A stretch of 64,000 nucleotides of DNA, taken from positions 355-64,354 of IMG/VR virus record IMGVR_UViG_3300005323_000003; one strand, given 5' to 3'. A program made the position numbers and the translations under genes. Below are positions 1-64,000 of the stretch, piece after piece. The notes under the pieces were generated by a model, which ran no database searches, was not told where the DNA came from, and saw only the letters and a list, made by a program, of their open reading frames with translations. This stretch comes from a virus. Lineage: Duplodnaviria > Caudoviricetes. The first letter of the stretch is position 1; each line of letters starts with the position of its first letter.

Positions 1-152
1 TGCCAAAGTGCAGGGAGTGCGGCTATAACTATATCGCAATTACTATTTACAACAAAAGATTTTGCAAGCATACAGATGCCAAAGCAAAGGATATAAGCAA
101 TTATAAAACCTCTCCCCGCTGGTGCCCGTTACGGAAGAAGGATGATAAATGA
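1..152 (+). CDS. Small Cys-rich phage protein (start codon cut by window edge)
   Basis: (A)TG CCA AAG TGC... reads MPKCRECGY...SPRWCPLRKKDDK; TGA overlaps the next ATG. Confidence 0.6.
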   Translation, partial: PKCRECGYNYIAITIYNKRFCKHTDAKAKDISNYKTSPRWCPLRKKDDK

Positions 153-418
153 ACTTTACCGATCAATTGAACGTACTGCAAAACATGTTTTTGGAATTGG
201 AAAGAGAAAACGCATGGTTGGAGCAGGAAAACAAACGCCAGGCAGAAGAAATAACCAGACTCAAATCTCAACCTGCTCCCAACCCGGAAGCAGATGAATT
301 TATAAGGCTTATGGGGCCGCACATGGCCCCTATAGAGGCGAAATACGATGAACCTAACTCGACACTTACGGAATCAATGCGCGAGCTTGTACGGGCTTAC
401 AGACTGGCTAAAAGTTAA
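149..418 (+). CDS. Hypothetical coiled-coil protein
   Basis: 89-aa ORF with ATGA overlap. Confidence 0.7.
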   Translation: MNFTDQLNVLQNMFLELERENAWLEQENKRQAEEITRLKSQPAPNPEADEFIRLMGPHMAPIEAKYDEPNSTLTESMRELVRAYRLAKS

Positions 419-438
419 ATTAAGAGGGAGGGGATCAC

Positions 439-597
439 ATGCAAGATTGGCAAAAACCTACCGTTAAACAGCTTAATTACGCTCACAATTTAGCTGAAGA
501 ACTGCGTATCGAGGATAACTATAACTGGCAGGAAATGACTAAGCAGGAATTGTCTGAACTGATTGACGAGCTTAAAGATAGGCTTGGTTATAAGTAG
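439..597 (+). CDS. Small hypothetical protein (52 aa)
   Basis: RBS GAGGGAGG; MQDWQKPTVKQLNYAHNLAEEL...; below the ORF-track cutoff. Confidence 0.65.
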   Translation: MQDWQKPTVKQLNYAHNLAEELRIEDNYNWQEMTKQELSELIDELKDRLGYK

Positions 598-611
598 GGG
601 AGGGGATAAAT

Positions 612-1460
612 TTGAATCGCATAGCCAGAGTATTCCCGAGAATTACAAATGCAACGCCATGCGATGAATATACGTTCTACGCTGAACCGGGACTGTTTTT
701 ACCGGAAATCGATGAAGTTCATATATCTGTTACCTTCACCTACGATTTACCCAAGGCTGATCAGTTGGAAAAACTATGGCGGAACGTAGCTCCGGTAAAT
801 ATTGGTGGTCCTGCATTAGGCGAGGAATATAAATTAGGTGAATTTATACCAGGAATGTATGTAAAACCAGGATACGTTATTACCTCTCGCGGTTGCCCAA
901 ATGCTGGAACGGGTAAATGTTGGTTTTGCAGTGAACCGAAAGGGCCAATAGAACTTGAAATAAAAGAGGGTAACAATGTTTTAGACCCAAATCTTTTGGC
1001 CTGCTCTGATGCCCACGTTAAAAAGGTATTTGAAATGCTAAAGATCCAAAAGTACGGAAAACCGATGTTTACAGGTGGACTTGATGCGGAAAGGCTAAAA
1101 GATTGGCACGTTGAGGAATTATTTAAGCTAAAGCCGAAAGAAATGTTTTTCGCCTACGATACGCCAGATGATTATGAGCCTTTACTTGAAGCAGGGAAGA
1201 AATTATTACAGGCTGGATTTACAACCGCATCACATACGCTCAGATGTTATGTATTGATCGGTTGGCCTAAAGATACCTTTGAGCAGGCAGAACAAAGATT
1301 AATGGACACAATTAACGCCGGTTTTGTTCCCATGGCAATGCTTTATAGAGATAAGCAGGGAAAGGTAAGTAAGGAGTGGAAAAGATTTCAACGCTTTTGG
1401 GCAAGACCAGCAACGGTAAATTTAAAAATTAAGAACCCGGAAGTGGAGGCGATTTTATGA
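612..1460 (+). CDS. Phage radical SAM-like protein
   Basis: TSRGCPNAGTGKCWFC cysteine cluster, then NVLDPNLLA, FTGGLD, CYVLIGWP motifs. Confidence 0.75.
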   Translation: MNRIARVFPRITNATPCDEYTFYAEPGLFLPEIDEVHISVTFTYDLPKADQLEKLWRNVAPVNIGGPALGEEYKLGEFIPGMYVKPGYVITSRGCPNAGTGKCWFCSEPKGPIELEIKEGNNVLDPNLLACSDAHVKKVFEMLKIQKYGKPMFTGGLDAERLKDWHVEELFKLKPKEMFFAYDTPDDYEPLLEAGKKLLQAGFTTASHTLRCYVLIGWPKDTFEQAEQRLMDTINAGFVPMAMLYRDKQGKVSKEWKRFQRFWARPATVNLKIKNPEVEAIL

Positions 1461-1666
1461 ACAACACCCCCAAATTAGTATACCTGCCCGGAACAGAGAC
1501 TAACATAACCGTAACCCGCGAGTCCAGGGTGCAGATACCGCCGCTTGCCAGGATGCACAGCAGGAGGAATAAGGCCGTTGAGTTTGTGGCTTACATGGTC
1601 ATAATTGCGGCGTTTGTCGGGGGGTGCTTTGGGTTTTTCGCGGTGCTGGATTGGATTGTTAAATAG
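1457..1666 (+). CDS. Small membrane protein
   Basis: C-terminal hydrophobic helix; ATGA overlap. Confidence 0.6.
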   Translation: MNNTPKLVYLPGTETNITVTRESRVQIPPLARMHSRRNKAVEFVAYMVIIAAFVGGCFGFFAVLDWIVK

Positions 1667-1680
1667 ATAGGAGTGATCTA

Positions 1681-2310
1681 ATGGAAAAGCGATTATTCGT
1701 CCCGCAGGAGTTAATTCCTACACTGATAACCGGGGCTAAGACGATGCACCGGGTAGTGCTTAAGCCGCAACCCGATGAAAAATATACCTTTCTTCATGGA
1801 GTTTGCACTTCATCGATTGATGATAAAAACGTTGGCCGTATTGGATTTGGGCCTAGTGATGTGCTGGTAAAACAATTCATCAAGCTTCCCTTTCAAGTTG
1901 GGGATTTGTGTTGGGTTCCTGAAGCGTGGTGCATATTTGAAGCATTCCATATAATTGATCATAAACTTTATGCCTATAAAGCAGATTGTCCATCTGGCAG
2001 CGAAGGGGATGAATGCAGAAAATATTATATTTCATTGGGATATCCGTATCAATGGCGTTCCTCTGCCACAATGCCCAAGTCCGCCGCCCGAATCTGGCTG
2101 GAAGTGACAGGAACGAAAGTTGAGAGGTTGCGGAGCATAACGGAAGAGGACGCGGAAAGAGAAGGTTTGATTGATTTGTTTGTTTTTCCAAATACTTGTA
2201 CAGCCAGAGAGAAATTTACGGAAATATGGAATTATTACGCCAAGCTTGGCCACGATTGGAACGCGAATGATTGGGTGCAAGTATTGGAACTTAGGAGGGT
2301 TGAAAGATGA
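1681..2310 (+). CDS. ASCH/PUA-like phage protein
   Basis: GAKTMHRVV ... WRSSATMPKSAARIWLEVTGTKVERLRSITEEDAEREG family motif. Confidence 0.65.
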   Translation: MEKRLFVPQELIPTLITGAKTMHRVVLKPQPDEKYTFLHGVCTSSIDDKNVGRIGFGPSDVLVKQFIKLPFQVGDLCWVPEAWCIFEAFHIIDHKLYAYKADCPSGSEGDECRKYYISLGYPYQWRSSATMPKSAARIWLEVTGTKVERLRSITEEDAEREGLIDLFVFPNTCTAREKFTEIWNYYAKLGHDWNANDWVQVLELRRVER

Positions 2311-2708
2311 ATTTAAACGAGTGGAGAGATGAAATACACGCAGTAGCTATAGAACACGGTTGGTGGACAGAAGAAAGGTCGTTCGGGGATATTATAGCTC
2401 TTTGCCACAGCGAACTTTCAGAAGCTTTAGAAGAATATAGGGATGGCAGGCCAATGGTTTTGAATCATTGCAACTTAGACGACGAAATAAACTGCGAACC
2501 GGGAGCATATTACCATACTGTTCATTGTTGCTCGAATTGCGGACATAAAGATGTTAAACCCGAAGGTATAGCCATCGAACTTGCAGACTGTATAATCCGC
2601 ATACTTGATTATTGCGGTCACGCTGGAATTGATATTGAGGATGCAATTCTGATGAAACATGAATTTAATAAGACTAGACCGTGGAGACATAATGGGAAGG
2701 TGATTTAA
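2307..2708 (+). CDS. MazG-like nucleotide pyrophosphohydrolase
   Basis: IALCHSELSEALEEYR ... ELADCIIRILDYCG ... KHEFNKTRPWRH. Confidence 0.8.
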   Translation: MNLNEWRDEIHAVAIEHGWWTEERSFGDIIALCHSELSEALEEYRDGRPMVLNHCNLDDEINCEPGAYYHTVHCCSNCGHKDVKPEGIAIELADCIIRILDYCGHAGIDIEDAILMKHEFNKTRPWRHNGKVI

Positions 2709-2884
2709 TGAAATACAACATTCTCCGCTCAATCGATGCTGGTTACCCGGTCGCAGAGGATAAACCGAATGGTTTGAGCGCAGCCAGAGGTATTATTAAC
2801 GGGCGGATTATCTCGATAGCGTTTTGGGTTGCTTTTATTGCTGGTGGATGCATTTGGATGCTTTTAAAGATGGGAGGTTATTGA
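2708..2884 (+). CDS. Small membrane protein (58 aa)
   Basis: TAATG overlap; IISIAFWVAFIAGGCIWMLL hydrophobic segment. Confidence 0.55.
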   Translation: MKYNILRSIDAGYPVAEDKPNGLSAARGIINGRIISIAFWVAFIAGGCIWMLLKMGGY

Positions 2885-2887
2885 AAG

Positions 2888-3286
2888 ATGAGTTATTGGT
2901 ATTGCCCGAATTGCCAAGAAGAATTATCTGGTAGCAGGGTAACTTATCAGGAATTATGCGATACATGCGGAACCCGTGTTTTATGTGTAGATGAAACAAT
3001 TGACTCTGACCGCCTGCAGGAAATTTGCAAGGCCGAGGCAGAGGGCAGGCTGGTTGTTCTGCCATGCAAGGTGGGAGATACGGTTTACTTTGCTTATTCA
3101 GGTTGCGAAAAAATCAACGATGCTAAAGTAAGCGGTTTTTGGGTTGCTGAAAAATGGATTCAATTACAACTTACTAATGGTTCTACTTTTACATGTTGGG
3201 ATGGCCCCAATAATTATTTCGGCAAAACCGTTTTCCTCTCCAAAGAGGCTGCAGAGGCCGCGCTAGGAGATAAAGCCAATGGCTGA
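2888..3286 (+). CDS. Conserved phage protein with N-terminal Zn ribbon
   Basis: CPNC...CDTCG; EAEGRLVVLPCKVGDTVY; FGKTVFLSKEAAEAAL. Confidence 0.7.
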   Translation: MSYWYCPNCQEELSGSRVTYQELCDTCGTRVLCVDETIDSDRLQEICKAEAEGRLVVLPCKVGDTVYFAYSGCEKINDAKVSGFWVAEKWIQLQLTNGSTFTCWDGPNNYFGKTVFLSKEAAEAALGDKANG

Positions 3287-3872
3287 ATCTGAATTAACAA
3301 AAGAAATAAAACTAGCACTGCGCGATTATGCACCGCAAATGAAAAGCAAAATGAGAACCATCAGATGGGCCGAAGAGGTAGACGTTGGAACTGGTTATGT
3401 AGACGCTATTCGATTTGAAGATTATGTTGAGCGTGATGATAGTTTTTGCGCACGCCCAACATGCAAAATTGATGGCCGAGAGTATCCCTGCAAGGATTGC
3501 ACTGGATGCGTTTTTATCCGCAGACGCTACGAATTAGGAATTTTGACAACTTGCTTTGAAATTAAGATATCTAAAAGTGATTTTAAATCTCACAACGGGC
3601 ACAACTTTGTTGGCAATAGAAATTATTATGTCATACCTAAAGAACTATATAAACAAATTGTTGATTTAGTACCAGAAGATGTAGGCATTATTTTATACCA
3701 CGGACACAGATGCCTAATTAAGAAAAAGGACAGTGCCCATAAAGATATTGATCAAAGTGATTTATCCAGGTTTTTATACAATGCTTTGAAGAAATGGGCA
3801 GATGGATATTACAGGGGGGATATAGTTGACCACAACCCAAACCCAACACTACCAGCGCATGGACCTATATAA
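3279..3872 (+). CDS. PD-(D/E)XK nuclease-like protein (MmcB-like)
   Basis: VDAI...FEIKISKSDFKS...NRNYYVIP. Confidence 0.6.
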   Translation: MAESELTKEIKLALRDYAPQMKSKMRTIRWAEEVDVGTGYVDAIRFEDYVERDDSFCARPTCKIDGREYPCKDCTGCVFIRRRYELGILTTCFEIKISKSDFKSHNGHNFVGNRNYYVIPKELYKQIVDLVPEDVGIILYHGHRCLIKKKDSAHKDIDQSDLSRFLYNALKKWADGYYRGDIVDHNPNPTLPAHGPI

Positions 3873-4140
3873 GCAAGGCTTAAACGACTACGAAATAGCA
3901 GCAGAACTTAATTTATGTGAAAGCACAATACGATACTGGCGCAACACGCATCGTCTTAAGCGCAATGAATTACCTTACACGGTACGTATGGAGCAGGCGT
4001 TAACTCCGTCACAGTGTGAGAAGATGAGGAAGTTTTTGGATTGTCTTACGACGTACCAGGATCGGTTTCCGGAGAATAAAATTGATGTTGGGTTGTTTAT
4101 TAAGGAGTACCGAGAGGTTATGGCGAGGGAAGAAAGATAA
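3859..4140 (+). CDS. HTH DNA-binding protein
   Basis: LYKQGLNDYEIAAELNLCESTIRYWR; ATG 3859 preferred over the track start 3826. Confidence 0.65.
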   Translation: MDLYKQGLNDYEIAAELNLCESTIRYWRNTHRLKRNELPYTVRMEQALTPSQCEKMRKFLDCLTTYQDRFPENKIDVGLFIKEYREVMAREER

Positions 4141-4182
4141 TTTAGTTGTAGGCGAGGGAATGGCAGGGGGAGGGGATAAAGA

Positions 4183-5055
4183 TTGGCTAGGCCGCTTAAA
4201 GAGGGAATGGATTATTTTCCGCATGATGTAAATGCTACTTCCGATAAAAAAATAGAGGCCTTGCGTGCTTTATATGGGAATGACGGGTATGCTTTTTACT
4301 TTATTATGCTGGAACAAATATATCAGGAATCAAGCTTTGAATTATTAATTTCTGACGCAGAAACTAGGGAAGAAACGTTGCTGATATTATCCAAAAAGAT
4401 AGGTATTACACAAGAAAAATTCACGCAGATATTAAACACTGCTTTGAAATGGGGTTGTTTTGATAAGAAAAGTTTTAATGATCATGGCGTTTTAACTAGT
4501 AACGGCATTAAAAAACGGGCCAATGTAGTAACGGAAAAGCGCGATAGAATGCGCGAAAGATACCACCAAGAGAAGCAAGTAATTTCTGACGCAGAAACTA
4601 GGGAAGAAACAGAGGAAAAAACACCACAAAGTAAAGTAAAGAAAAGTAAAGAAAAGGAAAGTAATAAATCTATTATCGAAATTGAAAAATTTCGGTCAAG
4701 GTACTCTTCTGAACAATTAAAAATAATTGATCAATATTTTGAAATACTGCGGACAACTAGGAGAAGCGGAACTATATCTGAAAGCGTTATCTGCGATATA
4801 TACAAACAAATGAATAAATACGATCCTGTTATTGTAAATCATGCTTGTAAAGTCGTAATTTCAAGACCTGAATTACATGATAAGCGAGAAAATTATTTTG
4901 TTGGAATACTTAACAAAACTACCATGGCAGAAGCGCTCAAGGGTATGCAGACAGGTTCAAGGGCAAGTCCTGCACGCGAATCTCAGCAGGACAAATTATC
5001 AAGAGCGTTGGCAGAATTGGAGGCTGAGGAAAATGCAAAAGCAACAAGTGAATGA
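4183..5055 (+). CDS. Phage replication initiator (DUF4373/Lin1244-like N-terminus)
   Basis: RPLKEGMDYFPHDV...DKKIEALRALYGNDGYAFYFIMLEQIY; central low-complexity linker; followed by a helicase-loader-type gene. Confidence 0.75.
   Translation: MARPLKEGMDYFPHDVNATSDKKIEALRALYGNDGYAFYFIMLEQIYQESSFELLISDAETREETLLILSKKIGITQEKFTQILNTALKWGCFDKKSFNDHGVLTSNGIKKRANVVTEKRDRMRERYHQEKQVISDAETREETEEKTPQSKVKKSKEKESNKSIIEIEKFRSRYSSEQLKIIDQYFEILRTTRRSGTISESVICDIYKQMNKYDPVIVNHACKVVISRPELHDKRENYFVGILNKTTMAEALKGMQTGSRASPARESQQDKLSRALAELEAEENAKATSE
4346..4610 (+). repeat. 31-bp exact direct repeat (putative origin iterons) inside the initiator gene
   Basis: TAATTTCTGACGCAGAAACTAGGGAAGAAAC at 4346-4376 and 4580-4610. 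Confidence 0.8.
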
Positions 5056-5314
5056 AATTATGTTGTTGATAACAGGGGCATATCAGAATTTTGAACCAAC
5101 GAAAGAGCGCGTAAAGACATGGCGCATGATGTTGGAAGATATGGAGTATGAGCTTGCTGTTAAAAGAATTAAGCAGCATATTTTAACATCGAAGTTTCCG
5201 CCGACGATAGCGGAGATTATAAATCCAGATGAAGCGGCTAAACGGAAGCAAAAAAATGATCCAGACACGCAAAGTCCGGCAGCGTTAATGAACGGAGGAT
5301 ATATATTGATGTAG
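5033..5314 (+). CDS. Replicative helicase loader/inhibitor, G39P-like
   Basis: TWRMMLEDMEYELAVKRIKQHILTSKFPPTIAEI; start reassigned from 4877 to ATG 5033. Confidence 0.75.
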   Translation: MQKQQVNEIMLLITGAYQNFEPTKERVKTWRMMLEDMEYELAVKRIKQHILTSKFPPTIAEIINPDEAAKRKQKNDPDTQSPAALMNGGYILM

Positions 5315-5360
5315 CTAAAGCGCAAACTGGCATAACAACAAGAAGGGGGATTGATAAGGG

Positions 5361-5627
5361 TTGAAAATTAACGATGATTGGCAATTAGTATCCGAAGAGC
5401 TAAACGTTACTTTGCAACGGCGCAAGGTATATGAAAAAGGTAGCAAAATAGGGCAGGAATATTGGTCAAACATTGCTTACTGCCATACGCCGCAAGATGC
5501 ACTTAAGTATTTAATCAAGCGTGAAATTATGGGTGACGGAATGGAAGACCTGAAAACGATTTGCGACAAGATAGACCATTTATATGCCGATATTGACAGG
5601 CTTAAAATAGCAAAGGCTGATTTATAA
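5361..5627 (+). CDS. Hypothetical phage protein
   Basis: 88-aa ORF with RBS in a tightly packed operon. Confidence 0.65.
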   Translation: MKINDDWQLVSEELNVTLQRRKVYEKGSKIGQEYWSNIAYCHTPQDALKYLIKREIMGDGMEDLKTICDKIDHLYADIDRLKIAKADL

Positions 5628-5647
5628 CAAGAAGGGGGATTGAGGGG

Positions 5648-5887
5648 ATGGCAAGTATTCATATGTGCGCCGATATTCGCGGAATGCTCGAAGACAACAC
5701 GCGAAAAGGATCGTTAAAAAATACCTTCACAGACGATGACGGCCGTAAATTGTCCCACGAAGAGGCAAGAGATTATTTATACGATTGTTTAGCAAAAGGT
5801 TGGAAAGTATTTCCCTATGGTGAATGCGATAACTTTGATTATCAAACTGGGTGCAAAGGGCATACCAAGGAAGATGTGACTGATTAA
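5648..5887 (+). CDS. Hypothetical phage protein
   Basis: 79 aa; GWKVFPYGECDNFDYQTGCKGH. Confidence 0.65.
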   Translation: MASIHMCADIRGMLEDNTRKGSLKNTFTDDDGRKLSHEEARDYLYDCLAKGWKVFPYGECDNFDYQTGCKGHTKEDVTD

Positions 5888-5895
5888 ACGGGGGA

Positions 5896-6330
5896 GTGAA
5901 AAGGATGGATAGGGAGATAAAATTTCGCGGGAAACGTTTAGATGGAGCGGGCTGGGTATACGGCTATTATTTACCATTAAGACATGATGATAATTCTCAC
6001 ATGCATTATTTTATTGTGCCTTTGGACGAAAACACGGAAACGCCGGACGAAGGACTATTAATCGAGGTTGATTCCGAAACCGTAAGCCAGTATACCGATT
6101 TTAAAGACAAAAATGGTGTTGAGATTTACGAGAAAGACATTATTAGAATTAACGAACTAACATTTAATTCATCTGGGAAGTTGCCAGAAAATTTGAATGT
6201 TGTTTTTTGTTATGGAGAATTTCAATTATTCAGGGGGAAACAATCTTTGATGGGACTTAATTTATTGTATATAAAAGACGGCGAGGTAATCGGCAACACC
6301 ACAGACAACCCCGACCTGCTGGAGTCCTAG
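5896..6330 (+). CDS. YopX family protein
   Basis: REIKFRGKRLD...WVYG...ETVSQYTDFKDKNGVEIYEKDII...EVIGN. Confidence 0.85.
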   Translation: MKRMDREIKFRGKRLDGAGWVYGYYLPLRHDDNSHMHYFIVPLDENTETPDEGLLIEVDSETVSQYTDFKDKNGVEIYEKDIIRINELTFNSSGKLPENLNVVFCYGEFQLFRGKQSLMGLNLLYIKDGEVIGNTTDNPDLLES

Positions 6331-6332
6331 CC

Positions 6333-6521
6333 ATGCCGCGCAACAACAAAAACGCCAAGTGCGTTAACCGCAAAATTCACCAAAACACATACAAGCCTCC
6401 GCAGCGCAGACGTATCACGGGAACGATCCATTACGACGACCAGGATAAGGAAATCAAGCCGGAGGGGTACGGGGTAGTTTTACACGGGGGCTATTCTCAT
6501 AGATGGTTGGGAGTAGGGTAG
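6333..6521 (+). CDS. Hypothetical protein
   Basis: 62-aa ORF filling the gap in the operon. Confidence 0.5.
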   Translation: MPRNNKNAKCVNRKIHQNTYKPPQRRRITGTIHYDDQDKEIKPEGYGVVLHGGYSHRWLGVG

Positions 6522-6692
6522 ATGGTTAAATTCCCAGACAAAATTAACAAGTTAAAACAAATCAAGCAGCAATGCCCGTGCATAGGCTGCAAAAACGAAT
6601 TTCCAAATAGCTACACGTTACCCAAGGAATGCGCCGACTGCAAAAAATATGATGAGTACGTAAAGAAACTGGAAGATGCGAGGAAAGATTAG
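6522..6692 (+). CDS. Small Cys-containing protein (56 aa)
   Basis: MVKFPDK...CPCIGCKN...CADCKKY; abuts the previous stop. Confidence 0.55.
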   Translation: MVKFPDKINKLKQIKQQCPCIGCKNEFPNSYTLPKECADCKKYDEYVKKLEDARKD

Positions 6693-6711
6693 GTAGAAGG
6701 GAGAGGGAAAA

Positions 6712-7206
6712 ATGGAAAAAATCAAATGTAATTGCTCAACGTGCAAGCACGGCAAAGAAGGTAAACCATACTTTTATGATCTTTGCCTACAATGCGGGAA
6801 TAATTCTAATTATGTACCGCAGACTCCACCTAAGCCGGAACAGGCCGCAAACCAGGAACCGGCTCGGGAAGAGAAGGAGCCTGCACAAAACAGTATAGCA
6901 GAGAAGGAAATCACGGTAAAAGAAGTTTTACTTTATGAACTTGAACAGCAGGAAGCAAAGTACGAACCAACCGACAACGACTACAACGACGAACCGCAAC
7001 GCAAAACCTTTACCAGTTATCAGTACAATGCTCTTTTAAACGATACCGAGGAACGTCAATCAGCGTTATCTAAATACTGCGAACGGCAGGCTTTTAACTC
7101 GATGCTTAAACGCTGGGCCGGGGAGGTTTTTGAGCATACTGGGCTAAGCCGAAAGCGGAAACTGGAAATGATTGGAAAGTTGCTTGATTTGGAGGTGGAA
7201 GCGTGA
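6712..7206 (+). CDS. Hypothetical protein, Cys-rich N-terminus
   Basis: 164-aa ORF with strong RBS. Confidence 0.65.
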   Translation: MEKIKCNCSTCKHGKEGKPYFYDLCLQCGNNSNYVPQTPPKPEQAANQEPAREEKEPAQNSIAEKEITVKEVLLYELEQQEAKYEPTDNDYNDEPQRKTFTSYQYNALLNDTEERQSALSKYCERQAFNSMLKRWAGEVFEHTGLSRKRKLEMIGKLLDLEVEA

Positions 7207-7409
7207 AAGTTTGGGAAAAAATAAGTGAATTTAAAGACGCAAAAGAATGGAATAAAGAGCGCATAGCATCAGAATGTTATATGCACAGATATTGTCCTGT
7301 TGATATTGAGGAAGATAATCATTTTATCGGAAATAAAGATTTTTGTAATACACATAAATGCGATATGGAATGTCTTAACGATTATTTGGATATGGAGGTG
7401 AGTGCGTGA
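7203..7409 (+). CDS. Hypothetical protein
   Basis: 68 aa; GTGA overlap. Confidence 0.6.
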   Translation: MKVWEKISEFKDAKEWNKERIASECYMHRYCPVDIEEDNHFIGNKDFCNTHKCDMECLNDYLDMEVSA

Positions 7410-7840
7410 ACATAGACGAAATGCAGGCTGGAAGAGAAATGGATGCAGCAATAGCTACTTACGTAATGAAATTTATACCGTCTTGGGGAAATTGGTGGCT
7501 TGGTAAAAATTATGGAGAAATGAACTGTGATATAAATAAAGCCGAATCGTGGTCTTTTGAATCTATTAACGGCGTTGAGTATAGGGGTAAAAAATATCAA
7601 AGCATAACGACCATTTATTGGAACCCATCGAGAGATATAGCGGTAACATGGAAAGTGGTTGAATATATGATGAAAAATTCCTGGATGATCCGATTGATGA
7701 CTGATAATTTTACCGGAGATCCGCACAAATGGGTAGCTACTATCCTAATGAGTGAAAAGGAATATATATCTAGCGCAGAAACCGCGCCACTAGCCATCTG
7801 CCGCGCCGCACTTAAAACTGTGGGGGTGAACGAGATATGA
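7406..7840 (+). CDS. Phage ABA-sandwich-domain protein
   Basis: AGREMDAAIA...PSRDIAVTWKVVE...AETAPLAICRAALK. Confidence 0.7.
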   Translation: MNIDEMQAGREMDAAIATYVMKFIPSWGNWWLGKNYGEMNCDINKAESWSFESINGVEYRGKKYQSITTIYWNPSRDIAVTWKVVEYMMKNSWMIRLMTDNFTGDPHKWVATILMSEKEYISSAETAPLAICRAALKTVGVNEI

Positions 7841-8175
7841 GCAAAATGCAACGCGACAAAGGTAATCGTTTTGAGCGCGCAATCGTTAATGCATTTAAAG
7901 CCAACAACATAGAGGCAAAGCGTGTACCGCTATCAGGGGCTACTAATTTCGCTAAAGGTGACGTTTTAGCAGAGGGCAAAGGGAAAACATACCAGCTTGA
8001 ATTAAAGGCGCGTCAGAACGGATTTAAACAGCTATATGGGTGGATAGATGGGAATGATGCGCTTGTGATTAAGGCGGACAGGCAGGAGGCACTCGTAGTT
8101 TTACCGTTGAGCGAATTTATTAATTTGATTAAGCCGGATGATGAAATAAAGCAGGAAGATTTCACACCGAGCTAA
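7837..8175 (+). CDS. Holliday junction resolvase (Hjc-like)
   Basis: KGNRFER...AKRVPLSGA...GDV...ELKAR. Confidence 0.75.
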   Translation: MSKMQRDKGNRFERAIVNAFKANNIEAKRVPLSGATNFAKGDVLAEGKGKTYQLELKARQNGFKQLYGWIDGNDALVIKADRQEALVVLPLSEFINLIKPDDEIKQEDFTPS

Positions 8176-8205
8176 TACAATGATTCGGCGTATTAGGGAG
8201 GTAAT

Positions 8206-8577
8206 TTGATGGACAGTAAAAGAATAGACGAACTTTGGAAACAGGTACATCAAAAAGAAACAAATATGCTTGGAATAAAAGCCGGAGAATACGCCATGGG
8301 TGACGAACGGCTTTATAACTTTATTGAGGGCGCAAGACTTATGAATTGCTCTATACCGCAAACGGCATGGGCTTATTTAACAAAGCATTTGATATCGATT
8401 CAAAAATCAACAAGCGAAGGAAAATACAATTTTACGTGGGCAGTAAAGCAGGAAGATGGAACGTACACAGAAGGAATCATTCAAAAAATCATTGACGCGC
8501 GTAATTATTTGTTTTTAATGCTTTGCTGCATGGAAGAAGAATCAGGCGTAAAAACACGTTTGGACATGGAGGGATAG
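8206..8577 (+). CDS. Putative nucleotide-modification-associated alpha-helical protein
   Basis: KAGEYA...RLYNF...AYLTKHL...KIIDARNYLFLM pattern. Confidence 0.45.
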   Translation: MMDSKRIDELWKQVHQKETNMLGIKAGEYAMGDERLYNFIEGARLMNCSIPQTAWAYLTKHLISIQKSTSEGKYNFTWAVKQEDGTYTEGIIQKIIDARNYLFLMLCCMEEESGVKTRLDMEG

Positions 8578-8580
8578 CCG

Positions 8581-9129
8581 ATGGCCTACCCAAAAGCCCA
8601 AGATGGGCGCGTTGAAATGTATGAGCAGGGATTAACTGATAAGCAAATAGCCGCAAAACTGGGAGTAAAAAAGCACTCTATCGAAATGTGGAGATTTAAA
8701 AACGATTTACCTTGCAATCGGGCAATAAAGCACTCAGAGATTCCGTTGAAGGAAAAGCTTGACGAACGTATGCGGCTTTATAACGAAAAAATGACAGACG
8801 TTGAGATAGCCAAAATTCAAGGAGTTAAAACATCAGTGATCAGCAATTGGCGTAAACGTCAAGATTTACCCGGAAATGGCAAGAGTTCGTATTGCAAATC
8901 AAGCAAATGCTGGTCATGCACCAGGGCAAACGCTAACCCGGATCCTGTAGGATGCGCGTTCCATAGGAGGTATCATTTGCCGGTTTACGAGGCGGCGGAA
9001 GTAACAGTCAGATACAACCACGCGACAGAATACAAAACCGTTATTGTTACGGACTGCAAGCATTATGATTTATCGCTAAGGGACATGCGGGATCGGAATA
9101 TAGGGAGAAAGGCGAGGATTGAGGAATGA
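8581..9129 (+). CDS. Protein with two tandem HTH modules and a Cys-rich tail
   Basis: MYEQGLTDKQIAAKLGV...WR and LYNEKMTDVEIAKIQGV...WR. Confidence 0.65.
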   Translation: MAYPKAQDGRVEMYEQGLTDKQIAAKLGVKKHSIEMWRFKNDLPCNRAIKHSEIPLKEKLDERMRLYNEKMTDVEIAKIQGVKTSVISNWRKRQDLPGNGKSSYCKSSKCWSCTRANANPDPVGCAFHRRYHLPVYEAAEVTVRYNHATEYKTVIVTDCKHYDLSLRDMRDRNIGRKARIEE

Positions 9130-9770
9130 GCGAAAACAAGAGGGATTTAAAAGACTTGCTGGCTGACCTTGATTGGGATAAAGAAGGAAACTTAGTTGAC
9201 CGGAAAACGAGAGAACCCGTTATAAGTGCAGAGTGGATTGACGGGTCGTGTTTATGTATGCCTGAAGAACTGCAAAACTTTTTTATAACAAATGGGTACG
9301 GAGCATTGTTGGAACGAGCATTAAAACTTGAAAAAACTCTTGACGACGCGATTAAGACCAATAAGTATCTGGAAGAAGAAAACGACCTTCAGCGAGACAG
9401 CATACAGAAGTTATCGGCGCAGGGCATTGCATACCGCGACATGTTGCAGTTAATAGAGCATTACTTTAGGAATCCAAGTAAATATGACGGAACATGGTCG
9501 GAATTTTATGCGGAAAAAATAAAGTTATTGCTTGATGATCCTAACCCCGGCGCAGACCTGCTGGATAAGATTGCAAAACTTGAAGCGATAGCGGAAGCTA
9601 CTGAAAAAATGTACACACAAATTATAGCCAACAGCCATGCGCATAGCTTAGACATGAGCGGTTATCATGGGACTACCATAAGAATTAAGCAGGGAGAAAG
9701 CGGAAAGGATTTTTGGCAAGCAATGTGGGCTTATAATGATGCCCTTGCCGCCTACGAAGGGAGCAAATAG
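9126..9770 (+). CDS. Hypothetical coiled-coil protein
   Basis: 214-aa ORF with ATGA overlap. Confidence 0.65.
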   Translation: MSENKRDLKDLLADLDWDKEGNLVDRKTREPVISAEWIDGSCLCMPEELQNFFITNGYGALLERALKLEKTLDDAIKTNKYLEEENDLQRDSIQKLSAQGIAYRDMLQLIEHYFRNPSKYDGTWSEFYAEKIKLLLDDPNPGADLLDKIAKLEAIAEATEKMYTQIIANSHAHSLDMSGYHGTTIRIKQGESGKDFWQAMWAYNDALAAYEGSK

Positions 9771-9771
9771 C

Positions 9772-10002
9772 ATGGAATCAATCGTAATTAATCCTGACCG
9801 CGTATGCACCGTAAAGACTCCTAAAAACATGGTTGAGCGGGGAAAGTGCGAAGTTTGCGGCAGGCCTATACTGATTGCTACGTGGGTAGCAAAGATACTG
9901 GACAAATTAGACCGGGAGGTTAATACCTGCAGCAGGGTACATCAAAACGTGTTAATGGGGGTTGACACGGTGGATAACGAGTTGGACGAAATGGAGGGGT
10001 AA
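9772..10002 (+). CDS. Small Zn-binding protein
   Basis: CEVCGRP; start reassigned to ATG 9772. Confidence 0.55.
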   Translation: MESIVINPDRVCTVKTPKNMVERGKCEVCGRPILIATWVAKILDKLDREVNTCSRVHQNVLMGVDTVDNELDEMEG

Positions 10003-10003
10003 T

Positions 10004-10252
10004 ATGATATATCCTGATTTATCCGATAGTTTAATTCTTCCGCCAGTTAATAACGTTTATATTTATGCCGGGTACAAATCGCAAAGCTATAAAGCATATA
10101 GAAAAACTGATGATAAATTTGAATTAATAGGAGAACTCAACTACGAGTCATTTCTTAATCATTTTAACGAACAAAAAATAATAAATAAATGGTTGCAGGA
10201 TGTTGGCTATATAGATAAAAATCCGGACGAGGTGGACGAGGTTGTTTATTAG
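10004..10252 (+). CDS. Hypothetical protein
   Basis: RBS GGAGGGG before ATG 10004. Confidence 0.55.
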   Translation: MIYPDLSDSLILPPVNNVYIYAGYKSQSYKAYRKTDDKFELIGELNYESFLNHFNEQKIINKWLQDVGYIDKNPDEVDEVVY

Positions 10253-10278
10253 TTAGTTGGGGGAAAGGGGATGGCTTA

Positions 10279-10839
10279 ATGAGCAAGGCCGGGAGGAAAC
10301 ACAGGCCAAAGTGGCATGTCATGGTTGATTCCGTAATATATCGCTTTGTGGACGACCCTCAGACCATCCGCGTATGTGAAAACAGGATAAGGGAGATAGA
10401 ACTGACAGGGACAAAAGAAACAATGCAGTATAAGATACTGGAAGGCTCTAGGGGCAACAATAATACTGCCGGGCAGGAAAGATATGTACTGGAGTTAGAA
10501 CAGGCTCAGGAACAGCTACAGATTAGCTCAGACAGGATCAAATTAATTGACCGGATGCTGCAGCAGTATTTTAGTGAAGAGGAAAGGACGTTTATAAATC
10601 TGTTTTGGTTAAGTGTACCGGTACCGGACAGGGGAGCTGTTTGGACCAGAACATTGACCGTGATACATCAAATCGGATGGCTAAGAGACCCAGACGACAA
10701 AAGAAGGCCGGGGGATGCGTTTTATACCTGGAAGAAGAGGATATATCAAAAGTGGTGGGATCTGCTTTACCCAGATATGCCGCAGGAAATGGGCGAGAGT
10801 GACTATATTGAGTATAAGGCGCTTAGCGCGGAGAGGTAG
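10279..10839 (+). CDS. Putative late-gene transcriptional regulator (RinA/ArpU-like position and helical pattern)
   Basis: Coiled coil then IDRMLQQYFSEEERTFINLFW; near the end of the early operon, upstream of the packaging genes. Confidence 0.45.
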   Translation: MSKAGRKHRPKWHVMVDSVIYRFVDDPQTIRVCENRIREIELTGTKETMQYKILEGSRGNNNTAGQERYVLELEQAQEQLQISSDRIKLIDRMLQQYFSEEERTFINLFWLSVPVPDRGAVWTRTLTVIHQIGWLRDPDDKRRPGDAFYTWKKRIYQKWWDLLYPDMPQEMGESDYIEYKALSAER

Positions 10840-10846
10840 GGAATAG

Positions 10847-11275
10847 ATGAATTTAGGCGAAATGTTTAAAATGTTACAAGAAAATAAAAAATTAAAATTT
10901 GAAGCAATCCACCCAAAGTATAAAGATAAATTCGAATTTTCAGTTGTAAATGGATTTTTAAAATTTAAAAGATGGTCTCCAATGGGAGAATTAATTGATG
11001 ATCCTAATTTTAATTGCATTAATGGGAATATACAAATGGATTATGATTGGCAACTAGTCCGCCAGCCCGTCCCGTGGCAGGAAGCGATTCAGGCGTGGTT
11101 AGACGGAAAAGAGATTGAGATTTGCGAGTGCGCGGGATGCGGGGAAAATACAAGATGCGAACGTTGTAAAGCAAAAAGAAAACAAAATATATTCACGTAT
11201 GGAGATGCTTCTTGTCAGCTTAGCGATATTTGTTATATGCAATTTGAAACAGCCAAATGGTACATTAACGAGTAA
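10847..11275 (+). CDS. Hypothetical protein
   Basis: 142 aa; last gene before the convergent terminator. Confidence 0.65.
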   Translation: MNLGEMFKMLQENKKLKFEAIHPKYKDKFEFSVVNGFLKFKRWSPMGELIDDPNFNCINGNIQMDYDWQLVRQPVPWQEAIQAWLDGKEIEICECAGCGENTRCERCKAKRKQNIFTYGDASCQLSDICYMQFETAKWYINE

Positions 11276-11475
11276 TCAATCTTGCCGGCTTGAACCACCG
11301 GCATAAATATAAGCACTAGGTGAGCTCGTGCAAGGTGGTGGTAGGATGTAAGATAACACTGCAACGTCCATGCAATACTGGTAATAATAAAGAATGGAAG
11401 GTGGTGGACCTCCCAAGAAATCAGGCATATGTCATCATAACAATTTAATACTTCCTTTGCAAAACAGGGACTAAA

Positions 11476-11498
11476 AAGCCGGGTGTTGAGCCCGGCTT
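11476..11498. terminator. Bidirectional intrinsic terminator
   Basis: AAGCCGGG-7nt-CCCGGCTT between convergent gene blocks. Confidence 0.75.
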
Positions 11499-11502
11499 AT
11501 AT

Positions 11503-11829
11503 TTAATACATATATTTAGGTATAAAATTATATGCCCATCTATCTTGTTTGCAACGAGGACAATAAACTATTAAATTCCCGTCTTCGTCTTTGTATGACG
11601 CTTTAGAAAAAAGCATTTCTAATTCTGATTGCATGTATCCGCATATAGGGCAACAATATCCGAGTATTTCAGTATTGGAATTTGCGTTATTAGATTCTAA
11701 TTTTAACAGCTCAATATCCGCCTCTTCTTTTGTTAATGTATCGCTAAATACAACTAAATTTAAGCATTTATTGTCTGCAATATTATATCCGGCACACCAT
11801 TCAATTATTTCATATCTTTTTTCCTTCAC
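11503..11829 (-). CDS. Zn-ribbon protein
   Basis: CPICG...CPRCK. Confidence 0.6.
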   Translation of the reverse strand: MKEKRYEIIEWCAGYNIADNKCLNLVVFSDTLTKEEADIELLKLESNNANSNTEILGYCCPICGYMQSELEMLFSKASYKDEDGNLIVYCPRCKQDRWAYNFIPKYMY

Positions 11830-11861
11830 AGAATTTACTCCTTCCTATCGTAGATTACAAA

Positions 11862-12251
11862 TTAACAAGCTAATTTTATATCAATAATAACTCCCTTCCC
11901 GGCCAAATTATCAAGGCACTCAGCCAAATAATAATCGTTGTGCTCCGGGTAAATCGGAGTATTTTCAAGTAATGCATGATCAAAGTCTAACTTTTCCCAC
12001 GGGCTGCATATTTTACCCCGGTATAGATGGTCGTACCATAAGGGATCGATTTTGTAACGCCTATTGCGCATTTCCTGCATAACCAGCAAGTGAAAGGCTA
12101 CCAGATACGCCGGAGAGTGATCAAAGACGTAATTCACCGTCGCATGTTTCCGTCCCCAGCCGTTGCCACGTAGCGCGCAGCATTCGCGGTGCTGGCCTAG
12201 CAGCTGTGCGTTGGGGAGATATGGAATCAGATTTTCGTGCCATAGACGCAT
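11862..12251 (-). CDS. TIGR02328-family protein (pyrimidine-dimer DNA glycosylase-like)
   Basis: MRLWHENLIPYLPNAQLLGQHRECCALRGNGWGRKHATVNYVF...YPEHNDYYLAECLDNL. Confidence 0.85.
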   Translation of the reverse strand: MRLWHENLIPYLPNAQLLGQHRECCALRGNGWGRKHATVNYVFDHSPAYLVAFHLLVMQEMRNRRYKIDPLWYDHLYRGKICSPWEKLDFDHALLENTPIYPEHNDYYLAECLDNLAGKGVIIDIKLAC

Positions 12252-12269
12252 GATTGGCCTCCTTTCAAA

Positions 12270-12620
12270 TTAAGTTTTGCTGTTAATGTTTTTAATCGTA
12301 ATAATTAAATCTTTGGCATGAGTAAAATCATGTATATATCGCTCCAATCTCCGCCGCCTCTTAACATCATCGTGACACCAATTAAGGTCATTCTGTAACT
12401 GCGCTATCGTTTCACCTATAGTCTTATTGCCTTTAATGCTGTTACATGTTTTACAACACATAACAAGATTTTCAAAAGTATTTTTTCCTCCTTTGGAAAC
12501 AGGACATAAATGGTCAACTGCTCTATTACCGTCGGTTAGCTTGCGATTACAATAAAAACAACGGTTGCTATATATAGATTCTATAACAGATTTCGTATAC
12601 TTGCGTTTATTTGCAGTCAT
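12270..12620 (-). CDS. HNH endonuclease
   Basis: CFYC...VDHLCPVSKGGKNTFENLVMCCKTCNSIKG. Confidence 0.9.
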   Translation of the reverse strand: MTANKRKYTKSVIESIYSNRCFYCNRKLTDGNRAVDHLCPVSKGGKNTFENLVMCCKTCNSIKGNKTIGETIAQLQNDLNWCHDDVKRRRRLERYIHDFTHAKDLIITIKNINSKT

Positions 12621-12624
12621 TAAT

Positions 12625-13311
12625 TTATTCCTGTTTGTCGTCTAGGCATTTTTCGCAACCAATTATTGCCGATCCGTCAAATTGTAAATTACCTTGATAA
12701 TCTCCGCATATTGGGCATAGCGGATATTTCCCGCCTAACAGCATTTGTATTAATTCCTTGTCTGCATCAGGCTTATCTTGTAAAAGCTTTTGAACGTCAG
12801 ATAATATTTGTTCTGCGGACCGCGTAACATAAGCAACACCATTTTCTACAGATTTTATCGATGGATCGCTTAGCTTTATCATGCCACGCAAATACTCGCT
12901 AACCGATTTACCGTCGTTTTCCGCCGTAGCTTCTAGTTTTTCTTTTTCGCTGGGAGATATCCGCACTCTGATAACTTCGGATAAGGTTTCTCCACTGCGC
13001 TCCAGGCCGTAAAAACGATACAGATAGTCGGGTAGCGGGCTACCTTTCATTTTACGCGGATGGTATCCTTTATATGGTTTTAATTCTTCATCCCTGACTT
13101 TACGGAAAGGAGTAAGGTAAAACATTCCAAGCGTTCCGTCTATTTTTTCTGCAACAATCATAGTTGGGAATTGGTCAACGTACCAAGCTCCATTTATCAC
13201 GAGGTAAGGCCCTTTGGGGGCCTCAACCTCTTTACTGTTGATTGAATCGCCTTGCACAAGTAAGGTATTATTATCAGTTTCGGATACATCATATTTATCA
13301 AATTTATCCAT
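12625..13311 (-). CDS. Multidomain protein with a ribbon-helix-helix and C-terminal Zn ribbon
   Basis: VIRVRISPSEKEKLEATAENDGKSVSEYLRGMI; CPIC...CEKC. Confidence 0.65.
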   Translation of the reverse strand: MDKFDKYDVSETDNNTLLVQGDSINSKEVEAPKGPYLVINGAWYVDQFPTMIVAEKIDGTLGMFYLTPFRKVRDEELKPYKGYHPRKMKGSPLPDYLYRFYGLERSGETLSEVIRVRISPSEKEKLEATAENDGKSVSEYLRGMIKLSDPSIKSVENGVAYVTRSAEQILSDVQKLLQDKPDADKELIQMLLGGKYPLCPICGDYQGNLQFDGSAIIGCEKCLDDKQE

Positions 13312-13314
13312 TGT

Positions 13315-13605
13315 TTAAGCCTCCTTATTAAAATCGTTAAGAAAATTGTAAACAGCTTGCGGATATTGAGTTGATGGCGTTGGATTACTGCCAGACCAAA
13401 AGCTATCCCAAGGAAGGCCAGCTTTTTTAACCGCTTGCGTATAAGCTGCAATGCCTGGCACAGTCCAACCTCCGTGAGTATTGCGATTTCGGCAAGACCG
13501 ATTGCGTTCTCGTTCCGGGAGAGACGCTTCAAGATGTGCTTGTGCTTTAAAAATACTGTCCTTGTTAGTTTTTAAGGCTTCAGTCATTTCTTTAATATTC
13601 TTCAT
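13315..13605 (-). CDS. Hypothetical protein (96 aa)
   Basis: RBS AAAGGA before ATG 13605; own sigmaA-like promoter upstream. Confidence 0.6.
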   Translation of the reverse strand: MKNIKEMTEALKTNKDSIFKAQAHLEASLPERERNRSCRNRNTHGGWTVPGIAAYTQAVKKAGLPWDSFWSGSNPTPSTQYPQAVYNFLNDFNKEA

Positions 13606-13723
13606 AAATATCATTCCTTTCCACCCTTGTCGCCGGGCCGCGTTATTTGTATCACTTGTGTGGTACAATATTATTATATGCAGATGGATTTTGATTATGC
13701 AAGTGTTTTTTAATATTTTTATG

Positions 13724-13981
13724 CTATGCGTTTTTCATTTTGTTTAAGCCATAATTGGTAACTGCTTCATCATAAATACGGGAAATTCCTTGCTCGACAA
13801 TTGAAGTTTTAGATATTCTAGATTCTGCCGGTTTAAGCAGTGCTATAATTTCCTCCAGTTGCTTATCGGCTTCTAGGCTGATGTTAATGTTTAGCCTAAC
13901 GGTTTGTTTTGCTATTTTCTTTCGCTCCTTTCTGCCGGGATAGGATCCCAGCCCGGTCTTAAAAAAATTCATGGTATGCAT
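13724..13981 (-). CDS. Ribbon-helix-helix (CopG/Arc-like) regulator
   Basis: TVRLNINISLEADKQLEEII...ISKTSIVEQGISRIY. Confidence 0.6.
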   Translation of the reverse strand: MHTMNFFKTGLGSYPGRKERKKIAKQTVRLNINISLEADKQLEEIIALLKPAESRISKTSIVEQGISRIYDEAVTNYGLNKMKNA

Positions 13982-14219
13982 TGCAAGACATCGGTTCCCC
14001 GCCTGCTTCCTTTTCTTTTTTGCAATGATCTATATATGATTGTTGTTGGCAACTCCTGTAATTAACGGGTCTTTCGTTTTTATCAGCTTGACAAGGTGCT
14101 TGAACAAATTTATCATCAATTTCTCCGGTCATCCAATTTTGATATACTGGATGCCATTTATTATATTGGCAAATATCTCGTTGCTTGCAATCGCTGTTAT
14201 AACATGATGTTTTACCCAT
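13959..14219 (-). CDS. Small Cys-rich hypothetical protein
   Basis: 86 aa; RBS GAGGA. Confidence 0.55.
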   Translation of the reverse strand: MGKTSCYNSDCKQRDICQYNKWHPVYQNWMTGEIDDKFVQAPCQADKNERPVNYRSCQQQSYIDHCKKEKEAGGEPMSCNAYHEFF

Positions 14220-14301
14220 TTTACATTCCTCGCTTTCGTTTTTAGCGTCCGGGCTTGTGACCGGACTGTATTACCGGACCCGGAGGGCCGCCACTCTGCG
14301 A

Positions 14302-14577
14302 TTACAATTCGATGATATAAAACCGTTCTATTATTTGGTCTAAAATAATCCGATCATTTCGTATGGCTTTGTTGAAAGACGCCATTACGTAATTATTAAT
14401 TAATCCTCGCTGTGCCATACTTTGCATATAACATATTGATTCCATTATCATATCAAAAGTATTACAAAACAGTCTTCTGTCATCGTTGGTATTTCCCCAC
14501 TTATCCCGATACATTTTATAATTGTTGTTTAAAACAAGCTCCTTATTTTTTAATTCTCCATAATCCTTATTTGCCAT
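14302..14577 (-). CDS. Hypothetical protein, first gene of the antisense cassette
   Basis: 91 aa; RBS GGGGTGGA; strong promoter upstream. Confidence 0.6.
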   Translation of the reverse strand: MANKDYGELKNKELVLNNNYKMYRDKWGNTNDDRRLFCNTFDMIMESICYMQSMAQRGLINNYVMASFNKAIRNDRIILDQIIERFYIIEL

Positions 14578-14618
14578 TCAATCCACCCCGCTTTCGTTTT
14601 GTTGTTCCCCATGTCAAT

Positions 14619-14647
14619 AATATATCATCTGTCTGCCTGTCTGTCAA
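14619..14647 (-). promoter_or_regulatory. sigmaA promoter with tandem repeats in the spacer
   Basis: Minus strand TTGACA-17bp-TATATT with TGn extension; CTGTCTG repeated at 14629-14635 and 14637-14643. Confidence 0.75.
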
Positions 14648-14781
14648 GAAAATAATTAAAGTTTATCCTGACTTACGGAAATTGGCAGTGCAGCGTGTTT
14701 GGGGATTAGCTAAGGAATAATGTGAAAATGTTAACAAAGTATTTTCCGCAATTAATTTGCAACTATAAGTTCGATTTGGAG

Positions 14782-14790
14782 TGTTATACT
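14782..14790 (+). promoter_or_regulatory. Putative late promoter (extended -10)
   Basis: TGtTATACT with no consensus -35, upstream of repL/terS. Confidence 0.45.
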
Positions 14791-14871
14791 GGAAGAGTAA
14801 AAATTTAATAAAGACACCAGCGAGGGGACCGGGCGAGAAGTCTGGTCTTTTTTAATTGAATAATGATAAAC

Positions 14872-14897
14872 AAGGATCGCGTGAGCGGTCTTTTTTT
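14872..14897 (+). terminator. Intrinsic terminator in the late leader
   Basis: AAGGATCGC-GTGA-GCGGTCTTT followed by a T tract. Confidence 0.7.
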
Positions 14898-15017
14898 ATG
14901 CCCGTGTCACGGTCGCCCCGGCCAGGATGATCGGAAGCACGGATTAGCCGCCAAATGTGCGGACACGGGCAAATATTTTAAAAAAGGCGGCAAATAATAT
15001 GAAGTGGCGGCGTGTAA

Positions 15018-15539
15018 ATGCAAAATTTTAAAGTTATAAAATCTGAAAAAGTAGTTGACCAAAAAACCGGAGAAATAAAATACCATGATACAGTAGAACG
15101 ATTACCGCAGGAATTAATCGGCGTTTGGAACCCTCACCAAAAAGAAAAAAATTACAAATATATAAAAATGAAAAACAGCCTTGAAGTTAAAAAGAAGATC
15201 AATGAATTAACAATAAACGAAAAGGCTTTTTTGTTGTCTGTAATCCCATATTTAGATTGGGAAACAAATATACTTGTTGGCGATGGCAGGACAGCCGGAC
15301 AAAAACAATTTCCTTTAAAGTGGAAAGAGATTGATAAAATAACCGGCTTTGAACAAAGAACCAGGAGAAAAATAGTTGAAAGCTTGGTTGAGAAAAACAT
15401 ACTTAACTACATTTCAGGAGATTACAAAAAAGGGATTGTAATTAATCCTCAATACGCTTTAAACGGAAAAACTCCAAGCCAAACATTAATAAATACTTTC
15501 TTGGTTAAAGAGCCTTTGAATGACTTTTATGTTACTTGA
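15018..15539 (+). CDS. RepL-like winged-helix replication protein
   Basis: VVDQKTGE N-terminus; LTINEKAFLL...WKEIDKITG...RKIVESLVEKNIL...INPQYALNG. Confidence 0.65.
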   Translation: MQNFKVIKSEKVVDQKTGEIKYHDTVERLPQELIGVWNPHQKEKNYKYIKMKNSLEVKKKINELTINEKAFLLSVIPYLDWETNILVGDGRTAGQKQFPLKWKEIDKITGFEQRTRRKIVESLVEKNILNYISGDYKKGIVINPQYALNGKTPSQTLINTFLVKEPLNDFYVT

Positions 15540-15594
15540 AAAACCATACATGGCATGCACTGTTTTATACCAAAAACCATACATGGCATGCACT
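15539..15594 (+). repeat. Two 23-bp exact direct repeats with a 33-bp period (iteron-like)
   Basis: AAAAACCATACATGGCATGCACT at 15539-15561 and 15572-15594, followed by an AT-rich tract. Confidence 0.85.
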
Positions 15595-15747
15595 ATAAAA
15601 AAATGGCCTCAAAATGCCAATTATGTAAGTACGAATAAGGTTTTTATGTTGCAGATTCATCTAATATAAGATATATAAACAACTTTTAAGACTCTGCGTT
15701 CAGATGGTTTTGATTTTATATTTGTAAAAAAATAGGAGTGATTACCT

Positions 15748-16023
15748 ATGATAAAAACGTTAAACGAAAGATTAAGCGTCAAAGAGTTTAAATTATTCAT
15801 GTACTTAGCGGTTGAAAGTAATAGCCGCAACATCGGAGATATATGCAAAGCGTTACATACTACACCATTAACATTACTTTCAAAAACCAAACCAAACATG
15901 GAGAGAAAGTTTGAAGAGTTTGAAAGAGATTATAAGAAATGGCTGGAAGAAAACGGAGAACATAACTATTTTCCAACCGGCAAAGACGTTAACAGGATCA
16001 TTCGGAATGTGAAGTTTAATTAA
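15748..16023 (+). CDS. Hypothetical protein (possible HTH)
   Basis: 91 aa; RBS AGGAG. Confidence 0.6.
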   Translation: MIKTLNERLSVKEFKLFMYLAVESNSRNIGDICKALHTTPLTLLSKTKPNMERKFEEFERDYKKWLEENGEHNYFPTGKDVNRIIRNVKFN

Positions 16024-16041
16024 TTTTGGAGGTGGGCTTGA

Positions 16042-16812
16042 ATGGCAAAAGGAGATAGATTAACAGAAAAACAAGAGATATTTGCACAGACTCTTTTTGC
16101 TGGAAAAGTAACCCAAAGAGAGGCTTATAAACTGGCTTACAACTGCGACAATATGAAAGATAAGACAATAGATGAAAAAGCCTGCATACTTGCCAAAGAT
16201 GCCAAGGTAAGGGCAAGAATCAAGGAATTACAGGATGAATTAAAAGAAAGAAACATCGTAACAGCCGAAGAAGTCCTAAAACATTGGCATGATATAGCAA
16301 CAGCAGACCCGAACGAAATTATACATCTTCGCCGGGTATGCTGCAGACATTGTTACGGAAAGGACTTCCAATACCAATGGAGAGACGAGGAAGAATATTT
16401 GCAAGCCGTCTACAGAGAAAATAAAGCCGCCGAAGAAAACGAGCGTCCGCCGGTAATTATTTCAAATGATGGCGGCTATGGATATAACAAACTGGAACGA
16501 CCAAACACTAAATGCCCTTACTGCTGGGGTGAGGGAAGCATGGAGATTCATGCTGAAGACACCAGGCATTTAAGCCCTAAAGCAAAGCTTCTTTATGCCG
16601 GAGTAAAGCAGACAAAAGATGGATTTGAGATAAAAATGCGTGACCAAGACAAGGCACTGGAGAATGTTGCCCGGCACCTTGGCATGTTTGTGGACAAAAA
16701 AGAAATATCCGGCCCAGACGGCGGGCCGATAGAAATAAACGCCCTCACAGATGAAGAACTTGATGCAAAAATATCCAGGCTTGTTGGTAAGGTGATACCA
16801 GATGGCGGCTAA
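16042..16812 (+). CDS. terS: Terminase small subunit with a Zn-binding insertion
   Basis: LTEKQEIF...QREAYKLAY...VRARIKELQ...TAEEVL; CRHC...CPYC; ends EISGPDGGPIE. Confidence 0.9.
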   Translation: MAKGDRLTEKQEIFAQTLFAGKVTQREAYKLAYNCDNMKDKTIDEKACILAKDAKVRARIKELQDELKERNIVTAEEVLKHWHDIATADPNEIIHLRRVCCRHCYGKDFQYQWRDEEEYLQAVYRENKAAEENERPPVIISNDGGYGYNKLERPNTKCPYCWGEGSMEIHAEDTRHLSPKAKLLYAGVKQTKDGFEIKMRDQDKALENVARHLGMFVDKKEISGPDGGPIEINALTDEELDAKISRLVGKVIPDGG

Positions 16813-18337
16813 GATTTTAACCAGGAAAGAAAAAGAAGAACTTGCCAGACTACTAGATGAGCGAGAACGCAGACAACGCGAGGAAAAGTTACGCTATTAC
16901 AACACTGGCAGTAAAATACACCTAAAACAGATAGACTTCCACAAAAACACGCACCGTAACCGTTGGTTATTCGGCGGGAATAGAACCGGCAAAACCGTTG
17001 CAGGGGCAGTAGAAGCCGTCTGGAGAGCAAGAGGAAATCACCCATATAAAAACATACCCGGACCCACTCGCGGATGGGTTGTATCGCTTGATTACAACGT
17101 GCAACGTGACGTAGCACAGAAAGAGATATTGCGCTGGTTAAATCCGGCATGGATCAAAAACATAGAAATGCGTCAAGGACGCAAGGACAATCCTGAGAAT
17201 GGAATCATAGACTTTTTGGAAATAGAATCAATCCACGGCGGGAAATCGATTATAGGATTTAAGTCATGCGACCAAGGCCGGGCCAAGTTCCAAGGAACAA
17301 GCCAACACTGGATATGGTTTGACGAGGAACCGCCGGAAGAAATTTACGATGAATGTAAAATGCGTATCATCGACACTCGCGGTGACATATGGGGAACAAT
17401 GACTCCGCTGCAAGGCCTTACGTGGGTATACGACATCGTATATATGAACGATAAGCAGGACCAGGAAATCAAATACTGGCTGATGGAATGGGCAGATAAC
17501 CCCTGGTTATCACTGGCAGAGATCAAACAACTAGAAGAAACCATGTCAGAAGAAGAGAGAGAAGCCCGTCAGTATGGTAAATTTGTTGCTATGTCTGGGT
17601 TGGTTTACAAAGAGTTTGTTGAGGATATACACGTTATTGATCCGTTTCCAATACCGGTAGAATGGTACAACAACATAAGTATAGATCCTGGTTTGGCAGC
17701 TCCGTTGAGTTGCCATTTTTATGCAGTGGACAACGACGGCAATATCTATGCAATTGCTGAGCATTACAAGGCTGGCGAAAATATTGAGTATCACTCTAAC
17801 GAAATTCGCAAAATTGCCAAAGAACTTAACTGGCCGGATGAGGCAGGTTATATCAGGGCGATCATAGATTCTGCTGCTAACCAAAAAACATTGGCAGCGG
17901 AAAAGTCAGTCACCGAATTGTTACGAGATAACATGATTTATGCTGATACCAAAGTTAACAAAGATGTTTGGACCGGTATTCAAAGGGTTAAACAGTATCT
18001 TAAGCTAAGGCCCAACGAGCAATCAACCATATGGCCACGCGGCAAACCAAAGTTGTTTATATTTCGCAATTGCCCTCAGATGATCAAGGAAATTAAGTCG
18101 TACCGCTGGAAGCCGTTAGCAAAAAACGCAAAAACAGACCAGAAGGACGAACCAGTTAAAAAAATGGATCATGCAATGGACGAATTACGTTACTTTGTCA
18201 TGACCAGACCAGAGATCAAGGACCTTGGAACCATCACCCCGGGCCAATCACCCCGCCGCCACTATAACTTTAACACCGAAGCAGGCCGCGACGAGGACGA
18301 CGACGAGGAAAGCAGGGGCAGAGGGTTTTACGGATAA
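16802..18337 (+). CDS. terL: Terminase large subunit
   Basis: Walker A GGNRTGKT, Walker B WIWFDEE, TMTPLQG, nuclease motifs IDPG and DHAMDELRY. Confidence 0.95.
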   Translation: MAAKILTRKEKEELARLLDERERRQREEKLRYYNTGSKIHLKQIDFHKNTHRNRWLFGGNRTGKTVAGAVEAVWRARGNHPYKNIPGPTRGWVVSLDYNVQRDVAQKEILRWLNPAWIKNIEMRQGRKDNPENGIIDFLEIESIHGGKSIIGFKSCDQGRAKFQGTSQHWIWFDEEPPEEIYDECKMRIIDTRGDIWGTMTPLQGLTWVYDIVYMNDKQDQEIKYWLMEWADNPWLSLAEIKQLEETMSEEEREARQYGKFVAMSGLVYKEFVEDIHVIDPFPIPVEWYNNISIDPGLAAPLSCHFYAVDNDGNIYAIAEHYKAGENIEYHSNEIRKIAKELNWPDEAGYIRAIIDSAANQKTLAAEKSVTELLRDNMIYADTKVNKDVWTGIQRVKQYLKLRPNEQSTIWPRGKPKLFIFRNCPQMIKEIKSYRWKPLAKNAKTDQKDEPVKKMDHAMDELRYFVMTRPEIKDLGTITPGQSPRRHYNFNTEAGRDEDDDEESRGRGFYG

Positions 18338-18358
18338 AAAGTAAAGGAGAGATATGAA

Positions 18359-19117
18359 ATGGAGAGAGGAAGCCACAGGATACCAATAATTAAGGAATGT
18401 CTGGAAGAGTTAAAACAGTATGAGGGACGAGAAAAACCAATTGATCACAACATATACCGCCTTATCCGCAATATGGCAAAATATATCATCGAGCAAGAAG
18501 AAGGATTGCCAGGACCTCCACTCCAGGGAATAATTGACGAGTTAAAGCGGAGAGAAAGCATTTGCGACTGGCAGATAAATGATCCATATCCAAGTATGTA
18601 TGAAATATGCAAACGCTGCGAAGAACGCAGAGGCATGAAACCAGAAGATATATTACCGGAATTAAACATTCCCAAACTTACCCAACCAATGAAAGGATGC
18701 ACAGTAAACCAAGAAGATTTAAAAAATTGTACCTTACCACTTAAAGAAATTGAAAAGCAAGTGATATCTGGTTGCTTGCGTTTGACGGAAGAAACTACTC
18801 CACAAGAAGATAAACAGATAAAAAACGAAATACTTAAAGAAATATTCAAGCAAGAATTATCCGGACTTAACACAATGCTAACGTGTCCGGATGGGATGCA
18901 AAGCGTTAAGTTACTAAACGGATTCTACACTCTGCCCGGCATGGAACCGCCATGCGAAGCGTTTAGTTCTGGGTTTACAGAGTCAATCAGAAGAACACTG
19001 CAGGAAATACGCAAGCTTAAGAGCGCGTATAAAGTTGTTATACTCCGTGACCCTCCGTTTTGGAATGGGACATATGTACGTTGTAGGTTTTATGTAGACA
19101 CAGGAAAGTTTAAGTAA
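18359..19117 (+). CDS. Hypothetical protein
   Basis: 252-aa ORF with RBS AAGGAG. Confidence 0.65.
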   Translation: MERGSHRIPIIKECLEELKQYEGREKPIDHNIYRLIRNMAKYIIEQEEGLPGPPLQGIIDELKRRESICDWQINDPYPSMYEICKRCEERRGMKPEDILPELNIPKLTQPMKGCTVNQEDLKNCTLPLKEIEKQVISGCLRLTEETTPQEDKQIKNEILKEIFKQELSGLNTMLTCPDGMQSVKLLNGFYTLPGMEPPCEAFSSGFTESIRRTLQEIRKLKSAYKVVILRDPPFWNGTYVRCRFYVDTGKFK

Positions 19118-19132
19118 AGGAGAGTGCCCACC

Positions 19133-19309
19133 ATGCCCCTAAAACCAGGAAAGTCCCAAAAAACAATATCATCGAACATTGCAGAAATGATAAACGCATA
19201 CAAAGACACTGGACACATAGGCAATACGACGCCTGGAAGCAATGCTAAAGCCAGAAAGATAGCTATTGCGGCGGCGTTGAGCAAGGCCAGAGGGAAGAAA
19301 AACAAGTAA
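19133..19309 (+). CDS. Small basic phage protein (MPLKPGKS family)
   Basis: MPLKPGKSQKTISSNIAEM...IAIAAALSKAR. Confidence 0.7.
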   Translation: MPLKPGKSQKTISSNIAEMINAYKDTGHIGNTTPGSNAKARKIAIAAALSKARGKKNK

Positions 19310-19317
19310 TCACATTT

Positions 19318-19373
19318 ACCCGGACAGCCCGCAAGGGTTACGGCAGGGAACTCTCTCCCCCTGTCGTCCGGGT
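19318..19373 (+). ncRNA. Putative structured RNA element (three-way junction)
   Basis: P1 ACCCGG/CCGGGT, P2 AGCCC-GCAA-GGGTT, P3 ACGGCAGGG-10nt-CCCTGTCGT. Confidence 0.55.
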
Positions 19374-19403
19374 TTTAAATTGGAGAGGGGAAGGAGAGAA
19401 AAA

Positions 19404-19721
19404 ATGATACCAGATTCAATCAAAATAGGTTGTTACGATTACAAAATTGTTGAAACAGACGAACCGATTATTGTTGAAAGCAAAGAATGTAGCGGCAAAA
19501 TAGATTATCGCAACCATATTATAAAAATAAAAAGATCTGGCATATCTCAACAAGCTAAAGAGGAAACACTATGGCATGAAATCATACACGGCATATTTGA
19601 TTATCGTTCTATAAATCCTGCCAAAAACGATGAGGAAACAATTGTTGAAGAACTTGCTCTAGGCCTATACGGGATTATGAAGCAAAACGGTTTGATGCCT
19701 GGGCAGAAGGTAGGTGATTAA
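19404..19721 (+). CDS. HExxH metallopeptidase-like phage protein
   Basis: IDYRNHIIKI...EETLWHEIIHGI...VEELALGLY; ATG 19404 with RBS GGAGAG. Confidence 0.65.
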   Translation: MIPDSIKIGCYDYKIVETDEPIIVESKECSGKIDYRNHIIKIKRSGISQQAKEETLWHEIIHGIFDYRSINPAKNDEETIVEELALGLYGIMKQNGLMPGQKVGD

Positions 19722-19944
19722 CACGATATGCCACAAATGCCTTAACGACATGGTTCCGTGCGCAGATTCACTCGATGAATTTTGCCCTACATGCAACGTA
19801 ATAGTAAATGATGGCGATTGGAACAGCAAAAAATATATTGAAGAATATCCGCAAGTATTAGGAGAAGTTATGAGAAGAGTATTTGAATTTTGCACGGCCA
19901 TTGAAGAAAAAGCCAAAAAAGAATTGATGTGGTGGGAGTGGTAA
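19714..19944 (+). CDS. Small Zn-ribbon protein
   Basis: CHKC...CPTC. Confidence 0.55.
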   Translation: MINTICHKCLNDMVPCADSLDEFCPTCNVIVNDGDWNSKKYIEEYPQVLGEVMRRVFEFCTAIEEKAKKELMWWEW

Positions 19945-20028
19945 ATATGCCGGGACGATCTTATTGCTCATGGCCTTAACTTGCATGATGGCCGGGATTA
20001 TTTATTACGTTTGCGGAGGTGATCGACT

Positions 20029-20280
20029 GTGAAACCTGATGAGCAACGGTTCTTAATTGATATATTCAAAAAATGTGGGATAAATCGTTGGAACATAACA
20101 GTAAGAGAAATAATTGAATCACCTGGATTTTATATTTACCCTAAAAGGGCTGAATATATATTGCGCAAATGGTGTGAAAAAGGATGGTACGAATACGGAA
20201 CTAGCATATATTCTGGATGGTTAGAACCGGCAGGAAAGATAAAGGCACTAGAATTAATTAAGGCAGGTGATCAACCGTGA
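20029..20280 (+). CDS. Small winged-helix-like protein
   Basis: RAEYILRKWCEKGWYEYG...GWL. Confidence 0.55.
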   Translation: MKPDEQRFLIDIFKKCGINRWNITVREIIESPGFYIYPKRAEYILRKWCEKGWYEYGTSIYSGWLEPAGKIKALELIKAGDQP

Positions 20281-20327
20281 AATCCAAGAAATGCGGCAAG
20301 GGTAAAGGCGGGAAAGGACGGTAGGTA

Positions 20328-20525
20328 ATGGCTAAATCAGGCGCAGAGTTAACCAAAAAATATAATGATTACGTGGAAATACTAAAGGATTTAAACGAGG
20401 TGGCAGATAAATTTAATAACATTAAAGACGACGATACAATACCCGGCAAAGAATTCAGGGAAGTTGGACTTAAATTTATAAAAATAGTGGTAGGTTGTGT
20501 AACCAGGGAATACATGAGGGAGTAA
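20328..20525 (+). CDS. Hypothetical protein
   Basis: 65 aa. Confidence 0.55.
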   Translation: MAKSGAELTKKYNDYVEILKDLNEVADKFNNIKDDDTIPGKEFREVGLKFIKIVVGCVTREYMRE

Positions 20526-20661
20526 AGGCAGGTGATGCTTGATGAACGGATTTGATCCACTCGGAAATCCATATATGTGACCATGCCCCGCCCGGTAATG
20601 CTGGACGGGGCTTAATATTTGGCAAGGGCAAAGCAAAGTAAAGCGAAGGGATTGATAATTA

Positions 20662-20982
20662 ATGGATGAAAAGCAAAGCGAAGTTAATGGCGTATTTGAC
20701 ATTGAATGCTTATGTCAATGCATTGGCCAAACTATTTACAAAAAAGGTAAGGCACAAATATTTAACGTAATCGAGGCGGTAATGCCTAATAATGATCAAT
20801 TATACGCTATAAAACGAGTAATTGAAAACGTTTTGACGTATATCACCAAGGACGTTGCCGATGAATTACGTTCGTTCCTAGATGGATGGGAAATTGAAGT
20901 AACTGGCGGCGGAGAACTTTCTCCCGAGGAAGAAGATCAGGCCCGCAAAGATTATCAGGAAATTGAAGAAATTATAAGATAA
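20662..20982 (+). CDS. Hypothetical protein
   Basis: 106 aa. Confidence 0.6.
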   Translation: MDEKQSEVNGVFDIECLCQCIGQTIYKKGKAQIFNVIEAVMPNNDQLYAIKRVIENVLTYITKDVADELRSFLDGWEIEVTGGGELSPEEEDQARKDYQEIEEIIR

Positions 20983-21077
20983 CTGGCTTGCCCTTGCCAG
21001 TTTATTATCATTCCTGCCGATTCCTGCAAATAAGAACTGGCTTATTGTCGTTAGTGAAAATAAGGGGGATAGAGAAA

Positions 21078-21227
21078 TTGAATATAAAATATAAAATATT
21101 TTCCGAATTAGCTAGAAGATCCAATAACGGAGAATTATTTAATAAAAATGCTGCAAGAGACAAAAAAGATGCGCTTACTGCATTTTTTTGGAGATTAGCA
21201 AAAGGAGGAAAAATAAATGCAATTTGA
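21078..21227 (+). CDS. Small hypothetical protein (49 aa)
   Basis: RBS AAGGGGG before TTG 21078; overlaps the next start. Confidence 0.45.
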   Translation: MNIKYKIFSELARRSNNGELFNKNAARDKKDALTAFFWRLAKGGKINAI

Positions 21228-21774
21228 TGAACATCAACAGTTAAATGATTTTACAGGAAAAAGATTTGCTGAGAAAATGAAAGATTCAAACCTTTTTAGT
21301 AAAAAAGAAACCTCGCGTGATAGCACGGAAAAACCGACGGTTTTTATTATGGTTGGACTGCCCCGTTCAGGAAAATCAACATACGTTGAAAAATACAAAG
21401 GATATAAGGTTATTGTTTCTGCAGATAATTTGCGGTATCTGGTTTACGGTCAAAGATTCTGGGGGCCTGGTGAAGACATGATGTGGGCCGTGCGTAAAAT
21501 AGTCTTAACAATGCTTATGGAGCAGGGAATAGACATTGTTATTGACGAGACAAACACTACAGTGGCAAGGCGTAAACCGATTATAGAGTTGGCGAGAAAA
21601 CACGGATATTCTGTTGAGGCCATTGTCATCAATACTTCCAAGGAAGTTTGTATTGAAAGGGCGCAGACAGAGGGAGACGAAAGAATTATTCCGGTTATCG
21701 AACGCATGGCTGAACAATTTGAACCCATTTCGCTGGAAGAAGTTGATTATCTCTATAAAATACAGACCAATTAA
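21217..21774 (+). CDS. P-loop kinase (AAA_33 / polynucleotide-kinase-like)
   Basis: MVGLPRSGKST, IVSADNLR, IVIDETN...RR, VCIERA. Confidence 0.85.
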   Translation: MQFDEHQQLNDFTGKRFAEKMKDSNLFSKKETSRDSTEKPTVFIMVGLPRSGKSTYVEKYKGYKVIVSADNLRYLVYGQRFWGPGEDMMWAVRKIVLTMLMEQGIDIVIDETNTTVARRKPIIELARKHGYSVEAIVINTSKEVCIERAQTEGDERIIPVIERMAEQFEPISLEEVDYLYKIQTN

Positions 21775-21810
21775 GTTTTTCATACCAAAATAAATAAGGA
21801 GAAAAATAAA

Positions 21811-21981
21811 ATGGAAAAAATAAATATATATTTTAAAAATGGAGACGTAAAAATTTACGAAAAAAATCAATACACTGACTATAAATATTGCGGCGAAGTT
21901 TTTGCTATCATTTTTAACAATCATTGGATCGGAATTTATTCAATGACTGAAGTTAGGTGCATAGAAGTTGAAGTGAATTAA
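21811..21981 (+). CDS. Small hypothetical protein (56 aa)
   Basis: RBS AAGGAG; MEKINIYFKNGDVKIY... Confidence 0.6.
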   Translation: MEKINIYFKNGDVKIYEKNQYTDYKYCGEVFAIIFNNHWIGIYSMTEVRCIEVEVN

Positions 21982-22077
21982 AAATAAATTTGTAATCACC
22001 ATTGGCGGCTGACATACAAGCCGCCGTTTATTTTGGACTTCCGCCCGAACAGGCGGCCCCTAAAAGGAGAGAAGAAA

Positions 22078-22314
22078 ATGCAAGAAATAACCGTTAAACT
22101 TTTCATGAACGGCAAAGAGTTTGTTAGTGCATGGGAAATTTGCAAACCGATACCGGAAGGACTTGATCCAGAAGAATTGCACAACGAACTATTAAGAAAA
22201 CATAATGAAATTAATAGAATTGGTAACACCGTTGCAAGAACAATCAAAATAGAACTTGCTAACAATGGTGAACCAGGCTTTGAAGAATGGGTAACAAAGA
22301 AGGTTGAATCATGA
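22078..22314 (+). CDS. Hypothetical protein
   Basis: RBS AAGGAG before ATG 22078. Confidence 0.6.
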   Translation: MQEITVKLFMNGKEFVSAWEICKPIPEGLDPEELHNELLRKHNEINRIGNTVARTIKIELANNGEPGFEEWVTKKVES

Positions 22315-22574
22315 TACACCATGTTACTTCTAAACAACTTCATGAATTAATTCCTAAACAAGTAAAAAAATCTGACGATCCATTTTATGCTCAGAAATTT
22401 TATGAATGCTTAAATGATTACGGTAAAGTTATATATAAAAGTGGACTAAGAGAATTTGAATTATACGATGCAAGGGGAAATTTTATAACAGGTATTGGAA
22501 TGGAAATCGCGATTCAGATTTACGCTATAGTTAGCGATATAGTTGAAGAATTAAGGCAAGGAGAGAGTACATGA
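22311..22574 (+). CDS. Hypothetical protein
   Basis: 87 aa; ATGA overlap. Confidence 0.6.
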   Translation: MIHHVTSKQLHELIPKQVKKSDDPFYAQKFYECLNDYGKVIYKSGLREFELYDARGNFITGIGMEIAIQIYAIVSDIVEELRQGEST

Positions 22575-22981
22575 AGCAGCATATAACACCAGAACAGCTT
22601 ATGGAATTAACCCCGGAGCAGCAGCAAAGGCTCAGGGAATGGTGGAAGCCTGCAGTCGGAGATGTTATCTACATAACAGATACAATTTTGAGCGTTAATG
22701 ATAAATTAACAATGATCAGTTGCATTAATAATCCATTTGGAAAATCAGGAAAAGAAAATACGATTCGTCTTTCTTGCGGCGGTTGGTGTTACAAAAAAGA
22801 ATGCTTAATTGTTTTATCAATCGGCCAGTGCATTGAGTTTTTACAAGATGAAGAAACCTTTGCGATTGATCGTAAAAACGAATTAACGGAATCTTTCTGG
22901 CAAGTACTGGTAAATCAATTATTGCTAGATAATAATGAGCTCATCGACGCACTTTGGGAATCAATCAAGGAGGTACTATGA
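22571..22981 (+). CDS. Conserved phage protein
   Basis: MKQHITPEQLMELTPEQQQRLREWWKP...LSIGQCIEFL...LIDALWESIKEVL. Confidence 0.7.
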   Translation: MKQHITPEQLMELTPEQQQRLREWWKPAVGDVIYITDTILSVNDKLTMISCINNPFGKSGKENTIRLSCGGWCYKKECLIVLSIGQCIEFLQDEETFAIDRKNELTESFWQVLVNQLLLDNNELIDALWESIKEVL

Positions 22982-23133
22982 TAGAAAAAAACCTATCATC
23001 CGAAGAACTCCGCATAATCGAAGAACTCCGCAAAATCAGGTGGGGCAAACTAACGATAGTCATCAAGGAAGGCAAGGTCACGCTGGTAACACCGGCACCA
23101 GACATAAGGTTAGACATAAAGCCAACCGAATAA
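22978..23133 (+). CDS. DUF2292/YezD-like small protein (51 aa)
   Basis: IIEELRKIRWGKLTIVIKEGKVTLV; ATGA overlap; missing from the ORF track. Confidence 0.6.
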   Translation: MIEKNLSSEELRIIEELRKIRWGKLTIVIKEGKVTLVTPAPDIRLDIKPTE

Positions 23134-23158
23134 AAATCATTTCCTGACCAGGACAACC

Positions 23159-23216
23159 GGCGGGTATGTAGAGGCAAGCAGATTAAATCTGTTTCTCTCT
23201 ATGTACCCGCCTTTTT
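23159..23216 (+). terminator. Long-stem hairpin with U tract in front of the head genes
   Basis: GGCGGGTATGTAGAG pairs with CTCTATGTACCCGCC; inner AGCAGAT-TAA-ATCTGTT; then TTTTT. Confidence 0.65.
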
Positions 23217-23248
23217 CTATTTTCTGAAAACCGAAAGGAGAGATTCTA

Positions 23249-23572
23249 TTGGAAATCAACATTAGCCAAGATTCAATAACCGAAGTCCTGCAAGAGTGCG
23301 AAGACGACTTATTAAAAGTTATCAGGTCACTTGACAACAACCCCAAGAAACCGGCCAGCACAGAGGCAATTATGACGCTATGTTCGGCCCATTCAGCCAT
23401 TAGGACTATTCGTATGCTGTGCAATTTGCCGCATGAGAATTTCAAGATCAAGGAGCCCTTTAAACCTCCCGCAAGTTACGATGAATCAGGGCTTGTTGAC
23501 GATAATCCAGACGAAGAGGATAAAGACCTGAAGCAGCAGCGAGAAGATAATCGACCGTTTTTTAGCCGGTAG
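23249..23572 (+). CDS. Hypothetical protein upstream of the portal
   Basis: 107 aa; RBS AAGGAG. Confidence 0.65.
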   Translation: MEINISQDSITEVLQECEDDLLKVIRSLDNNPKKPASTEAIMTLCSAHSAIRTIRMLCNLPHENFKIKEPFKPPASYDESGLVDDNPDEEDKDLKQQREDNRPFFSR

Positions 23573-23586
23573 GAAGGAGATAGCCC

Positions 23587-23850
23587 ATGAAGTGCAAAGG
23601 ATGCGGACAAGAATTTCCCAACGTCAGCGCCGTAACAAAACACAAGCCCGAATGTCCAGGATTAAACGGAGAAACACCGGTATGCAACGCTAAAAGCGAG
23701 ATTAAACAGCCGGAAGGCTTTATTATCCCTCTGGAACTATGCCCGGAAGAAATCAAATATTACGCCCAAGGAAAAGTACTGGGCCTAAGACTAACCGGCA
23801 AGCTAGTCGAGAACGGCGTATTGCTGCAGGAGGTGACGTTAATCAGATGA
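23587..23850 (+). CDS. Small Zn-finger protein
   Basis: CKGCGQEF...HKPEC. Confidence 0.6.
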   Translation: MKCKGCGQEFPNVSAVTKHKPECPGLNGETPVCNAKSEIKQPEGFIIPLELCPEEIKYYAQGKVLGLRLTGKLVENGVLLQEVTLIR

Positions 23851-25952
23851 TAAACCAAAATACTCAACCCGGCAACCGTGATCCTGCTGAGAAAAACTTT
23901 GAATTTGAACTCATGAAACAAAAAGCCATTACTCAGTGCTATGACTGGTTTGACAAAGATCGTTCAGCAAAAAGCTATTATAACGAAGAAATGGACGAAA
24001 TGTACAAACTGTATAAATCTGCTCACTGGGATCTGTTTGACGAAACCGGCAACGTATTGCGTACCGATGCGGAAAAGCGTAATCACCCTAACGCGGTTGA
24101 GAACGTCACATTTTCACTAATTGAGGGCCTTGTAGCTGAGTTTTCAGAACCAAAAGAATTGATTGATTATCCGACTGAGCCAAACGACGAGGATGCAGCC
24201 CGGCAGATGACCGATATTAAAGAAGCTATAGCCTATAAAAACCGCATTGACGACGAGTATATCAAATGGCTTAGAAATTTCTTCTGGTACGGTTCGGGTA
24301 TATGGGAGCACAACTGGGACGATGACTGGAAAGGTGGCAGAGGACCTAACCGATGGAAAGGTGACGTAAGATGGAGATCACGTCACCCTCGGTCGATATT
24401 TCCGGATGCCCGGTGTCATGAGTCAATTCATGATGGCAGACGTTTACACGATGCTACGTACTGGACGATTGAGGAATTGCAGGAAACGTTCCCCGACACT
24501 GAAAACATTACTTCTGATTCGGTATCGTCAGAAATTATAATCAGCGACGAATTAGAGGATATCAGTGCCGAAAACGTAGAGGACCAAGTTCTGGTAGTAA
24601 TAACCTGGTACAAAGGCAAGCCGCTAATTATGGAAGGTGACGAAGAAGACGAGGGGCCAGGGCTGCATTATATTATGTGGGCTGGGGACAGTACGCAGAT
24701 GTACTTGAAACACGGCAATTATGTCTATTTCGAGCCGGGGGAAGATGTAAAGTTTCCTTTCACTGCTAAAAAGTGCTACGAGCGTGAGAATAGCCCCTGG
24801 GGATACGGAGAAGCATATTTCCTTAAAAACCCCCAGATGGTGCTCAACAAGACCTCTGAAATGATCATAGAGGGACACTTATTCTATGCACTGGGTCAGA
24901 CATGGTACGAAGAAGGGGCAGTCAGCGAAAAGCAAAAACGCGAGTTCGAGAACAAGGGCATGCTTTCTGCTATATGGTTGGCTGTTAACAGAGTGGATGG
25001 CATTAAGCGCGAATACGGCAAAGGCGTTCCGTCATCGCTGGAAAATGAATCTGGACGTATTAAGGGCGTAATGGAATCTATTATAGGCAGGTTTGATGTT
25101 ACGCAAGGCAAAACGCCAAGCAGTGTTACAGCGTTTCGGGCATTAGATTTGTTGGCTTCCAGGGCTCAGGTACGGCTCAGGTCAAAAGAAATGGCTATTA
25201 ACACCGGGTACGAAGACAGCGGAAATTATATTAACCGCATAGTGGCAGAAAACTATACCGAAAAACGCCGTTATCGCATCATGGGCAAGGACGACAAGGA
25301 ACCTGTTTACGGCTTATTTGAGCCTGATAGGCTGCGTAAAGCGTATTTATTCCAGGAGGACGCAAGTATATCAATGGACGAATTAGAGTCTCTCACAGCC
25401 AATCAGGAGGGATTGCCGGAAGAGGAACAGCTTATTGAAGGCAGAGACTACGAACTGTACTCTCCTGAGTTTGATACCAGATGCAAAGTAACCAGTAAAA
25501 TGCCTTCTGACCGTGTTTTTTACATGGAAATGGCAAAGGAATTGTTTTCAGGTGGTGCGATTGATATTGAGACATTCTTCTATGTCATTGAAAATGGCAA
25601 GTTCCCGCCCATTGAAAAAATACTGGAAAAACTGCAGCAAAATAATCAAGATCAAGAGCAGGAAATCATGCAGTTTGTCGAATGGGTAAAAACAAACAAG
25701 CCGGAAATTATGCAAAAACTTAGTCAAATACCGGAAGAGCAACGCATTCAGTACATGACTGACTTAATGCAAAAAATGATTGAATCGGGAGAGTACCAGC
25801 CAGGACAGCAAACGCCTGCTGCGGCAGGACAAATGCAAGAGCAACCGCAAAATGCTGATATACCAGTTGATATTATACCCGATCAAAATAATCCTGATGC
25901 AATACGCCAGCAATTGATTGACATTGCGGCGGCACAGGAAGCACAGCAATAA
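23847..25952 (+). CDS. Portal protein (P22/podovirus-like) with a Q-rich C-terminal extension
   Basis: Position between terL and scaffold; ENVTFSLIEGLV, WLRNFFWYGSG, IIGRFDVTQG; start moved to ATG 23847 (RBS GGAGGTGA). Confidence 0.85.
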   Translation: MINQNTQPGNRDPAEKNFEFELMKQKAITQCYDWFDKDRSAKSYYNEEMDEMYKLYKSAHWDLFDETGNVLRTDAEKRNHPNAVENVTFSLIEGLVAEFSEPKELIDYPTEPNDEDAARQMTDIKEAIAYKNRIDDEYIKWLRNFFWYGSGIWEHNWDDDWKGGRGPNRWKGDVRWRSRHPRSIFPDARCHESIHDGRRLHDATYWTIEELQETFPDTENITSDSVSSEIIISDELEDISAENVEDQVLVVITWYKGKPLIMEGDEEDEGPGLHYIMWAGDSTQMYLKHGNYVYFEPGEDVKFPFTAKKCYERENSPWGYGEAYFLKNPQMVLNKTSEMIIEGHLFYALGQTWYEEGAVSEKQKREFENKGMLSAIWLAVNRVDGIKREYGKGVPSSLENESGRIKGVMESIIGRFDVTQGKTPSSVTAFRALDLLASRAQVRLRSKEMAINTGYEDSGNYINRIVAENYTEKRRYRIMGKDDKEPVYGLFEPDRLRKAYLFQEDASISMDELESLTANQEGLPEEEQLIEGRDYELYSPEFDTRCKVTSKMPSDRVFYMEMAKELFSGGAIDIETFFYVIENGKFPPIEKILEKLQQNNQDQEQEIMQFVEWVKTNKPEIMQKLSQIPEEQRIQYMTDLMQKMIESGEYQPGQQTPAAAGQMQEQPQNADIPVDIIPDQNNPDAIRQQLIDIAAAQEAQQ

Positions 25953-26103
25953 CAAAAAAATAGTTCCCATAGGACCAGCACAACGGATGTCCTCATAAAA
26001 GCAAGGCTGGACTTTTTATTTTCTGCCCAAAAACGCATTACGGCAGGTTAATAAACTGTTGCGGAAATTTATAGCCGACGGGCTTAAAATGGGAGGATTT
26101 GAA

Positions 26104-27099
26104 ATGGGTAAAACAGCTAATGAAGATATTGAAATCAAAATTGAAGGCCTGGAAGATGACGACCCCAACGATCAGGACATTGAAATCGGGGAAGAAGAAG
26201 AAATAAACGACGACGATCTGGACTTTGAAGAAGTATTAAAAGGCCTTAAGAATGGCAAAAAGAAAGATCCCAGCAAAAAAACCAAAGAAGGCAAAAAAGA
26301 AAATGCAGAAGAGGAAGAGGAAACAGAGGAAATAGAGGAAGAAGAACCGGAAGAAGATGAGGAAGACAAGGAAACAGACGATAAAAAGCTGTATTCCGAA
26401 AGCGAAATAGGCGAGCTTGTCAACCAGCGCGTTATCGCTGAAGTTAACCGCATCATTCCGGAACGCTTGAATAGGGATCGAAAAGCAAATTTTGCCAAAG
26501 TGCAACGGCTTGAAAAGCTAACCGGAATGCCAATTGATCAAGTTACGCAAACCATAATCGATAACATGGTAACAGCTAAAGCCGAAGAGTTAAGCTGCAG
26601 CGAGGAAGATGCCCGTAAAATTGTTGAAAAAGACATAAAACTGGCTGACATTCAACTGGAGCGCGAGCAGGAAAAAAGCCAAAAAAACGAAGAGTCAGAG
26701 GTTATGCAGCAAATGCAATACCTGCAAGACAAGGTTGCGTATATGCAAAAGCCTAAACTTGCAAAATTCCTTAAGCAATTTGAGAAGGAAATCGACGACT
26801 TTTCTCAAAACGGCAAAATTCTTGACTATGCCACAGCTATGAACCAGATTATAGGTCAAAAAATATTGTCTGGGGATCTTCTGGAAAAAATGCAAAGCGG
26901 AGCTCAGCAAAAAGTCCTGCGCGACAACGAAGTTAAGAAAAAGAAAACACCGCCGTCAACTGCTAGCGGAGGAAACACAGCAACCGTCACCATGACCAAG
27001 GCGGAACGAGATTTTATCGCCGCTATGGGCCTGGACGAAAAAGAGGTTGCCAAAGAAAAATTAGCACTTGAAAAAAATAAACAGCGTAAAGGCCGGTAA
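26104..27099 (+). CDS. Capsid scaffolding protein
   Basis: Acidic low-complexity N-terminus, coiled coil, TMTKAERDFIAAMGL tail; precedes the capsid genes. Confidence 0.75.
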   Translation: MGKTANEDIEIKIEGLEDDDPNDQDIEIGEEEEINDDDLDFEEVLKGLKNGKKKDPSKKTKEGKKENAEEEEETEEIEEEEPEEDEEDKETDDKKLYSESEIGELVNQRVIAEVNRIIPERLNRDRKANFAKVQRLEKLTGMPIDQVTQTIIDNMVTAKAEELSCSEEDARKIVEKDIKLADIQLEREQEKSQKNEESEVMQQMQYLQDKVAYMQKPKLAKFLKQFEKEIDDFSQNGKILDYATAMNQIIGQKILSGDLLEKMQSGAQQKVLRDNEVKKKKTPPSTASGGNTATVTMTKAERDFIAAMGLDEKEVAKEKLALEKNKQRKGR

Positions 27100-27141
27100 G
27101 TTTTTAACTTCCGGTTTATTAATTTGGAGGTGAATTAAACA

Positions 27142-27858
27142 ATGGCACATACTGCAAGCAGAACCACTGTAGGGTTTGAACCTATTTATAGCAAAACCTT
27201 GAACGCTATTCCTAATGCGGTAGCGTATGAATTGACTCCGGCAGAGGCTTTTGTTCGGGGAGATATGGTAACTATTTCCGCCGGGAAATTGACCAAAGCT
27301 ACTTCTGCGACTGTAGCCAACATTGTTGGTGTGATGGCTGAATCAATTACTGCCGCTCAGAATCCTTCCGGTACCATTACTTACGGGAAAGTATACGATC
27401 ACCCGGATAATGTTTACCGCTGCACGTTTTCGGATCAGCTTGATTCAACGGCAACCGGCGGCACAACCGGAACGCTTGTTGATACCGCATTGTCCACCAG
27501 TTCCAATGACGTTTGGAATGGAGCGTATCTGTATATCTATGCAGGAACCAATGCCGGAGCAATAAGAACCGTATCGGATTACGTAGGATCGTCCGACACA
27601 CTGTATGTTGACGAACTGTTCCCGGCTGCCTGCGATACAACCACCAAGTACATTATGCTTGGACTGGCTGCAGAGGCAAACGACATTATTAATGTTGGAC
27701 TGGGAGGCATTCAGTTAAAAGATGCCAACACCATTGATGCCAACGCCGCGAGACTTAGTTCTGCGGTCAAAGTTGGCCCGCTGGTATGCTTGGCAATCAA
27801 CGGACCCGAACTAATGATGGATGTTATGATCCGTAAAACTTGCCACATCTTCGGATAA
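27142..27858 (+). CDS. Capsid cement/decoration protein
   Basis: AFVRGDMVTISAGKLTKAT...IVGV pattern; lies between scaffold and MCP. Confidence 0.6.
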   Translation: MAHTASRTTVGFEPIYSKTLNAIPNAVAYELTPAEAFVRGDMVTISAGKLTKATSATVANIVGVMAESITAAQNPSGTITYGKVYDHPDNVYRCTFSDQLDSTATGGTTGTLVDTALSTSSNDVWNGAYLYIYAGTNAGAIRTVSDYVGSSDTLYVDELFPAACDTTTKYIMLGLAAEANDIINVGLGGIQLKDANTIDANAARLSSAVKVGPLVCLAINGPELMMDVMIRKTCHIFG

Positions 27859-27888
27859 GGCAAAGCAACAACTGCACAACAACTTTTG

Positions 27889-27912
27889 AGACAGGTATAA
27901 GCCTGTCTTTTT
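27889..27912 (+). terminator. Intrinsic terminator-like hairpin
   Basis: AGACAGG-6nt-CCTGTCT followed by TTTT. Confidence 0.6.
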
Positions 27913-27935
27913 ATTTTATGGAGGTGACTTGAAAG

Positions 27936-28841
27936 ATGATGATTTCTGAAAATTGGGATGAGCTTATGCTTCCTACTCTGCGCACAATCTACAATAAGCA
28001 TTTGAAAAAGAAAAAAGATTATGTCAATGAATTGTTTACTGTTGAAAAGTCAACCAAGCAGGCTGAGTATAACCTTGGAACTGGTTCATTGGGCATGATG
28101 GACGAATGGGGCGCGTCCGGCAACCAAGTAAGCTATGAGGACGTAAACAAAGGTTACAAGGCCACATACATGCACCGTAAGTATTCCAAAGGCCTGTATA
28201 TCGAACGTGAATTAGTTGAAGACGACCAGTATGGGGAAATAAAGAAGAAAACAAACTTGCTTTCCCAGACGGTTTATTACACCAAACAGACACAGGGCGC
28301 ATCTGTGTTTAACAATGCGTTTAATTCAACTTACAAAGGCCCCGACTTGGTTGCTCTTTGTTCTGCATCTCATCCAAACAGTCCTGATGATTCAACGACT
28401 CAAAGTAACGCCGGAACAGCAGCATTATCGGCAACTTCCTTGGAAGCGGCCAGGACTGCTATGAAGGGCTGGGAAGACGATAAAGGAAATTTGTTGGCAA
28501 TTGAGCCCAATATGTTGATTGTTCCTCCGGCATTACGTAAAGCCGCATTAGTTATTGCCGATTCAACTGGCGAACCGGATGTAAGCGACAATAACATCAA
28601 TGTTTGGAAAGGATCTGTTGATGTTGTCGAATTTGACTTTTTGACAAGCACTACCGCCTGGTTCTTGGTCGATAAATCAAGAATGCAGGCGTTTTTACGC
28701 TGGTTTAATCGCCGCGTTCCGATGCTTGAAATGGACAGAGAGAACTTTAATTCCGAGGTAGGTGCTTATAAGGTTGTTGGTCGTTGGTCGTATGGCTGGG
28801 ATGATTGGTCATTCTGCTACGGATCAACTGGAACTGCTTAA
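27936..28841 (+). CDS. Major capsid protein (Mu gpT-like family, HK97 fold)
   Basis: YMHRKYSKGLYIERELVEDDQYG...VFNNAF...DLVALCSASHP...LIVPPAL...TTAWFL...RWSYGWDDW. Confidence 0.85.
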   Translation: MMISENWDELMLPTLRTIYNKHLKKKKDYVNELFTVEKSTKQAEYNLGTGSLGMMDEWGASGNQVSYEDVNKGYKATYMHRKYSKGLYIERELVEDDQYGEIKKKTNLLSQTVYYTKQTQGASVFNNAFNSTYKGPDLVALCSASHPNSPDDSTTQSNAGTAALSATSLEAARTAMKGWEDDKGNLLAIEPNMLIVPPALRKAALVIADSTGEPDVSDNNINVWKGSVDVVEFDFLTSTTAWFLVDKSRMQAFLRWFNRRVPMLEMDRENFNSEVGAYKVVGRWSYGWDDWSFCYGSTGTA

Positions 28842-28939
28842 TTAAAAATGCTGAGGCGGCTTGAAATATAGCCACCTTGATTATCTGAATATTTGGCTAT
28901 GAGGGTAAAACCCTGCCATAACGAAAGGATGGAATAGCA

Positions 28940-29572
28940 ATGGCAAGAAACAGACATTTTGGAAGTGGTTATTCTCATTTTGGAGAAGACACTTACGGCC
29001 ATGATTTAAAAGCGTTTGGTGATACTACCGCTAAGTATGTATTTTGGGATGCTTCAGCAAATACTTTTTACGTAGATGGAACTCTAAATTTAGATGGGAC
29101 TGCGCTTGCAGCAACAATAGCAGAAATTAACCGGGCGTGCGATGTTAGTGCAAGAATAGTTGATTGTACGGCATCAACATTAGCCGTGACGGTTGCGGAT
29201 CATGACGGAAAAGTAATTACGCTTAACAGAGCCGCTGGAATTGCAGTGACATTGCCTGCAGCCACCGGAAGCGGAGCGGTATTTAAATTTGTTGTAGGGA
29301 CTACTTTCACTGGTGCAGCAACGATAAAAGTTACCGGAAACGACATTATGAAAGGCACGGCTATTCTTTTTGCAGACAGTGGAGATACCACATTAGGATA
29401 TGCCACCGCTTCAGATACCGATACAATTACATTTGCTGCCGATACATCAACCGGTGGCATTGCCGGAGCAAGCGTTGAACTAATTGATATTGCTTCCGAT
29501 ACTTGGTTTGTAAAAATTGTTTCTGATGCTTCCGGTACAGAAGCTACGCCATTTTCCGCAACAGTATCTTAA
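28940..29572 (+). CDS. Virion protein (putative head decoration)
   Basis: 210 aa; HDGKVITLNRAAGIAVTLPAATGSG. Confidence 0.6.
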   Translation: MARNRHFGSGYSHFGEDTYGHDLKAFGDTTAKYVFWDASANTFYVDGTLNLDGTALAATIAEINRACDVSARIVDCTASTLAVTVADHDGKVITLNRAAGIAVTLPAATGSGAVFKFVVGTTFTGAATIKVTGNDIMKGTAILFADSGDTTLGYATASDTDTITFAADTSTGGIAGASVELIDIASDTWFVKIVSDASGTEATPFSATVS

Positions 29573-29643
29573 TTTCGTCGGGGCCTTTAATGGGCCCCTT
29601 TACTATGCAAATAACCTGTGTGTATTTAGGAGGTGTTAAATAA

Positions 29644-30000
29644 ATGAATTACATAACAGACGAATCCGGTGTAGCTATTAAATCTAGCAATCCATTCCCA
29701 GTAGCACAAACAGGATATCCGGCGTTTGATCCATTACATGTCACTATAAGCGTTGGGACTTCTGCTACCGCTGTATTATCGGCAGATGAAGATCGTACCT
29801 ATGCACTTTTTCAGAACGATTCTGATTCGACAATATATATGAATATTGCTGGAGCTGACGCAGTTTTGCACGAAGGAATAATATTGAACGCAGCCGGAGG
29901 ATTTTATGAAATGATCCTTTCTGCTGGAAATGTATCTATTAAAGCTATATCTGCCATATCAAGCGGAGCAAGTAAAAATTTGCTTGTAACGTATTCATAA
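29644..30000 (+). CDS. Small beta-sandwich virion protein
   Basis: RTYALFQNDSDSTIYM...GIILNAAGG. Confidence 0.65.
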   Translation: MNYITDESGVAIKSSNPFPVAQTGYPAFDPLHVTISVGTSATAVLSADEDRTYALFQNDSDSTIYMNIAGADAVLHEGIILNAAGGFYEMILSAGNVSIKAISAISSGASKNLLVTYS

Positions 30001-30007
30001 TCAATTC

Positions 30008-30088
30008 ATCGTCGTCTAGGGTTAGGCTGTACACCTAAACCCGAAAAGCCGTACCTGGGGCCTGACGACGATTATACAGGTACAGCCT
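30008..30088 (+). ncRNA. Putative H-type pseudoknot RNA element
   Basis: ATCGTCGTC(30008-16)/GACGACGAT(30064-72); GTACCTG(30051-57)/CAGGTAC(30077-83); AGGCT(30024-28)/AGCCT(30084-88). Confidence 0.5.
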
Positions 30089-30123
30089 TGCAGGTGAGGA
30101 CTTACTTTTGCGAGGTGTTGGAT

Positions 30124-31134
30124 ATGCCAGCAGGATACGGTAAGCCAATTGATATCAGCAATCTATCAATTAATGCTATTCCCTATAGGGACGAAAACGG
30201 AAACTTTGTTGATTCTGGTTTCTATTTAGAAAACGGTATTTTAATTGCTAAAAAAGACTTGGAAATACCACCTAATACGCTTCATTTAGGAGCAAATATA
30301 TCAATTCACGAAAATGGCGGTTTTGTTGAAATACACACAGAAACGCTAAACAAAAATTATATTTTGCCAATGGGTGAAAACGCTGATAATGGAAGTTTAA
30401 TACCTTTTTACTACAAACGAGATGCGATAGACACCAGGGCTATATTCCAAAGCGATTATTCAGAAACCATGTCAAACGTTACAACGTTAAGCATTCCCGC
30501 TGTTGCTGATTATGAAGTATCTCGAATATACGGAAAATTCGTGGATGAAGTTACCAACTTTAAGATGAAACTTGAAGTAAACGGCAATGATGTTGCTTAT
30601 TATCCGTCAAAAAATGCCTGGGAAGACAATACTGTGGATGGTTACGACATGTCTTCCGGTGAATCATATTTTGACATGGACCCGCATTTTAGTTTTCTTA
30701 CGTCGTATGCAATAACTGCTTACGTTAAGGCCGACCAGGAAATAAACATGCTGGGAAACGGCGTATTACCATGGTTAGCAATAGACAAAAAAGATATGAC
30801 AAAACAATATATCGTCATGGATGTAACAGAAACAGAAACGTTTCTCAATAATGCCAATAAATCTTTAGTTATTGGAGCAGACACTGTTTGCAATGCAACA
30901 ATAATTTACTATTTGAGTGATACGACCACGTACGAAGGCGGCGTGATCGTTCTGGTAAGCGATGGAACAACCGCCGAAATTGATGTTGAAAGGATAGGGG
31001 AGTTAGACGTAATCATTGACGACATAGATTTTAGCACTTCAATTGCAGATTCAAATTTATGTTTAGATATTGCCGCTACGGGTGACGGTTCAAAAACTGT
31101 CACATTCAAATACAAGATTAACACTATTGAGTAA
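30124..31134 (+). CDS. Virion structural protein
   Basis: RBS GAGGTG before ATG 30124; the frame is open from 30001. Confidence 0.7.
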   Translation: MPAGYGKPIDISNLSINAIPYRDENGNFVDSGFYLENGILIAKKDLEIPPNTLHLGANISIHENGGFVEIHTETLNKNYILPMGENADNGSLIPFYYKRDAIDTRAIFQSDYSETMSNVTTLSIPAVADYEVSRIYGKFVDEVTNFKMKLEVNGNDVAYYPSKNAWEDNTVDGYDMSSGESYFDMDPHFSFLTSYAITAYVKADQEINMLGNGVLPWLAIDKKDMTKQYIVMDVTETETFLNNANKSLVIGADTVCNATIIYYLSDTTTYEGGVIVLVSDGTTAEIDVERIGELDVIIDDIDFSTSIADSNLCLDIAATGDGSKTVTFKYKINTIE

Positions 31135-31217
31135 TTTCTAACCTGGGTGTTTTAATCTTGAATAGCGCGCGATATTTAAGGTTTTAACATAAATAAAAAC
31201 AAAAGGAAGTGATATTT

Positions 31218-31739
31218 GTGTCAAAAAGATATGGTTTGACAGGCCTTAATGGAACCGTTGAGCTTTCCAAAGGTGGAGCAAAGGTTAAAAACAGCAGTGG
31301 AGTTATTGAGGCCAGAAATAGCGCTGATGATGCGTATGCCATTGTCAGAGGCGCTACAGCATCAGGAGATAATGATCTAATTACAAAGGCTCAATTCGAT
31401 GCTGCCATAGGCGGCCAAGTGATGTACGTAAGTCAGGCAATTACCTTTGAAACATCGGGAACTTTTAACATCGGATCTGCGGTTGCAACAGCCAAAAGGA
31501 TCCTGAGTGTGCGGGTAATTGTAGATACTCTTTTTAATGGAACTACCCCTACGCTGGAAATTGGTATTACCGGAACTACGGATTTGCTTATGGCAACGAC
31601 TGACAATAATTTGAAGTTGTCTGATTCCTATGCTAAAGACCCGGTATATGTAACATCAGGAAGTACTCAGTTTATTGGAACCTATGTTGCTGATTCATCA
31701 TCGGCCGGTGCTGGCATCATCGTAATCGAATACGTGTAA
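31218..31739 (+). CDS. Virion fibre/decoration-like protein
   Basis: GTG 31218 with RBS AAGGAAG; GDNDLITKAQFDAA. Confidence 0.6.
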   Translation: MSKRYGLTGLNGTVELSKGGAKVKNSSGVIEARNSADDAYAIVRGATASGDNDLITKAQFDAAIGGQVMYVSQAITFETSGTFNIGSAVATAKRILSVRVIVDTLFNGTTPTLEIGITGTTDLLMATTDNNLKLSDSYAKDPVYVTSGSTQFIGTYVADSSSAGAGIIVIEYV

Positions 31740-31753
31740 AGTCATAACTAAGC

Positions 31754-31786
31754 AGCAGGGGTATTTATTGCCCCTGCTTGTTTTTT
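31754..31786 (+). terminator. Intrinsic terminator
   Basis: AGCAGGGG-9nt-CCCCTGCT then TGTTTTTT. Confidence 0.7.
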
Positions 31787-31803
31787 AAACAAGGAGGGGT
31801 GAA

Positions 31804-32031
31804 ATGAATACAAGAACAATTGCCAATACTCGCATGATTGGAAATTTACGCACAATTGGCCCTAGCCATATTGTTTTTACCGGCGAGGAAGTTCTTGACC
31901 CTGATTATGAATTGCCGCTTGATAAAGAATATACTGCACAATCAACGGTTGAGGAATTTTTCTCTGACCTATTCGGTATAACCGGAACATATGCTGATTA
32001 TTTGAGAATTGTGGAGGTTAGAATCATATGA
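31804..32031 (+). CDS. Small virion-module protein
   Basis: 75 aa; RBS AAGGAGG. Confidence 0.6.
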   Translation: MNTRTIANTRMIGNLRTIGPSHIVFTGEEVLDPDYELPLDKEYTAQSTVEEFFSDLFGITGTYADYLRIVEVRII

Positions 32032-32705
32032 GTAAATTAGATGATTGGTTCTCAGGAATTATAAAAGGATGGATGGTATCTACCGGTTCCGCTGCTCATG
32101 ATGCTGCAGCCAATGGAAACCCGGTGCAAGCTGGTGGCGTTTACCGCGCTACCGACCCAACATTATCAGACGGAGATGCAGGAAGCATTAGATTGAATTC
32201 AAAGGGTGAAGTTATTACGCAAGTGTCTGGAAGTAATACGCGACATCTTTCAACCGCAACAATAACAATTGGGACAGGTGCGGCGCATTCTGCAGGTGAT
32301 GTTGTATCAACCGACGCAGGGGCAATCCTTACCTTTGCCACAGGACTACCGGCAGGATCAAGCGGGATCATCTTAGATTCTATTGTTAAATTGGCGCAAA
32401 ACGCAGTATTTAGCGGTGGTGCAGGCTACACTTTATATTTATTTAATGCCTTGCCGACCGTTCAGGCAACAAACGCCGCTTTCGACCTTGTGGATGCAGA
32501 CCTTGCCGCATATATCGGTAAAATTACCATAAGTACATTACAAGACTTGGGTAGCAACTGCGCTGTTACTAATGTCGGACATAACCTCAGTTTTAACTTA
32601 GCGGAGGCTGATACTAATATATATGGTAAGGCTGTCTGTAATGGTGGAGAAACTACAGTGTCTGGCAAAGTTCTTTCATTCGGTCTAGGCATAGCGGCTA
32701 TATAG
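32028..32705 (+). CDS. Virion fibre-like protein
   Basis: AAHDAAANGNPVQAGG...LSDGDAGSIRLNSKGEVIT. Confidence 0.6.
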   Translation: MSKLDDWFSGIIKGWMVSTGSAAHDAAANGNPVQAGGVYRATDPTLSDGDAGSIRLNSKGEVITQVSGSNTRHLSTATITIGTGAAHSAGDVVSTDAGAILTFATGLPAGSSGIILDSIVKLAQNAVFSGGAGYTLYLFNALPTVQATNAAFDLVDADLAAYIGKITISTLQDLGSNCAVTNVGHNLSFNLAEADTNIYGKAVCNGGETTVSGKVLSFGLGIAAI

Positions 32706-32716
32706 GGGGTGTTTAT

Positions 32717-33292
32717 ATGACCCCGATAATAAATCAAGTGTTGCGGAAAAAACAGAAATTTAATTCAATAGTCGATTCATTCAACAGGGCAAACAGTAAT
32801 ACAACTCTAGGACATACTGATACAGGACAACCGTGGGAAACATTAGGCGAGGTAATTATGGGTATTAATAGTAATTTAGCATATACTGTTTCAAGTAATG
32901 GAGATACTGAAGCACTCGTTGAATCCGGTATTTCAGATTTTACTTTACAAGTTACGTTTGCCGCCAATCCTGTTGTTGCTTTATGTGTGTTTAGAGCTAA
33001 AGACCATCAAAACTTATGGAAGATTAACGCTAATAAAAGCATTAATAAATACAGGTTGATTAAACTTGATAATGGAGTATCTAGCGTTGCGGCAACTGGC
33101 TCTATTGCGATAAATAATGGCGATGTGGTGAAAGTTGTTTGTAATGGATCTGTTATAAAGGTTTATATCAACGACATACTAGATATAACTTATACAGATT
33201 CATTTAATCAAAATGAAACCAAACACGGTTTAGGCGCATTCACTACGGCAACGGATACTCGGTGGGACAATTTTAGTTTGGTGGTGATATGA
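32717..33292 (+). CDS. Lectin/ConA-like beta-sandwich virion protein
   Basis: VDSFNRANS...LGHTDTGQPW...VVKVVCNGSVIKVYIND...WDNFS. Confidence 0.6.
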   Translation: MTPIINQVLRKKQKFNSIVDSFNRANSNTTLGHTDTGQPWETLGEVIMGINSNLAYTVSSNGDTEALVESGISDFTLQVTFAANPVVALCVFRAKDHQNLWKINANKSINKYRLIKLDNGVSSVAATGSIAINNGDVVKVVCNGSVIKVYINDILDITYTDSFNQNETKHGLGAFTTATDTRWDNFSLVVI

Positions 33293-33516
33293 TGTATTAT
33301 TTAGTACCAATTATAGGTGACGGGATTTCGGAAAATCCATATCGCCCTAAGATTGATGACTACCAATGCGCATGGGCAGCAAAAACGTCAAGTAAGCAAG
33401 GTTTTTTTATAGTAGCCATAAAAGCCGAACCAGACGTTATGGAGCAGATTTTGACGGATGCAGACATACAACTATATACTCCACAACCAAATGATATACT
33501 ACCGATGGTAGTTTAA
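33289..33516 (+). CDS. Small hypothetical protein
   Basis: YYLVPIIGDGISENPYRPK. Confidence 0.6.
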   Translation: MMYYLVPIIGDGISENPYRPKIDDYQCAWAAKTSSKQGFFIVAIKAEPDVMEQILTDADIQLYTPQPNDILPMVV

Positions 33517-33607
33517 GCAGTAGTCGGAGTAATTAATGTTAAAAAATAAAGAAGGAATAAACCTCTTTGTGCGAGAATAAATAATTTATGAGACATAAGG
33601 AGGTTAT

Positions 33608-34612
33608 ATGGATAATTTAGAAGAAAAGTGGGTAGATGTTGCCAAAGGGATGGGTATTTTACTTGTTGTTTTGGGGCATGTGATCGGGTTGCCATTACCA
33701 ATTAGAAAATATATCTACTCTTTCCATATGCCTCTGTTCTTTTTTATTTCGGGTTATCTCTATAATGCAAACAAATATAAATTAGTTGCCCTAAATGATT
33801 ATATTAAGAATAGGTGGACGAGGTTAATTAATCCATATTTAGCTATGGCGCTTACTTGTTATTGTCTATTTGTTATCGTGCCATTTTTAAAAAACCATAT
33901 TATTGATATATCTTCTTACGCTAAACCACTGATTGGTATTGTGTATTCTAGGGGAAGCGCGGAATGGATGCCTAATTGTTCTCCATTATGGTTCTTAACG
34001 TGTTTATTCTTAACTCAGATTATTTTCTTTATAATATGCAAAAATAGCACTAATCTTAAAATATTTATTTGTTGTGTCCTATGCACTGTGGTTGGATTTC
34101 TAATTTACGTGTCAATTTCTTTTAAGTTGCCTTGGAATTTTGACACGGCATTAATAGCGGTATTCTTATATAGTTTAGGGTATTTTGCACGTACTTATAA
34201 CGCACTCGATATTGTTAAAAAAAATGCTGTTAAGATCATCCCGTTAATGTTAGTTATTGGAATTATAACATCACATCTAAACGGGACAGTGGATATGGAT
34301 AGCAATATGTATGGCAATATCTTCCTGTTTTATACGGGGGCAATTAGTAGCATCGTGGTGGTAATATACACGGCTGGAATTTTTTCCAAATTAAACATTT
34401 TAAGTTTCTGGGGAAAAAACACAATGCCAGTAATAGGTTTTAATTATGCAGTTATTACCTTAACCGCATACACCGGAGAGTATGCTTGGTATATTAGTTT
34501 TTTCATAAATTTAATAATTATTTGGATAATGATTTTGTTTATGGGTAGGGTTAATATTTTACACAAATTATTTTATGGATATGATTTTAAAAAAGAGAAA
34601 AAGGCAACTTAA
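33608..34612 (+). CDS. Membrane acyltransferase (Acyl_transf_3/OafA family)
   Basis: DVAKGMGILLVVLGH, YSFHMPLFFFISGYLY, LWFLTCLF, GKNTMPVIG; many hydrophobic helices. Confidence 0.9.
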   Translation: MDNLEEKWVDVAKGMGILLVVLGHVIGLPLPIRKYIYSFHMPLFFFISGYLYNANKYKLVALNDYIKNRWTRLINPYLAMALTCYCLFVIVPFLKNHIIDISSYAKPLIGIVYSRGSAEWMPNCSPLWFLTCLFLTQIIFFIICKNSTNLKIFICCVLCTVVGFLIYVSISFKLPWNFDTALIAVFLYSLGYFARTYNALDIVKKNAVKIIPLMLVIGIITSHLNGTVDMDSNMYGNIFLFYTGAISSIVVVIYTAGIFSKLNILSFWGKNTMPVIGFNYAVITLTAYTGEYAWYISFFINLIIIWIMILFMGRVNILHKLFYGYDFKKEKKAT

Positions 34613-34647
34613 ATATTCAACTATCGGAAGTGCGATAGTAGAACAAC

Positions 34648-34676
34648 AGCCGGTCAGAAATGGCCGGTTATTTTTA
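34648..34676 (+). terminator. Intrinsic terminator after the acyltransferase
   Basis: AGCCGGTCA-GAAA-TGGCCGGTT-ATTTTTA. Confidence 0.7.
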
Positions 34677-34694
34677 TGGAAAGAAGGTGATAAA

Positions 34695-35546
34695 TTGTCC
34701 TTCACAATACTAGAAGCGAAGCAATTAGCTGAAAGCTGGTTTACAAATCTATTTATTGACGAGGTAAATTCTCTTGTATGGGGAAATGAGTTTATCCGTC
34801 ATTCAGTAGACAGCAAATCATGGCCGGAAGCAACTAAATATTACCCAAGGACAAAATCTCCTGATGAAGAGCCAACCGTTGCAGCAAGCGGTTCTGGGTC
34901 TATAACTGGCGATTACTACGTCATGGTTACATTTGTTGATGAAAACGAAGCAGAAGGAAATCCATGCGGTGGCTCTACAGTAATAACGGCTAGCAGCGAC
35001 GCTCAATTTGATTGGTCAGATATTCCAACGTTGACTGGATATGATCGTAAATTGTACCGTACCAAGGCAGATGACGACTCAATATATTATTACGTTGCCA
35101 CAATTGCCGACGACACAACAACAACTTATACCGATACCGTAACAGATTCTAACCTGACAATTCCAATGTTTGTGCAGGCAAGATACGATTTGCCAACCGG
35201 ATTTTATCGTCTGATAAGCGTTCAAAATCTTAGCAAAATACCTTACTACGATTATTCAATTGGAAACGGGAAAATAAGCTTCCCGACAGATGACGATTAC
35301 GTTATGACTTACGTTCCGTACCCAACAGCCTTAACCGCAATTACCGGTACAGGGCAAAACGTACCGCTGCACGATGATTTTAAATATCCGCTGGCTGAGT
35401 TTTTGGTGTACAAACATTTTAACCCTACTAACAAAGACTTGGCGGCAGAGTATGAAAAACGTTATGTCATGAATTTAAGAGGAATTTATGGAGAAATGGA
35501 CGTTAACAGTTCAACAACATTTAAGCCGAGAATGAGGTGGTCATAA
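34695..35546 (+). CDS. Head-tail adaptor-like protein with an inserted beta domain
   Basis: TTG 34695 with RBS GAAGGTGA; YVPYPTALT...VPLHDDFKYPLAEFL...AAEYEKRY. Confidence 0.6.
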   Translation: MSFTILEAKQLAESWFTNLFIDEVNSLVWGNEFIRHSVDSKSWPEATKYYPRTKSPDEEPTVAASGSGSITGDYYVMVTFVDENEAEGNPCGGSTVITASSDAQFDWSDIPTLTGYDRKLYRTKADDDSIYYYVATIADDTTTTYTDTVTDSNLTIPMFVQARYDLPTGFYRLISVQNLSKIPYYDYSIGNGKISFPTDDDYVMTYVPYPTALTAITGTGQNVPLHDDFKYPLAEFLVYKHFNPTNKDLAAEYEKRYVMNLRGIYGEMDVNSSTTFKPRMRWS

Positions 35547-36197
35547 ATGCTGGTATCAGAAATAATTTCATTGGCAGATGATCAATGCGAAGGATCATAC
35601 ACTGTTGATCAATGGCTTGCGCTATTTAACTGGTGCCAGGATGATCTTACGCCAGTAGCTAAAATTTTAACACCAGTAAGCGGTATTTCTGTAACAGTAA
35701 CTTCAACTAAAACCAGTATAACGATTGCCAATAATGCCGACTTAGCAACTGCCCATGAAATAGTTAACGTTTACTATACGCCCGCATCTGGTACAGAAGT
35801 TTTCATGCGCCGCATTGATCAGCGTGATAATTACAGCAAAGGCTGGAAGCTCGATGCTACCAAGCTATATTTGCAGGGCCTTGGAACCGAAGCAACCGGA
35901 AGCGTTAGGGTCGATTACTATAAAAAACTTACTCATGTTACTTATGACGCGGGAACCGAGGTTTATACACCAACTACGCCCGAAATACCAAGCGAATATC
36001 ATGGCTTGTACGTTTCTTATCTTTGCGGTAAGTCTCAGCAGCGCGAAGAAGAGAACGAGGATATGTCAATATTCATGGCCGAATACAACAAGGCCAAAGC
36101 AGACTTTGAACTGGACCGTGTAAAACAAATGGAACCCTGGAGATATCAAGAATATTTAGCAATTAAACAAGCGCAAGCGCAACAAGGCGGTGGGTAA
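35547..36197 (+). CDS. Tail adaptor / tubular protein A-like
   Basis: MLVSEII...WLALFNWCQDDL...RVDYYKK...PEIPSEYHGLYVSY...FMAEYN. Confidence 0.7.
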   Translation: MLVSEIISLADDQCEGSYTVDQWLALFNWCQDDLTPVAKILTPVSGISVTVTSTKTSITIANNADLATAHEIVNVYYTPASGTEVFMRRIDQRDNYSKGWKLDATKLYLQGLGTEATGSVRVDYYKKLTHVTYDAGTEVYTPTTPEIPSEYHGLYVSYLCGKSQQREEENEDMSIFMAEYNKAKADFELDRVKQMEPWRYQEYLAIKQAQAQQGGG

Positions 36198-36199
36198 AT

Positions 36200-38392
36200 A
36201 TGACTTCGCAATGGCTGCCAAAAAGAATAAGCGATTTCTCTCGCGGCTATATAGATAAAGTTGATGCCAATGAACTTCCAGATGGAGCCTTAAGAGATTG
36301 CCGCAACGTTATATCAAGAACAATTGGCAGAATATCCAGCAGAAACGGTCAAGCAAAACTGAATAGCACAGAAATAGCAAGCGCTAGCATACAAGGTCTA
36401 GCGCCTTATTATTTGTCTGGGACAAAATATCTGCTGGTAGCTTGCAATGGAGCTGTTTATTATTGTAACCCTCCGTCTGGAACAATGACGCAAATTAAAA
36501 CCGGATTGGATGCGTCCGCGCTGGTTAAATTTGTTACCGTATCAATTGACGGGGAGAATCAAATTGTCGGTTTTAATGGAGTCAATACGCCGTTCAAATG
36601 GAATGGTACAACGGTTGCGGATATGTACGATTATCGAACCATAACCAGGGGTGAAACATCAACCAGCGACAACACAGTATATACGGTACTTGTTAACGGA
36701 ACAGCAATAACCTATCCTCTCCGATCGGGAAGCACGCATATTTCAGTTTGGTCTCTTGTCGCAGATATGCAAGGCACATCGGAAGGAACAGAAACGCTTA
36801 TAAACGCAGAAGATTACACGGTTAATGCCAGCGCTGGGACCATTACATTTGACACAAGCAGGGTGCAAACTGTAGATGACATAGAAAGCGAAGATGCAAA
36901 AACGGTCGGTTTTCCGTTAAACGGTTACTTCATTTCTGTACACCCATTTTTAACTGGTTGCACTGTAACAATGTATGACCGTTACGGAAATACCGTTAGA
37001 ACATTTACTGACGACACAGAAAGCGACGGATACTATGCTACGTATGCAGAAGCAAAAATAAACTGCCCAACAACCGGGATTAATTTTGCGGTTACCGATG
37101 AAGAAATGACTACTGAAGACCATCTTGTATATAATGCGCATTATCCATTTAAATCAAGCATAACGCCCGTTGTAAAGGACAAAGACAATAATACTTTGTC
37201 GCCAGCAAGTATTGACTATGAAAATGGCACAGTAACATTTTCGTCCGTTCAAACGTCGGTAGAACCGCTTGCAATTGCGTATACAGCCAACGCAACGCCG
37301 CTTGAATTGATGCCGGTTACTACCACGTATCAATGGGTAGATAAAATATATGTTGATTGCCAGTATGCTATAAGTACCTTGTCTGCGCAATACAGATATC
37401 CTGTAACGCACAAAGGGCACATATTTGCATTTGGCAACGATGAACGTATTTATTTTTCAGATATTATTGAAACCGGTTCTGAATACGAATCATGGCCACC
37501 GATTAATAATTGGCCGATTAATCTTGGCAAAGGCGAAAGTGACGGGTGTATGGTATCGATGCAAAACGAACTTTATATTTTTAGAAGCAGATCAATACAT
37601 CGCCTCAGGGGAACTACAATAGACGACATTAATGTTATAGAGGTTGTTGCAGGGATAGGATGCTCCGGCCCAAACGCTGCCGCTATGGATGAATCAGGGG
37701 ACCTTATTTATTTTATATCTGAACAAGGACTGTATTCATTTAACGGAATATCAGCAACTAATATTTCAAGAAATATGATTCCTACGCTATGGGAAGGCGT
37801 TAACGTACCGGCATTAAGTCAGGCTGCAGTCAAAGTATGGCACGGTTTAGTGTTGTTTTCTTTACCAACGCAAGGAAGCGATACAAACAATTTTGTACTG
37901 GCATATGATCCTGCAATTCCTGCGTTTTGGCCGTGGGACGCGATGTATGTTACGGAATGGACAGAAATTACAACTGCAACCGGAACAAAATTATATTCTG
38001 GCAATACGACGGAAGGATACGTGCTAGAACAAGATACCGGGACCAGTGACGCAGGAACTAATATTGCGGCATATTTTCAATTGCCGACAATTGACATGGG
38101 CGATGCATCAATACTTAAAAAAGCTCGTGACATTTACGTTGAGCATGGAGATGAATCTGTTACCTGGGCTGCCGTTTTTGTTTCTAAAGATTATGCCTCA
38201 GCTATTGAGGTTGACGCTGTAAATGCCAGCGGTGTTGTCAGAAAATATGCTCTTAAACCAGACATAACCGGAAAATGGAGATCCCTTGACATTAAGTTGT
38301 CTCATTCTCAGGCTGGTAAATTTGATGTTAGGTCCGTAAGTATCCCGTATAAGATTGACAGTAAACCAAAAGTAAAGGGGGCTATATCGTGA
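36200..38392 (+). CDS. Tail nozzle/stabilisation protein (P22 gp10 / T7 gp12-like)
   Basis: DFSRG...LPDGALRDCRNV; beta-propeller-like HKGHIFAFG, LYIFRSRSIHRL, GIGCSGP, LYSGNTTEGYVL. Confidence 0.75.
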   Translation: MTSQWLPKRISDFSRGYIDKVDANELPDGALRDCRNVISRTIGRISSRNGQAKLNSTEIASASIQGLAPYYLSGTKYLLVACNGAVYYCNPPSGTMTQIKTGLDASALVKFVTVSIDGENQIVGFNGVNTPFKWNGTTVADMYDYRTITRGETSTSDNTVYTVLVNGTAITYPLRSGSTHISVWSLVADMQGTSEGTETLINAEDYTVNASAGTITFDTSRVQTVDDIESEDAKTVGFPLNGYFISVHPFLTGCTVTMYDRYGNTVRTFTDDTESDGYYATYAEAKINCPTTGINFAVTDEEMTTEDHLVYNAHYPFKSSITPVVKDKDNNTLSPASIDYENGTVTFSSVQTSVEPLAIAYTANATPLELMPVTTTYQWVDKIYVDCQYAISTLSAQYRYPVTHKGHIFAFGNDERIYFSDIIETGSEYESWPPINNWPINLGKGESDGCMVSMQNELYIFRSRSIHRLRGTTIDDINVIEVVAGIGCSGPNAAAMDESGDLIYFISEQGLYSFNGISATNISRNMIPTLWEGVNVPALSQAAVKVWHGLVLFSLPTQGSDTNNFVLAYDPAIPAFWPWDAMYVTEWTEITTATGTKLYSGNTTEGYVLEQDTGTSDAGTNIAAYFQLPTIDMGDASILKKARDIYVEHGDESVTWAAVFVSKDYASAIEVDAVNASGVVRKYALKPDITGKWRSLDIKLSHSQAGKFDVRSVSIPYKIDSKPKVKGAIS

Positions 38393-38604
38393 GCACTGTT
38401 GTTATTAAGGAAATGGAACTTCCAAATGAAATACGAACTATTAATGAAAAAACTCCCCTGCTTTTGGGCCAAAATTTTGACGCTATTATTGCCAAATTAA
38501 ACGAAATATCAAATTACATCAATAACAACGTTGCTGCAATTGTTGAAAGCAGCGGGGAACAAATATCTGATGCAATAACGTATGGCACCGAAGAACCGGT
38601 TTAG
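38389..38604 (+). CDS. Small tail-module protein
   Basis: 71 aa; GTGA overlap. Confidence 0.6.
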   Translation: MSTVVIKEMELPNEIRTINEKTPLLLGQNFDAIIAKLNEISNYINNNVAAIVESSGEQISDAITYGTEEPV

Positions 38605-38615
38605 GTGGTGGAAAC

Positions 38616-40310
38616 ATGGCCTTTATACACCATGACAACTGTTCGTCAATTGATAACTGGACCCCTAACAGTGCATCGGAAGTATTAAGCGGTAGCGGTT
38701 CAATTCATTTCCATAAAATTGATTTATCCGGCGTAGCTCCTGGGGGAAGTTTTGCAATGTTTCCCGGTAAAACATATGCCATAAAAACAGATCATGATTT
38801 CTATGCTAAATACGAAATGCATTTTGCTATACCTTCGCCGGGACGTATCGAGGACCTTGATTTTTCAATAACATTTGCTCAGCTTGCCGGAACTGGATCA
38901 ATACATTTAGTGTTATTAGCAAAAAGAACCAGCACTCCCGGAGATTATACTGGAAAAGTACAAATAAACAGCTTTGGCACAATAATTAGCGGAGGATATA
39001 CGATTGATCTAACTATCCCAGCAATATTTGAGTTACAAAGCAGAATAAGCGGTAGTAACAAATATATAGATTTAACTTATAACGGTTCTTTAAAACAATC
39101 ATATAACGCCAATACGGTTGAAAATATTTTGCTTCAAGTTCCGGTTGTTGCCGATCAATCAGACAATACCGGCGATATAGTTTATTACATCGACGACGTT
39201 TATTTTGAATGGAGTCCAATACCGGCGACCTTAGTAGAGCTTAGTGAGCACAATATAACTTTAGTCAAATACCAGTCGCAAAATTTAGATGTAACTATTG
39301 AGCCAACGGGATATTTTGGAACAACTGAAATTATATCTAGTAATTCAGACGTTGCAACCGGGCTTGTTTATGCAGCTGGCGTAGGAGAAGCGGACATTAC
39401 ATTTCAAGTAACAACAATAGACCCTGACACCGGAGATGACGTAATTTTGTCAGATGTATGCCACGTTACGGTTCTAACTAATATTCTGCCAACACCAGCC
39501 AAGCCAACATGGAATAGTACGACATTGCATTGGGAACAAGTAACAAATGCCAGCGGATATACAATAAAATTATACGTTCAAAGCGACCAATATACCGGAT
39601 TGGAAACCACAATATACAGTATTCCTGCTGGATCAAGTTCATATGATGCATCAGAAGAAGTAGCAAACATATATACCAGCGGATTAACCAACGTATATGT
39701 AACAGCAACAATAATCGCTGAGGGTGATTACGATCCTTATTATCCATCTGATGAATCTATAGCTTCTGATGTTTGTATACCCCCAATTCTTGATACTCCC
39801 AATAAGCCAAATTGGGTAAACACTAAAATAGTTTGGAATATAATTTCTCATGCGAGTAGTTATACGGCTAATTTGTATGCAGAAAGTGATGAATATACCG
39901 GATATCTTTATAATATTTCTGGGATATCAGCAAATTATTATGATTTGTCCAGCGACATAGATAGTTTATTTGCATCGTTAACAAATTTGTTGTTGACTGC
40001 CAAAGTTATAGCCATTGGTGATTATGACCCGTATTATACATCAAATGCGTCTGAATCATCAGATTCCTATGTTCCGCCTACACTTGACCAAGTAACCCAA
40101 CCGGCTTGGGTAAACAAAGTTATAACTTGGAAAGATGTTGCAAATGCCACTGCGTATAAAGTAAGGCTATACAATGCCAGTGCAGAAGTTCTTGACACGC
40201 AAATTGTAGCGTCAGGAGTTCAACGATATGATTTTACTGACGAAATAGAAAACTACTTGCCTGCTGGCACATATACGGCAACAGTTCAAGCGTTAGCTGA
40301 GGGGGTATAA
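38616..40310 (+). CDS. Tail spike/fibre with an Ig-like domain and three FN3-like repeats
   Basis: SSNSDVATG...GVGEADITF; repeats P.W....W..V.NA..Y.V.LY. Confidence 0.65.
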   Translation: MAFIHHDNCSSIDNWTPNSASEVLSGSGSIHFHKIDLSGVAPGGSFAMFPGKTYAIKTDHDFYAKYEMHFAIPSPGRIEDLDFSITFAQLAGTGSIHLVLLAKRTSTPGDYTGKVQINSFGTIISGGYTIDLTIPAIFELQSRISGSNKYIDLTYNGSLKQSYNANTVENILLQVPVVADQSDNTGDIVYYIDDVYFEWSPIPATLVELSEHNITLVKYQSQNLDVTIEPTGYFGTTEIISSNSDVATGLVYAAGVGEADITFQVTTIDPDTGDDVILSDVCHVTVLTNILPTPAKPTWNSTTLHWEQVTNASGYTIKLYVQSDQYTGLETTIYSIPAGSSSYDASEEVANIYTSGLTNVYVTATIIAEGDYDPYYPSDESIASDVCIPPILDTPNKPNWVNTKIVWNIISHASSYTANLYAESDEYTGYLYNISGISANYYDLSSDIDSLFASLTNLLLTAKVIAIGDYDPYYTSNASESSDSYVPPTLDQVTQPAWVNKVITWKDVANATAYKVRLYNASAEVLDTQIVASGVQRYDFTDEIENYLPAGTYTATVQALAEGV

Positions 40311-40311
40311 T

Positions 40312-41187
40312 ATGGCTGTTTATTTAGACGGAACAGAGTCAATTTTATCTCCATCGCTGGTAACGCATGAGTACACACTTACTATGTCATTAACTCCAGG
40401 AGCTGGCGGAATCATAATACCAACAGCGGGAGAACATGCCTATATTGAGGGAAAAGTTGTTTTGCTGGTAGCTGCTCCTGAAACTGGCTATAAATTTGTT
40501 AGATGGGACGGCGACGCGGTAGAAGATACAGATTCCATGACAACGCAGATAACAATGGACAGTGACAAAACGGTTGAAGCTGTTTTCTTTGCGCAAGTAA
40601 CGCTCACGTTGGTGGCAAGTGGGGGAGGCACAACAGTCCCGGCTCCAGCCGGATCAATAATTTACAAAAAAGATGAAGTTGCTACAATAAAAGCAGTCGC
40701 TAATGACGGTTATGAATTAAACGCATGGGGCGGCGATGCTTCGGCAGAAACAGAAGACACAATATATATAACAATGGATGCTGATAAAATTGTTACTGTT
40801 AGCTTTAAACAGACAACCGAAACAACATCTACAGACAAATATCTATATTTTAACAACAGCAAAAACAAGGCTTACTGGTATGTAAACGGTAAGCCTGTAT
40901 TTTTCGCAACCGCAAAACACGGAAACTTAAACGATCTTGATAAAGATCAACATGAACAATATTTAAATACTACAAGACACGATGTAACGGAACGTCATAC
41001 ATTGGGTACGATTGTTCCGCAAGATGATTCAAAGCTGGACAAAAATATTGGTGATTCTTTGCCAACGGCCAGCGCCGCTTATCGAGGTCAATTTTACACG
41101 CTTAGAGGATCTCCAGATACATTACACTGGTGCAGGTCAACAGATGGCGGTACGACTTTTGAATGGAAAACCGTAACACTTTCTTAA
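40312..41187 (+). CDS. Virion protein with two InlB-B-repeat-like (Flg_new) domains
   Basis: AAPETGYKFVRWDGD...ITMDSDKTVEAVF and AVANDGYELNAWGGD...ITMDADKIVTVSF. Confidence 0.7.
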   Translation: MAVYLDGTESILSPSLVTHEYTLTMSLTPGAGGIIIPTAGEHAYIEGKVVLLVAAPETGYKFVRWDGDAVEDTDSMTTQITMDSDKTVEAVFFAQVTLTLVASGGGTTVPAPAGSIIYKKDEVATIKAVANDGYELNAWGGDASAETEDTIYITMDADKIVTVSFKQTTETTSTDKYLYFNNSKNKAYWYVNGKPVFFATAKHGNLNDLDKDQHEQYLNTTRHDVTERHTLGTIVPQDDSKLDKNIGDSLPTASAAYRGQFYTLRGSPDTLHWCRSTDGGTTFEWKTVTLS

Positions 41188-41208
41188 TTTTGATGGGAGG
41201 TATATAAA

Positions 41209-42183
41209 GTGACATACACCTATAGTTTTCGGAGCGATTTAAGCCAAGTGCCGGGATATCAACGGGAAAGTACAGCAAGTTTACTTGCAAGGGCAAAAGC
41301 TGCAGCTGACCTTGCAGCAGATCCGCAAAAACAGCAAGCTCAGCGATTGGCGACGCAAAACGAAAGGGATTACTATAATAACCTTCAAAAAATGAAAGCT
41401 TCAAATGTAGGCACAAATGCAGCATTAAACTACGGAAATCAGCAAGCCAAGAAAACCGCTGCTGCAAGAGCAATAAATTCAGGGGCAATAGGTTCATCCG
41501 GGCTGCAGGATTATCTTAACAACGAAGCTGATATTGCTACGCAGGCACAAAGACTAAACATAGCAGCAACGCAATCTGCAAATGCTAATGCTGCTAACAC
41601 AGATTATCAAGGGCGAGTAAACGACATGAATACTTTGCTGTCTGACATTGAAACGAATCGAGGCAAAACGGCTAGCAGTTTATATCAGGATTACGAAGCG
41701 GCGCAAGATGCGGCGCAACAGTCCTGGAACCAAAACGCTCTTAACGTTGCTCTTGGCATAGGTTCAGGAGAATTAAACGCTGCTGATTTAGCGCAAAGAA
41801 AAGCTAATGAGGCAGCACAGGTTGCCAGTCAATTGTATGTTGCGGAATTGCCATATAACGCGCTTACTCAATACCAAAAGGGCCAGCTTGACCTTGATAC
41901 TACAATTGCTATGGGAAAAACTACTGGAAGCAAAAGCAATTCTGGCGGAAGCAGTAGAAGTTCTTCGGGCACAAATTACACCGGAAATAACGGGGTATAT
42001 AGCCTGCGAGATGTAGCTAGTCAAAACGGAATTAACGTAGCTTATGACAGTAATTCCGGAAATGTCACGATAGGTAATCGCACGTACTCGCCATCAACAT
42101 TAACGGCTATGGGAGGATATATAAGCAATGGCAGATGGCAACTCCCGTCCAGTATTATAAACGGCATACTAAACGCCAGTTAG
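41209..42183 (+). CDS. Internal virion (ejection) protein
   Basis: A/Q/N-rich helical protein in the P22 gp7/gp20 position. Confidence 0.6.
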   Translation: MTYTYSFRSDLSQVPGYQRESTASLLARAKAAADLAADPQKQQAQRLATQNERDYYNNLQKMKASNVGTNAALNYGNQQAKKTAAARAINSGAIGSSGLQDYLNNEADIATQAQRLNIAATQSANANAANTDYQGRVNDMNTLLSDIETNRGKTASSLYQDYEAAQDAAQQSWNQNALNVALGIGSGELNAADLAQRKANEAAQVASQLYVAELPYNALTQYQKGQLDLDTTIAMGKTTGSKSNSGGSSRSSSGTNYTGNNGVYSLRDVASQNGINVAYDSNSGNVTIGNRTYSPSTLTAMGGYISNGRWQLPSSIINGILNAS

Positions 42184-42193
42184 GAGGGCAAAC

Positions 42194-42769
42194 ATGAATA
42201 TACCGGTAGATTTTATTCCCGACCAGCAACATGCATTAAACCGTGCCAAGCAATTTGCTACAGCTAACGATTTATCTCTTTACCGTTATGCTCCAGGTAC
42301 AAAAACGCTAGATTCTCAAAAACTAGATGAATCAATGCGTTCTGCCAGGGCGCAGGAAGAGCTTGACGCGCAGAGGTTAGCCGAAGAGAGAAGACAGGCT
42401 GATTTGGGAAGCAAATACAATTACAGCAAGTTAGCGGCAGATACTTCTTTGGGTAATGCAAGCCTTGCTGAAAACATCAGAAGCAATAAGGCGCAGGAAT
42501 TGGCTAATGCTATGAAATTATCAAGTGCAATGGACACCACTGCAGCTAAAAGCGCAAAAAATGAAAGTTCATCGTACAAAGATCATGCTTTGCTTGTGAT
42601 GCAAAATAATTTTTTAAACGCCAAAAGCAAAGGACTTACACAGTATAATTTTGCTTCATATGTGGATTACATGAAAGCCAAAGGAGCATGGGATTTAATG
42701 AACGATGCCGATAAAGCAGCAGTATTAAAAGCAGCACAATCGTTAAGCACCAGCTTATCAGGCAGTTAA
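42194..42769 (+). CDS. Internal virion (ejection) protein
   Basis: Helical A/Q-rich protein directly before the giant ejection protein. Confidence 0.55.
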   Translation: MNIPVDFIPDQQHALNRAKQFATANDLSLYRYAPGTKTLDSQKLDESMRSARAQEELDAQRLAEERRQADLGSKYNYSKLAADTSLGNASLAENIRSNKAQELANAMKLSSAMDTTAAKSAKNESSSYKDHALLVMQNNFLNAKSKGLTQYNFASYVDYMKAKGAWDLMNDADKAAVLKAAQSLSTSLSGS

Positions 42770-42794
42770 ATAATATTTAAAAGGGGGCAAGTAA

Positions 42795-45700
42795 ATGCCT
42801 ACTTTAGACGAATTGATGCAAAGTTACGGAAGAACTTCAAATAACGCAGACAACGGCGGATCACTTGACGAGTTAATGCAAAATTATGGCAGAAAACCTT
42901 CGTCCCTTGAATCTACTAAACAAAAAAATATGTTGGCTGGACTAGGAACAACAACTGCTAAAACAGCTAAAACCAATAAAATTAAATCTGCACAGCCACT
43001 TATTTCTAACCAGCAACATCAGTCCGATTTAAATAAATCGTTCGATCCAATTAATCCAATTGTACAAGAAGCCCTTGACATAAACGCTAAACGCGGCTGG
43101 AATCAAGAAGTAAATCTTGGCTATAAGCCGCAGGGCATAGCGGGTGATATTGAAACATCCAAAATATATCGCACACTAATTGGAAACCCAGCTAACGAAG
43201 GATTTAGTCTCGGAGAAATGCTTCAAGCTATATCAATGGCAACTCCTGAAACAGCAGCATTAACCAGCAGGGCAGGAATCGGAGCGGTTAACGCTACGGG
43301 CAAAATTGCAAAGCCTGTTGCTGATGCGCTTAAATCGATTGTTAAAAAAGCTCCAACGCCAGTTAAAAAAGCAGCTGGAATAGGTGCGGCTGTTACTGGT
43401 TATGAAACTGCCAAGGGCGCATCTGACAAGGATTACGTAAACCCTATAAGCGGAAACAAAACCCTTCCTTCTCAAACCGGCGCAAGTCTCCGGGAAGGAA
43501 CGGGAAAAATGCTTGAAAATATAGGTTATACAAAACCACTGAGAGACAGTAAACTTGGCAAAGACATAAGAGATACTGGGCAAAAAATATCTGAAGGATA
43601 CGAAGTAAACCGGCAACCTTTTACATGGTCATCTTTATTGGACCCGGATTGGTACGCCAATAATGCCGCCAGCAGTTTGCCGTCTACATTGGCGCTTATA
43701 CCGCTTATGTTTGCTGGATACAAGGGAACCGGCGCAATAGCCGGAAAACTTGGAGCAGGCCCATTTGCAAAAACAATTATTTCGTCTTTGGGTGGCGCTG
43801 CCATGTCAAGACCGGTTGAAAGCTCGCTTGAAGCAGCCAACACATATCAGCAAGTATTGAGTGAAACCGGCGATAAGGATCAAGCAAACAAAGCTGCTGA
43901 TATTGTTTTTAACAAAAACTTAAAACTTGCAGGATTAGACGCTGCTCAGTTAGCACTTGCTTTTGCGCCTTCGCCTGTCAGCAAATTAGGACCGGCAAAA
44001 TCTGCTGTAGCAAAATTAGTGGCGGAAACTGGGACGGAATCATTAGAAGAAGGATACCAGCAAGCCGTTCAGCAGCAAGCAAGCGGCGCAGACAAAAGAA
44101 GCATTGTACAGCAAATACTCAACCCTACTGCCGACATGAAAGAATCTATGGCAATTGGCGGAATATTTGGCGCAGGCATGGGCGGAGCCGGAGCCATAAA
44201 CGAATACATTGCAAACGTAAAAACAGAAACCATAAAAGCATTGCCTGACCAAATTATGCCACAGGTGCAGAACCGTATGAACGAACTTACCGCTTCCGGG
44301 ATTGATAAAGCAACCGCGCTTAATACTGTTTTAGATGAAGCGGCGCAAAATCCTGGTATGGCAAAAATTATATCTGAAATAGTTAAGCCAGAAGCAGAAA
44401 AAATAATTAGCAAATATTCTAACATACCTATGCAAATAAATTACATGGGGCAAGATATTCCTGAACCAAATTATAACCAACCTATTCCAGAGATTTCCCG
44501 GCAAGAAGAAACACCACAAAATAATAAGGTAACGCCACAACAAACAAAAATTACACAGCCAACCGAAGTATACAGCAAATCAACCGGAGAAAAATATAAT
44601 GTATTAGGTCAGCCAAATGAAAACGTTTTTGTAGTTACCGACCAGAACGGAAGCCGTATTATTGTCCCGGCCGGCGACGTTGAAACCAGAACTGCACCTA
44701 AAGAAGAAGTTGCACCGCAAAATACGCAGAATATCGAGCAAAACGTTCAGAACAAGGATATTCAACAGTCTGAGGTACAAAACATCAATCCGCAAGAAAT
44801 GCAGGCTTTACAGAACGAATTAGAGGCTGGCAATCAGCAGGCGGTATCTGAACAAACTGCTCCTGTTAAAAACGCAACGGAAAGCAATAAAATTGTCCCT
44901 GGAAAAGTAACCAAAGCAAAAACTGAACGTGGAACTTCTGTTAATTCTCAATATGCAGTAGTGGACGCAAATGATGTTATTGCTTCTCATTCTACTGGAT
45001 TAAAACAAAACAAAGAATACCCGCAAGAATTGCAGCCAAGAGACAGGGGCAGGATTGCGTCGGAAGATCAAGTCACAAGAATTTTGAATAATTTAGAGCC
45101 TGAATTTTTAGGTGAAAGCCCCAAGGCATCCGAAGGCGCTCCAATTGTTGGACCGGATATGGTTGTTGAAAGCGGCAACGGCAGAATCATTGCCTTAAAA
45201 CGCGGTTACGAAAATAACCACAAGAACATGGCGGCGTATAAACAATGGATAACCAACAATGCCGAAAAGTTTGGAATTAACGCTGAACAATTAAACAATA
45301 TAAAAAATCCTGTTTTAGTTAGAGTACGCCAAAGCGAGGTTAACCGGGCTAATTTTGTTAAGGAAGCAAACGAGCAATCTGTGGCTGCTATGAGTGCAAC
45401 TGAGCAAGCCATGTCTGACGGTAAAAAACTTACTTCCGGGCTTATGTCCAGGTTTTTCCCATCAGATAACGGCGACGTACTGGCGGCATCAAATCGTGGA
45501 TTTATCGGTGATTTTGTTAAGGAAGTTATTGGCCCTTCTGAACGCGGACGCTACATAACTGCTGACGGTTCAATATCTCAGGAAGGAGCAACCAGAATAA
45601 GAAATGCTGTTTTTTCCAAGGCATATGGGAACATTGAGTCAATTGAAAAACTAGCGGAAAGCACAGATGACAACATTAAAAACATAACAAATGCAATGCT

Positions 45701-48700
45701 GATAACTGCTCCTATATTTGCAAAAATGAAAACAGCTATTGAATCAGGTGAATTGTATCCGCTCGATATCTCAGGAGAAATTGCAGACGCGGCTCGTAAA
45801 CTTTCTCAATTGAAAGAAGAAGGTATGCCGGTATCTGAATATCTTGGTCAGCAAAGCATGTTCGGGGAAGAACTGGAACCGCTTGCCAAAGACATTTTAG
45901 AAGTGTTTAATAAATATAATAGAAGCAGTAAAAAGATTGCAACAATTCTGAACGGATACGTTGACAACGTTATTTCTGCCGGCAATCCTAATCAACAATC
46001 ATTGTGGGGAAGTATTAAACCGCCAACCAAGGCAGAAGCATTACAGTCTGCTTTAAATGTATTGGAGGATACAGATGGAAAAGAAACACAAGCTACGCTT
46101 TTCGGAAACGAGGCCGTTCGTGGTCAAGAGATTGGAGAAGATAACACGGGATCGGCTGGAAAAGGAACGCAAGGAATCAAATTCAAAGCCGCCAAGCAAA
46201 ACGTAAACCAAACTGAAACGCCGGAGTTCAAAAAGTGGTTTGGCGATAGCAAGGTTGTGGATGAAAACGGCAAACCGTTGGTGGTTTATCATGGTAGCCC
46301 AAATGATTTTAATGTTTTCGATATAGAAAAAAGCGATGGCATGATATGGCTTGCAAGCAATATCAAATATGCCAATAAATTTACTAATGACAAAAGTACG
46401 CCAAAAGAGTTATACGCAAGCATCAAAAATCCATTTAATGCCAGTAATTTTCGAGGCGAAAAAACGTTATCATTTTGGAAAAATAAATTAAATAATGATG
46501 GAATTGATATAAGCAAAATTGATTGGGATAAGGTTGATTTTGCTCCACAGTACGGTAAATATTATTGGTATGACTTGTTACCTCATGCTGGCAATAATTA
46601 TGCTAAAACCGGAACACTTGACGCAATCAAAAATGCTGGTTATGACGGAATCATATCTCCATCTGAAAAACAAGAAGAAATTTCTTCAGGAAAAACTTTT
46701 GTTGCATTTTTTCCTGAACAAGTAAAATCAATCAATAACCAAGGCACTTGGAACGCAAATAACCCTGACATTCGTTACAAGGTAGAAAGGGGAGCTCAAA
46801 ATGTTTATCAAAATGAGTTCTGGCGCGAGAGCAATTATCCCTCCGGAACGACAAAAGGAATTAATTCAGAAGGGATTACTGAGACAGAACAAGGACGGTA
46901 CGTTCGACTTCTTGAACAAATCCACGGAACAGAACCAGGACAAGAAGCCTACAGAATAGTACCGGACGCGCTAAAAGACGAAAAGTTTTCTGCTGCAATC
47001 AAGATAGGAAACGAGATCGGATTAAAAGTTGTTCCGTTTGCTTATGCCAATCCAGAAAATGCAGCATTTGATGGATTTATTACGCCTGAAGGAGAAATGT
47101 TTATTGATGCCAACGGAACATTCTCTCCTGAAGCTATTGCATGGCACGAGCGCGGCCACTGGGCAAATCGTAACGCAATGGGATATGGTAATCTGGAATC
47201 GCTGGTCATACAACGCCTTGAAGATACCAACCCGGATGGAATGAAAAAGCTGGTTGAATACTACCAGGATCAATACGGCGGCACATACAATAAAGATGAT
47301 ATACTGGAAGAGTTTATTTCAGATATGTTCGCTCAGGCCTTCTCGAAAGGGGAGGCTTTTTTCACGGGCGCAGAACTGGAAGAACGGCTGAACGGGTATA
47401 TCAATGAAGTGCTTGCCAAGGTAGAAGAAGTTAACCGGTTAGGAGCTCAGAAGCAAGAAAAAACTGCTGCAAAGAGAGCTTTACCCGGTACGCCTGAGTA
47501 TCAAAGAATGATTTTGAGCGGGATAGGAACGCCGGTAGCCATGAAAGCGGTCAAGCAACAAGCAAAACCTCCGGGACCGGACACAAGTAAGCATATCGTC
47601 AGCAAACTTGAAAATAAACCGCTTGCCAACCAATTGAGCAAAGAAAACCTTGGCCGCATGTGGGGCAGATTCTACGGAAGATTTGTGGACGATCTTTACA
47701 AGCTTGATAAGTTTGACAAAGTAGTGCAAAGCAACGGGCGGCAATTAAGCGCGGCTGAAAAGGCTTATATGCTGGCAATGTCAAGCAGGTCTGCAGCGGG
47801 AACAGCTAAGTTCAATCTGGAAGAAGCAATGACTGACCGGGAATTTAACAAAGTTGGAGTTTCCCTGAAAAAAGTGCTTGAAAAAATCCCGGAAGGAAAA
47901 GAGACTGAGTTTAACGATTATTTGATTTTGCGTAACTCAATTTCCTGGATGCAGCAAGGCAAGCAAGTATATTCAAAAGAATACGGTGTATCCGAATATG
48001 TGGATAACATCGCAGCGTTAAGAAAGAAACTTGACCGCACGGACCCGGAAGATACCGAGGCACTAAGCGCACTTAATAAAGAAATTGACAACCAAATGAA
48101 TATGATCATGAATAAACTGGTTAAGCCGCGAATGGATTGGTATGAGAAAAAGATCCCTGGACTAAAGGCGGCGGCAAACGACCTAGTTAACTGGCTAAGC
48201 AAGTTTACCGAAACATGGCTGGTCAAAGATAATGGCCTGCTGACTCAGGACGCTTGGGACAAATTTAGAGAATCTCACCCGTATTATGTGCCGTTTTACC
48301 GGCAACTAAACGAAGTTGAAGAAATGAACGCTGGTAAAGGCATTCGCAGCGGTTATGCGAATCAACCGTATCAAACCAAACGGGCTAAAGGATCTCAAAG
48401 ACAAATAGTTGACCCAATAGAAAGCATAATTGAACAGGTATTCCGGTACGTTAACGCATCACGCCGCAACGAAGTTATGCAGACGGTTATCCATCAATTG
48501 TTATGGCAACCGGAAGAATTGGCTGGCTTTGCAGAGATTGACTTTGATGTGTTCAAAAATGATGCGCGCGAGGCAATTCAAGACTATTTATTTAACGAGG
48601 GCGTAGAGGGTGTTATTGACCGGCTGGACGAAGTTTTCAAAAAGCAGAATATGTATAGCAGCACCAAGCCAAACGAAGTAACCGGCATCTGGTTCGGGCA

Positions 48701-50297
48701 AAAAATAACGGTCCGCATTAATGATCCTGACTTCTTTGTTGCATTGACTTCTCTAGGACCTCCCGGACAAAACTTTTTAATTGATACGTTCAGGGGCATC
48801 ACCCGAGTAATGAAAACTTTGACCACTGGCGCAAACTTGTTTTTCTCCGGCCGCAACTTAGCAAGAGATTTACCAACATCCTATATCAACGGAAAAAACA
48901 ATAATCCGTTTACCTGGGCGATTGGCATTTTAGATGCTACACGGCAAATTGCAACCGGGGATAGATTTGGCGAAGATGACTATTACGAACTGTATAGGTC
49001 AATGGGCGGCGGCATGTTTGCGTCGGCATCTGCTTCCAACCGTAATGTGCTGAAAGAAACAAAACAAGCTGTTATGCCTGGCTATTGGAGAAAAGACAAG
49101 AACGATCCTGTGTCGTATGCCTACAAAAGTTTGAGTGCTGCATTTGAAGGACTGGAACGGCTAACAAGCGCGATTGAAAGCGCGCCAAGGCTTAACGAGT
49201 TTAAGGGCGTACTTGAAGATATCAATAATAGCGACTATGCCAAAAAACTTGAAGCAAAATACGCATCCGGAGAGGTTACTGTAAATTTTAGCCGCCGGGG
49301 TGAATGGGGCTATACACTGGATGCGTTTGTGCCGTATTTGAATGCTTCAATCCAAGGTTTGGAAAGATTTTTGAGATTGTTTAAAGAAAACCCAAAAGCA
49401 GCAATAGCAAAAGGAATGCTGGCAATTACTGTACCAACAATATTGTTGTATCTAATAAATCATGATGATGACGACTGGAAAAAAGTCAGCAAGTACACCA
49501 AAGATAATTATTTCTTAATTCCTGCTCCTGGATTAACAGGAACGGACGGCAGGAAAAAGTTCATCAAAATTGCAAAGCCGCGTGAATGGGGAGTTGTATT
49601 TTCAGATTTACTGGAAAGATCACTGCAGGCTTGGGAAAATAAAGACCCAATGGCATTTAAAGATTACAAACAATCTTGGTTAAATAGTTTTGCACCTGCT
49701 TATCGCCCGATATTTTCTCCATTTTATGATGTAAGGGCAAACAAAAATTATACCGGGATGCCAATTGTGCCAGCTTATATGCAGTATCTTTCACCGGAAT
49801 TGCAGTACGATGAAACAACAAGCGCGTTGGCGTTGGAAATGGGAAAAATGTTAAAATCCTCACCCAAAAACATTGATTATATTTTACGAAGTTATTCTGG
49901 ATTCATAGGTCAGATGATCTTGCCGGCCATGTCAGAAGGCAGAGGCCAGGGAGGCGCAAGCAGAACATTTGAACCAATTAAGCGGTCATTTGTTGCCGAT
50001 CCGTTGTATTCAAATGATATAATCGATGAATTTTACAACATACGCGGCAAGCTAGATCAAGCGCAAACCGATTTTAAAGCAACAGGTAAACGCAACAAAG
50101 ATTACAACAATACGCAGCGTTTGGCTTTTAACAGAGTAGCAACCGATATAAGCAACATTAATAAACAAATACGCCAAATAAACGCAGACAAGACAATACC
50201 ATATAATCGTAAAGAAAAAATGGTTGAGCAGAAAAAAGCACAGGCAATTAGACTGGCTGAAAAAAGATTGGAGATATACAGAAAGGCAACAAAGTAA
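42795..50297 (+). CDS. Large polyvalent/ejection protein (2500 aa): ddrB-ParB-like, ART-PolyVal-like, HExxH peptidase-like and LPD38-like domains
   Basis: YAVVDANDVIASH...YPQELQPRDR...VESGNGR (~44.9-45.4 kb); FKKWFGDSKVVDENGKPLVVYHGS...GYDGII...FFPEQVKS (~46.2-46.8 kb); WHERGH (47145-47159); VNFSRRG...FVPYLNASIQG...IAKPREWG (~49.3-50.0 kb). Confidence 0.8.
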   Translation: MPTLDELMQSYGRTSNNADNGGSLDELMQNYGRKPSSLESTKQKNMLAGLGTTTAKTAKTNKIKSAQPLISNQQHQSDLNKSFDPINPIVQEALDINAKRGWNQEVNLGYKPQGIAGDIETSKIYRTLIGNPANEGFSLGEMLQAISMATPETAALTSRAGIGAVNATGKIAKPVADALKSIVKKAPTPVKKAAGIGAAVTGYETAKGASDKDYVNPISGNKTLPSQTGASLREGTGKMLENIGYTKPLRDSKLGKDIRDTGQKISEGYEVNRQPFTWSSLLDPDWYANNAASSLPSTLALIPLMFAGYKGTGAIAGKLGAGPFAKTIISSLGGAAMSRPVESSLEAANTYQQVLSETGDKDQANKAADIVFNKNLKLAGLDAAQLALAFAPSPVSKLGPAKSAVAKLVAETGTESLEEGYQQAVQQQASGADKRSIVQQILNPTADMKESMAIGGIFGAGMGGAGAINEYIANVKTETIKALPDQIMPQVQNRMNELTASGIDKATALNTVLDEAAQNPGMAKIISEIVKPEAEKIISKYSNIPMQINYMGQDIPEPNYNQPIPEISRQEETPQNNKVTPQQTKITQPTEVYSKSTGEKYNVLGQPNENVFVVTDQNGSRIIVPAGDVETRTAPKEEVAPQNTQNIEQNVQNKDIQQSEVQNINPQEMQALQNELEAGNQQAVSEQTAPVKNATESNKIVPGKVTKAKTERGTSVNSQYAVVDANDVIASHSTGLKQNKEYPQELQPRDRGRIASEDQVTRILNNLEPEFLGESPKASEGAPIVGPDMVVESGNGRIIALKRGYENNHKNMAAYKQWITNNAEKFGINAEQLNNIKNPVLVRVRQSEVNRANFVKEANEQSVAAMSATEQAMSDGKKLTSGLMSRFFPSDNGDVLAASNRGFIGDFVKEVIGPSERGRYITADGSISQEGATRIRNAVFSKAYGNIESIEKLAESTDDNIKNITNAMLITAPIFAKMKTAIESGELYPLDISGEIADAARKLSQLKEEGMPVSEYLGQQSMFGEELEPLAKDILEVFNKYNRSSKKIATILNGYVDNVISAGNPNQQSLWGSIKPPTKAEALQSALNVLEDTDGKETQATLFGNEAVRGQEIGEDNTGSAGKGTQGIKFKAAKQNVNQTETPEFKKWFGDSKVVDENGKPLVVYHGSPNDFNVFDIEKSDGMIWLASNIKYANKFTNDKSTPKELYASIKNPFNASNFRGEKTLSFWKNKLNNDGIDISKIDWDKVDFAPQYGKYYWYDLLPHAGNNYAKTGTLDAIKNAGYDGIISPSEKQEEISSGKTFVAFFPEQVKSINNQGTWNANNPDIRYKVERGAQNVYQNEFWRESNYPSGTTKGINSEGITETEQGRYVRLLEQIHGTEPGQEAYRIVPDALKDEKFSAAIKIGNEIGLKVVPFAYANPENAAFDGFITPEGEMFIDANGTFSPEAIAWHERGHWANRNAMGYGNLESLVIQRLEDTNPDGMKKLVEYYQDQYGGTYNKDDILEEFISDMFAQAFSKGEAFFTGAELEERLNGYINEVLAKVEEVNRLGAQKQEKTAAKRALPGTPEYQRMILSGIGTPVAMKAVKQQAKPPGPDTSKHIVSKLENKPLANQLSKENLGRMWGRFYGRFVDDLYKLDKFDKVVQSNGRQLSAAEKAYMLAMSSRSAAGTAKFNLEEAMTDREFNKVGVSLKKVLEKIPEGKETEFNDYLILRNSISWMQQGKQVYSKEYGVSEYVDNIAALRKKLDRTDPEDTEALSALNKEIDNQMNMIMNKLVKPRMDWYEKKIPGLKAAANDLVNWLSKFTETWLVKDNGLLTQDAWDKFRESHPYYVPFYRQLNEVEEMNAGKGIRSGYANQPYQTKRAKGSQRQIVDPIESIIEQVFRYVNASRRNEVMQTVIHQLLWQPEELAGFAEIDFDVFKNDAREAIQDYLFNEGVEGVIDRLDEVFKKQNMYSSTKPNEVTGIWFGQKITVRINDPDFFVALTSLGPPGQNFLIDTFRGITRVMKTLTTGANLFFSGRNLARDLPTSYINGKNNNPFTWAIGILDATRQIATGDRFGEDDYYELYRSMGGGMFASASASNRNVLKETKQAVMPGYWRKDKNDPVSYAYKSLSAAFEGLERLTSAIESAPRLNEFKGVLEDINNSDYAKKLEAKYASGEVTVNFSRRGEWGYTLDAFVPYLNASIQGLERFLRLFKENPKAAIAKGMLAITVPTILLYLINHDDDDWKKVSKYTKDNYFLIPAPGLTGTDGRKKFIKIAKPREWGVVFSDLLERSLQAWENKDPMAFKDYKQSWLNSFAPAYRPIFSPFYDVRANKNYTGMPIVPAYMQYLSPELQYDETTSALALEMGKMLKSSPKNIDYILRSYSGFIGQMILPAMSEGRGQGGASRTFEPIKRSFVADPLYSNDIIDEFYNIRGKLDQAQTDFKATGKRNKDYNNTQRLAFNRVATDISNINKQIRQINADKTIPYNRKEKMVEQKKAQAIRLAEKRLEIYRKATK

Positions 50298-50486
50298 TTA
50301 TTTCTCAAATATAAAATATCCAACACACATTAAAATAATAAAACCTATATAAATACCTTCAACCCAATTGTTGCCACGCCAATAATTTAATGCAAAAATA
50401 ACAAAAATAACAACCGACCAACCAATTACATCAGGCCAGTAAATCCTGTCAAGTTTTTCTCTTATATTGACTATCAGTTGTTTCAA
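50298..50486 (-). CDS. Small two-helix membrane protein (62 aa)
   Basis: RBS AAGGAG before TTG; two hydrophobic segments; convergent with the giant gene. Confidence 0.6.
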   Translation of the reverse strand: MKQLIVNIREKLDRIYWPDVIGWSVVIFVIFALNYWRGNNWVEGIYIGFIILMCVGYFIFEK

Positions 50487-50585
50487 AAAATCATCTCCTT
50501 TTTATTAATTATATGCAGAAACCATTAATTTACAAACTAAATATCTTTGTTCCAGGGGGCCGAAAATGGCCCCCAAAAAATTTGC

Positions 50586-50622
50586 TTGACATACTTCAAA
50601 TGTTTAACTATGATTAATCATA
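50586..50622 (+). promoter_or_regulatory. sigmaA promoter with a palindromic operator
   Basis: TTGACA(50586)-17bp-TATGAT(50609); perfect palindrome TATGATTAATCATA at 50609-50622. Confidence 0.8.
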
Positions 50623-50644
50623 ATAAATCAAATGGAGGTGTTAA

Positions 50645-50815
50645 ATGGATACCAAATATATAACTCTTGAAGAGTTAAGCCAGATACTAAAGATAAGTAG
50701 GACCACAATTGACAGGTGGAGGCGGGAAGGTCTTCCCTATGAAAAGGTTGGCCGCGGTATCAGGTTTGATCAAGAAAAAACATTTAAATGGATCAAAGAA
50801 AACAAAAGTAAATAA
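50645..50815 (+). CDS. Excisionase/MerR-like HTH protein (56 aa)
   Basis: YITLEELSQILKISRTTIDRWRREGLPYEKVGRGIRFDQEKTFKWI; RBS GGAGGTG; missing from the ORF track. Confidence 0.8.
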   Translation: MDTKYITLEELSQILKISRTTIDRWRREGLPYEKVGRGIRFDQEKTFKWIKENKSK

Positions 50816-50955
50816 AAGGAAGCTGTCTCCGGCAAGAGTAACCAGCTTCCTCAGACGAACACCCTCAAAAGAGGATAGATCATTTATTATTATAATCCTT
50901 TGTAAAAATCATGGCAAGCAATCCTCTTCCGGGTGATTATGAAGGAGGTATTTTA

Positions 50956-51048
50956 TTGGATATCGTGATTACCATAACACACCCGAACGGAACCGGAGAA
51001 ACACAGGCTTATGAAAACGGTAATGCCAAAATAGTTGTTGTTTATTAA
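50956..51048 (+). CDS. 30-aa peptide
   Basis: Strong RBS GAAGGAGG before TTG; MDIVITITHPNGTGETQAYENGNAKIVVVY. Confidence 0.45.
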   Translation: MDIVITITHPNGTGETQAYENGNAKIVVVY

Positions 51049-51066
51049 GGGAGAGGGGGAATAAAT

Positions 51067-51840
51067 TTGAATAATTTAGTCCAGGTTTTTAACTATGAAA
51101 ACAGTTCGATAAGAATATCTATTGTTGAAAATCAACCCTGGTGGATAGCAAAAGATTTATGCGACATTCTTGATCTTGGAGATACGGGACGCGCAGTTAA
51201 AAGATTAGAGGAAGATGAAGGTACCCGAATTGAAATCGCCCACCCCCAAAACCCAGATAAAACAATAAATGTGCTTGCCGTTAACGAGTCCGGATTATAT
51301 TCGCTTATTCTGGGTAGCCGCAAACCAGAAGCTAAGCAGTTTAAGCGTTGGATTACAAGGGAAGTGATACCTTCTATACGAAAATACGGCGGATATCTTA
51401 CACCTGAAAAGACAGAAGAAATATTACTCAATCCTGATACGATTATCAGGCTGGCAACCGATTTGAAAAATGAACGCGAGGCCCGGCAAGCATTAGAAAC
51501 TAAAGTTGAAGAAGATAAGCCAAAGGTAATCTTTGCTGATAGCGTTGTTGCATCAAAAAGTTCAATTCTGGTACGGGAACTTGCAAAATTGTTGCAACAA
51601 AACGGAGTTAAAACCGGAGAGAAACGATTGTATGAGTACATGCGCGAAAAAGGTTATTTGATCCGCAAGCCCGGAAACGATTATAATACTCCAACACAAA
51701 GAGCAATGCAAATGGGATTATTTGAGGTTAAGAAAACCGTCATTACACATTCAGATGGGAAAATAACTGTTAATACTACTCCTAAAGTAACCGGCAAAGG
51801 GCAGATGTATTTTATAAACAAACTTCGAGAAACTTCATAG
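51067..51840 (+). CDS. ant: Antirepressor (Bro-N + ANT/KilAC)
   Basis: PWWIAKDLCDIL...VNESGLYSLILGSRKPEAKQFKRWITREVIPSIRKYGGY; KPKVIFADSV...PTQRAM...TPKVTGKGQMYFINK. Confidence 0.95.
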   Translation: MNNLVQVFNYENSSIRISIVENQPWWIAKDLCDILDLGDTGRAVKRLEEDEGTRIEIAHPQNPDKTINVLAVNESGLYSLILGSRKPEAKQFKRWITREVIPSIRKYGGYLTPEKTEEILLNPDTIIRLATDLKNEREARQALETKVEEDKPKVIFADSVVASKSSILVRELAKLLQQNGVKTGEKRLYEYMREKGYLIRKPGNDYNTPTQRAMQMGLFEVKKTVITHSDGKITVNTTPKVTGKGQMYFINKLRETS

Positions 51841-51870
51841 CGATACCAAATAACTAACAAACTTATCAAC

Positions 51871-51899
51871 AGGGGGCCGCAAAGGCCCCCTTTCTCTTT
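51871..51899 (+). terminator. Intrinsic terminator
   Basis: AGGGGGCC-GCAAA-GGCCCCCT then TTCTCTTT. Confidence 0.75.
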
Positions 51900-52082
51900 G
51901 AGGCACGCAGGGCAACCCGCCACGTTGGGAAAGCAGGAAAGTGCTGCAACACTTTTACGCCCCGCACAAACAGGGTAACACATTTATTGAACGTTGGGGA
52001 GTGATAATTTTGATTAACAAAATTAGACGGAAAAAGGAAATTGCATTTACCCCCATCATAATTTAGATGGGCGGTGAAATAG

Positions 52083-52433
52083 ATGCAAAAAAAACACATG
52101 TATGCTTTGGCCGCAATATTTATACTGGCCATGATTGGAATCGGTATTTTGTGCTACGAAATAGGTGTTCATAACGCAAAAAGCATAAACCAAACGCAAT
52201 CTCAGTCACAGGTAATTAACATTGATAGTCAGTACAACAACAATGAGAAAATTAATTTAAACACTGCCTCAAAGGAAGAATTAATGTTGCTGCCAGGAAT
52301 CGGAGAAATTTTATCTCAAAGGATTATTGATTATCGGAAAAACAACCCGTTTGATTCAATTTATGAACTGGTAAACATCAAGGGAATTGGAGAAGGAAAA
52401 CTCAAAGCTATTGAAGGGAGGGCTACGGTTTGA
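52083..52433 (+). CDS. Membrane-anchored ComEA-like helix-hairpin-helix DNA-binding protein
   Basis: N-terminal TM helix; [55 protein letters not shown]. Confidence 0.9.
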
Positions 52434-52810
52434 GCTGGGACGATGCAATAAAATTGGTATCTTTGTTTATTCCGATCATAGCAACCATTGTGGGACTTGT
52501 TGTATGGCTTGTGAAGGATATGCGGAAAGCCAGTGCGGTAAGGGAAAAAGCCAAATTAGAAAAGGAAAAGGAAGAAACCAAAGAAAAAGAATATCTCAGA
52601 AAAGAAGCTATCAGGCGAGAAGATTATATCATTAATCAGGCGGAAAAAAGAGAGACATTACTAATGGAACACATTAAATTGCTTGACGAATCGCAAAATG
52701 AAATTGCTTCTTCTCTAAGAGAGTTAGCGACAAGTTTACAAGAAACAAATAAGAAAGTAGATGTTATTCAAAATGATGTTCAAGAATTGAAAAAAAGAGA
52801 AGTTTGTTAA
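52430..52810 (+). CDS. Holin-like/accessory lysis membrane protein
   Basis: One N-terminal TM helix plus coiled coil; immediately before the endolysin. Confidence 0.6.
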
Positions 52811-52847
52811 GCCCAAATTGGGCTTCTATTTTTGAAGGGATGATTTT

Positions 52848-53501
52848 ATGAATATTATCAGAAAGCTTAGCCCCAATTTTACAGCCGGCCGCAATGGTAA
52901 AAAAATTATTGCTATTGTCAACCATCAGACTGCCGGCAAAGGAACCGGATCGCTTAGCTGGTTAAGCAATCCAAAGTCATCCGCATCCGCACACTATCTT
53001 ATTTATCGTGACGGAACCGTATATCAGCTTGTTAACGACTCAGACACTGCGTGGCATTCTGGCGCGGTCAATAAACCGTCCTGGACGTTGTACGACGAAA
53101 CAAATCCAAACCGGTACACAATTGGCATAGAGCACGAATGTTATCCAGAAGTAGGTGGAGATGGAAACCTAACCGAAGTGCAGTATCAAGCAACCATGGA
53201 ACTGCAAAAACAGTTAATCAAGACATATGGTATACCGATTGACCGTGAACACATTATTGGACATTACCAGATTGACAGCGTAAACCGGCCCAATTGTCCG
53301 GGAAAAGCATTTCCCTGGGAGAGGCTTATGAAAGATTTGAAAGGAGCGAATACAGTGGAAGATTGGAAACTAAAGATTATGGCGGAGGCAGAAGCAGAAG
53401 GATTGGTCATGCCTAATGTACATCATGCAGAAGAACCAGCGGACAAATGGTTTGTGTTGGCTGTAGCTCTCAATGTATTTAAAAAGGTGGTGGGTAAATA
53501 A
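52848..53501 (+). CDS. Endolysin, N-acetylmuramoyl-L-alanine amidase (Amidase_2)
   Basis: IVNHQTAG...SAHYLI...AWHSG...TIGIEHE...IIGHYQID...CPG. Confidence 0.9.
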   Translation: MNIIRKLSPNFTAGRNGKKIIAIVNHQTAGKGTGSLSWLSNPKSSASAHYLIYRDGTVYQLVNDSDTAWHSGAVNKPSWTLYDETNPNRYTIGIEHECYPEVGGDGNLTEVQYQATMELQKQLIKTYGIPIDREHIIGHYQIDSVNRPNCPGKAFPWERLMKDLKGANTVEDWKLKIMAEAEAEGLVMPNVHHAEEPADKWFVLAVALNVFKKVVGK

Positions 53502-53716
53502 TGACGATGACACCGGAAAAGAAAAAGGCACTCTACAAGCGTTTTACTAGCCCGGCATTTTATTTAGCTCTGCTGGGAGCAGTTAAGTTAATGACGGATG
53601 CATTTGGAGCAAAGATTATATCTGACGAACAAGTTAATGCAGTTGCCAACGGAGCGGCTACTATCTTTGCCACGATAGGCATATTCTGGGGCTACGAATC
53701 AAATAGCGAGCAATAG
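53501..53716 (+). CDS. Holin
   Basis: 71 aa, two TM helices, SPAFYLALLGAV...IGIFWG; TAATG overlap with the endolysin. Confidence 0.8.
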   Translation: MTMTPEKKKALYKRFTSPAFYLALLGAVKLMTDAFGAKIISDEQVNAVANGAATIFATIGIFWGYESNSEQ

Positions 53717-53789
53717 GAGAGGGGGCGATCCTTTATCTGCCGGAAGCCTACAACGCTTTCAATACAGATGAAGGGATGTGAAAACCAAC

Positions 53790-53817
53790 GGGGGCAGAAA
53801 TGCCCCCTCTATTTTTG
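53790..53817 (+). terminator. Intrinsic terminator of the lysis operon
   Basis: GGGGGCA-GAAA-TGCCCCC then TCTATTTTTG. Confidence 0.75.
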
Positions 53818-53822
53818 TTTTC

Positions 53823-54232
53823 TGCTCACTTTCTGCTCACACGGCTAAAATTTTATTATAAAAATTATCATGCAACGTGAAAGCATGACATTTAAAAACA
53901 GGTTAGAAATACCAATATTATAGCAATCTTTAAATTATAATAAAAAACACGAAACGTTAAAAATTGCTATTATTTTATTGAGAGTGTGACTCTTAATCAG
54001 AAGGTTGCAGGTTCGATTCCTGCATGGCCCACCAATTAGATATGCGGTATCATCGGGGATTATGGCAAGTAGTGTGAGCAGTGATTTTACAATTATTTGG
54101 AAACATGCTCACTTTTACATCACTCGTACAAACGTTCTCATGATTTTAGCTTACGTTTTACCTTGTATTTTTCAGATGGTTTTTTCTCTTCCGGGGGAGA
54201 AAATTGTAAATCAAGTTTGTTCACTTGCTCAC
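53823..54232. repeat. Putative integrase arm-type sites
   Basis: TGCTCAC at 53823, 53834, 54106, 54226 and inverted GTGAGCA at 54074. Confidence 0.65.
53987..54034 (+). other. att core: 3' half of tRNA-Lys(CTT)
   Basis: TGA-CTCTTAA-TCA anticodon arm, GCAGG-TTCGATT-CCTGC T arm, ATGGCCC-A-CCA end; no 5' acceptor or D arm upstream. Confidence 0.9.
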
Positions 54233-55304
54233 GCCGGCGGTCAATGTTTGGATTAATATAAATATCATTTGTGATAACAATAGTTGAGTGCCCTAATTCT
54301 TCAGACACATCTTTAGCTTCGGCCCCTCCTTCAAATAACAATGTTGCATGAGAATGGCGCAGATCGTGAAAGCGTGATTTTTCATTTAAGCCCAGCTTTT
54401 TCAAAACCTTGTTGTATTTTTTTGTTACCTCATTAGGATCAACCGGCCGGCCGTCATGCCAAGTTACAATTAAATTCTCTTCATTATAATTATCACCTTG
54501 AAAAACCTTTTTCCATTCCTCTTGTTTCTCTTTTTGTTTCAGCAATTCTTTTTTCAGAAATGGCGTTATCGGAACCAGTCTTCCTTTTCCGTTCTTAGTA
54601 TCTTCAATTACAATTCCTATACCGGTTTGTCTCTTGGCGCAATAATCCACCTTCAGCAGATCGTTTTCAAAATTAATTTCATTCCAATGTAAGCCGCAAG
54701 TTTCCCCGCGCCTCATACCGGTCATGATTGACAGTATAACAGATATGTACCGGGGATCATTCTGCATCATTTCAAATATTTTTGTTATGTCCTGGGCAGA
54801 TAACAACGTCGGGCGAAACTTTTTCTTTGACGGAGGCATTACTGAGTCGCATGGGTTATCATGCAATCGTACAGGAATACTTTGGTTAAATGCCTTCCGT
54901 AGTATCCGGTGATGGTAATTGATCGTTGTAGACGAAATTACAGCCTCAGTTTGCTTGTACTTATAATATTCGGCCAAATGAACCGGTGTTAATTGTTCTA
55001 GGAATATATCTCCAAGATACGGCTTGATATGTAATTTTATTTCTTCCTTATAAGACTTCAAAGTATTATAGGCAAGGTGCTGACAGCCTAGCTCTAACCA
55101 TGCGTCAAGAAACTTTCCGACGGTCAGATCACCTTGTCCGATATAATAGCCGTGTTTGGCCTCGTATTTTAGTTTTATCTCTTCTTTTCTGGCATCCTCT
55201 GCTTTTCCGTAAAAAGTAACGGTATGCTGATGACGCTTGCCTTCTTTATCCTTGCCTAATTCTATGACTATTTCCCATGCTTTGCCACGCTTACGTATGC
55301 TCAT
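54138..55304 (-). CDS. int: Tyrosine integrase
   Basis: Arm-binding N-terminus; TGMRRGETCGL, FHDLRHSHAT, LGHSTIVITNDIY catalytic motifs. Confidence 0.95.
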   Translation of the reverse strand: MSIRKRGKAWEIVIELGKDKEGKRHQHTVTFYGKAEDARKEEIKLKYEAKHGYYIGQGDLTVGKFLDAWLELGCQHLAYNTLKSYKEEIKLHIKPYLGDIFLEQLTPVHLAEYYKYKQTEAVISSTTINYHHRILRKAFNQSIPVRLHDNPCDSVMPPSKKKFRPTLLSAQDITKIFEMMQNDPRYISVILSIMTGMRRGETCGLHWNEINFENDLLKVDYCAKRQTGIGIVIEDTKNGKGRLVPITPFLKKELLKQKEKQEEWKKVFQGDNYNEENLIVTWHDGRPVDPNEVTKKYNKVLKKLGLNEKSRFHDLRHSHATLLFEGGAEAKDVSEELGHSTIVITNDIYINPNIDRRREQVNKLDLQFSPPEEKKPSEKYKVKRKLKS

Positions 55305-55417
55305 AAATACCTCAATATGTAATCAAAAAATATCTGCAATATCTTATATAACCAATAAACAACAAATGCTATTCCGGCAATTTTGGCACATCGAGCATAA
55401 TATGGATGCAAATTCAT
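55301..55417 (-). CDS. 38-aa single-TM peptide coupled to the integrase
   Basis: RBS AAAGGAG; MNLHPYYARCAKIAGIAFVVYWLYKILQIFFDYILRYL; TGA overlaps the int ATG. Confidence 0.6.
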   Translation of the reverse strand: MNLHPYYARCAKIAGIAFVVYWLYKILQIFFDYILRYL

Positions 55418-55753
55418 GTCTTTTCTCCTTTATTATTTCCAGTAATTACATTTGTTTAACATTATAACTTATTGTTATAATTCGGAAGGTGCGGTTTTGA
55501 ATCTATTTTGCTGCTTTCCCGCCCGGATTGCTGGCCCTATAGAGGATGGCCGCACCGGCTTTAGGCTTCCAGTTTGATGATTACTACCGCGCTGTTTTCT
55601 ACATATGTAACTGCGTCTATGTTTCCCTGGTCGCCGCCTATTGTCTGCCCTGATATCCTTATCAAAATTACGGCATTAATAGGCTTTTCCTCCCTTCATA
55701 TATATTTCTTATTTGTAGTATTATAATAATTAGTTATAGAATTGAAGAGACAA

Positions 55754-55780
55754 AAATGCCCGGCAGTTAGCCGGGCATTT
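55754..55780 (-). terminator. Terminator after the repressor gene
   Basis: 11-bp stem AAATGCCCGGC/GCCGGGCATTT with a U tract on the minus strand. Confidence 0.75.
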
Positions 55781-56159
55781 ATTGTTTTTGATTTAATACA
55801 AGCATCATTTGACGGAGAGCTAATTCTGCAGCTTCGTTTGCTGTATCTTGCGTGATTTTTCCATCTGCAACTGCTTTTTGCAATGCTTTTTTTGCATCAT
55901 CCAGTATTCTTTCAACGTCTGATATTGTGTTTATGCCATGATCTTCGGCTATTTGTATTTCTATCTCGGGGCGGCCTAATAGATAGTCCGTCGTAACATT
56001 AAAGAAATTTGCAAGCTTTTTTAATGTTTCTATCCCTGGTTCATTATCACCTTTTTCCCAAAAATAAACTGCTTGTTGAGACTTTCCTACAATTTCAGCT
56101 AATTCTTGCTGAGATAACCTTTTCTCATTTCTTAACTTTTTTAATATGTCACCAAACAT
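55779..56159 (-). CDS. CI-like XRE repressor
   Basis: LKKLRNEKRLSQQELAEIVGKSQQAVYFWEKGDNEPGIETLKKLANFFNVTTDYLLG. Confidence 0.9.
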   Translation of the reverse strand: MFGDILKKLRNEKRLSQQELAEIVGKSQQAVYFWEKGDNEPGIETLKKLANFFNVTTDYLLGRPEIEIQIAEDHGINTISDVERILDDAKKALQKAVADGKITQDTANEAAELALRQMMLVLNQKQ

Positions 56160-56229
56160 AATAACACCTCACTTTAATAATACAAGTACAATTTGTTAAA
56201 AACAAACAATAAAAATTAGTAAAAAACTA

Positions 56230-56258
56230 TTGACTACAACCTAAACTAGTTGTATCAT
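56230..56258 (+). promoter_or_regulatory. Early lytic promoter with a palindromic operator
   Basis: TTGACT-17bp-TATCAT; TACAAC-N8-GTTGTA at 56235-56254. Confidence 0.8.
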
Positions 56259-56291
56259 AATAACAAGCCCAAGTAGTTAGGAGGTGAACTT

Positions 56292-56522
56292 GTGAGAAAT
56301 AAACTTGTTGAATATAGGGGACCAAGAACACAAGAAATAATGGCTAAAATGTATAACGTTACTCAGCAAGCTTGGAGCAAATGGGAAAACGGGCAAGATA
56401 CGCCAAGACCAGCAATAATGTATCAGATTGCTAAAGACGCAGGAAGCACCATAGAAGCAATTTTTTTTGACGATAGCGACAATGAAAAATTGTTAGACGA
56501 ACTTAAAACAGGTACTGATTAA
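56292..56522 (+). CDS. Cro-like XRE regulator
   Basis: TQEIMAKMYNVTQQAWSKWENGQDTP; divergent from the repressor. Confidence 0.85.
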   Translation: MRNKLVEYRGPRTQEIMAKMYNVTQQAWSKWENGQDTPRPAIMYQIAKDAGSTIEAIFFDDSDNEKLLDELKTGTD

Positions 56523-56567
56523 TCTTAGTATTCTCCAAATCGGAAGATTTATGAAAGGAGCACTCAA

Positions 56568-57917
56568 ATGTCAGACAAAGAAATAATTAAACACGGATCT
56601 TTATTTGATGGCATTGGCGGCTTTCCTTTCTCTGCATCAAAGTATGGGATTAATCCGGTTTGGGCAAGCGAGATTGAACTATGGCCTATCAAAGTAACAC
56701 AAAATCATTTTCCTAACATGAAGCATTTAGGAGATATAACCAAAATTAACGGCGCAGATATAGAACCGGTTGACATTATAACTTTCGGGAGTCCTTGTCA
56801 AGATTTAAGTGTTGCCGGGAAAAGAGCAGGACTGGAGGGACAACGAAGTGGATTGTTCATGGACGCAATTAGGATTATTCGAGAAATGCGATCATCAACC
56901 GGAGGAAAATATCCCCGATTTGCAGTTTGGGAAAACGTCCCTGGAGCATTCAGCAGTAACAACGGTCAAGATTTCCGGGCAGTCCTCGAAGAAATCACAG
57001 AGGCCGAAATTCCAATGCCTGTGTCTGGACACTACAACAAATACAAAGAATGGTGTATTGAATGGGCAGAGGCAGGAATGGTCAGAACTGAGTCAATTGA
57101 CGTTGCTTGGAGAACTCTTGATGCCCAGTATTGGGGTGTCCCCCAGAGACGTAAAAGAATCTTTCTTGTCGCAGATTTTGGAGGCCAATGTGCCGGAGAA
57201 ATACTTTTTGTCGAAGAAGGCTTGCGAGGGCATTTTGCGGAGAGCCGAAAAGCGAGGGAAGAAGTTGCCGCCACAATTGGAGATGGCATTGAGAAGTCAA
57301 TCGCAATAGATGTTTATAATTTTACTGAAACGGGCAATATAGCTGCTTGTTTTAATGCAAATAGTGGTTGTTCGCCAACCCACTCAGGACCAATGTTAAT
57401 GCAAGCCATCGGCTTCGATAATCAAACAGGTCAATCGGAGGGCATCGAGGTCAGTCCGTCAGTACGGAGCGAGTCACATGGTAGCTTGCCGTGTGTAGCA
57501 AGCCCCAAAACAACGAACAAAGTCTGCGGGTGCTTAAGCTGTGGAGCACACCCTGGAGGATTAAATGGGCAGGATGCTTATAATCATCTCAGTGGAAAAA
57601 TAACAGGGGCGCTTGATACATGCCGGCCGCAAGCACAATGCATAGCTTATCCAGATCCGGTAAACACATTACTAGCAAAAAGTAATTTATCTCATAGGGG
57701 AGATACAGATAACGTGGTTATGACTCATTACGCCGTCCGCAGGCTTACTCCCTTAGAATGCCTGAGACTCCAAGGCTACCCCGACTGGTGGTTGGACATC
57801 GAGGGAATGAGTGATTCAGCAAAGTATAAGGCGGTCGGAAATTCGGTAGCCATACCTTGCGTTGACTTCGTGATGAGCGGTATATCAAGAGTTTTATGGA
57901 AAGGAGCACTCAAATGA
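56568..57917 (+). CDS. DNA (cytosine-5) methyltransferase
   Basis: LFDGIGG, FGSPCQDLS, WENVPG, QRRKRIFLV, RRLTPLECLRLQGYPD, GNSV. Confidence 0.95.
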   Translation: MSDKEIIKHGSLFDGIGGFPFSASKYGINPVWASEIELWPIKVTQNHFPNMKHLGDITKINGADIEPVDIITFGSPCQDLSVAGKRAGLEGQRSGLFMDAIRIIREMRSSTGGKYPRFAVWENVPGAFSSNNGQDFRAVLEEITEAEIPMPVSGHYNKYKEWCIEWAEAGMVRTESIDVAWRTLDAQYWGVPQRRKRIFLVADFGGQCAGEILFVEEGLRGHFAESRKAREEVAATIGDGIEKSIAIDVYNFTETGNIAACFNANSGCSPTHSGPMLMQAIGFDNQTGQSEGIEVSPSVRSESHGSLPCVASPKTTNKVCGCLSCGAHPGGLNGQDAYNHLSGKITGALDTCRPQAQCIAYPDPVNTLLAKSNLSHRGDTDNVVMTHYAVRRLTPLECLRLQGYPDWWLDIEGMSDSAKYKAVGNSVAIPCVDFVMSGISRVLWKGALK

Positions 57918-58141
57918 AAAAACTTCCCCGCCCAGTAATAACCAGCCCGGAACAATTACCCATTGTCCTCGAAACCAAAGATGTTAAAGATATCATGCGC
58001 TGCTGCACCGCAAAAGCCCTGGAGATCATCAAAACCGGGTATGAACAAAAGCAATTTGCTGTTATCTACTCCGGCAAATGTCCAAAGATTAATCGAGATA
58101 GCTTTTTGGAATGGCTTAGGACTTCTCACTTAGCCGGGTAA
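57914..58141 (+). CDS. Excisionase-like HTH protein
   Basis: LPIVLETKDVKDIM...KINRDSFLEWL; ATGA overlap with the MTase. Confidence 0.65.
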   Translation: MKKLPRPVITSPEQLPIVLETKDVKDIMRCCTAKALEIIKTGYEQKQFAVIYSGKCPKINRDSFLEWLRTSHLAG

Positions 58142-58186
58142 TTACCCCTAATTCCCCATTACATAACCAAGGAAGGAGGGTATTGC

Positions 58187-58363
58187 ATGTACAAGAAACT
58201 GGTTGACAAGTGCGCTAAAAACGATGCGTGGGCAGATGGAATCATGTGGTTTGGAATCGTCGGTGTTGTTCTTATCGGCTTTGCAGGGACAAAAAACTTT
58301 GTTCACAGTGTCGGCGCATTTATGGTTATCTATGGTTCTTGCTTACTGGTAAGAGAATTATAA
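58187..58363 (+). CDS. Small two-TM protein (58 aa)
   Basis: RBS GGAAGGAGG; two hydrophobic helices. Confidence 0.6.
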   Translation: MYKKLVDKCAKNDAWADGIMWFGIVGVVLIGFAGTKNFVHSVGAFMVIYGSCLLVREL

Positions 58364-58376
58364 AAAAAATAGGGGG

Positions 58377-59105
58377 ATGGGTTTAATGGAAAAGGGAAAA
58401 GTTAAAAGCTTCCAGATAGCTAAGGTACAAAAGGATTACGACAACAGCGATCAGTCAATTGATATCTCGTTGGAAAAGCGAGTTCTGGAATTATATCTTA
58501 AAAACTTTAAGGATGGCATTATATCACCAGATTATTGTATCGAACTTATAAGCAGAGCTTCCGAGGCCGAGGCTGAGAACGAAATTCTTAGGCAAAAAGT
58601 TGAGGAACAGGAAAGGGAAATTGATGTTTTATGCGATGCCGTGACCGAACTGCAGAGCGTCGCAGAACCAAAGGTAAACGTCAATGTCTACACGATACCG
58701 ACCAAGGAACCGGAGGAACGCCAGGACGAAGAACAAGCAGAATATCGCGATCACAAGTTTCAACCCGGCGACAAGGTAGGGATTTATTCTGCGCAGGAAA
58801 TTATTGAAAAGAACATCCCAATCAATCTTGAAATCAGTGCTACATTTCTGCCTCCCATGAAAGAATATCTGGGACTCAAAGGATATGTTATTGAAAAATA
58901 TTTTCCTGAAGATCACAGCTATTTGCTTGATGGGACCCTATATGTATGGCCCGGTTCCGTTCTCTATCTCTGCGAAGATGAAACCGACGAGAACCTTTAC
59001 CACAACGTCAGTGTGGCTTACCAGCTCAACTATATTAAAAACATCTTGTCCAATCAAAAAACGGAGATTGATAGCTGCCTGGATGTAATCAACCAAATTC
59101 TATAA
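58377..59105 (+). CDS. Hypothetical protein (coiled coil plus C-terminal domain)
   Basis: 242-aa ORF. Confidence 0.65.
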   Translation: MGLMEKGKVKSFQIAKVQKDYDNSDQSIDISLEKRVLELYLKNFKDGIISPDYCIELISRASEAEAENEILRQKVEEQEREIDVLCDAVTELQSVAEPKVNVNVYTIPTKEPEERQDEEQAEYRDHKFQPGDKVGIYSAQEIIEKNIPINLEISATFLPPMKEYLGLKGYVIEKYFPEDHSYLLDGTLYVWPGSVLYLCEDETDENLYHNVSVAYQLNYIKNILSNQKTEIDSCLDVINQIL

Positions 59106-59265
59106 GGAGTGATTTTTACCGCCTCTGCGAACTTGGGGCTGTCCACAAAGGCGGCAACCGGGGGATAAGGCAAGGGAAGGGGGCTGATATAAAAGGAAGG
59201 ATTATTAAAGTGAGGGAGGGTTGTTTAACTGGTTTAATTATCCAACAGGGAAGGAGGGTTGAAAA

Positions 59266-59550
59266 GTGCCGAAAAATGACCCCTTCACAATCTCGCTGAA
59301 AGAAGACATAAAGCACAGCGGACATACATTACCGGGGGCGGCAGAAGCAATAAACAAAAGTTGGAGCCAATTCAGGCGAGAGATAAGAGGGAAAACAAAA
59401 ATTGGAATTATGCCGGTGGAAACAGTAGCAGCATTGAAGCAAGAGGAATGCATAAGCGAAGAGACAGTGCTGTTGTGGTTCGAGGAAGTAAGGTCAGAAC
59501 TTAGGTTCAAGGGCAAAAAGAAAGACCGCACAAATGTAGCGGCCAGATGA
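59266..59550 (+). CDS. Hypothetical protein
   Basis: RBS GGAAGGAGG. Confidence 0.6.
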   Translation: MPKNDPFTISLKEDIKHSGHTLPGAAEAINKSWSQFRREIRGKTKIGIMPVETVAALKQEECISEETVLLWFEEVRSELRFKGKKKDRTNVAAR

Positions 59551-59595
59551 AAATTATTAACACCAAAAGTATAGCACAGGAAAGGAGATAGGGCA

Positions 59596-59898
59596 ATGTT
59601 TACACCGGGACCATGGAATATAAACACAGAATCAAGCAATGGAGACGTATGGATCACCGATAGTGACGATAACGTGGCAATAGCCAAAGTCACGCAATAC
59701 AAATGCTGCAAGAATCTGCAAGAAGGAAATTCTCGGCTTATGGTTTCTGCCCCCGATATGTATGACGCATTAAAACTTGCAGATGGATTTTTGGATGAAA
59801 TAAATTCAAGCGGCCATAAAGTAGCCAGTTTTAAGGGGAGTACTTGGCAGATTATAAAGGCGGCTATTGCAAAAGTAGAGGGGAGGCAACCGGAATGA
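59596..59898 (+). CDS. Conserved phage protein
   Basis: FTPGPW...NSRLMVSAPDMYDAL. Confidence 0.7.
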   Translation: MFTPGPWNINTESSNGDVWITDSDDNVAIAKVTQYKCCKNLQEGNSRLMVSAPDMYDALKLADGFLDEINSSGHKVASFKGSTWQIIKAAIAKVEGRQPE

Positions 59899-60128
59899 AC
59901 GACCTCATGGTGGAAAAACCAATGATCATGCCGCAAGAAACGGTTGGCTTAGCTCAGGAATCCTTTGGCGAAAAGATACGCGCCTATAACGAGGCCATTG
60001 ACTTGCTGGACGACGTAGCCGAAAAAATCTGTTTCCCCCACGCGGATATTTACCGGGCTGAGATATATCGGATGCAAAGACGGATGCAGGACGAGGTTTT
60101 CAGATTGGAGGATGGCCATGAGCAATAA
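59895..60128 (+). CDS. Hypothetical coiled-coil protein
   Basis: ATGA overlap; RBS GGGAGG. Confidence 0.55.
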   Translation: MNDLMVEKPMIMPQETVGLAQESFGEKIRAYNEAIDLLDDVAEKICFPHADIYRAEIYRMQRRMQDEVFRLEDGHEQ

Positions 60129-60330
60129 ATACCTTGAAAACATCGGCGCAAACTGCAACAACTGCGGAAACCGGGGTGTTAAGGGTAAATGCAACCAGAA
60201 GTGCATAAATAATGACAGTCGCCCTGGTTGGGACCCGGCACCGGGAATAAAAGTAACCGAACATATAGTCTGGCACGGAAACCAGAGAGGGTTTGCCAGG
60301 CAGGTAGTTGAGGAAAGCGAGGCGGTATAG
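60112..60330 (+). CDS. Small Cys-containing protein
   Basis: CNNCG...CNQKC. Confidence 0.55.
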   Translation: MAMSNKYLENIGANCNNCGNRGVKGKCNQKCINNDSRPGWDPAPGIKVTEHIVWHGNQRGFARQVVEESEAV

Positions 60331-61008
60331 ATGAACGCATCGGCTCAGCTCATGCAACCGCCATACATTGATTACTTTACCCGCGAGGCATGGCTAAAAT
60401 CCAGAACCGGGATAGGTGGCTCTGATGCATCGGCCATATTGGGGATGAACCCATACAAAACCAATATAGAAGTATGGCAGGAAAAGACTGGACGCATAAT
60501 ACCGGAAGATATTAGCCATAAATTATATGTAAAGTACGGCATCGAAGCTGAGCCTCATTTAACCGCTTTATTTGCTCTTGACTATCCAAAGTATAGGGTG
60601 GAAGCAAATAACACGTACAGAGTCTATTATCACCCGATATACAGATTTTTAACCGTTACTTTGGATGCTGAGTTAATGGAGATAGAAACATTACGACTGG
60701 GCGTTTTAGAGGACAAAACAACCGAAATTTTAAACTCTATGCACAGGGAAAAGTGGAATGACCAGATCCCACAAAACTATTACATCCAATGCATTCACGA
60801 GCTACTTGTTACCGGTTGGGACTTTGTAGTGCTAAAGGCTCAGCTTAAGACGGTATATGACGAAGAAGTTAGGCTGAACACTCGTCATTATCACATCGAA
60901 CGAAAAGACGTTAAGGAAGATTTGGAGTATTTGCAGGAGCAGGAAGTTAAATTCTGGTGGTATGTGGAGCATGACAAGAAGCCTCCACTTGCACTTCCAG
61001 AAATATAG
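60331..61008 (+). CDS. YqaJ-like viral recombinase exonuclease
   Basis: WLKSRTGIGGSDASAILGMNPYKT...YGIEAE...LDAE...LEDKT...YYIQCIH. Confidence 0.9.
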   Translation: MNASAQLMQPPYIDYFTREAWLKSRTGIGGSDASAILGMNPYKTNIEVWQEKTGRIIPEDISHKLYVKYGIEAEPHLTALFALDYPKYRVEANNTYRVYYHPIYRFLTVTLDAELMEIETLRLGVLEDKTTEILNSMHREKWNDQIPQNYYIQCIHELLVTGWDFVVLKAQLKTVYDEEVRLNTRHYHIERKDVKEDLEYLQEQEVKFWWYVEHDKKPPLALPEI

Positions 61009-61026
61009 GAAGGGAGAGAAAACAGA

Positions 61027-61944
61027 ATGCCAATGGAACTGATAATTTACTCACCACAGGAAGATGGATTTCTGAAAGAGATAACTTTTAACCACGAGGA
61101 AATAAAAAATGAATTGGCTGAACGGCTGAAAAAGTACCAAAACCTTGTTTACAGCGGGGAAAACATTAAATCTGCTAAATCAGACCGGGCAAATTTGAAC
61201 GCTTTTAAAAATGCTCTTGAAGACCGCCGTATCCAGATTAAAAAACAATGCCTGGAACCATATGAGGAATTTGAACGCAAGATTAAGGACTTGGTCGCCA
61301 TGATCGATAAGCCAGTGCAGGCAATTGATACCCAGATTAAAAATTATGAGCAGTTAGTCAAGGACGAAAAAAAGACTGGCATAAAACTGTATTTTGACGA
61401 TAAAGTTGGAAACCTTGCCTCACTCATTACTTTTGAGAAAATATTCAATGACAAATGGCTGAACGCTACGTACAAGTCCAAAGACATCGAGAAGGAAATC
61501 ACCGACTTGTTCATTAAGGTTGAATCTGACCTGCGAGTTATTACCGAATTGCAGAGTGAACACGAGATTAACATCAAAGATGTTTATCTGAAAGCTTTTG
61601 ATCTAACCGCATCCCTGCAGGAAAAAACAAGGTTGGAAGAACAGGCCGCAAAACTGGCAGAACATAAACGGCAGCAGGAAGAGGCAAAGGTCAGAGCAAA
61701 GCAGGCATACGAAAGTAATCAGGCAAGTAGCGGGACGGTAAGCCAAACACCTATTGAAACAAATGTTAAGCCCGTAGAAGCGGGTCAGGCAGAATTTGAA
61801 ATGAAACCAGCAAACAAACCTGTAGCCGAACAATTAACCGTAATTGATTTTCGGGTATGGGCTACTAAAGACCAATTGAACGCATTGAAACAATTCTTGG
61901 TCAGCAATGGCATTAGGTACGGCAAAGTTCCAACACAACAATAG
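61027..61944 (+). CDS. DUF1351-like coiled-coil protein
   Basis: ITFNHEEIK...KSAKSDRANLN...RRIQIKKQCLEPYEEFE; typical neighbour of YqaJ/RecT. Confidence 0.7.
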   Translation: MPMELIIYSPQEDGFLKEITFNHEEIKNELAERLKKYQNLVYSGENIKSAKSDRANLNAFKNALEDRRIQIKKQCLEPYEEFERKIKDLVAMIDKPVQAIDTQIKNYEQLVKDEKKTGIKLYFDDKVGNLASLITFEKIFNDKWLNATYKSKDIEKEITDLFIKVESDLRVITELQSEHEINIKDVYLKAFDLTASLQEKTRLEEQAAKLAEHKRQQEEAKVRAKQAYESNQASSGTVSQTPIETNVKPVEAGQAEFEMKPANKPVAEQLTVIDFRVWATKDQLNALKQFLVSNGIRYGKVPTQQ

Positions 61945-61961
61945 AGAGGCGGTATGAGTTA

Positions 61962-62945
61962 ATGGCGGTAAACAATAGTTTAACAAAACAGCAACACCCA
62001 AAACCTAAATTCAGCGTTGTTATTCAGCAGGATGCATATAAAAATTTGGTAAATAACACCCTGGGAGATCCAAAGAGGGCGCAGCGTTTTATTGCTGCTG
62101 TTTCGAGTGCCGTTGCTGTTAACCCAGCATTGCAGGAATGCGAAGCCGGTTCTATTCTTTCTGGTGCTCTTTTAGGGGAAGCCTTAAACCTTTCCCCTTC
62201 GCCCCAACTTGGGCAGTATTATCTTGTTCCTTACAAAAAGAAAGACAAAGACGGCAATGTTGAAAGCGTAACCGCTCAATTCCAATTAGGATACAAAGGA
62301 TACCTACAGCTTGCTATTCGCTCCGGGTATTACAAAAAGATTAATGTTCTGGCTATCAAAGAAGGGGAACTGCTCAAATTTGATCCGCTTGAAGAAGTAA
62401 TCGAAGTAAAGTTGATTGAGGACGATGAAATCAGGGAGTCAACTCCAACAATTGGTTATTATGCCATGTTTGAATACCAGAACGGATTCAAAAAGGCTAT
62501 GTACTGGAGCAAAAACAAGATGCTCGACCACGCCGATAGATTCAGTCAAGCTTTCAGCAAAAATGCTGTTAAAGGGAAAAACCCTAAATATAACAAAGTA
62601 TCATTCGCTGATTTTGAGGCCGGTAAAGTAAATAAAGACGATTTATGGCTATATTCCAGTTTTTGGTACAAAAGTTTTGACGAAATGGCCTATAAAACCA
62701 TGCTACGACAGTTAATTTCTAAGTGGGGCATCATGTCAATTGAGCTTCAAACAGCCTTTGAAAAAGACGAAACCTTACTGCACGAGGATGGCAGTTACGA
62801 ATACGTTGATAACTCTGGCGACGTAATCCCTGGAGATAATTTTTCTAGTGAAAATCAAACCGTAATTGACGTACCGCCGCCAAACGCAGAATCACTAGAC
62901 AACAACGCCGAAGAAGAATTTTTTGATAACCAAGCCGGGGCCTAG
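61962..62945 (+). CDS. recT: RecT-family ssDNA annealing protein
   Basis: NPALQEC...LNLSPSPQLGQYYLVPY...QFQLGYKGYLQLAIRSG...FDEMAYKTMLRQL. Confidence 0.9.
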   Translation: MAVNNSLTKQQHPKPKFSVVIQQDAYKNLVNNTLGDPKRAQRFIAAVSSAVAVNPALQECEAGSILSGALLGEALNLSPSPQLGQYYLVPYKKKDKDGNVESVTAQFQLGYKGYLQLAIRSGYYKKINVLAIKEGELLKFDPLEEVIEVKLIEDDEIRESTPTIGYYAMFEYQNGFKKAMYWSKNKMLDHADRFSQAFSKNAVKGKNPKYNKVSFADFEAGKVNKDDLWLYSSFWYKSFDEMAYKTMLRQLISKWGIMSIELQTAFEKDETLLHEDGSYEYVDNSGDVIPGDNFSSENQTVIDVPPPNAESLDNNAEEEFFDNQAGA

Positions 62946-62984
62946 CTCCGGCAAGCCGGTCATAGCGGCCGAGGAATAGGAGGG

Positions 62985-63212
62985 TTGAAGATGGGAACAA
63001 TCAATGGTCGTATGTTATCAGAATCCGCATCTGAAAATGATTTTCAAAATAATTATGAAGCTGGACAAGATTACTGGCTTAGAAATTTATGCGATACATG
63101 TGAACAAGAAATGCCGATCTGTAATTCTTCTGCTTGGAAATACGGAAGAGGCAGAGGAAATGACAATATCAGGGAATGCAATGGATACCGCGAACGAAAG
63201 GAGGAATTATGA
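62985..63212 (+). CDS. Small Cys-containing protein
   Basis: NLCDTC...DNIRECNGY. Confidence 0.6.
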   Translation: MKMGTINGRMLSESASENDFQNNYEAGQDYWLRNLCDTCEQEMPICNSSAWKYGRGRGNDNIRECNGYRERKEEL

Positions 63213-63496
63213 TGTGGGTACGTTCACAAGATAAAAAATATTTGGTAAACGTTAATTTCACATGGATAAATAACATTTTCACCGTTATCGGTGACTTTAA
63301 TAACCTGGATGATACAACAGGGACACCTTTGGGCAAATACAATTCTGAGGAAGAGGCAGTCAAAGTCATGGATATGATTCAGGACCATATAGGCAATCTT
63401 GCGTATACACAGTTTTACAGCGAAAATATGGATTTTGTATCTCCATGCTTTCAAATGCCACCCGCCGGATTTTCAGAAAAGAAGGTGACTGAATGA
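63209..63496 (+). CDS. Conserved clostridial-phage protein
   Basis: MWVRSQDK...LGKYNSEEEAVKVMDMI; RBS GGAGG. Confidence 0.65.
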   Translation: MMWVRSQDKKYLVNVNFTWINNIFTVIGDFNNLDDTTGTPLGKYNSEEEAVKVMDMIQDHIGNLAYTQFYSENMDFVSPCFQMPPAGFSEKKVTE

Positions 63497-63858
63497 ACTG
63501 CCAAGACTGCAACAAGCTGAACTGCTTTGACTGTGCCGTCGAGCTTCGGGGGAAGTTGGAACAGACTAAAGCTGAAAACCGCACACTTAAAAAATCGTTT
63601 GAAGAATTTACCCCCGGTGGCAGTGAGTTTAGCAATGATCCTGGCCGTTGCATTCTTTGGATTAAGGATAGACTGAGTAGCTTAAACGAACAAGTTAAGG
63701 GCCGTAAAAAGGCAGAATCCGAACTTTCAACAACCAAGAAAGCCCTGGAACTGGCTTGTAAGTACATTCGCGAATATTCGCCGGGGTTGATTTGTGAACC
63801 GGTTAGGGATATGGCTTATTTCCTTCGGCAAGCCGCCGAGATTGGAGGCGATAAGTGA
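63493..63858 (+). CDS. Hypothetical protein
   Basis: 121 aa; ATGA overlap. Confidence 0.6.
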   Translation: MNCQDCNKLNCFDCAVELRGKLEQTKAENRTLKKSFEEFTPGGSEFSNDPGRCILWIKDRLSSLNEQVKGRKKAESELSTTKKALELACKYIREYSPGLICEPVRDMAYFLRQAAEIGGDK

Positions 63859-64000
63859 TGGCGCAAAAAGACATTGACGCATTCAATGAAAATTTTCCTT
63901 ACGGCATTCTTTATTTAGCATGGGACGGATTGAGAATAGCTCGTTTTAGGACAGACGATGAAATGAATTTAACTTTTGATGAATTGCGTACTTGCTATTC
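63858..64000 (+). CDS. Partial ORF running off the window end
   Basis: RBS GGAGG; MAQKDIDAFNENFPYGILYL... open to the end. Confidence 0.5.
   Translation, partial: MAQKDIDAFNENFPYGILYLAWDGLRIARFRTDDEMNLTFDELRTCY

What the first reader, a model, noticed from the sequence alone, without database searches (positions are those of the whole stretch)
29998..30126. Pseudoknot 7 nt after a stop codon that separates two in-frame virion ORFs (candidate read-through or RNA switch)
Seen: ORF 29644-30000 ends in TAA, and the same frame stays open through 30001-31134 (SIHRRLGLGCTPKPEKPYLGPDDDYTGTALQ...). A 9-bp stem (30008-16/30064-72) is crossed by a second helix in which CAGGTACAGCCT (30077-88) pairs with AGGCT (30024-28) plus GTACCTG (30051-57), looping out 22 nt; a competing TTAGG/CCTAA hairpin exists. 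Established: stop + short spacer + pseudoknot drives read-through in gammaretroviruses, and phages often make extended virion proteins by recoding. Inference: a 496-aa fusion may be made, or the element is a switch or processing site. The downstream gene also has its own RBS, and UAA read-through is uncommon.
Basis: partly seen in the sequence, partly recalled or inferred. Interest (0 to 1): 0.7.

Follow-up and report, generated by a model that had tools for sequence, protein, structure and literature searches.

The report
Known int-alpA leader RNA, not read-through
The folded RNA after the stop codon is real, but it is a divergent copy of a catalogued, functionally untested phage leader RNA (Rfam int-alpA) that heads the next gene. 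It most likely governs that gene's translation and is not a signal for reading through the stop.

Summary
The 9-bp stem, the tail-to-loop pairings, the TAA stop and the open 41-codon spacer are all at the stated coordinates.

The read-through interpretation does not hold.
- Bases 30009-30086 match Rfam int-alpA (RF02996) over the whole model: 30.7 bits, below the gathering score of 35.8, E 5e-6 in this genome.
- The same junction core (C-UA-G / C-GAAAA-GC / GC-CU-G) recurs in more than 100 phage contigs, where P1, P2 and P3 covary.
- In that family the P3 loop is complementary to two downstream sites. The window has both at the usual offsets (+12 and +26).
- A -10-like hexamer most often ends 14 nt before CUAG. 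The window's CATAAT sits exactly there and contains the TAA stop.
- Family members head unrelated genes.

The two ORFs are not a unit.
- Relatives of the 118-aa gene are followed directly by other genes, and its domain is C-terminal in almost all listed relatives.
- Relatives of the 336-aa gene start at the same N-terminus and have no spacer.
- The open frame arises in about 8% of shuffles.

Most likely this is the leader of an add-on gene and controls its translation; that mechanism is inferred. This scan has noted the family before on other DNA (69 notes).

The parts
29644..30000 (+). 118-aa gene ending in an ordinary TAA stop (29998-30000). It is a conserved gene of the head module, lying between the major capsid gene and an adaptor-like gene in relatives.
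   Evidence: More than 1000 relatives at E<=0.001, with the domain C-terminal. L262 and L263 are syntenic.
29996..30001 (+). -10-like hexamer CATAAT, which contains the TAA stop. It implies a transcript start near 30008.
   Evidence: -10-like hexamers most often end 14 nt before CUAG (21 such hexamers among 84 members scanned), and the window's hexamer is at 14. No -35 is present, and the consensus scan did not call this site.
30008..30016 (+). P1, 5' strand (AUCGUCGUC)
   Evidence: P1 covaries across 84 members.
30017..30018 (+). Junction J1/2 (UA)
30019..30042 (+). P2: an extended hairpin of 8 pairs with one bulged A. Its 7-nt loop CUGUACA holds the palindrome UGUACA.
   Evidence: Loops of long-P2 members are often palindromic.
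30043..30047 (+). Junction J2/3 (GAAAA)
30048..30061 (+). P3 (GCC 30048-50 / GGC 30059-61) with loop L3 GUACCUGG (30051-58)
30062..30063 (+). Junction J3/1 (CU)
30064..30072 (+). P1, 3' strand (GACGACGAU)
30077..30083 (+). Proximal partner of L3 (CAGGUAC): a 7-bp pseudoknot with 30051-57, duplex -12.2 kcal/mol
   Evidence: It starts 12 nt after CCUG; the family mode is 12-18.
30080..30088 (+). GUACAGCCU, complementary over 9 nt to AGGCUGUAC 30024-32 (upper P2 and its loop). It overlaps the proximal site and the anti-SD strand. Seen in this copy only.
   Evidence: -16.0 kcal/mol as a duplex. No comparative support.
30091..30096 (+). Distal partner of L3 (CAGGUG): 6 pairs including one G-U, -9.5 kcal/mol. 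It is followed by the SD-like GAGGA.
   Evidence: It starts 26 nt after CCUG and 14 nt after the proximal site; family modes are 25-33 and 12-15.
30085..30116 (+). Hairpin that pairs GCCUU 30085-89 with the SD of the 336-aa gene. The SD is predicted to be almost fully paired.
   Evidence: z -1.96; P unpaired 0-0.07. Single-sequence prediction only.
30108..30143 (+). Possible 11-codon upstream ORF: TTG lies 7 nt after the SD-like GGUGAGGA, and the stop TAA is at 30141-43. It overlaps the SD and ATG of the main gene in another frame. Speculative.
   Evidence: Read. Not tested.
30124..31134 (+). 336-aa gene of unknown function with its own SD (GAGGTG 30112-17). It is the gene that the leader heads and the first gene of a block absent from relative L262.

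Best explanation
The spacer holds a divergent member of the int-alpA leader RNA family (Rfam RF02996). It is a three-way junction: P1 30008-16/30064-72, P2 30019-42, P3 30048-61. The junction strands are UA, GAAAA and CU.

It is the 5' leader of the 336-aa gene, an add-on gene placed after the conserved 118-aa head-module gene. The TAA at 29998 is an ordinary stop. It lies inside a -10-like hexamer from which the leader transcript probably starts, near 30008.

Inferred mechanism: the P3 loop GUACCUGG pairs either with a nearby site (30077-83) or with a second site (30091-96). This choice, together with the hairpin 30085-30116 that buries the Shine-Dalgarno sequence, sets how often ribosomes start at ATG 30124.

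Shown: family membership at the level of anatomy, covariation of the helices across the family, and the two-site complementarity. Inferred: the transcript start, which state is 'on', and what tips the balance.

The confidence of 0.7 is for family membership, the leader role and no read-through taken together. Membership alone I put at about 0.9, and the loop-toggling mechanism alone at about 0.45.
For: Independent model:
- Rfam int-alpA matches 30009-86 over positions 1-71 of 71.
- The only other hits from my own model R1 in the window are to a terminator-like hairpin near 55750.

Recurrence:
- A 23-base pattern of the junction core found 25 viral contigs, against roughly one or two that I estimate by chance.
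- In 20 comparator loci, 12 elements in 10 loci pass Rfam's gathering score for int-alpA.

Covariation on 84 sequences:
- 85.4% of cells are paired, against 61.7% when shuffled.
- The covariation score is 0.521, against 0.135 shuffled and 0.10-0.14 with partners slid.
- The S-S positions of P2 and P3, which my pattern left free, are always complementary.

P3 loop against its own tail:
- The best run scores 6.21, against 4.45 +/- 0.15 when tails are permuted among members.
- The second site scores 4.86, against 3.18 +/- 0.16.
- The window's sites at +12 and +26 (spacing 14) sit in the family modes.

Other points:
- The -10-like hexamer is at the modal position.
- Family members precede unrelated genes: DUF1376, methyltransferases, HNH nucleases, tail tube, portal, integrase.
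- The leader lies at the left edge of a gene block (30001-34574) that syntenic relative L262 lacks.
- The SD of the 336-aa gene is predicted to be paired.
Against: - The Rfam score is below the family's gathering score (30.7 against 35.8).
- My comparators were fished with a pattern taken from this element, so identity of the junction core is by construction.
- R1 was trained with the window as one of its rows.
- No close relative of this copy exists in the collections searched, so none of its own pairs can be tested by covariation. The only other contig examined (L005) is identical across the spacer.
- Fold energy is not exceptional (z -1.65).
- The simple sigma-70 scan calls no promoter here and there is no -35.
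- The start codon is 59 nt after CCUG, against about 38 in the family.
- The distal site is 27 nt from the ATG rather than at its SD, so the usual wiring does not apply directly.
- No experiment on any member of the family was found in the held literature.
Confidence: 0.7

Rival explanations
1. Programmed read-through of the TAA, stimulated by the downstream pseudoknot, makes a 496-aa fusion of the two ORFs.
For: The stop, a 7-nt spacer and a structured element are present, and the frame is open through 41 codons into the next ORF. In four of five homologue loci the small upstream gene and the large gene also share a frame.
Against: - The element belongs to a family that sits at transcript 5' ends ahead of unrelated genes.
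- No fused homologue appears among hits of 184-588 aa, and the homologue aligned residue by residue (P0003) begins level with the ATG.
- In L007 the two genes are out of frame.
- Relatives of the 118-aa gene are followed by unrelated genes, and its domain is C-terminal in nearly all of the 150 listed relatives.
- The downstream gene has its own SD and ATG.
- The open frame arises in 8% of shuffles.
- From general knowledge, UAA followed by U is a strong bacterial termination context.
Confidence: 0.02
2. The element is cut out of the leader and acts in trans as a small antisense RNA on copies of its own mRNA, like c4 of P1/P7 or CI of P4. This would give feedback or immunity rather than purely cis control.
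For: - Rfam files the family as an sRNA.
- The P3 loop matches two sites on the same transcript, as the loops of c4 do (the c4 comparison is from my own knowledge).
- Some members have P1 followed by a U run or a terminator (L098, L037).
- The palindromic P2 loops could mediate RNA-RNA contact.
Against: No match to the Rfam C4 family at E up to 10. No evidence of processing. In the window P1 is not followed by a U run.
Confidence: 0.12
3. The three-way junction is a sensor (riboswitch-like or protein-binding). A ligand or a host or phage factor bound at the conserved junction decides which partner the P3 loop takes.
For: The junction nucleotides are highly conserved in Rfam's consensus, while all helices vary freely. 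The family spans contigs of 33-68% G+C and many bacterial phyla. That suggests a universal partner.
Against: No ligand or protein is known. Conservation could reflect folding alone. The downstream genes share no pathway, which is unlike metabolite riboswitches.
Confidence: 0.12
4. The element is only a 5' structural cap or insulator. It protects the mRNA from 5'-end-dependent decay, or shields the ribosome-binding site of a transplanted gene from its context, and has no switching role.
For: P1 begins at the inferred transcript start. The element travels with unrelated cargo genes.
Against: This does not explain why the P3 loop covaries with two downstream sites at fixed spacing.
Confidence: 0.08

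Closest known systems
int-alpA RNA motif, Rfam RF02996. By my recollection it comes from the Weinberg et al. 2017 survey, PMC5737381. The motif is not named in that paper's main text and no supplement was held.
   Same: Full-length match to the model. Three-way junction with C-UA-G, C-GAAAA-GC and GC-CU-G. P1 of 9 pairs. P3 loop paired to the 3' tail. Phage setting.
   Different: - Scores 30.7 bits, under the gathering score of 35.8.
- P2 is extended to 8 pairs with a palindromic loop.
- Lies in the head module of a 41% G+C phage rather than between int and alpA.
- The start codon is 59 nt away rather than about 38.
- The distal loop partner lies at an SD-like sequence ahead of a possible 11-codon ORF, not at the main SD.
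c4 antisense RNA of phages P1/P7 and CI RNA of P4 (Rfam C4, RF01695); comparison from my own knowledge
   Same: A structured RNA encoded in the leader of the operon it controls. Its loops are complementary to two sites on the same transcript near a ribosome-binding site.
   Different: Different fold and sequence, with no Rfam C4 match. Processing and trans action are not shown here.
Gammaretroviral (MLV-type) gag-pol read-through pseudoknot
   Same: A stop codon, a short spacer and then a pseudoknotted structure, with an open frame beyond.
   Different: That signal is eukaryotic and uses a UAG stop; here the stop is UAA in a phage. The downstream ORF has its own SD and ATG. Homologues are never fused. 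The structure belongs to a leader family unrelated to stop codons.
Translational riboswitches that hide the SD in a pseudoknot (preQ1-II, SAM-II)
   Same: A pseudoknot between a loop and a 3' segment near the ribosome-binding site. Works-like only.
   Different: No ligand is known. There are two alternative 3' partners. No sequence or model match.

Membership tests
int-alpA RNA (Rfam RF02996) | Covariance-model score at or above the curated gathering score (35.8 bits) | tested here: not met
   30.7 bits over model positions 1-71 of 71. E 1e-4 (301 nt), 2e-3 (6 kb), 5e-6 (own genome). The long P2 is treated as an insertion.
int-alpA RNA (Rfam RF02996) | Three-way junction P1/P2/P3 with junction strands UA, GAAAA and CU and closing pairs C-G, G-C and G-C | tested here: met
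   All 17 core positions are identical to those of 83 comparators, 12 of which pass Rfam's cut-off in the 20 loci tested.
int-alpA RNA (Rfam RF02996) | Helices supported by covariation | tested here: met
   Family level only. The window's own pairs are all Watson-Crick, but no close relative exists to test them.
int-alpA RNA (Rfam RF02996) | P3 loop complementary to a tail site 12-18 nt after CCUG and to a second site 12-15 nt further on (a feature I derived here; it is not in the Rfam model) | tested here: met
   The window has 7 bp at +12 and 6 bp at +26.
int-alpA RNA (Rfam RF02996) | Sits at the start of a transcript, with a -10-like hexamer ending about 14 nt before CUAG | tested here: inconclusive
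   CATAAT is at exactly 14. There is no -35, the consensus scan makes no call, and RNA data are not available.
int-alpA RNA (Rfam RF02996) | Second loop partner at the SD, with the start codon about 38 nt after CCUG | tested here: not met
   The ATG is 59 nt after CCUG and 27 nt after the distal site.
int-alpA RNA (Rfam RF02996) | Location between integrase and alpA genes (origin of the name) | tested here: not met
   Head module. Only 1 of the 80 downstream genes scanned in viral members is an integrase.
Stop-codon read-through signal (MLV type) | The downstream ORF depends on read-through: no start of its own, and the fused product is conserved | tested here: not met
   Own SD and ATG. The aligned homologue starts level with the ATG and none is fused. 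L007 is out of frame.
Stop-codon read-through signal (MLV type) | Leaky stop context (UAG or UGA) | tested here: not met
   UAA followed by U.
Stop-codon read-through signal (MLV type) | Measured read-through or junction peptides | not testable with these tools
   Needs a reporter assay or mass spectrometry.
C4 antisense RNA (Rfam RF01695) | Match to the family model | tested here: not met
   No hit at E up to 10 in 29900-30200.

The most novel reading that the evidence does not exclude
The int-alpA-type leader is a portable, self-addressed translational governor for phage add-on genes. Its P3 loop toggles between a decoy and a site near the ribosome-binding site, possibly also acting in trans like c4 or CI RNA. 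In this phage it would be rewired: the second site sits on an SD-like sequence ahead of an 11-codon upstream ORF and on the 5' arm of a hairpin that hides the real SD, so pairing there would turn the gene on rather than off.
Probability: 0.25. Interest if true: 0.55.

Novelty: new member of a known kind. Interest (0 to 1): 0.3.

Why it matters
For this window the result corrects an attractive but wrong reading: there is no evidence of recoding between two virion genes. It adds a sub-threshold, low-G+C member in a head module to an orphan RNA family that is common in phages and has never been tested. The two-site complementarity of the P3 loop makes that family's function directly testable with simple reporter constructs. 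The family itself is already catalogued, and this scan has met it many times.

Tried and rejected
- blastn of 29000-31500 against the phage collection found no match.
- A protein-guided scan of viral contigs with the 336-aa protein found no relative.
- I treated the small proteins upstream of the 336-aa homologues as homologues of the 118-aa protein on the strength of a 20% MAFFT alignment. hhalign rejects this (E 0.29), so only their position is comparable.
- The AlphaFold2 model of the 336-aa protein was poor (mean pLDDT 42.8), so I ran no fold search. Atlas look-alikes are unnamed phage proteins, with weak structural leads only (TM below 0.4).
- Pfam and PHROGs give nothing for either ORF.
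- The pattern scan of bacterial genomes is dominated by what I take to be chance hits in high-G+C DNA. Only 26 elements in 80 loci pass model R1. Those I matched to record titles are mostly Proteobacteria, plus Acidobacteriota, Nitrospirae, Chloroflexota and Methylomirabilota, with no Firmicutes record among them.
- Hammerhead and other self-cleaving ribozymes were considered because of the three-way junction. The junction strands do not fit the hammerhead core as I recall it, and no Rfam ribozyme family matched.
- A terminator role for P1 was considered. The window has no U run after P1 and the scan makes no call there.

Full report
**Observation**

- ORF 29644-30000 ends in TAA.
- The same frame is open through 30001-30123 into ATG 30124, which has its own Shine-Dalgarno sequence (GAGGTG, 30112-17).
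- AUCGUCGUC 30008-16 pairs with GACGACGAU 30064-72.
- The tail CAGGUACAGCCU 30077-88 is complementary to GUACCUG 30051-57 and to AGGCU 30024-28.

The minimum-energy fold contains the 9-bp stem enclosing two hairpins, followed by a hairpin that buries the SD. The energy is not unusual: z -1.65, with 12 of 200 shuffles as good.

**Identity of the structure**

A permissive Rfam scan gave one hit in 27000-33000: int-alpA (RF02996) at 30009-30086 on the + strand, covering model positions 1-71 of 71. The score is 30.7 bits, against a gathering score of 35.8. In the whole 64-kb virus record the E-value is 5e-6.

The alignment shows a three-way junction:
- P1;
- the junction strand UA;
- P2, closed by G-C;
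- the junction strand GAAAA;
- P3, beginning GC;
- the junction strand CU, then back to P1.

In window coordinates the parts are P1 30008-16/30064-72; P2 30019-42 (8 pairs, one bulged A, loop CUGUACA); and P3 30048-50/30059-61 with loop GUACCUGG.

**The family is real and the window fits it**

A 23-base pattern of the junction core found 25 viral contigs, where I estimate one or two by chance. I kept 85 non-redundant elements with a credible P1. In 20 comparator loci, 12 elements in 10 loci pass Rfam's own gathering score for int-alpA. The long-P2 types fall below it, as the window does.

On a MAFFT alignment of 84 sequences, the 17 pairs of P1, P2 and P3 gave these figures:

| Measure | Observed | Shuffled | Partners slid |
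|---|---|---|---|
| Cells paired | 85.4% | 61.7% | 35-46% |
| Covariation score | 0.521 | 0.135 | 0.10-0.14 |

The positions my pattern left as S (G or C) are complementary in every sequence.

Caveats:
- The junction core is identical by construction of the pattern.
- My model R1 includes the window as a training row, so its 43.6 bits is not independent.
- R1's only other hits in the window are to a terminator-like hairpin near 55750.

**The pseudoknot**

For each member I looked for runs complementary to the P3 loop in its own 3' tail. I compared these with tails swapped among members.

| Site | Own tail | Permuted tails |
|---|---|---|
| Best run | 6.21 | 4.45 +/- 0.15 |
| Second, non-overlapping run | 4.86 | 3.18 +/- 0.16 |

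In 58 members with two sites of score 5 or more:
- the first starts 12-18 nt after CCUG;
- the second starts 25-33 nt after CCUG;
- the two lie 12-15 nt apart.

The window has CAGGUAC at +12 (7 bp) and CAGGUG at +26 (6 pairs, one G-U), 14 nt apart.

The AGGCU/AGCCU half is not a family feature. It competes with upper P2. In this copy it is part of a longer 9-nt complement, 30024-32 with 30080-88, for which no comparative test is possible.

Among members with a long P2, the loop often holds a palindrome: GUAGCUAC, UCAUGA, UAAUUA, GAUC. A palindrome of 6 nt or more occurs in 59% of them, against 11% of shuffles. The window has UGUACA. These members are partly related, so the percentage overstates the number of independent events.

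**Setting**

The position of -10-like hexamers upstream of family members peaks sharply at 14 nt before CUAG (21 such hexamers among 84 members scanned). The window's CATAAT (29996-30001) is at 14 and contains the TAA stop. This places the likely transcript start at the foot of P1. The simple promoter scan makes no call here because there is no -35.

The genes behind family members are unrelated to each other: DUF1376 (17), methyltransferases, HNH nucleases, tail tube proteins, a portal, an integrase, glycosyltransferases. Start codons lie about 38 nt after CCUG. In 58% of two-site members the called start is 0-14 nt past the second site. That is the basis for reading the second site as an SD-blocking partner.

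The window departs from this:
- Its ATG is 59 nt after CCUG and 27 nt past the second site.
- The second site is followed by an SD-like GAGGA and, 7 nt later, a TTG (30108). This opens an 11-codon frame that ends at 30143.
- The real SD is predicted to be paired with GCCUU 30085-89.

How the switch is wired here is therefore open.

**Why read-through is unlikely**

- The 336-aa protein has seven homologues of 442-448 aa, about 50% identical over the first 240 residues. In the one aligned residue by residue (P0003), residue 7 aligns with residue 4 of the window protein, so ATG 30124 is the start.
- The length range searched (184-588 aa) would have included a 495-aa fusion, and none appeared.
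- In five of their loci the gene lies 8-12 nt behind a 96-99-aa gene, and in L007 that gene is in a different frame.
- Those small proteins are not demonstrably related to the 118-aa protein (hhalign E 0.29).
- The 118-aa protein has more than 1000 relatives. In nearly all of the 150 listed, the matched ~90 residues end within a few residues of the C-terminus.
- Its closest relatives sit in syntenic head modules. There the next gene follows at 6 nt (L262) or overlaps (L263), and it is not a 336-aa homologue.
- In L262 the next genes match window ORFs 34575 and 36200. The window therefore carries an extra block, 30001-34574, whose first gene is the one with the leader.
- The open frame occurs in 8% of dinucleotide shuffles, and 46 of 85 family members have at least one open frame across the element.

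**Mechanism, as far as it can be taken**

Shown:
- A conserved, covarying three-way junction.
- A P3 loop with two covarying downstream partners.
- A position at gene starts.

Inferred:
- The element is the 5' end of its own transcript.
- The loop's choice of partner governs ribosome access.

Alternatives remain open: a trans-acting processed RNA like c4 of P1 or CI of P4 (comparison from my own knowledge), a factor-sensing junction, or a plain stabiliser. No experimental paper on the family was found. The survey paper's main text does not mention the motif, and its supplements are not held.

**Earlier notes of this scan**

Before I looked, I had already recorded the int-alpA reading. The index then showed 69 notes on this family in at least 52 genomes. 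They reach the same reading, with a decoy and an RBS site for the P3 loop. One note gave me the lead on self-complementary P2 loops, which I tested. They are AI notes and not independent evidence.

**Verdict**

The element is a new, divergent member of a known orphan leader RNA family, with an atypical expression platform.

Noticed in passing
window 30001-34574: Relative to syntenic contig L262, where the 118-aa homologue is followed at once by homologues of window ORFs 34575 and 36200, the window carries about 4.5 kb of extra genes (336, 176, 75, 225, 191, 75 and 334 aa). The leader RNA sits at the left edge of this block.
   Followed up: partly
window 29644-30000: The 118-aa protein carries a ~90-residue domain with more than 1000 relatives (148 at E<=1e-10). 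It is almost always at the extreme C-terminus of proteins of 95-420 aa, and occurs once as 9 repeats in a 1211-aa protein. It has no Pfam or PHROG family.
   Followed up: partly
L002 2359-4344; L004 2380-4347: Homologues of the 336-aa gene travel with a 96-99-aa gene as a tight pair. The pair sits in different places in different phages: after Tad2-like or Sequestin anti-defence genes, between terminase and portal, or after the capsid gene. That suggests a mobile accessory pair.
   Followed up: no
window 30108-30143: Possible 11-codon upstream ORF (TTG start, 7 nt after an SD-like GGUGAGGA) that overlaps the SD and ATG of the 336-aa gene in another frame.
   Followed up: no
window 53966-54028: Rfam tRNA hit just over its cut-off (29.8 bits against 29), while ARAGORN finds no tRNA in the window.
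   Followed up: no
window 55734-55800: A G+C-rich hairpin flanked by runs of A and U, read by my model on both strands. It looks like a bidirectional terminator between convergent genes.
   Followed up: no
window 29580-29598: Terminator-like hairpin plus a T run just after ORF 28940-29572. The 118-aa gene and the leader therefore lie downstream of a likely transcription stop.
   Followed up: no
window 42795-50297: A single 2500-aa ORF in the late region. Not examined.
   Followed up: no
L119 4107-4171 and 7804-7869; L021 3778-3843 and 8029-8093: Two low-G+C viral contigs (33% and 37%) each carry two int-alpA copies above Rfam's cut-off. The family is therefore not confined to high-G+C phages.
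   Followed up: no
L038 versus L033/L036, P2 loop: The P2 loop palindrome GUAGCUAC becomes UAAUUA in L038 through a change on both sides of its centre, which keeps the self-complementarity.
   Followed up: no

Follow-up and report, generated by a model that had tools for sequence, protein, structure and literature searches.

In the temperate phage genome analyzed here, the lysis genes are headed by two small genes that, judging by the sequence of their junction, are translationally coupled. The first (gene A) encodes a signal-anchored protein that is ComEA-like rather than ComEA, and the second (gene B) encodes a distantly BhlA-holin-like protein with a single transmembrane (TM) helix. The pair recurs, in the same order, in a cultured Clostridium phage and in metagenomic phage contigs with otherwise different lysis cassettes, and it also occurs as a natural fusion. 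These data suggest that A and B are an accessory pair of the lysis cassette, probably regulatory in role, which carries an unexpected sensor-type domain.

Results

Phage Genome and Probable Host

The window, that is, the whole stretch of 64,000 nucleotides that was analyzed, is nearly the entire 64,354-bp IMG/VR record IMGVR_UViG_3300005323_000003. This record carries direct terminal repeats and is rated complete, which bears out the description of gene A as phage-encoded in the first-pass annotation. The phage is temperate, with a tyrosine integrase, an XRE-type repressor, and an antirepressor; a large terminase is also encoded in the window. The features to which the text refers are listed below (window positions, strand, and basis).

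51871–51891, plus strand: terminator-like hairpin, GC-rich, between the antirepressor gene and A (8 pairs, 7 of them GC, and a T-rich tail)
52041–52088, plus strand: RNA hairpin pairing the Shine-Dalgarno sequence (52070–52077) and the AUG of A (folding against shuffles)
52083–52433, plus strand: gene A, 116-aa signal-anchored ComEA-like protein (ORF, Pfam HHH_3, AlphaFold2 model, Foldseek)
52415–52422, plus strand: Shine-Dalgarno-like sequence AGGGAGGG for B, inside the 3′ end of A, 7 nt before the B start
52430–52810, plus strand: gene B, 126-aa single-TM protein, distantly BhlA-holin-like (ORF, TM scan, PHROG and Pfam matches of relatives, hhalign)
52809–52825, plus strand: small hairpin with a T-run overlapping the B stop, a weak terminator or attenuator (terminator scan)
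52848–53501, plus strand: endolysin, N-acetylmuramoyl-L-alanine amidase (Amidase_2, 5.7e-30)
53501–53716, plus strand: 71-aa holin candidate overlapping the amidase stop (phrog_297, 1.5e-5)
53790–53807, no single strand: bidirectional terminator-like hairpin closing the lysis genes (terminator scan)
53966–54028, plus strand: 3′ part of a tRNA gene, probable attP core, adjoining the integrase gene (Rfam tRNA, 29.8 bits)
54138–55304, minus strand: tyrosine integrase (Phage_integrase, 1e-24)

An exact search with the 51-nt attP gave no match, and the query had to be shortened to the 34-nt tRNA/attP core. Exact matches of this core were found solely in eight Syntrophomonas genomes, which makes a bacterium of this genus, within the Clostridia, the probable host. 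A megablast search with 18 kb of the window revealed no match among deposited phages.

Two other genes were noted in the genome. The structural gene block ends with a polyvalent protein of 2500 aa (42795–50297) that combines ddrB-ParB, ART-PolyVal (ADP-ribosyltransferase), and LPD38 domains, and a C-5 cytosine DNA methylase (56568–57917) stands at the start of the early region.

The A–B Junction and the Lysis Operon

The TGA stop codon of A (52431–52433) overlaps the TTG start codon of B (52430), and the ribosome-binding site of B lies within the 3′ end of A, as had been noted in the first-pass annotation; a Shine-Dalgarno sequence in the same place was found at 8 related loci. The claimed coupling to the lysis cassette also holds, since the A–B pair heads the cassette and is followed by the amidase gene and then by the canonical-looking holin candidate. 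The latter scored 23 bits against TIGR01598, under the cut-off, and, judged by eye, probably has two TM helices.

The hairpin that pairs the translation start of A is very stable for its composition (dG of −20.4 kcal/mol, z of −4.8, with 0 of 200 shuffles as stable) and may serve the translational control of A; nothing comparable was found at five related loci. The hairpin at the B stop is likewise missing at that position in relatives, and in the four relatives scanned the plus-strand terminators lie solely before A or after the lysin gene, with none between B and the next gene. Given these two hairpins, the expression of A and B in the window may differ from that in the relatives. A TGnTATAAT motif was recognized by eye just upstream of A in two relatives, and no convincing sigma-70-type promoter was found between the upstream terminator and A in the window. 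The leader between the antirepressor terminator and A is unusually GC-rich at 51895–51975; an Rfam search of the leader revealed no known RNA family, and a clear promoter is absent there as well.

Gene A Encodes a ComEA-Like Protein

The span first annotated (52083–52810) covers both genes. Within A, the motifs on which the ComEA assignment had been based (INLNTAS, LPGIG, and KGIG) are all present, and the proposed order of a TM anchor, a short linker, and a tandem HhH was confirmed. The TM helix (residues 6–24, 52098–52154) is preceded by a Lys-rich N-terminus and followed by a Gln/Asn/Ser-rich linker of about 30 residues, disordered in the AlphaFold2 model, and by an (HhH)2 domain (residues 55–116, 52245–52430), with a Pfam HHH_3 match over residues 53–113 (E of 2.7e-19). 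The model, which was computed with an alignment of 44 sequences, comprises a helix at residues 3–34, disorder at 37–52, and a compact HhH domain at 55–116 with pLDDT values of 93–97. The top Foldseek matches of this model were the DNA-binding domain of Geobacillus stearothermophilus ComEA (8DSS_B; rmsd of 0.9 Å over 62 columns, 42% identity) and then 2DUY, a ComEA-related protein of Thermus, and a sequence search of the PDB returned the ComEA entries 8DSS, 8DFK, and 2DUY. The HHH_3 relatives PsbU and GspK appeared as weak matches. Among viral resources, no PHROG family matched A, the BFVD search returned ComEA-like proteins from giant viruses only, and PADLOC gave nothing meaningful for the window.

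ComEA binds incoming dsDNA outside the membrane during transformation. The scores of A remained below the curated cut-offs, both for the comE model TIGR01259 (57.5 bits against 152.35) and for TIGR00426, which covers the HhH region (38.3 bits against 53.1). In Gram-positive ComEA, an oligomerization domain between the anchor and the HhH is needed for DNA uptake and transformation (PMC9747964). A lacks this SLBB-like domain and has only the disordered linker in its place; for these two reasons we use the name ComEA-like. The absence of other competence genes stated in the first-pass annotation agrees with our search for the ComEC domain PF03772, which had no match in the complete 64-kb virus record, where the neighbors of A are lysis genes.

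By sequence, A comes closest to short TM-HhH proteins of clostridial cells, with about 40% identity along the whole protein. Their genes are found next to radA, in the vicinity of type IV pilus genes, or beside a PBP gene and a two-component system; these contexts are chromosomal, and no B-like gene was found behind any of these homologs. Each of four Syntrophomonas genomes encodes one standard ComEA of 207–216 aa with an extra domain between the anchor and the HhH, to which A is 41–46% identical in the HhH part only. In a tree of the domain, the phage proteins form clades of their own (the window with the contig L013, SH-aLRT 95; the other six, 90), apart from the Syntrophomonas ComEAs (98), in a comparison with host comEA of the kind suggested in the first-pass annotation; this is a quick tree of 64 columns, too few to tell one phage origin from two.

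Gene B Encodes a Distantly BhlA-Holin-Like Protein

The protein B starts with a short acidic N-terminus, followed by one TM helix (residues 10–28, 52457–52513), by basic residues immediately after it, and by a long Lys/Glu coiled coil; the predicted topology is N-out/C-in. The window's B itself reached no Pfam family, including PF10960, and tblastn of B against phage records gave no match. Its relatives are more informative. Four of six B homologs matched phrog_1625 (best 2.6e-10), annotated as ‘involved in bacteriocin production or immunity,’ which we take to be UviB-type. Short B relatives scored 16.7–18.3 bits against PF10960, below the cut-off of 22.6, and hhalign of the B profile with the PF10960-positive partner protein of the contig L050 gave a probability of 91%. 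Profile searches with B returned 12 matches in the word-indexed mode and 103 representatives in the exhaustive mode. Holin_BhlA (PF10960) was the most common Pfam match in the B family (18 of 102 representatives at E ≤ 0.01, best 3.8e-11), and Phage_Gp23 of Listeria phage A118 was the second most common among the same 102.

BhlA has been reported to act as a holin (PMC9527704), and B has the layout characteristic of this type, namely one TM helix at the N-terminus with a charged or amphipathic helix behind it, in N-out/C-in topology by the charge rule (scheme in PMC9527704). By its layout and profile matches, B is a distant member of a broad group of single-TM coiled-coil proteins that precede holin and lysin genes in Firmicute phages. 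The first-pass label of a holin-like gene downstream of A is thus sustained by the single-TM coiled-coil structure and by relatives that reach BhlA, with the reservation that the similarity is distant and that the window's B has no Pfam match of its own.

Recurrence of the Pair in Other Phages

The first-pass annotation had called for a survey of phage genomes for HhH_3/ComEA genes beside holin or endolysin genes and had allowed for a one-off capture from the host. Our survey contradicts such a capture: the pair was found in Clostridium phage CB452P1 and in at least 10 metagenomic IMG/VR contigs, in all of them directly upstream of a holin and/or lysin gene, and A heads the late lysis operon at every locus seen. 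In CB452P1, A (gene 29, 109 aa) comes directly after the tail fiber genes and overlaps B (gene 30, 155 aa), behind which are a holin-like gene of 68 aa and then the gene of a lysozyme-type lysin; according to tblastn (24 matches in 50,697 phage records), CB452P1 is the only deposited phage with a full-length A relative in a phage context. An IMG/VR scan with the single A protein returned nothing, and alignment queries were needed. These revealed overlapping A–B pairs in the same order in the contigs L013, L015, L026, and L028, and further pairs were found in L031/L032, L033/L034, L048, L050, L052, and L053. The A gene of L050 precedes an 81-aa gene for which a Holin_BhlA match is on record, and Amidase_3 comes next.

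Starting from B, an overlapping HHH_3 gene was found directly upstream in 9 of the 11 family members with known context (the window, L013, L015, L028-type, L031, L033, L048, L052, and L053). One of the other two, from a Mu-like phage, has no A-type gene upstream. The other, in a Clostridium botulinum contig (L035, 3347–3797), has an A partner of 54 aa that consists only of a Lys-rich N-terminus and a TM helix; this TM-only A overlaps B by 11 nt, with Amidase_3 behind. The A–B junctions ranged from −11 to +3 nt in all nine that were measured, each with a Shine-Dalgarno sequence inside A.

Five kinds of lysin occur near the pair (Amidase_2, Amidase_3, Phage_lysozyme, Glucosaminidase, and NlpC/P60), and Pfam-supported holins (Phage_holin_5_2 and Holin_6_1) were found at several loci. 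Such variation around a constant pair argues that A and B travel together between lysis cassettes that otherwise differ, and the presence of a separate holin-type gene in most of these cassettes indicates that the pair is accessory. For the one close pair of A genes available (CB452P1 and L031), pN/pS was 0.23 on 13 substitutions.

A Natural Fusion and the Membrane Topology

In the contig L029, a single 165-aa ORF comprises TM1, HhH, TM2, and a charged tail, and a GH25 lysin gene comes right after it. A relative from another sample (P0135 in L051, 88% identical) has the HhH joined in frame to TM2 and the tail before the lysin gene, which is followed by a Holin_6_1-like gene. Fusion of this kind links A and B functionally, and its layout puts the HhH on one side of the membrane and both the N-terminus and the charged tail on the other. 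Folding the fusion from its single sequence gave a model with a pLDDT of 60, which was discarded. The L051 contig also carries, just upstream of the fusion and beside a tail gene, a reverse transcriptase gene (864–1628) that may belong to a diversity-generating retroelement.

The charges around the TM helices give the same orientation for the separate proteins. The N-terminal flank is positive in every A (+2 to +6), and in the seven B proteins with a detected TM helix a neutral or acidic N-terminal flank precedes the helix, with basic residues behind it. The published topology of BhlA/TatA-like holins is also N-out/C-in (PMC9527704). Location of the HhH domain outside the membrane is the reading consistent with the charge rules, the fusion, and the BhlA scheme, and this prediction runs opposite to the cytoplasmic HhH that the first-pass annotation had considered as an alternative.

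The strict pairing of A with B, the fusion, and the TM-only variant together favor a joint membrane function with B over a free-standing DNA receptor. Accordingly, of the earlier designation of A as a membrane-anchored ComEA-like DNA receptor, we retain the anchor and the HhH predicted outside, and we consider the role of a free-standing receptor less likely.

Sequence Features Related to DNA Binding

Most members keep the core residues of the HhH and have one or more G-h-G hairpins intact, and the net charge and Lys/Arg content of the A HhH equal those of full-length ComEAs and exceed those of the cellular short forms. The most important lysine in a structural study of ComEA is K164 of the Bacillus subtilis protein (PMC9747964). 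The equivalent position, after the first hairpin, is Leu in the window's A, Lys in four of nine phage proteins, and Leu or Ile in the Syntrophomonas ComEAs as well. In L015, L028, and L031 the first Gly of a GIG hairpin is replaced or the hairpin is shortened, and these degenerate hairpins may bind DNA more weakly. The HhH is dispensable in at least one lineage, since L035 keeps the TM helix only. Among HHH_3 proteins, PsbU and GspK are extracytoplasmic and do not bind DNA.

Discussion

Comparison With Known Systems

A full-text literature search for ComEA with holin or endolysin and for phage-encoded HhH proteins found no description of this arrangement. A resembles ComEA (8DSS, 8DFK, 2DUY; PMC9747964) in its N-terminal anchor, flexible linker, and C-terminal double HhH without a connector helix, predicted to be on the outer face. 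It differs from ComEA in being half the size, in its presence in a phage without a comEC match, and in the position of its gene within a lysis operon, coupled to a holin-like gene.

The closest functional parallel is T4 lysis inhibition, in which the antiholin RI is believed to sense the periplasmic DNA of superinfecting phage, delaying lysis (PMC8385771; PMC11413866). Like RI, A is small and encoded with lysis genes, and it combines a membrane or signal segment at the N-terminus with a domain outside the cytoplasm (predicted in the case of A). No RI or antiholin family was found among the PHROG and Pfam matches, and no relation to RI in sequence or fold was found. Furthermore, T offers RI a large periplasmic domain to bind, whereas B is nearly devoid of an external part; the host in our case is Gram-positive.

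With regard to B, the short N-terminus, the short TM helix, the charged or amphipathic helix, and the nearby amidase are shared with the BhlA/UviB/TpeE holins (TCDB 1.E.27, PF10960; PMC9527704). In contrast to them, the window's B is longer (126 aa) and does not itself reach PF10960, and the BhlA papers that we searched describe no ComEA-like partner. Small bitopic coiled-coil proteins just before the holin and lysin are found in the XhlA-XhlB-XlyA cassette of B. subtilis PBSX and in the gp23-holin-Ply cassette of Listeria phage A118; the TM helix of XhlA is at the C-terminus, and neither system has an HhH partner. B is similarly a bitopic coiled-coil membrane protein that precedes the holin and lysin, but it differs from these proteins in having an HhH partner.

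Class II holins and pinholins, such as S21 68, have two TM helices, and in pinholins TM1 regulates the hole-forming TM2. The A–B fusion, with its N-in, two-TM, C-in layout, is like a class II holin, except that the helices usually reside on separate proteins and that the connecting loop is a folded 60-residue domain of DNA-binding type.

A Proposed Two-Part Membrane Module

Our preferred reading, which we offer tentatively and with somewhat more doubt than conviction, is that A and B constitute, in a set of phages of Clostridia-type Firmicutes, a two-part membrane module in which A regulates or co-assembles with B, and the outward domain binds DNA or another polyanion, shifting the timing of lysis. 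The two proteins would be produced together through translational coupling and would associate via their TM helices, giving a two-piece copy of the TM1-loop-TM2 layout of the fusion, so that A could regulate the BhlA-like B, co-assemble with it, or complete it. On its tether of about 30 residues, the outward domain would stay close to the membrane and would there bind dsDNA or another polyanion. In a non-competent Gram-positive cell, dsDNA at this site would mainly be that of a superinfecting phage under injection, or DNA from lysed neighbors or from wall opening. Its binding would then alter the timing of hole formation, comparable to T4 lysis inhibition. What speaks against this mechanism is that B has almost no external part, which excludes an ectodomain contact of the RI-T type; any coupling between A and B must run through the TM helices, much as TM1 regulates TM2 in pinholins. 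The Leu at the K164 position, the degenerate hairpins of some relatives, the PsbU and GspK proteins, the TM-only A of L035, the two window-specific hairpins, and the missing Pfam match of the window's B likewise weigh against the proposed module.

A more specific version of this module, a DNA-sensing lysis switch of Clostridia phages in which the ComEA-type domain detects the DNA of superinfecting phages or of neighbors and retunes a BhlA-type holin via the TM helix, is in our opinion unlikely as it stands. If true, it would mean that a counterpart of T-even lysis inhibition has evolved independently and that its DNA sensor can be identified.

Alternative Explanations

The outward HhH could instead act as a late superinfection-exclusion factor or DNA trap that catches injected or transforming DNA and blocks its entry, with B merely co-expressed. 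The ComEA-type fold and the predicted outward topology fit such a role, and Firmicute phages commonly encode exclusion proteins anchored in the membrane. The missing oligomerization domain (PMC9747964) would allow A to bind DNA without promoting its uptake, and host ComEA has been proposed, from resistance mutations, as the receptor of one Enterococcus phage (PMC9009173, in the account given in PMC11510935). However, the exclusion genes known from temperate Firmicute phages belong to the lysogeny module, with expression in lysogens, whereas A heads a late lysis operon; no PADLOC match was found, and the strict pairing with B, the A–B fusion, and the TM-only variant coupled to B would be left unexplained. 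We therefore regard an exclusion or trap function as unlikely too.

The domain may also have no affinity for DNA, serving as a structural or oligomerizing loop, or as a binder of an anionic wall polymer of the teichoic acid type, that positions or stabilizes a BhlA-like holin complex at the membrane–wall interface. The degenerate hairpins in several relatives, the missing K164 equivalent in the window, the extracytoplasmic location of the non-DNA-binding PsbU and GspK, which are weak matches to A, and the loss of the HhH in L035 are all in line with this. The opposite is suggested by the retention in most members of the HhH core and of one or more intact G-h-G hairpins, by charge and Lys/Arg content equal to those of full-length ComEAs, and by the closest structures, which are by a clear margin the DNA-binding domains of ComEA. 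On balance, such a non-DNA role appears quite unlikely.

A function after lysis, in which A in membrane debris would tie up released host and phage DNA and thereby lower the viscosity of the lysate around virions or shape biofilm DNA, is improbable: co-expression with the lysis genes and a DNA-binding fold predicted outside the membrane would suit it, but it has no precedent in the literature searched and does not account for the strict pairing with B, the fusion, or the TM-only variant. Finally, that A is a recent, functionless capture of host comEA, carried as a passenger, can practically be dismissed despite the 41–46% HhH identity to Syntrophomonas ComEA, since the architecture differs (116 aa against 207–216 aa, with no SLBB/oligomerization domain), the domain tree separates the clades, at least 11 phage lineages conserve the coupling to B, and the one close pair shows signs of purifying selection.

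Implications for Phage Lysis

The timing of lysis determines phage fitness. To our knowledge, almost nothing is known, beyond the T-even phages and ICP1, about phages that sense their surroundings to adjust lysis. The two-part module, in which a familiar DNA-binding fold predicted to lie outside the membrane is tied to a holin-like protein, offers a candidate signal input for the phages of Gram-positive bacteria. The layout of the pair and of the fusion further suggests that BhlA-like proteins can make up half of a two-helix unit that is divided between two proteins. In addition, small ‘hypothetical’ genes that head lysis cassettes gain a name and a partner. Because CB452P1 is a cultured phage with a known host, C. 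butyricum BSC452, and carries the module, genetic experiments are feasible.

Other Phage-Associated HhH Proteins

Several candidates were set aside during the survey. The record MT835804.1 (L012, ‘Bacteriophage sp.’) was rejected as a phage relative on account of its bacterial-looking DNA, which encodes a D-Ala-D-Ala carboxypeptidase/PBP, a response regulator, and a histidine kinase; the gene order in this unverified record is that found around the cellular short ComEA homolog P0027. Streptococcus phages with comEC-named genes and Listeria fragments were taken, by name and record type, for short fragments or for host genes at the borders of prophages. L014 and L019 carry full-length host ComEA at contig ends, and the HhH domains of L017, L020, L021, L022, and L023 are soluble and encoded close to head or tail genes. 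Two further contigs, L016 and L018, were set aside as encoding two-TM proteins with a predicted cytoplasmic HhH. In both of these contigs (L016, 1117–2202; L018, 3113–4213), a gene for a B-like single-TM coiled-coil protein is followed, two genes on, by one for a 160-aa protein with two TM helices, a very basic stretch, and the C-terminal HhH on the predicted cytoplasmic side, which looks like a holin-like two-TM protein fused to a DNA-binding-type domain on the inside.
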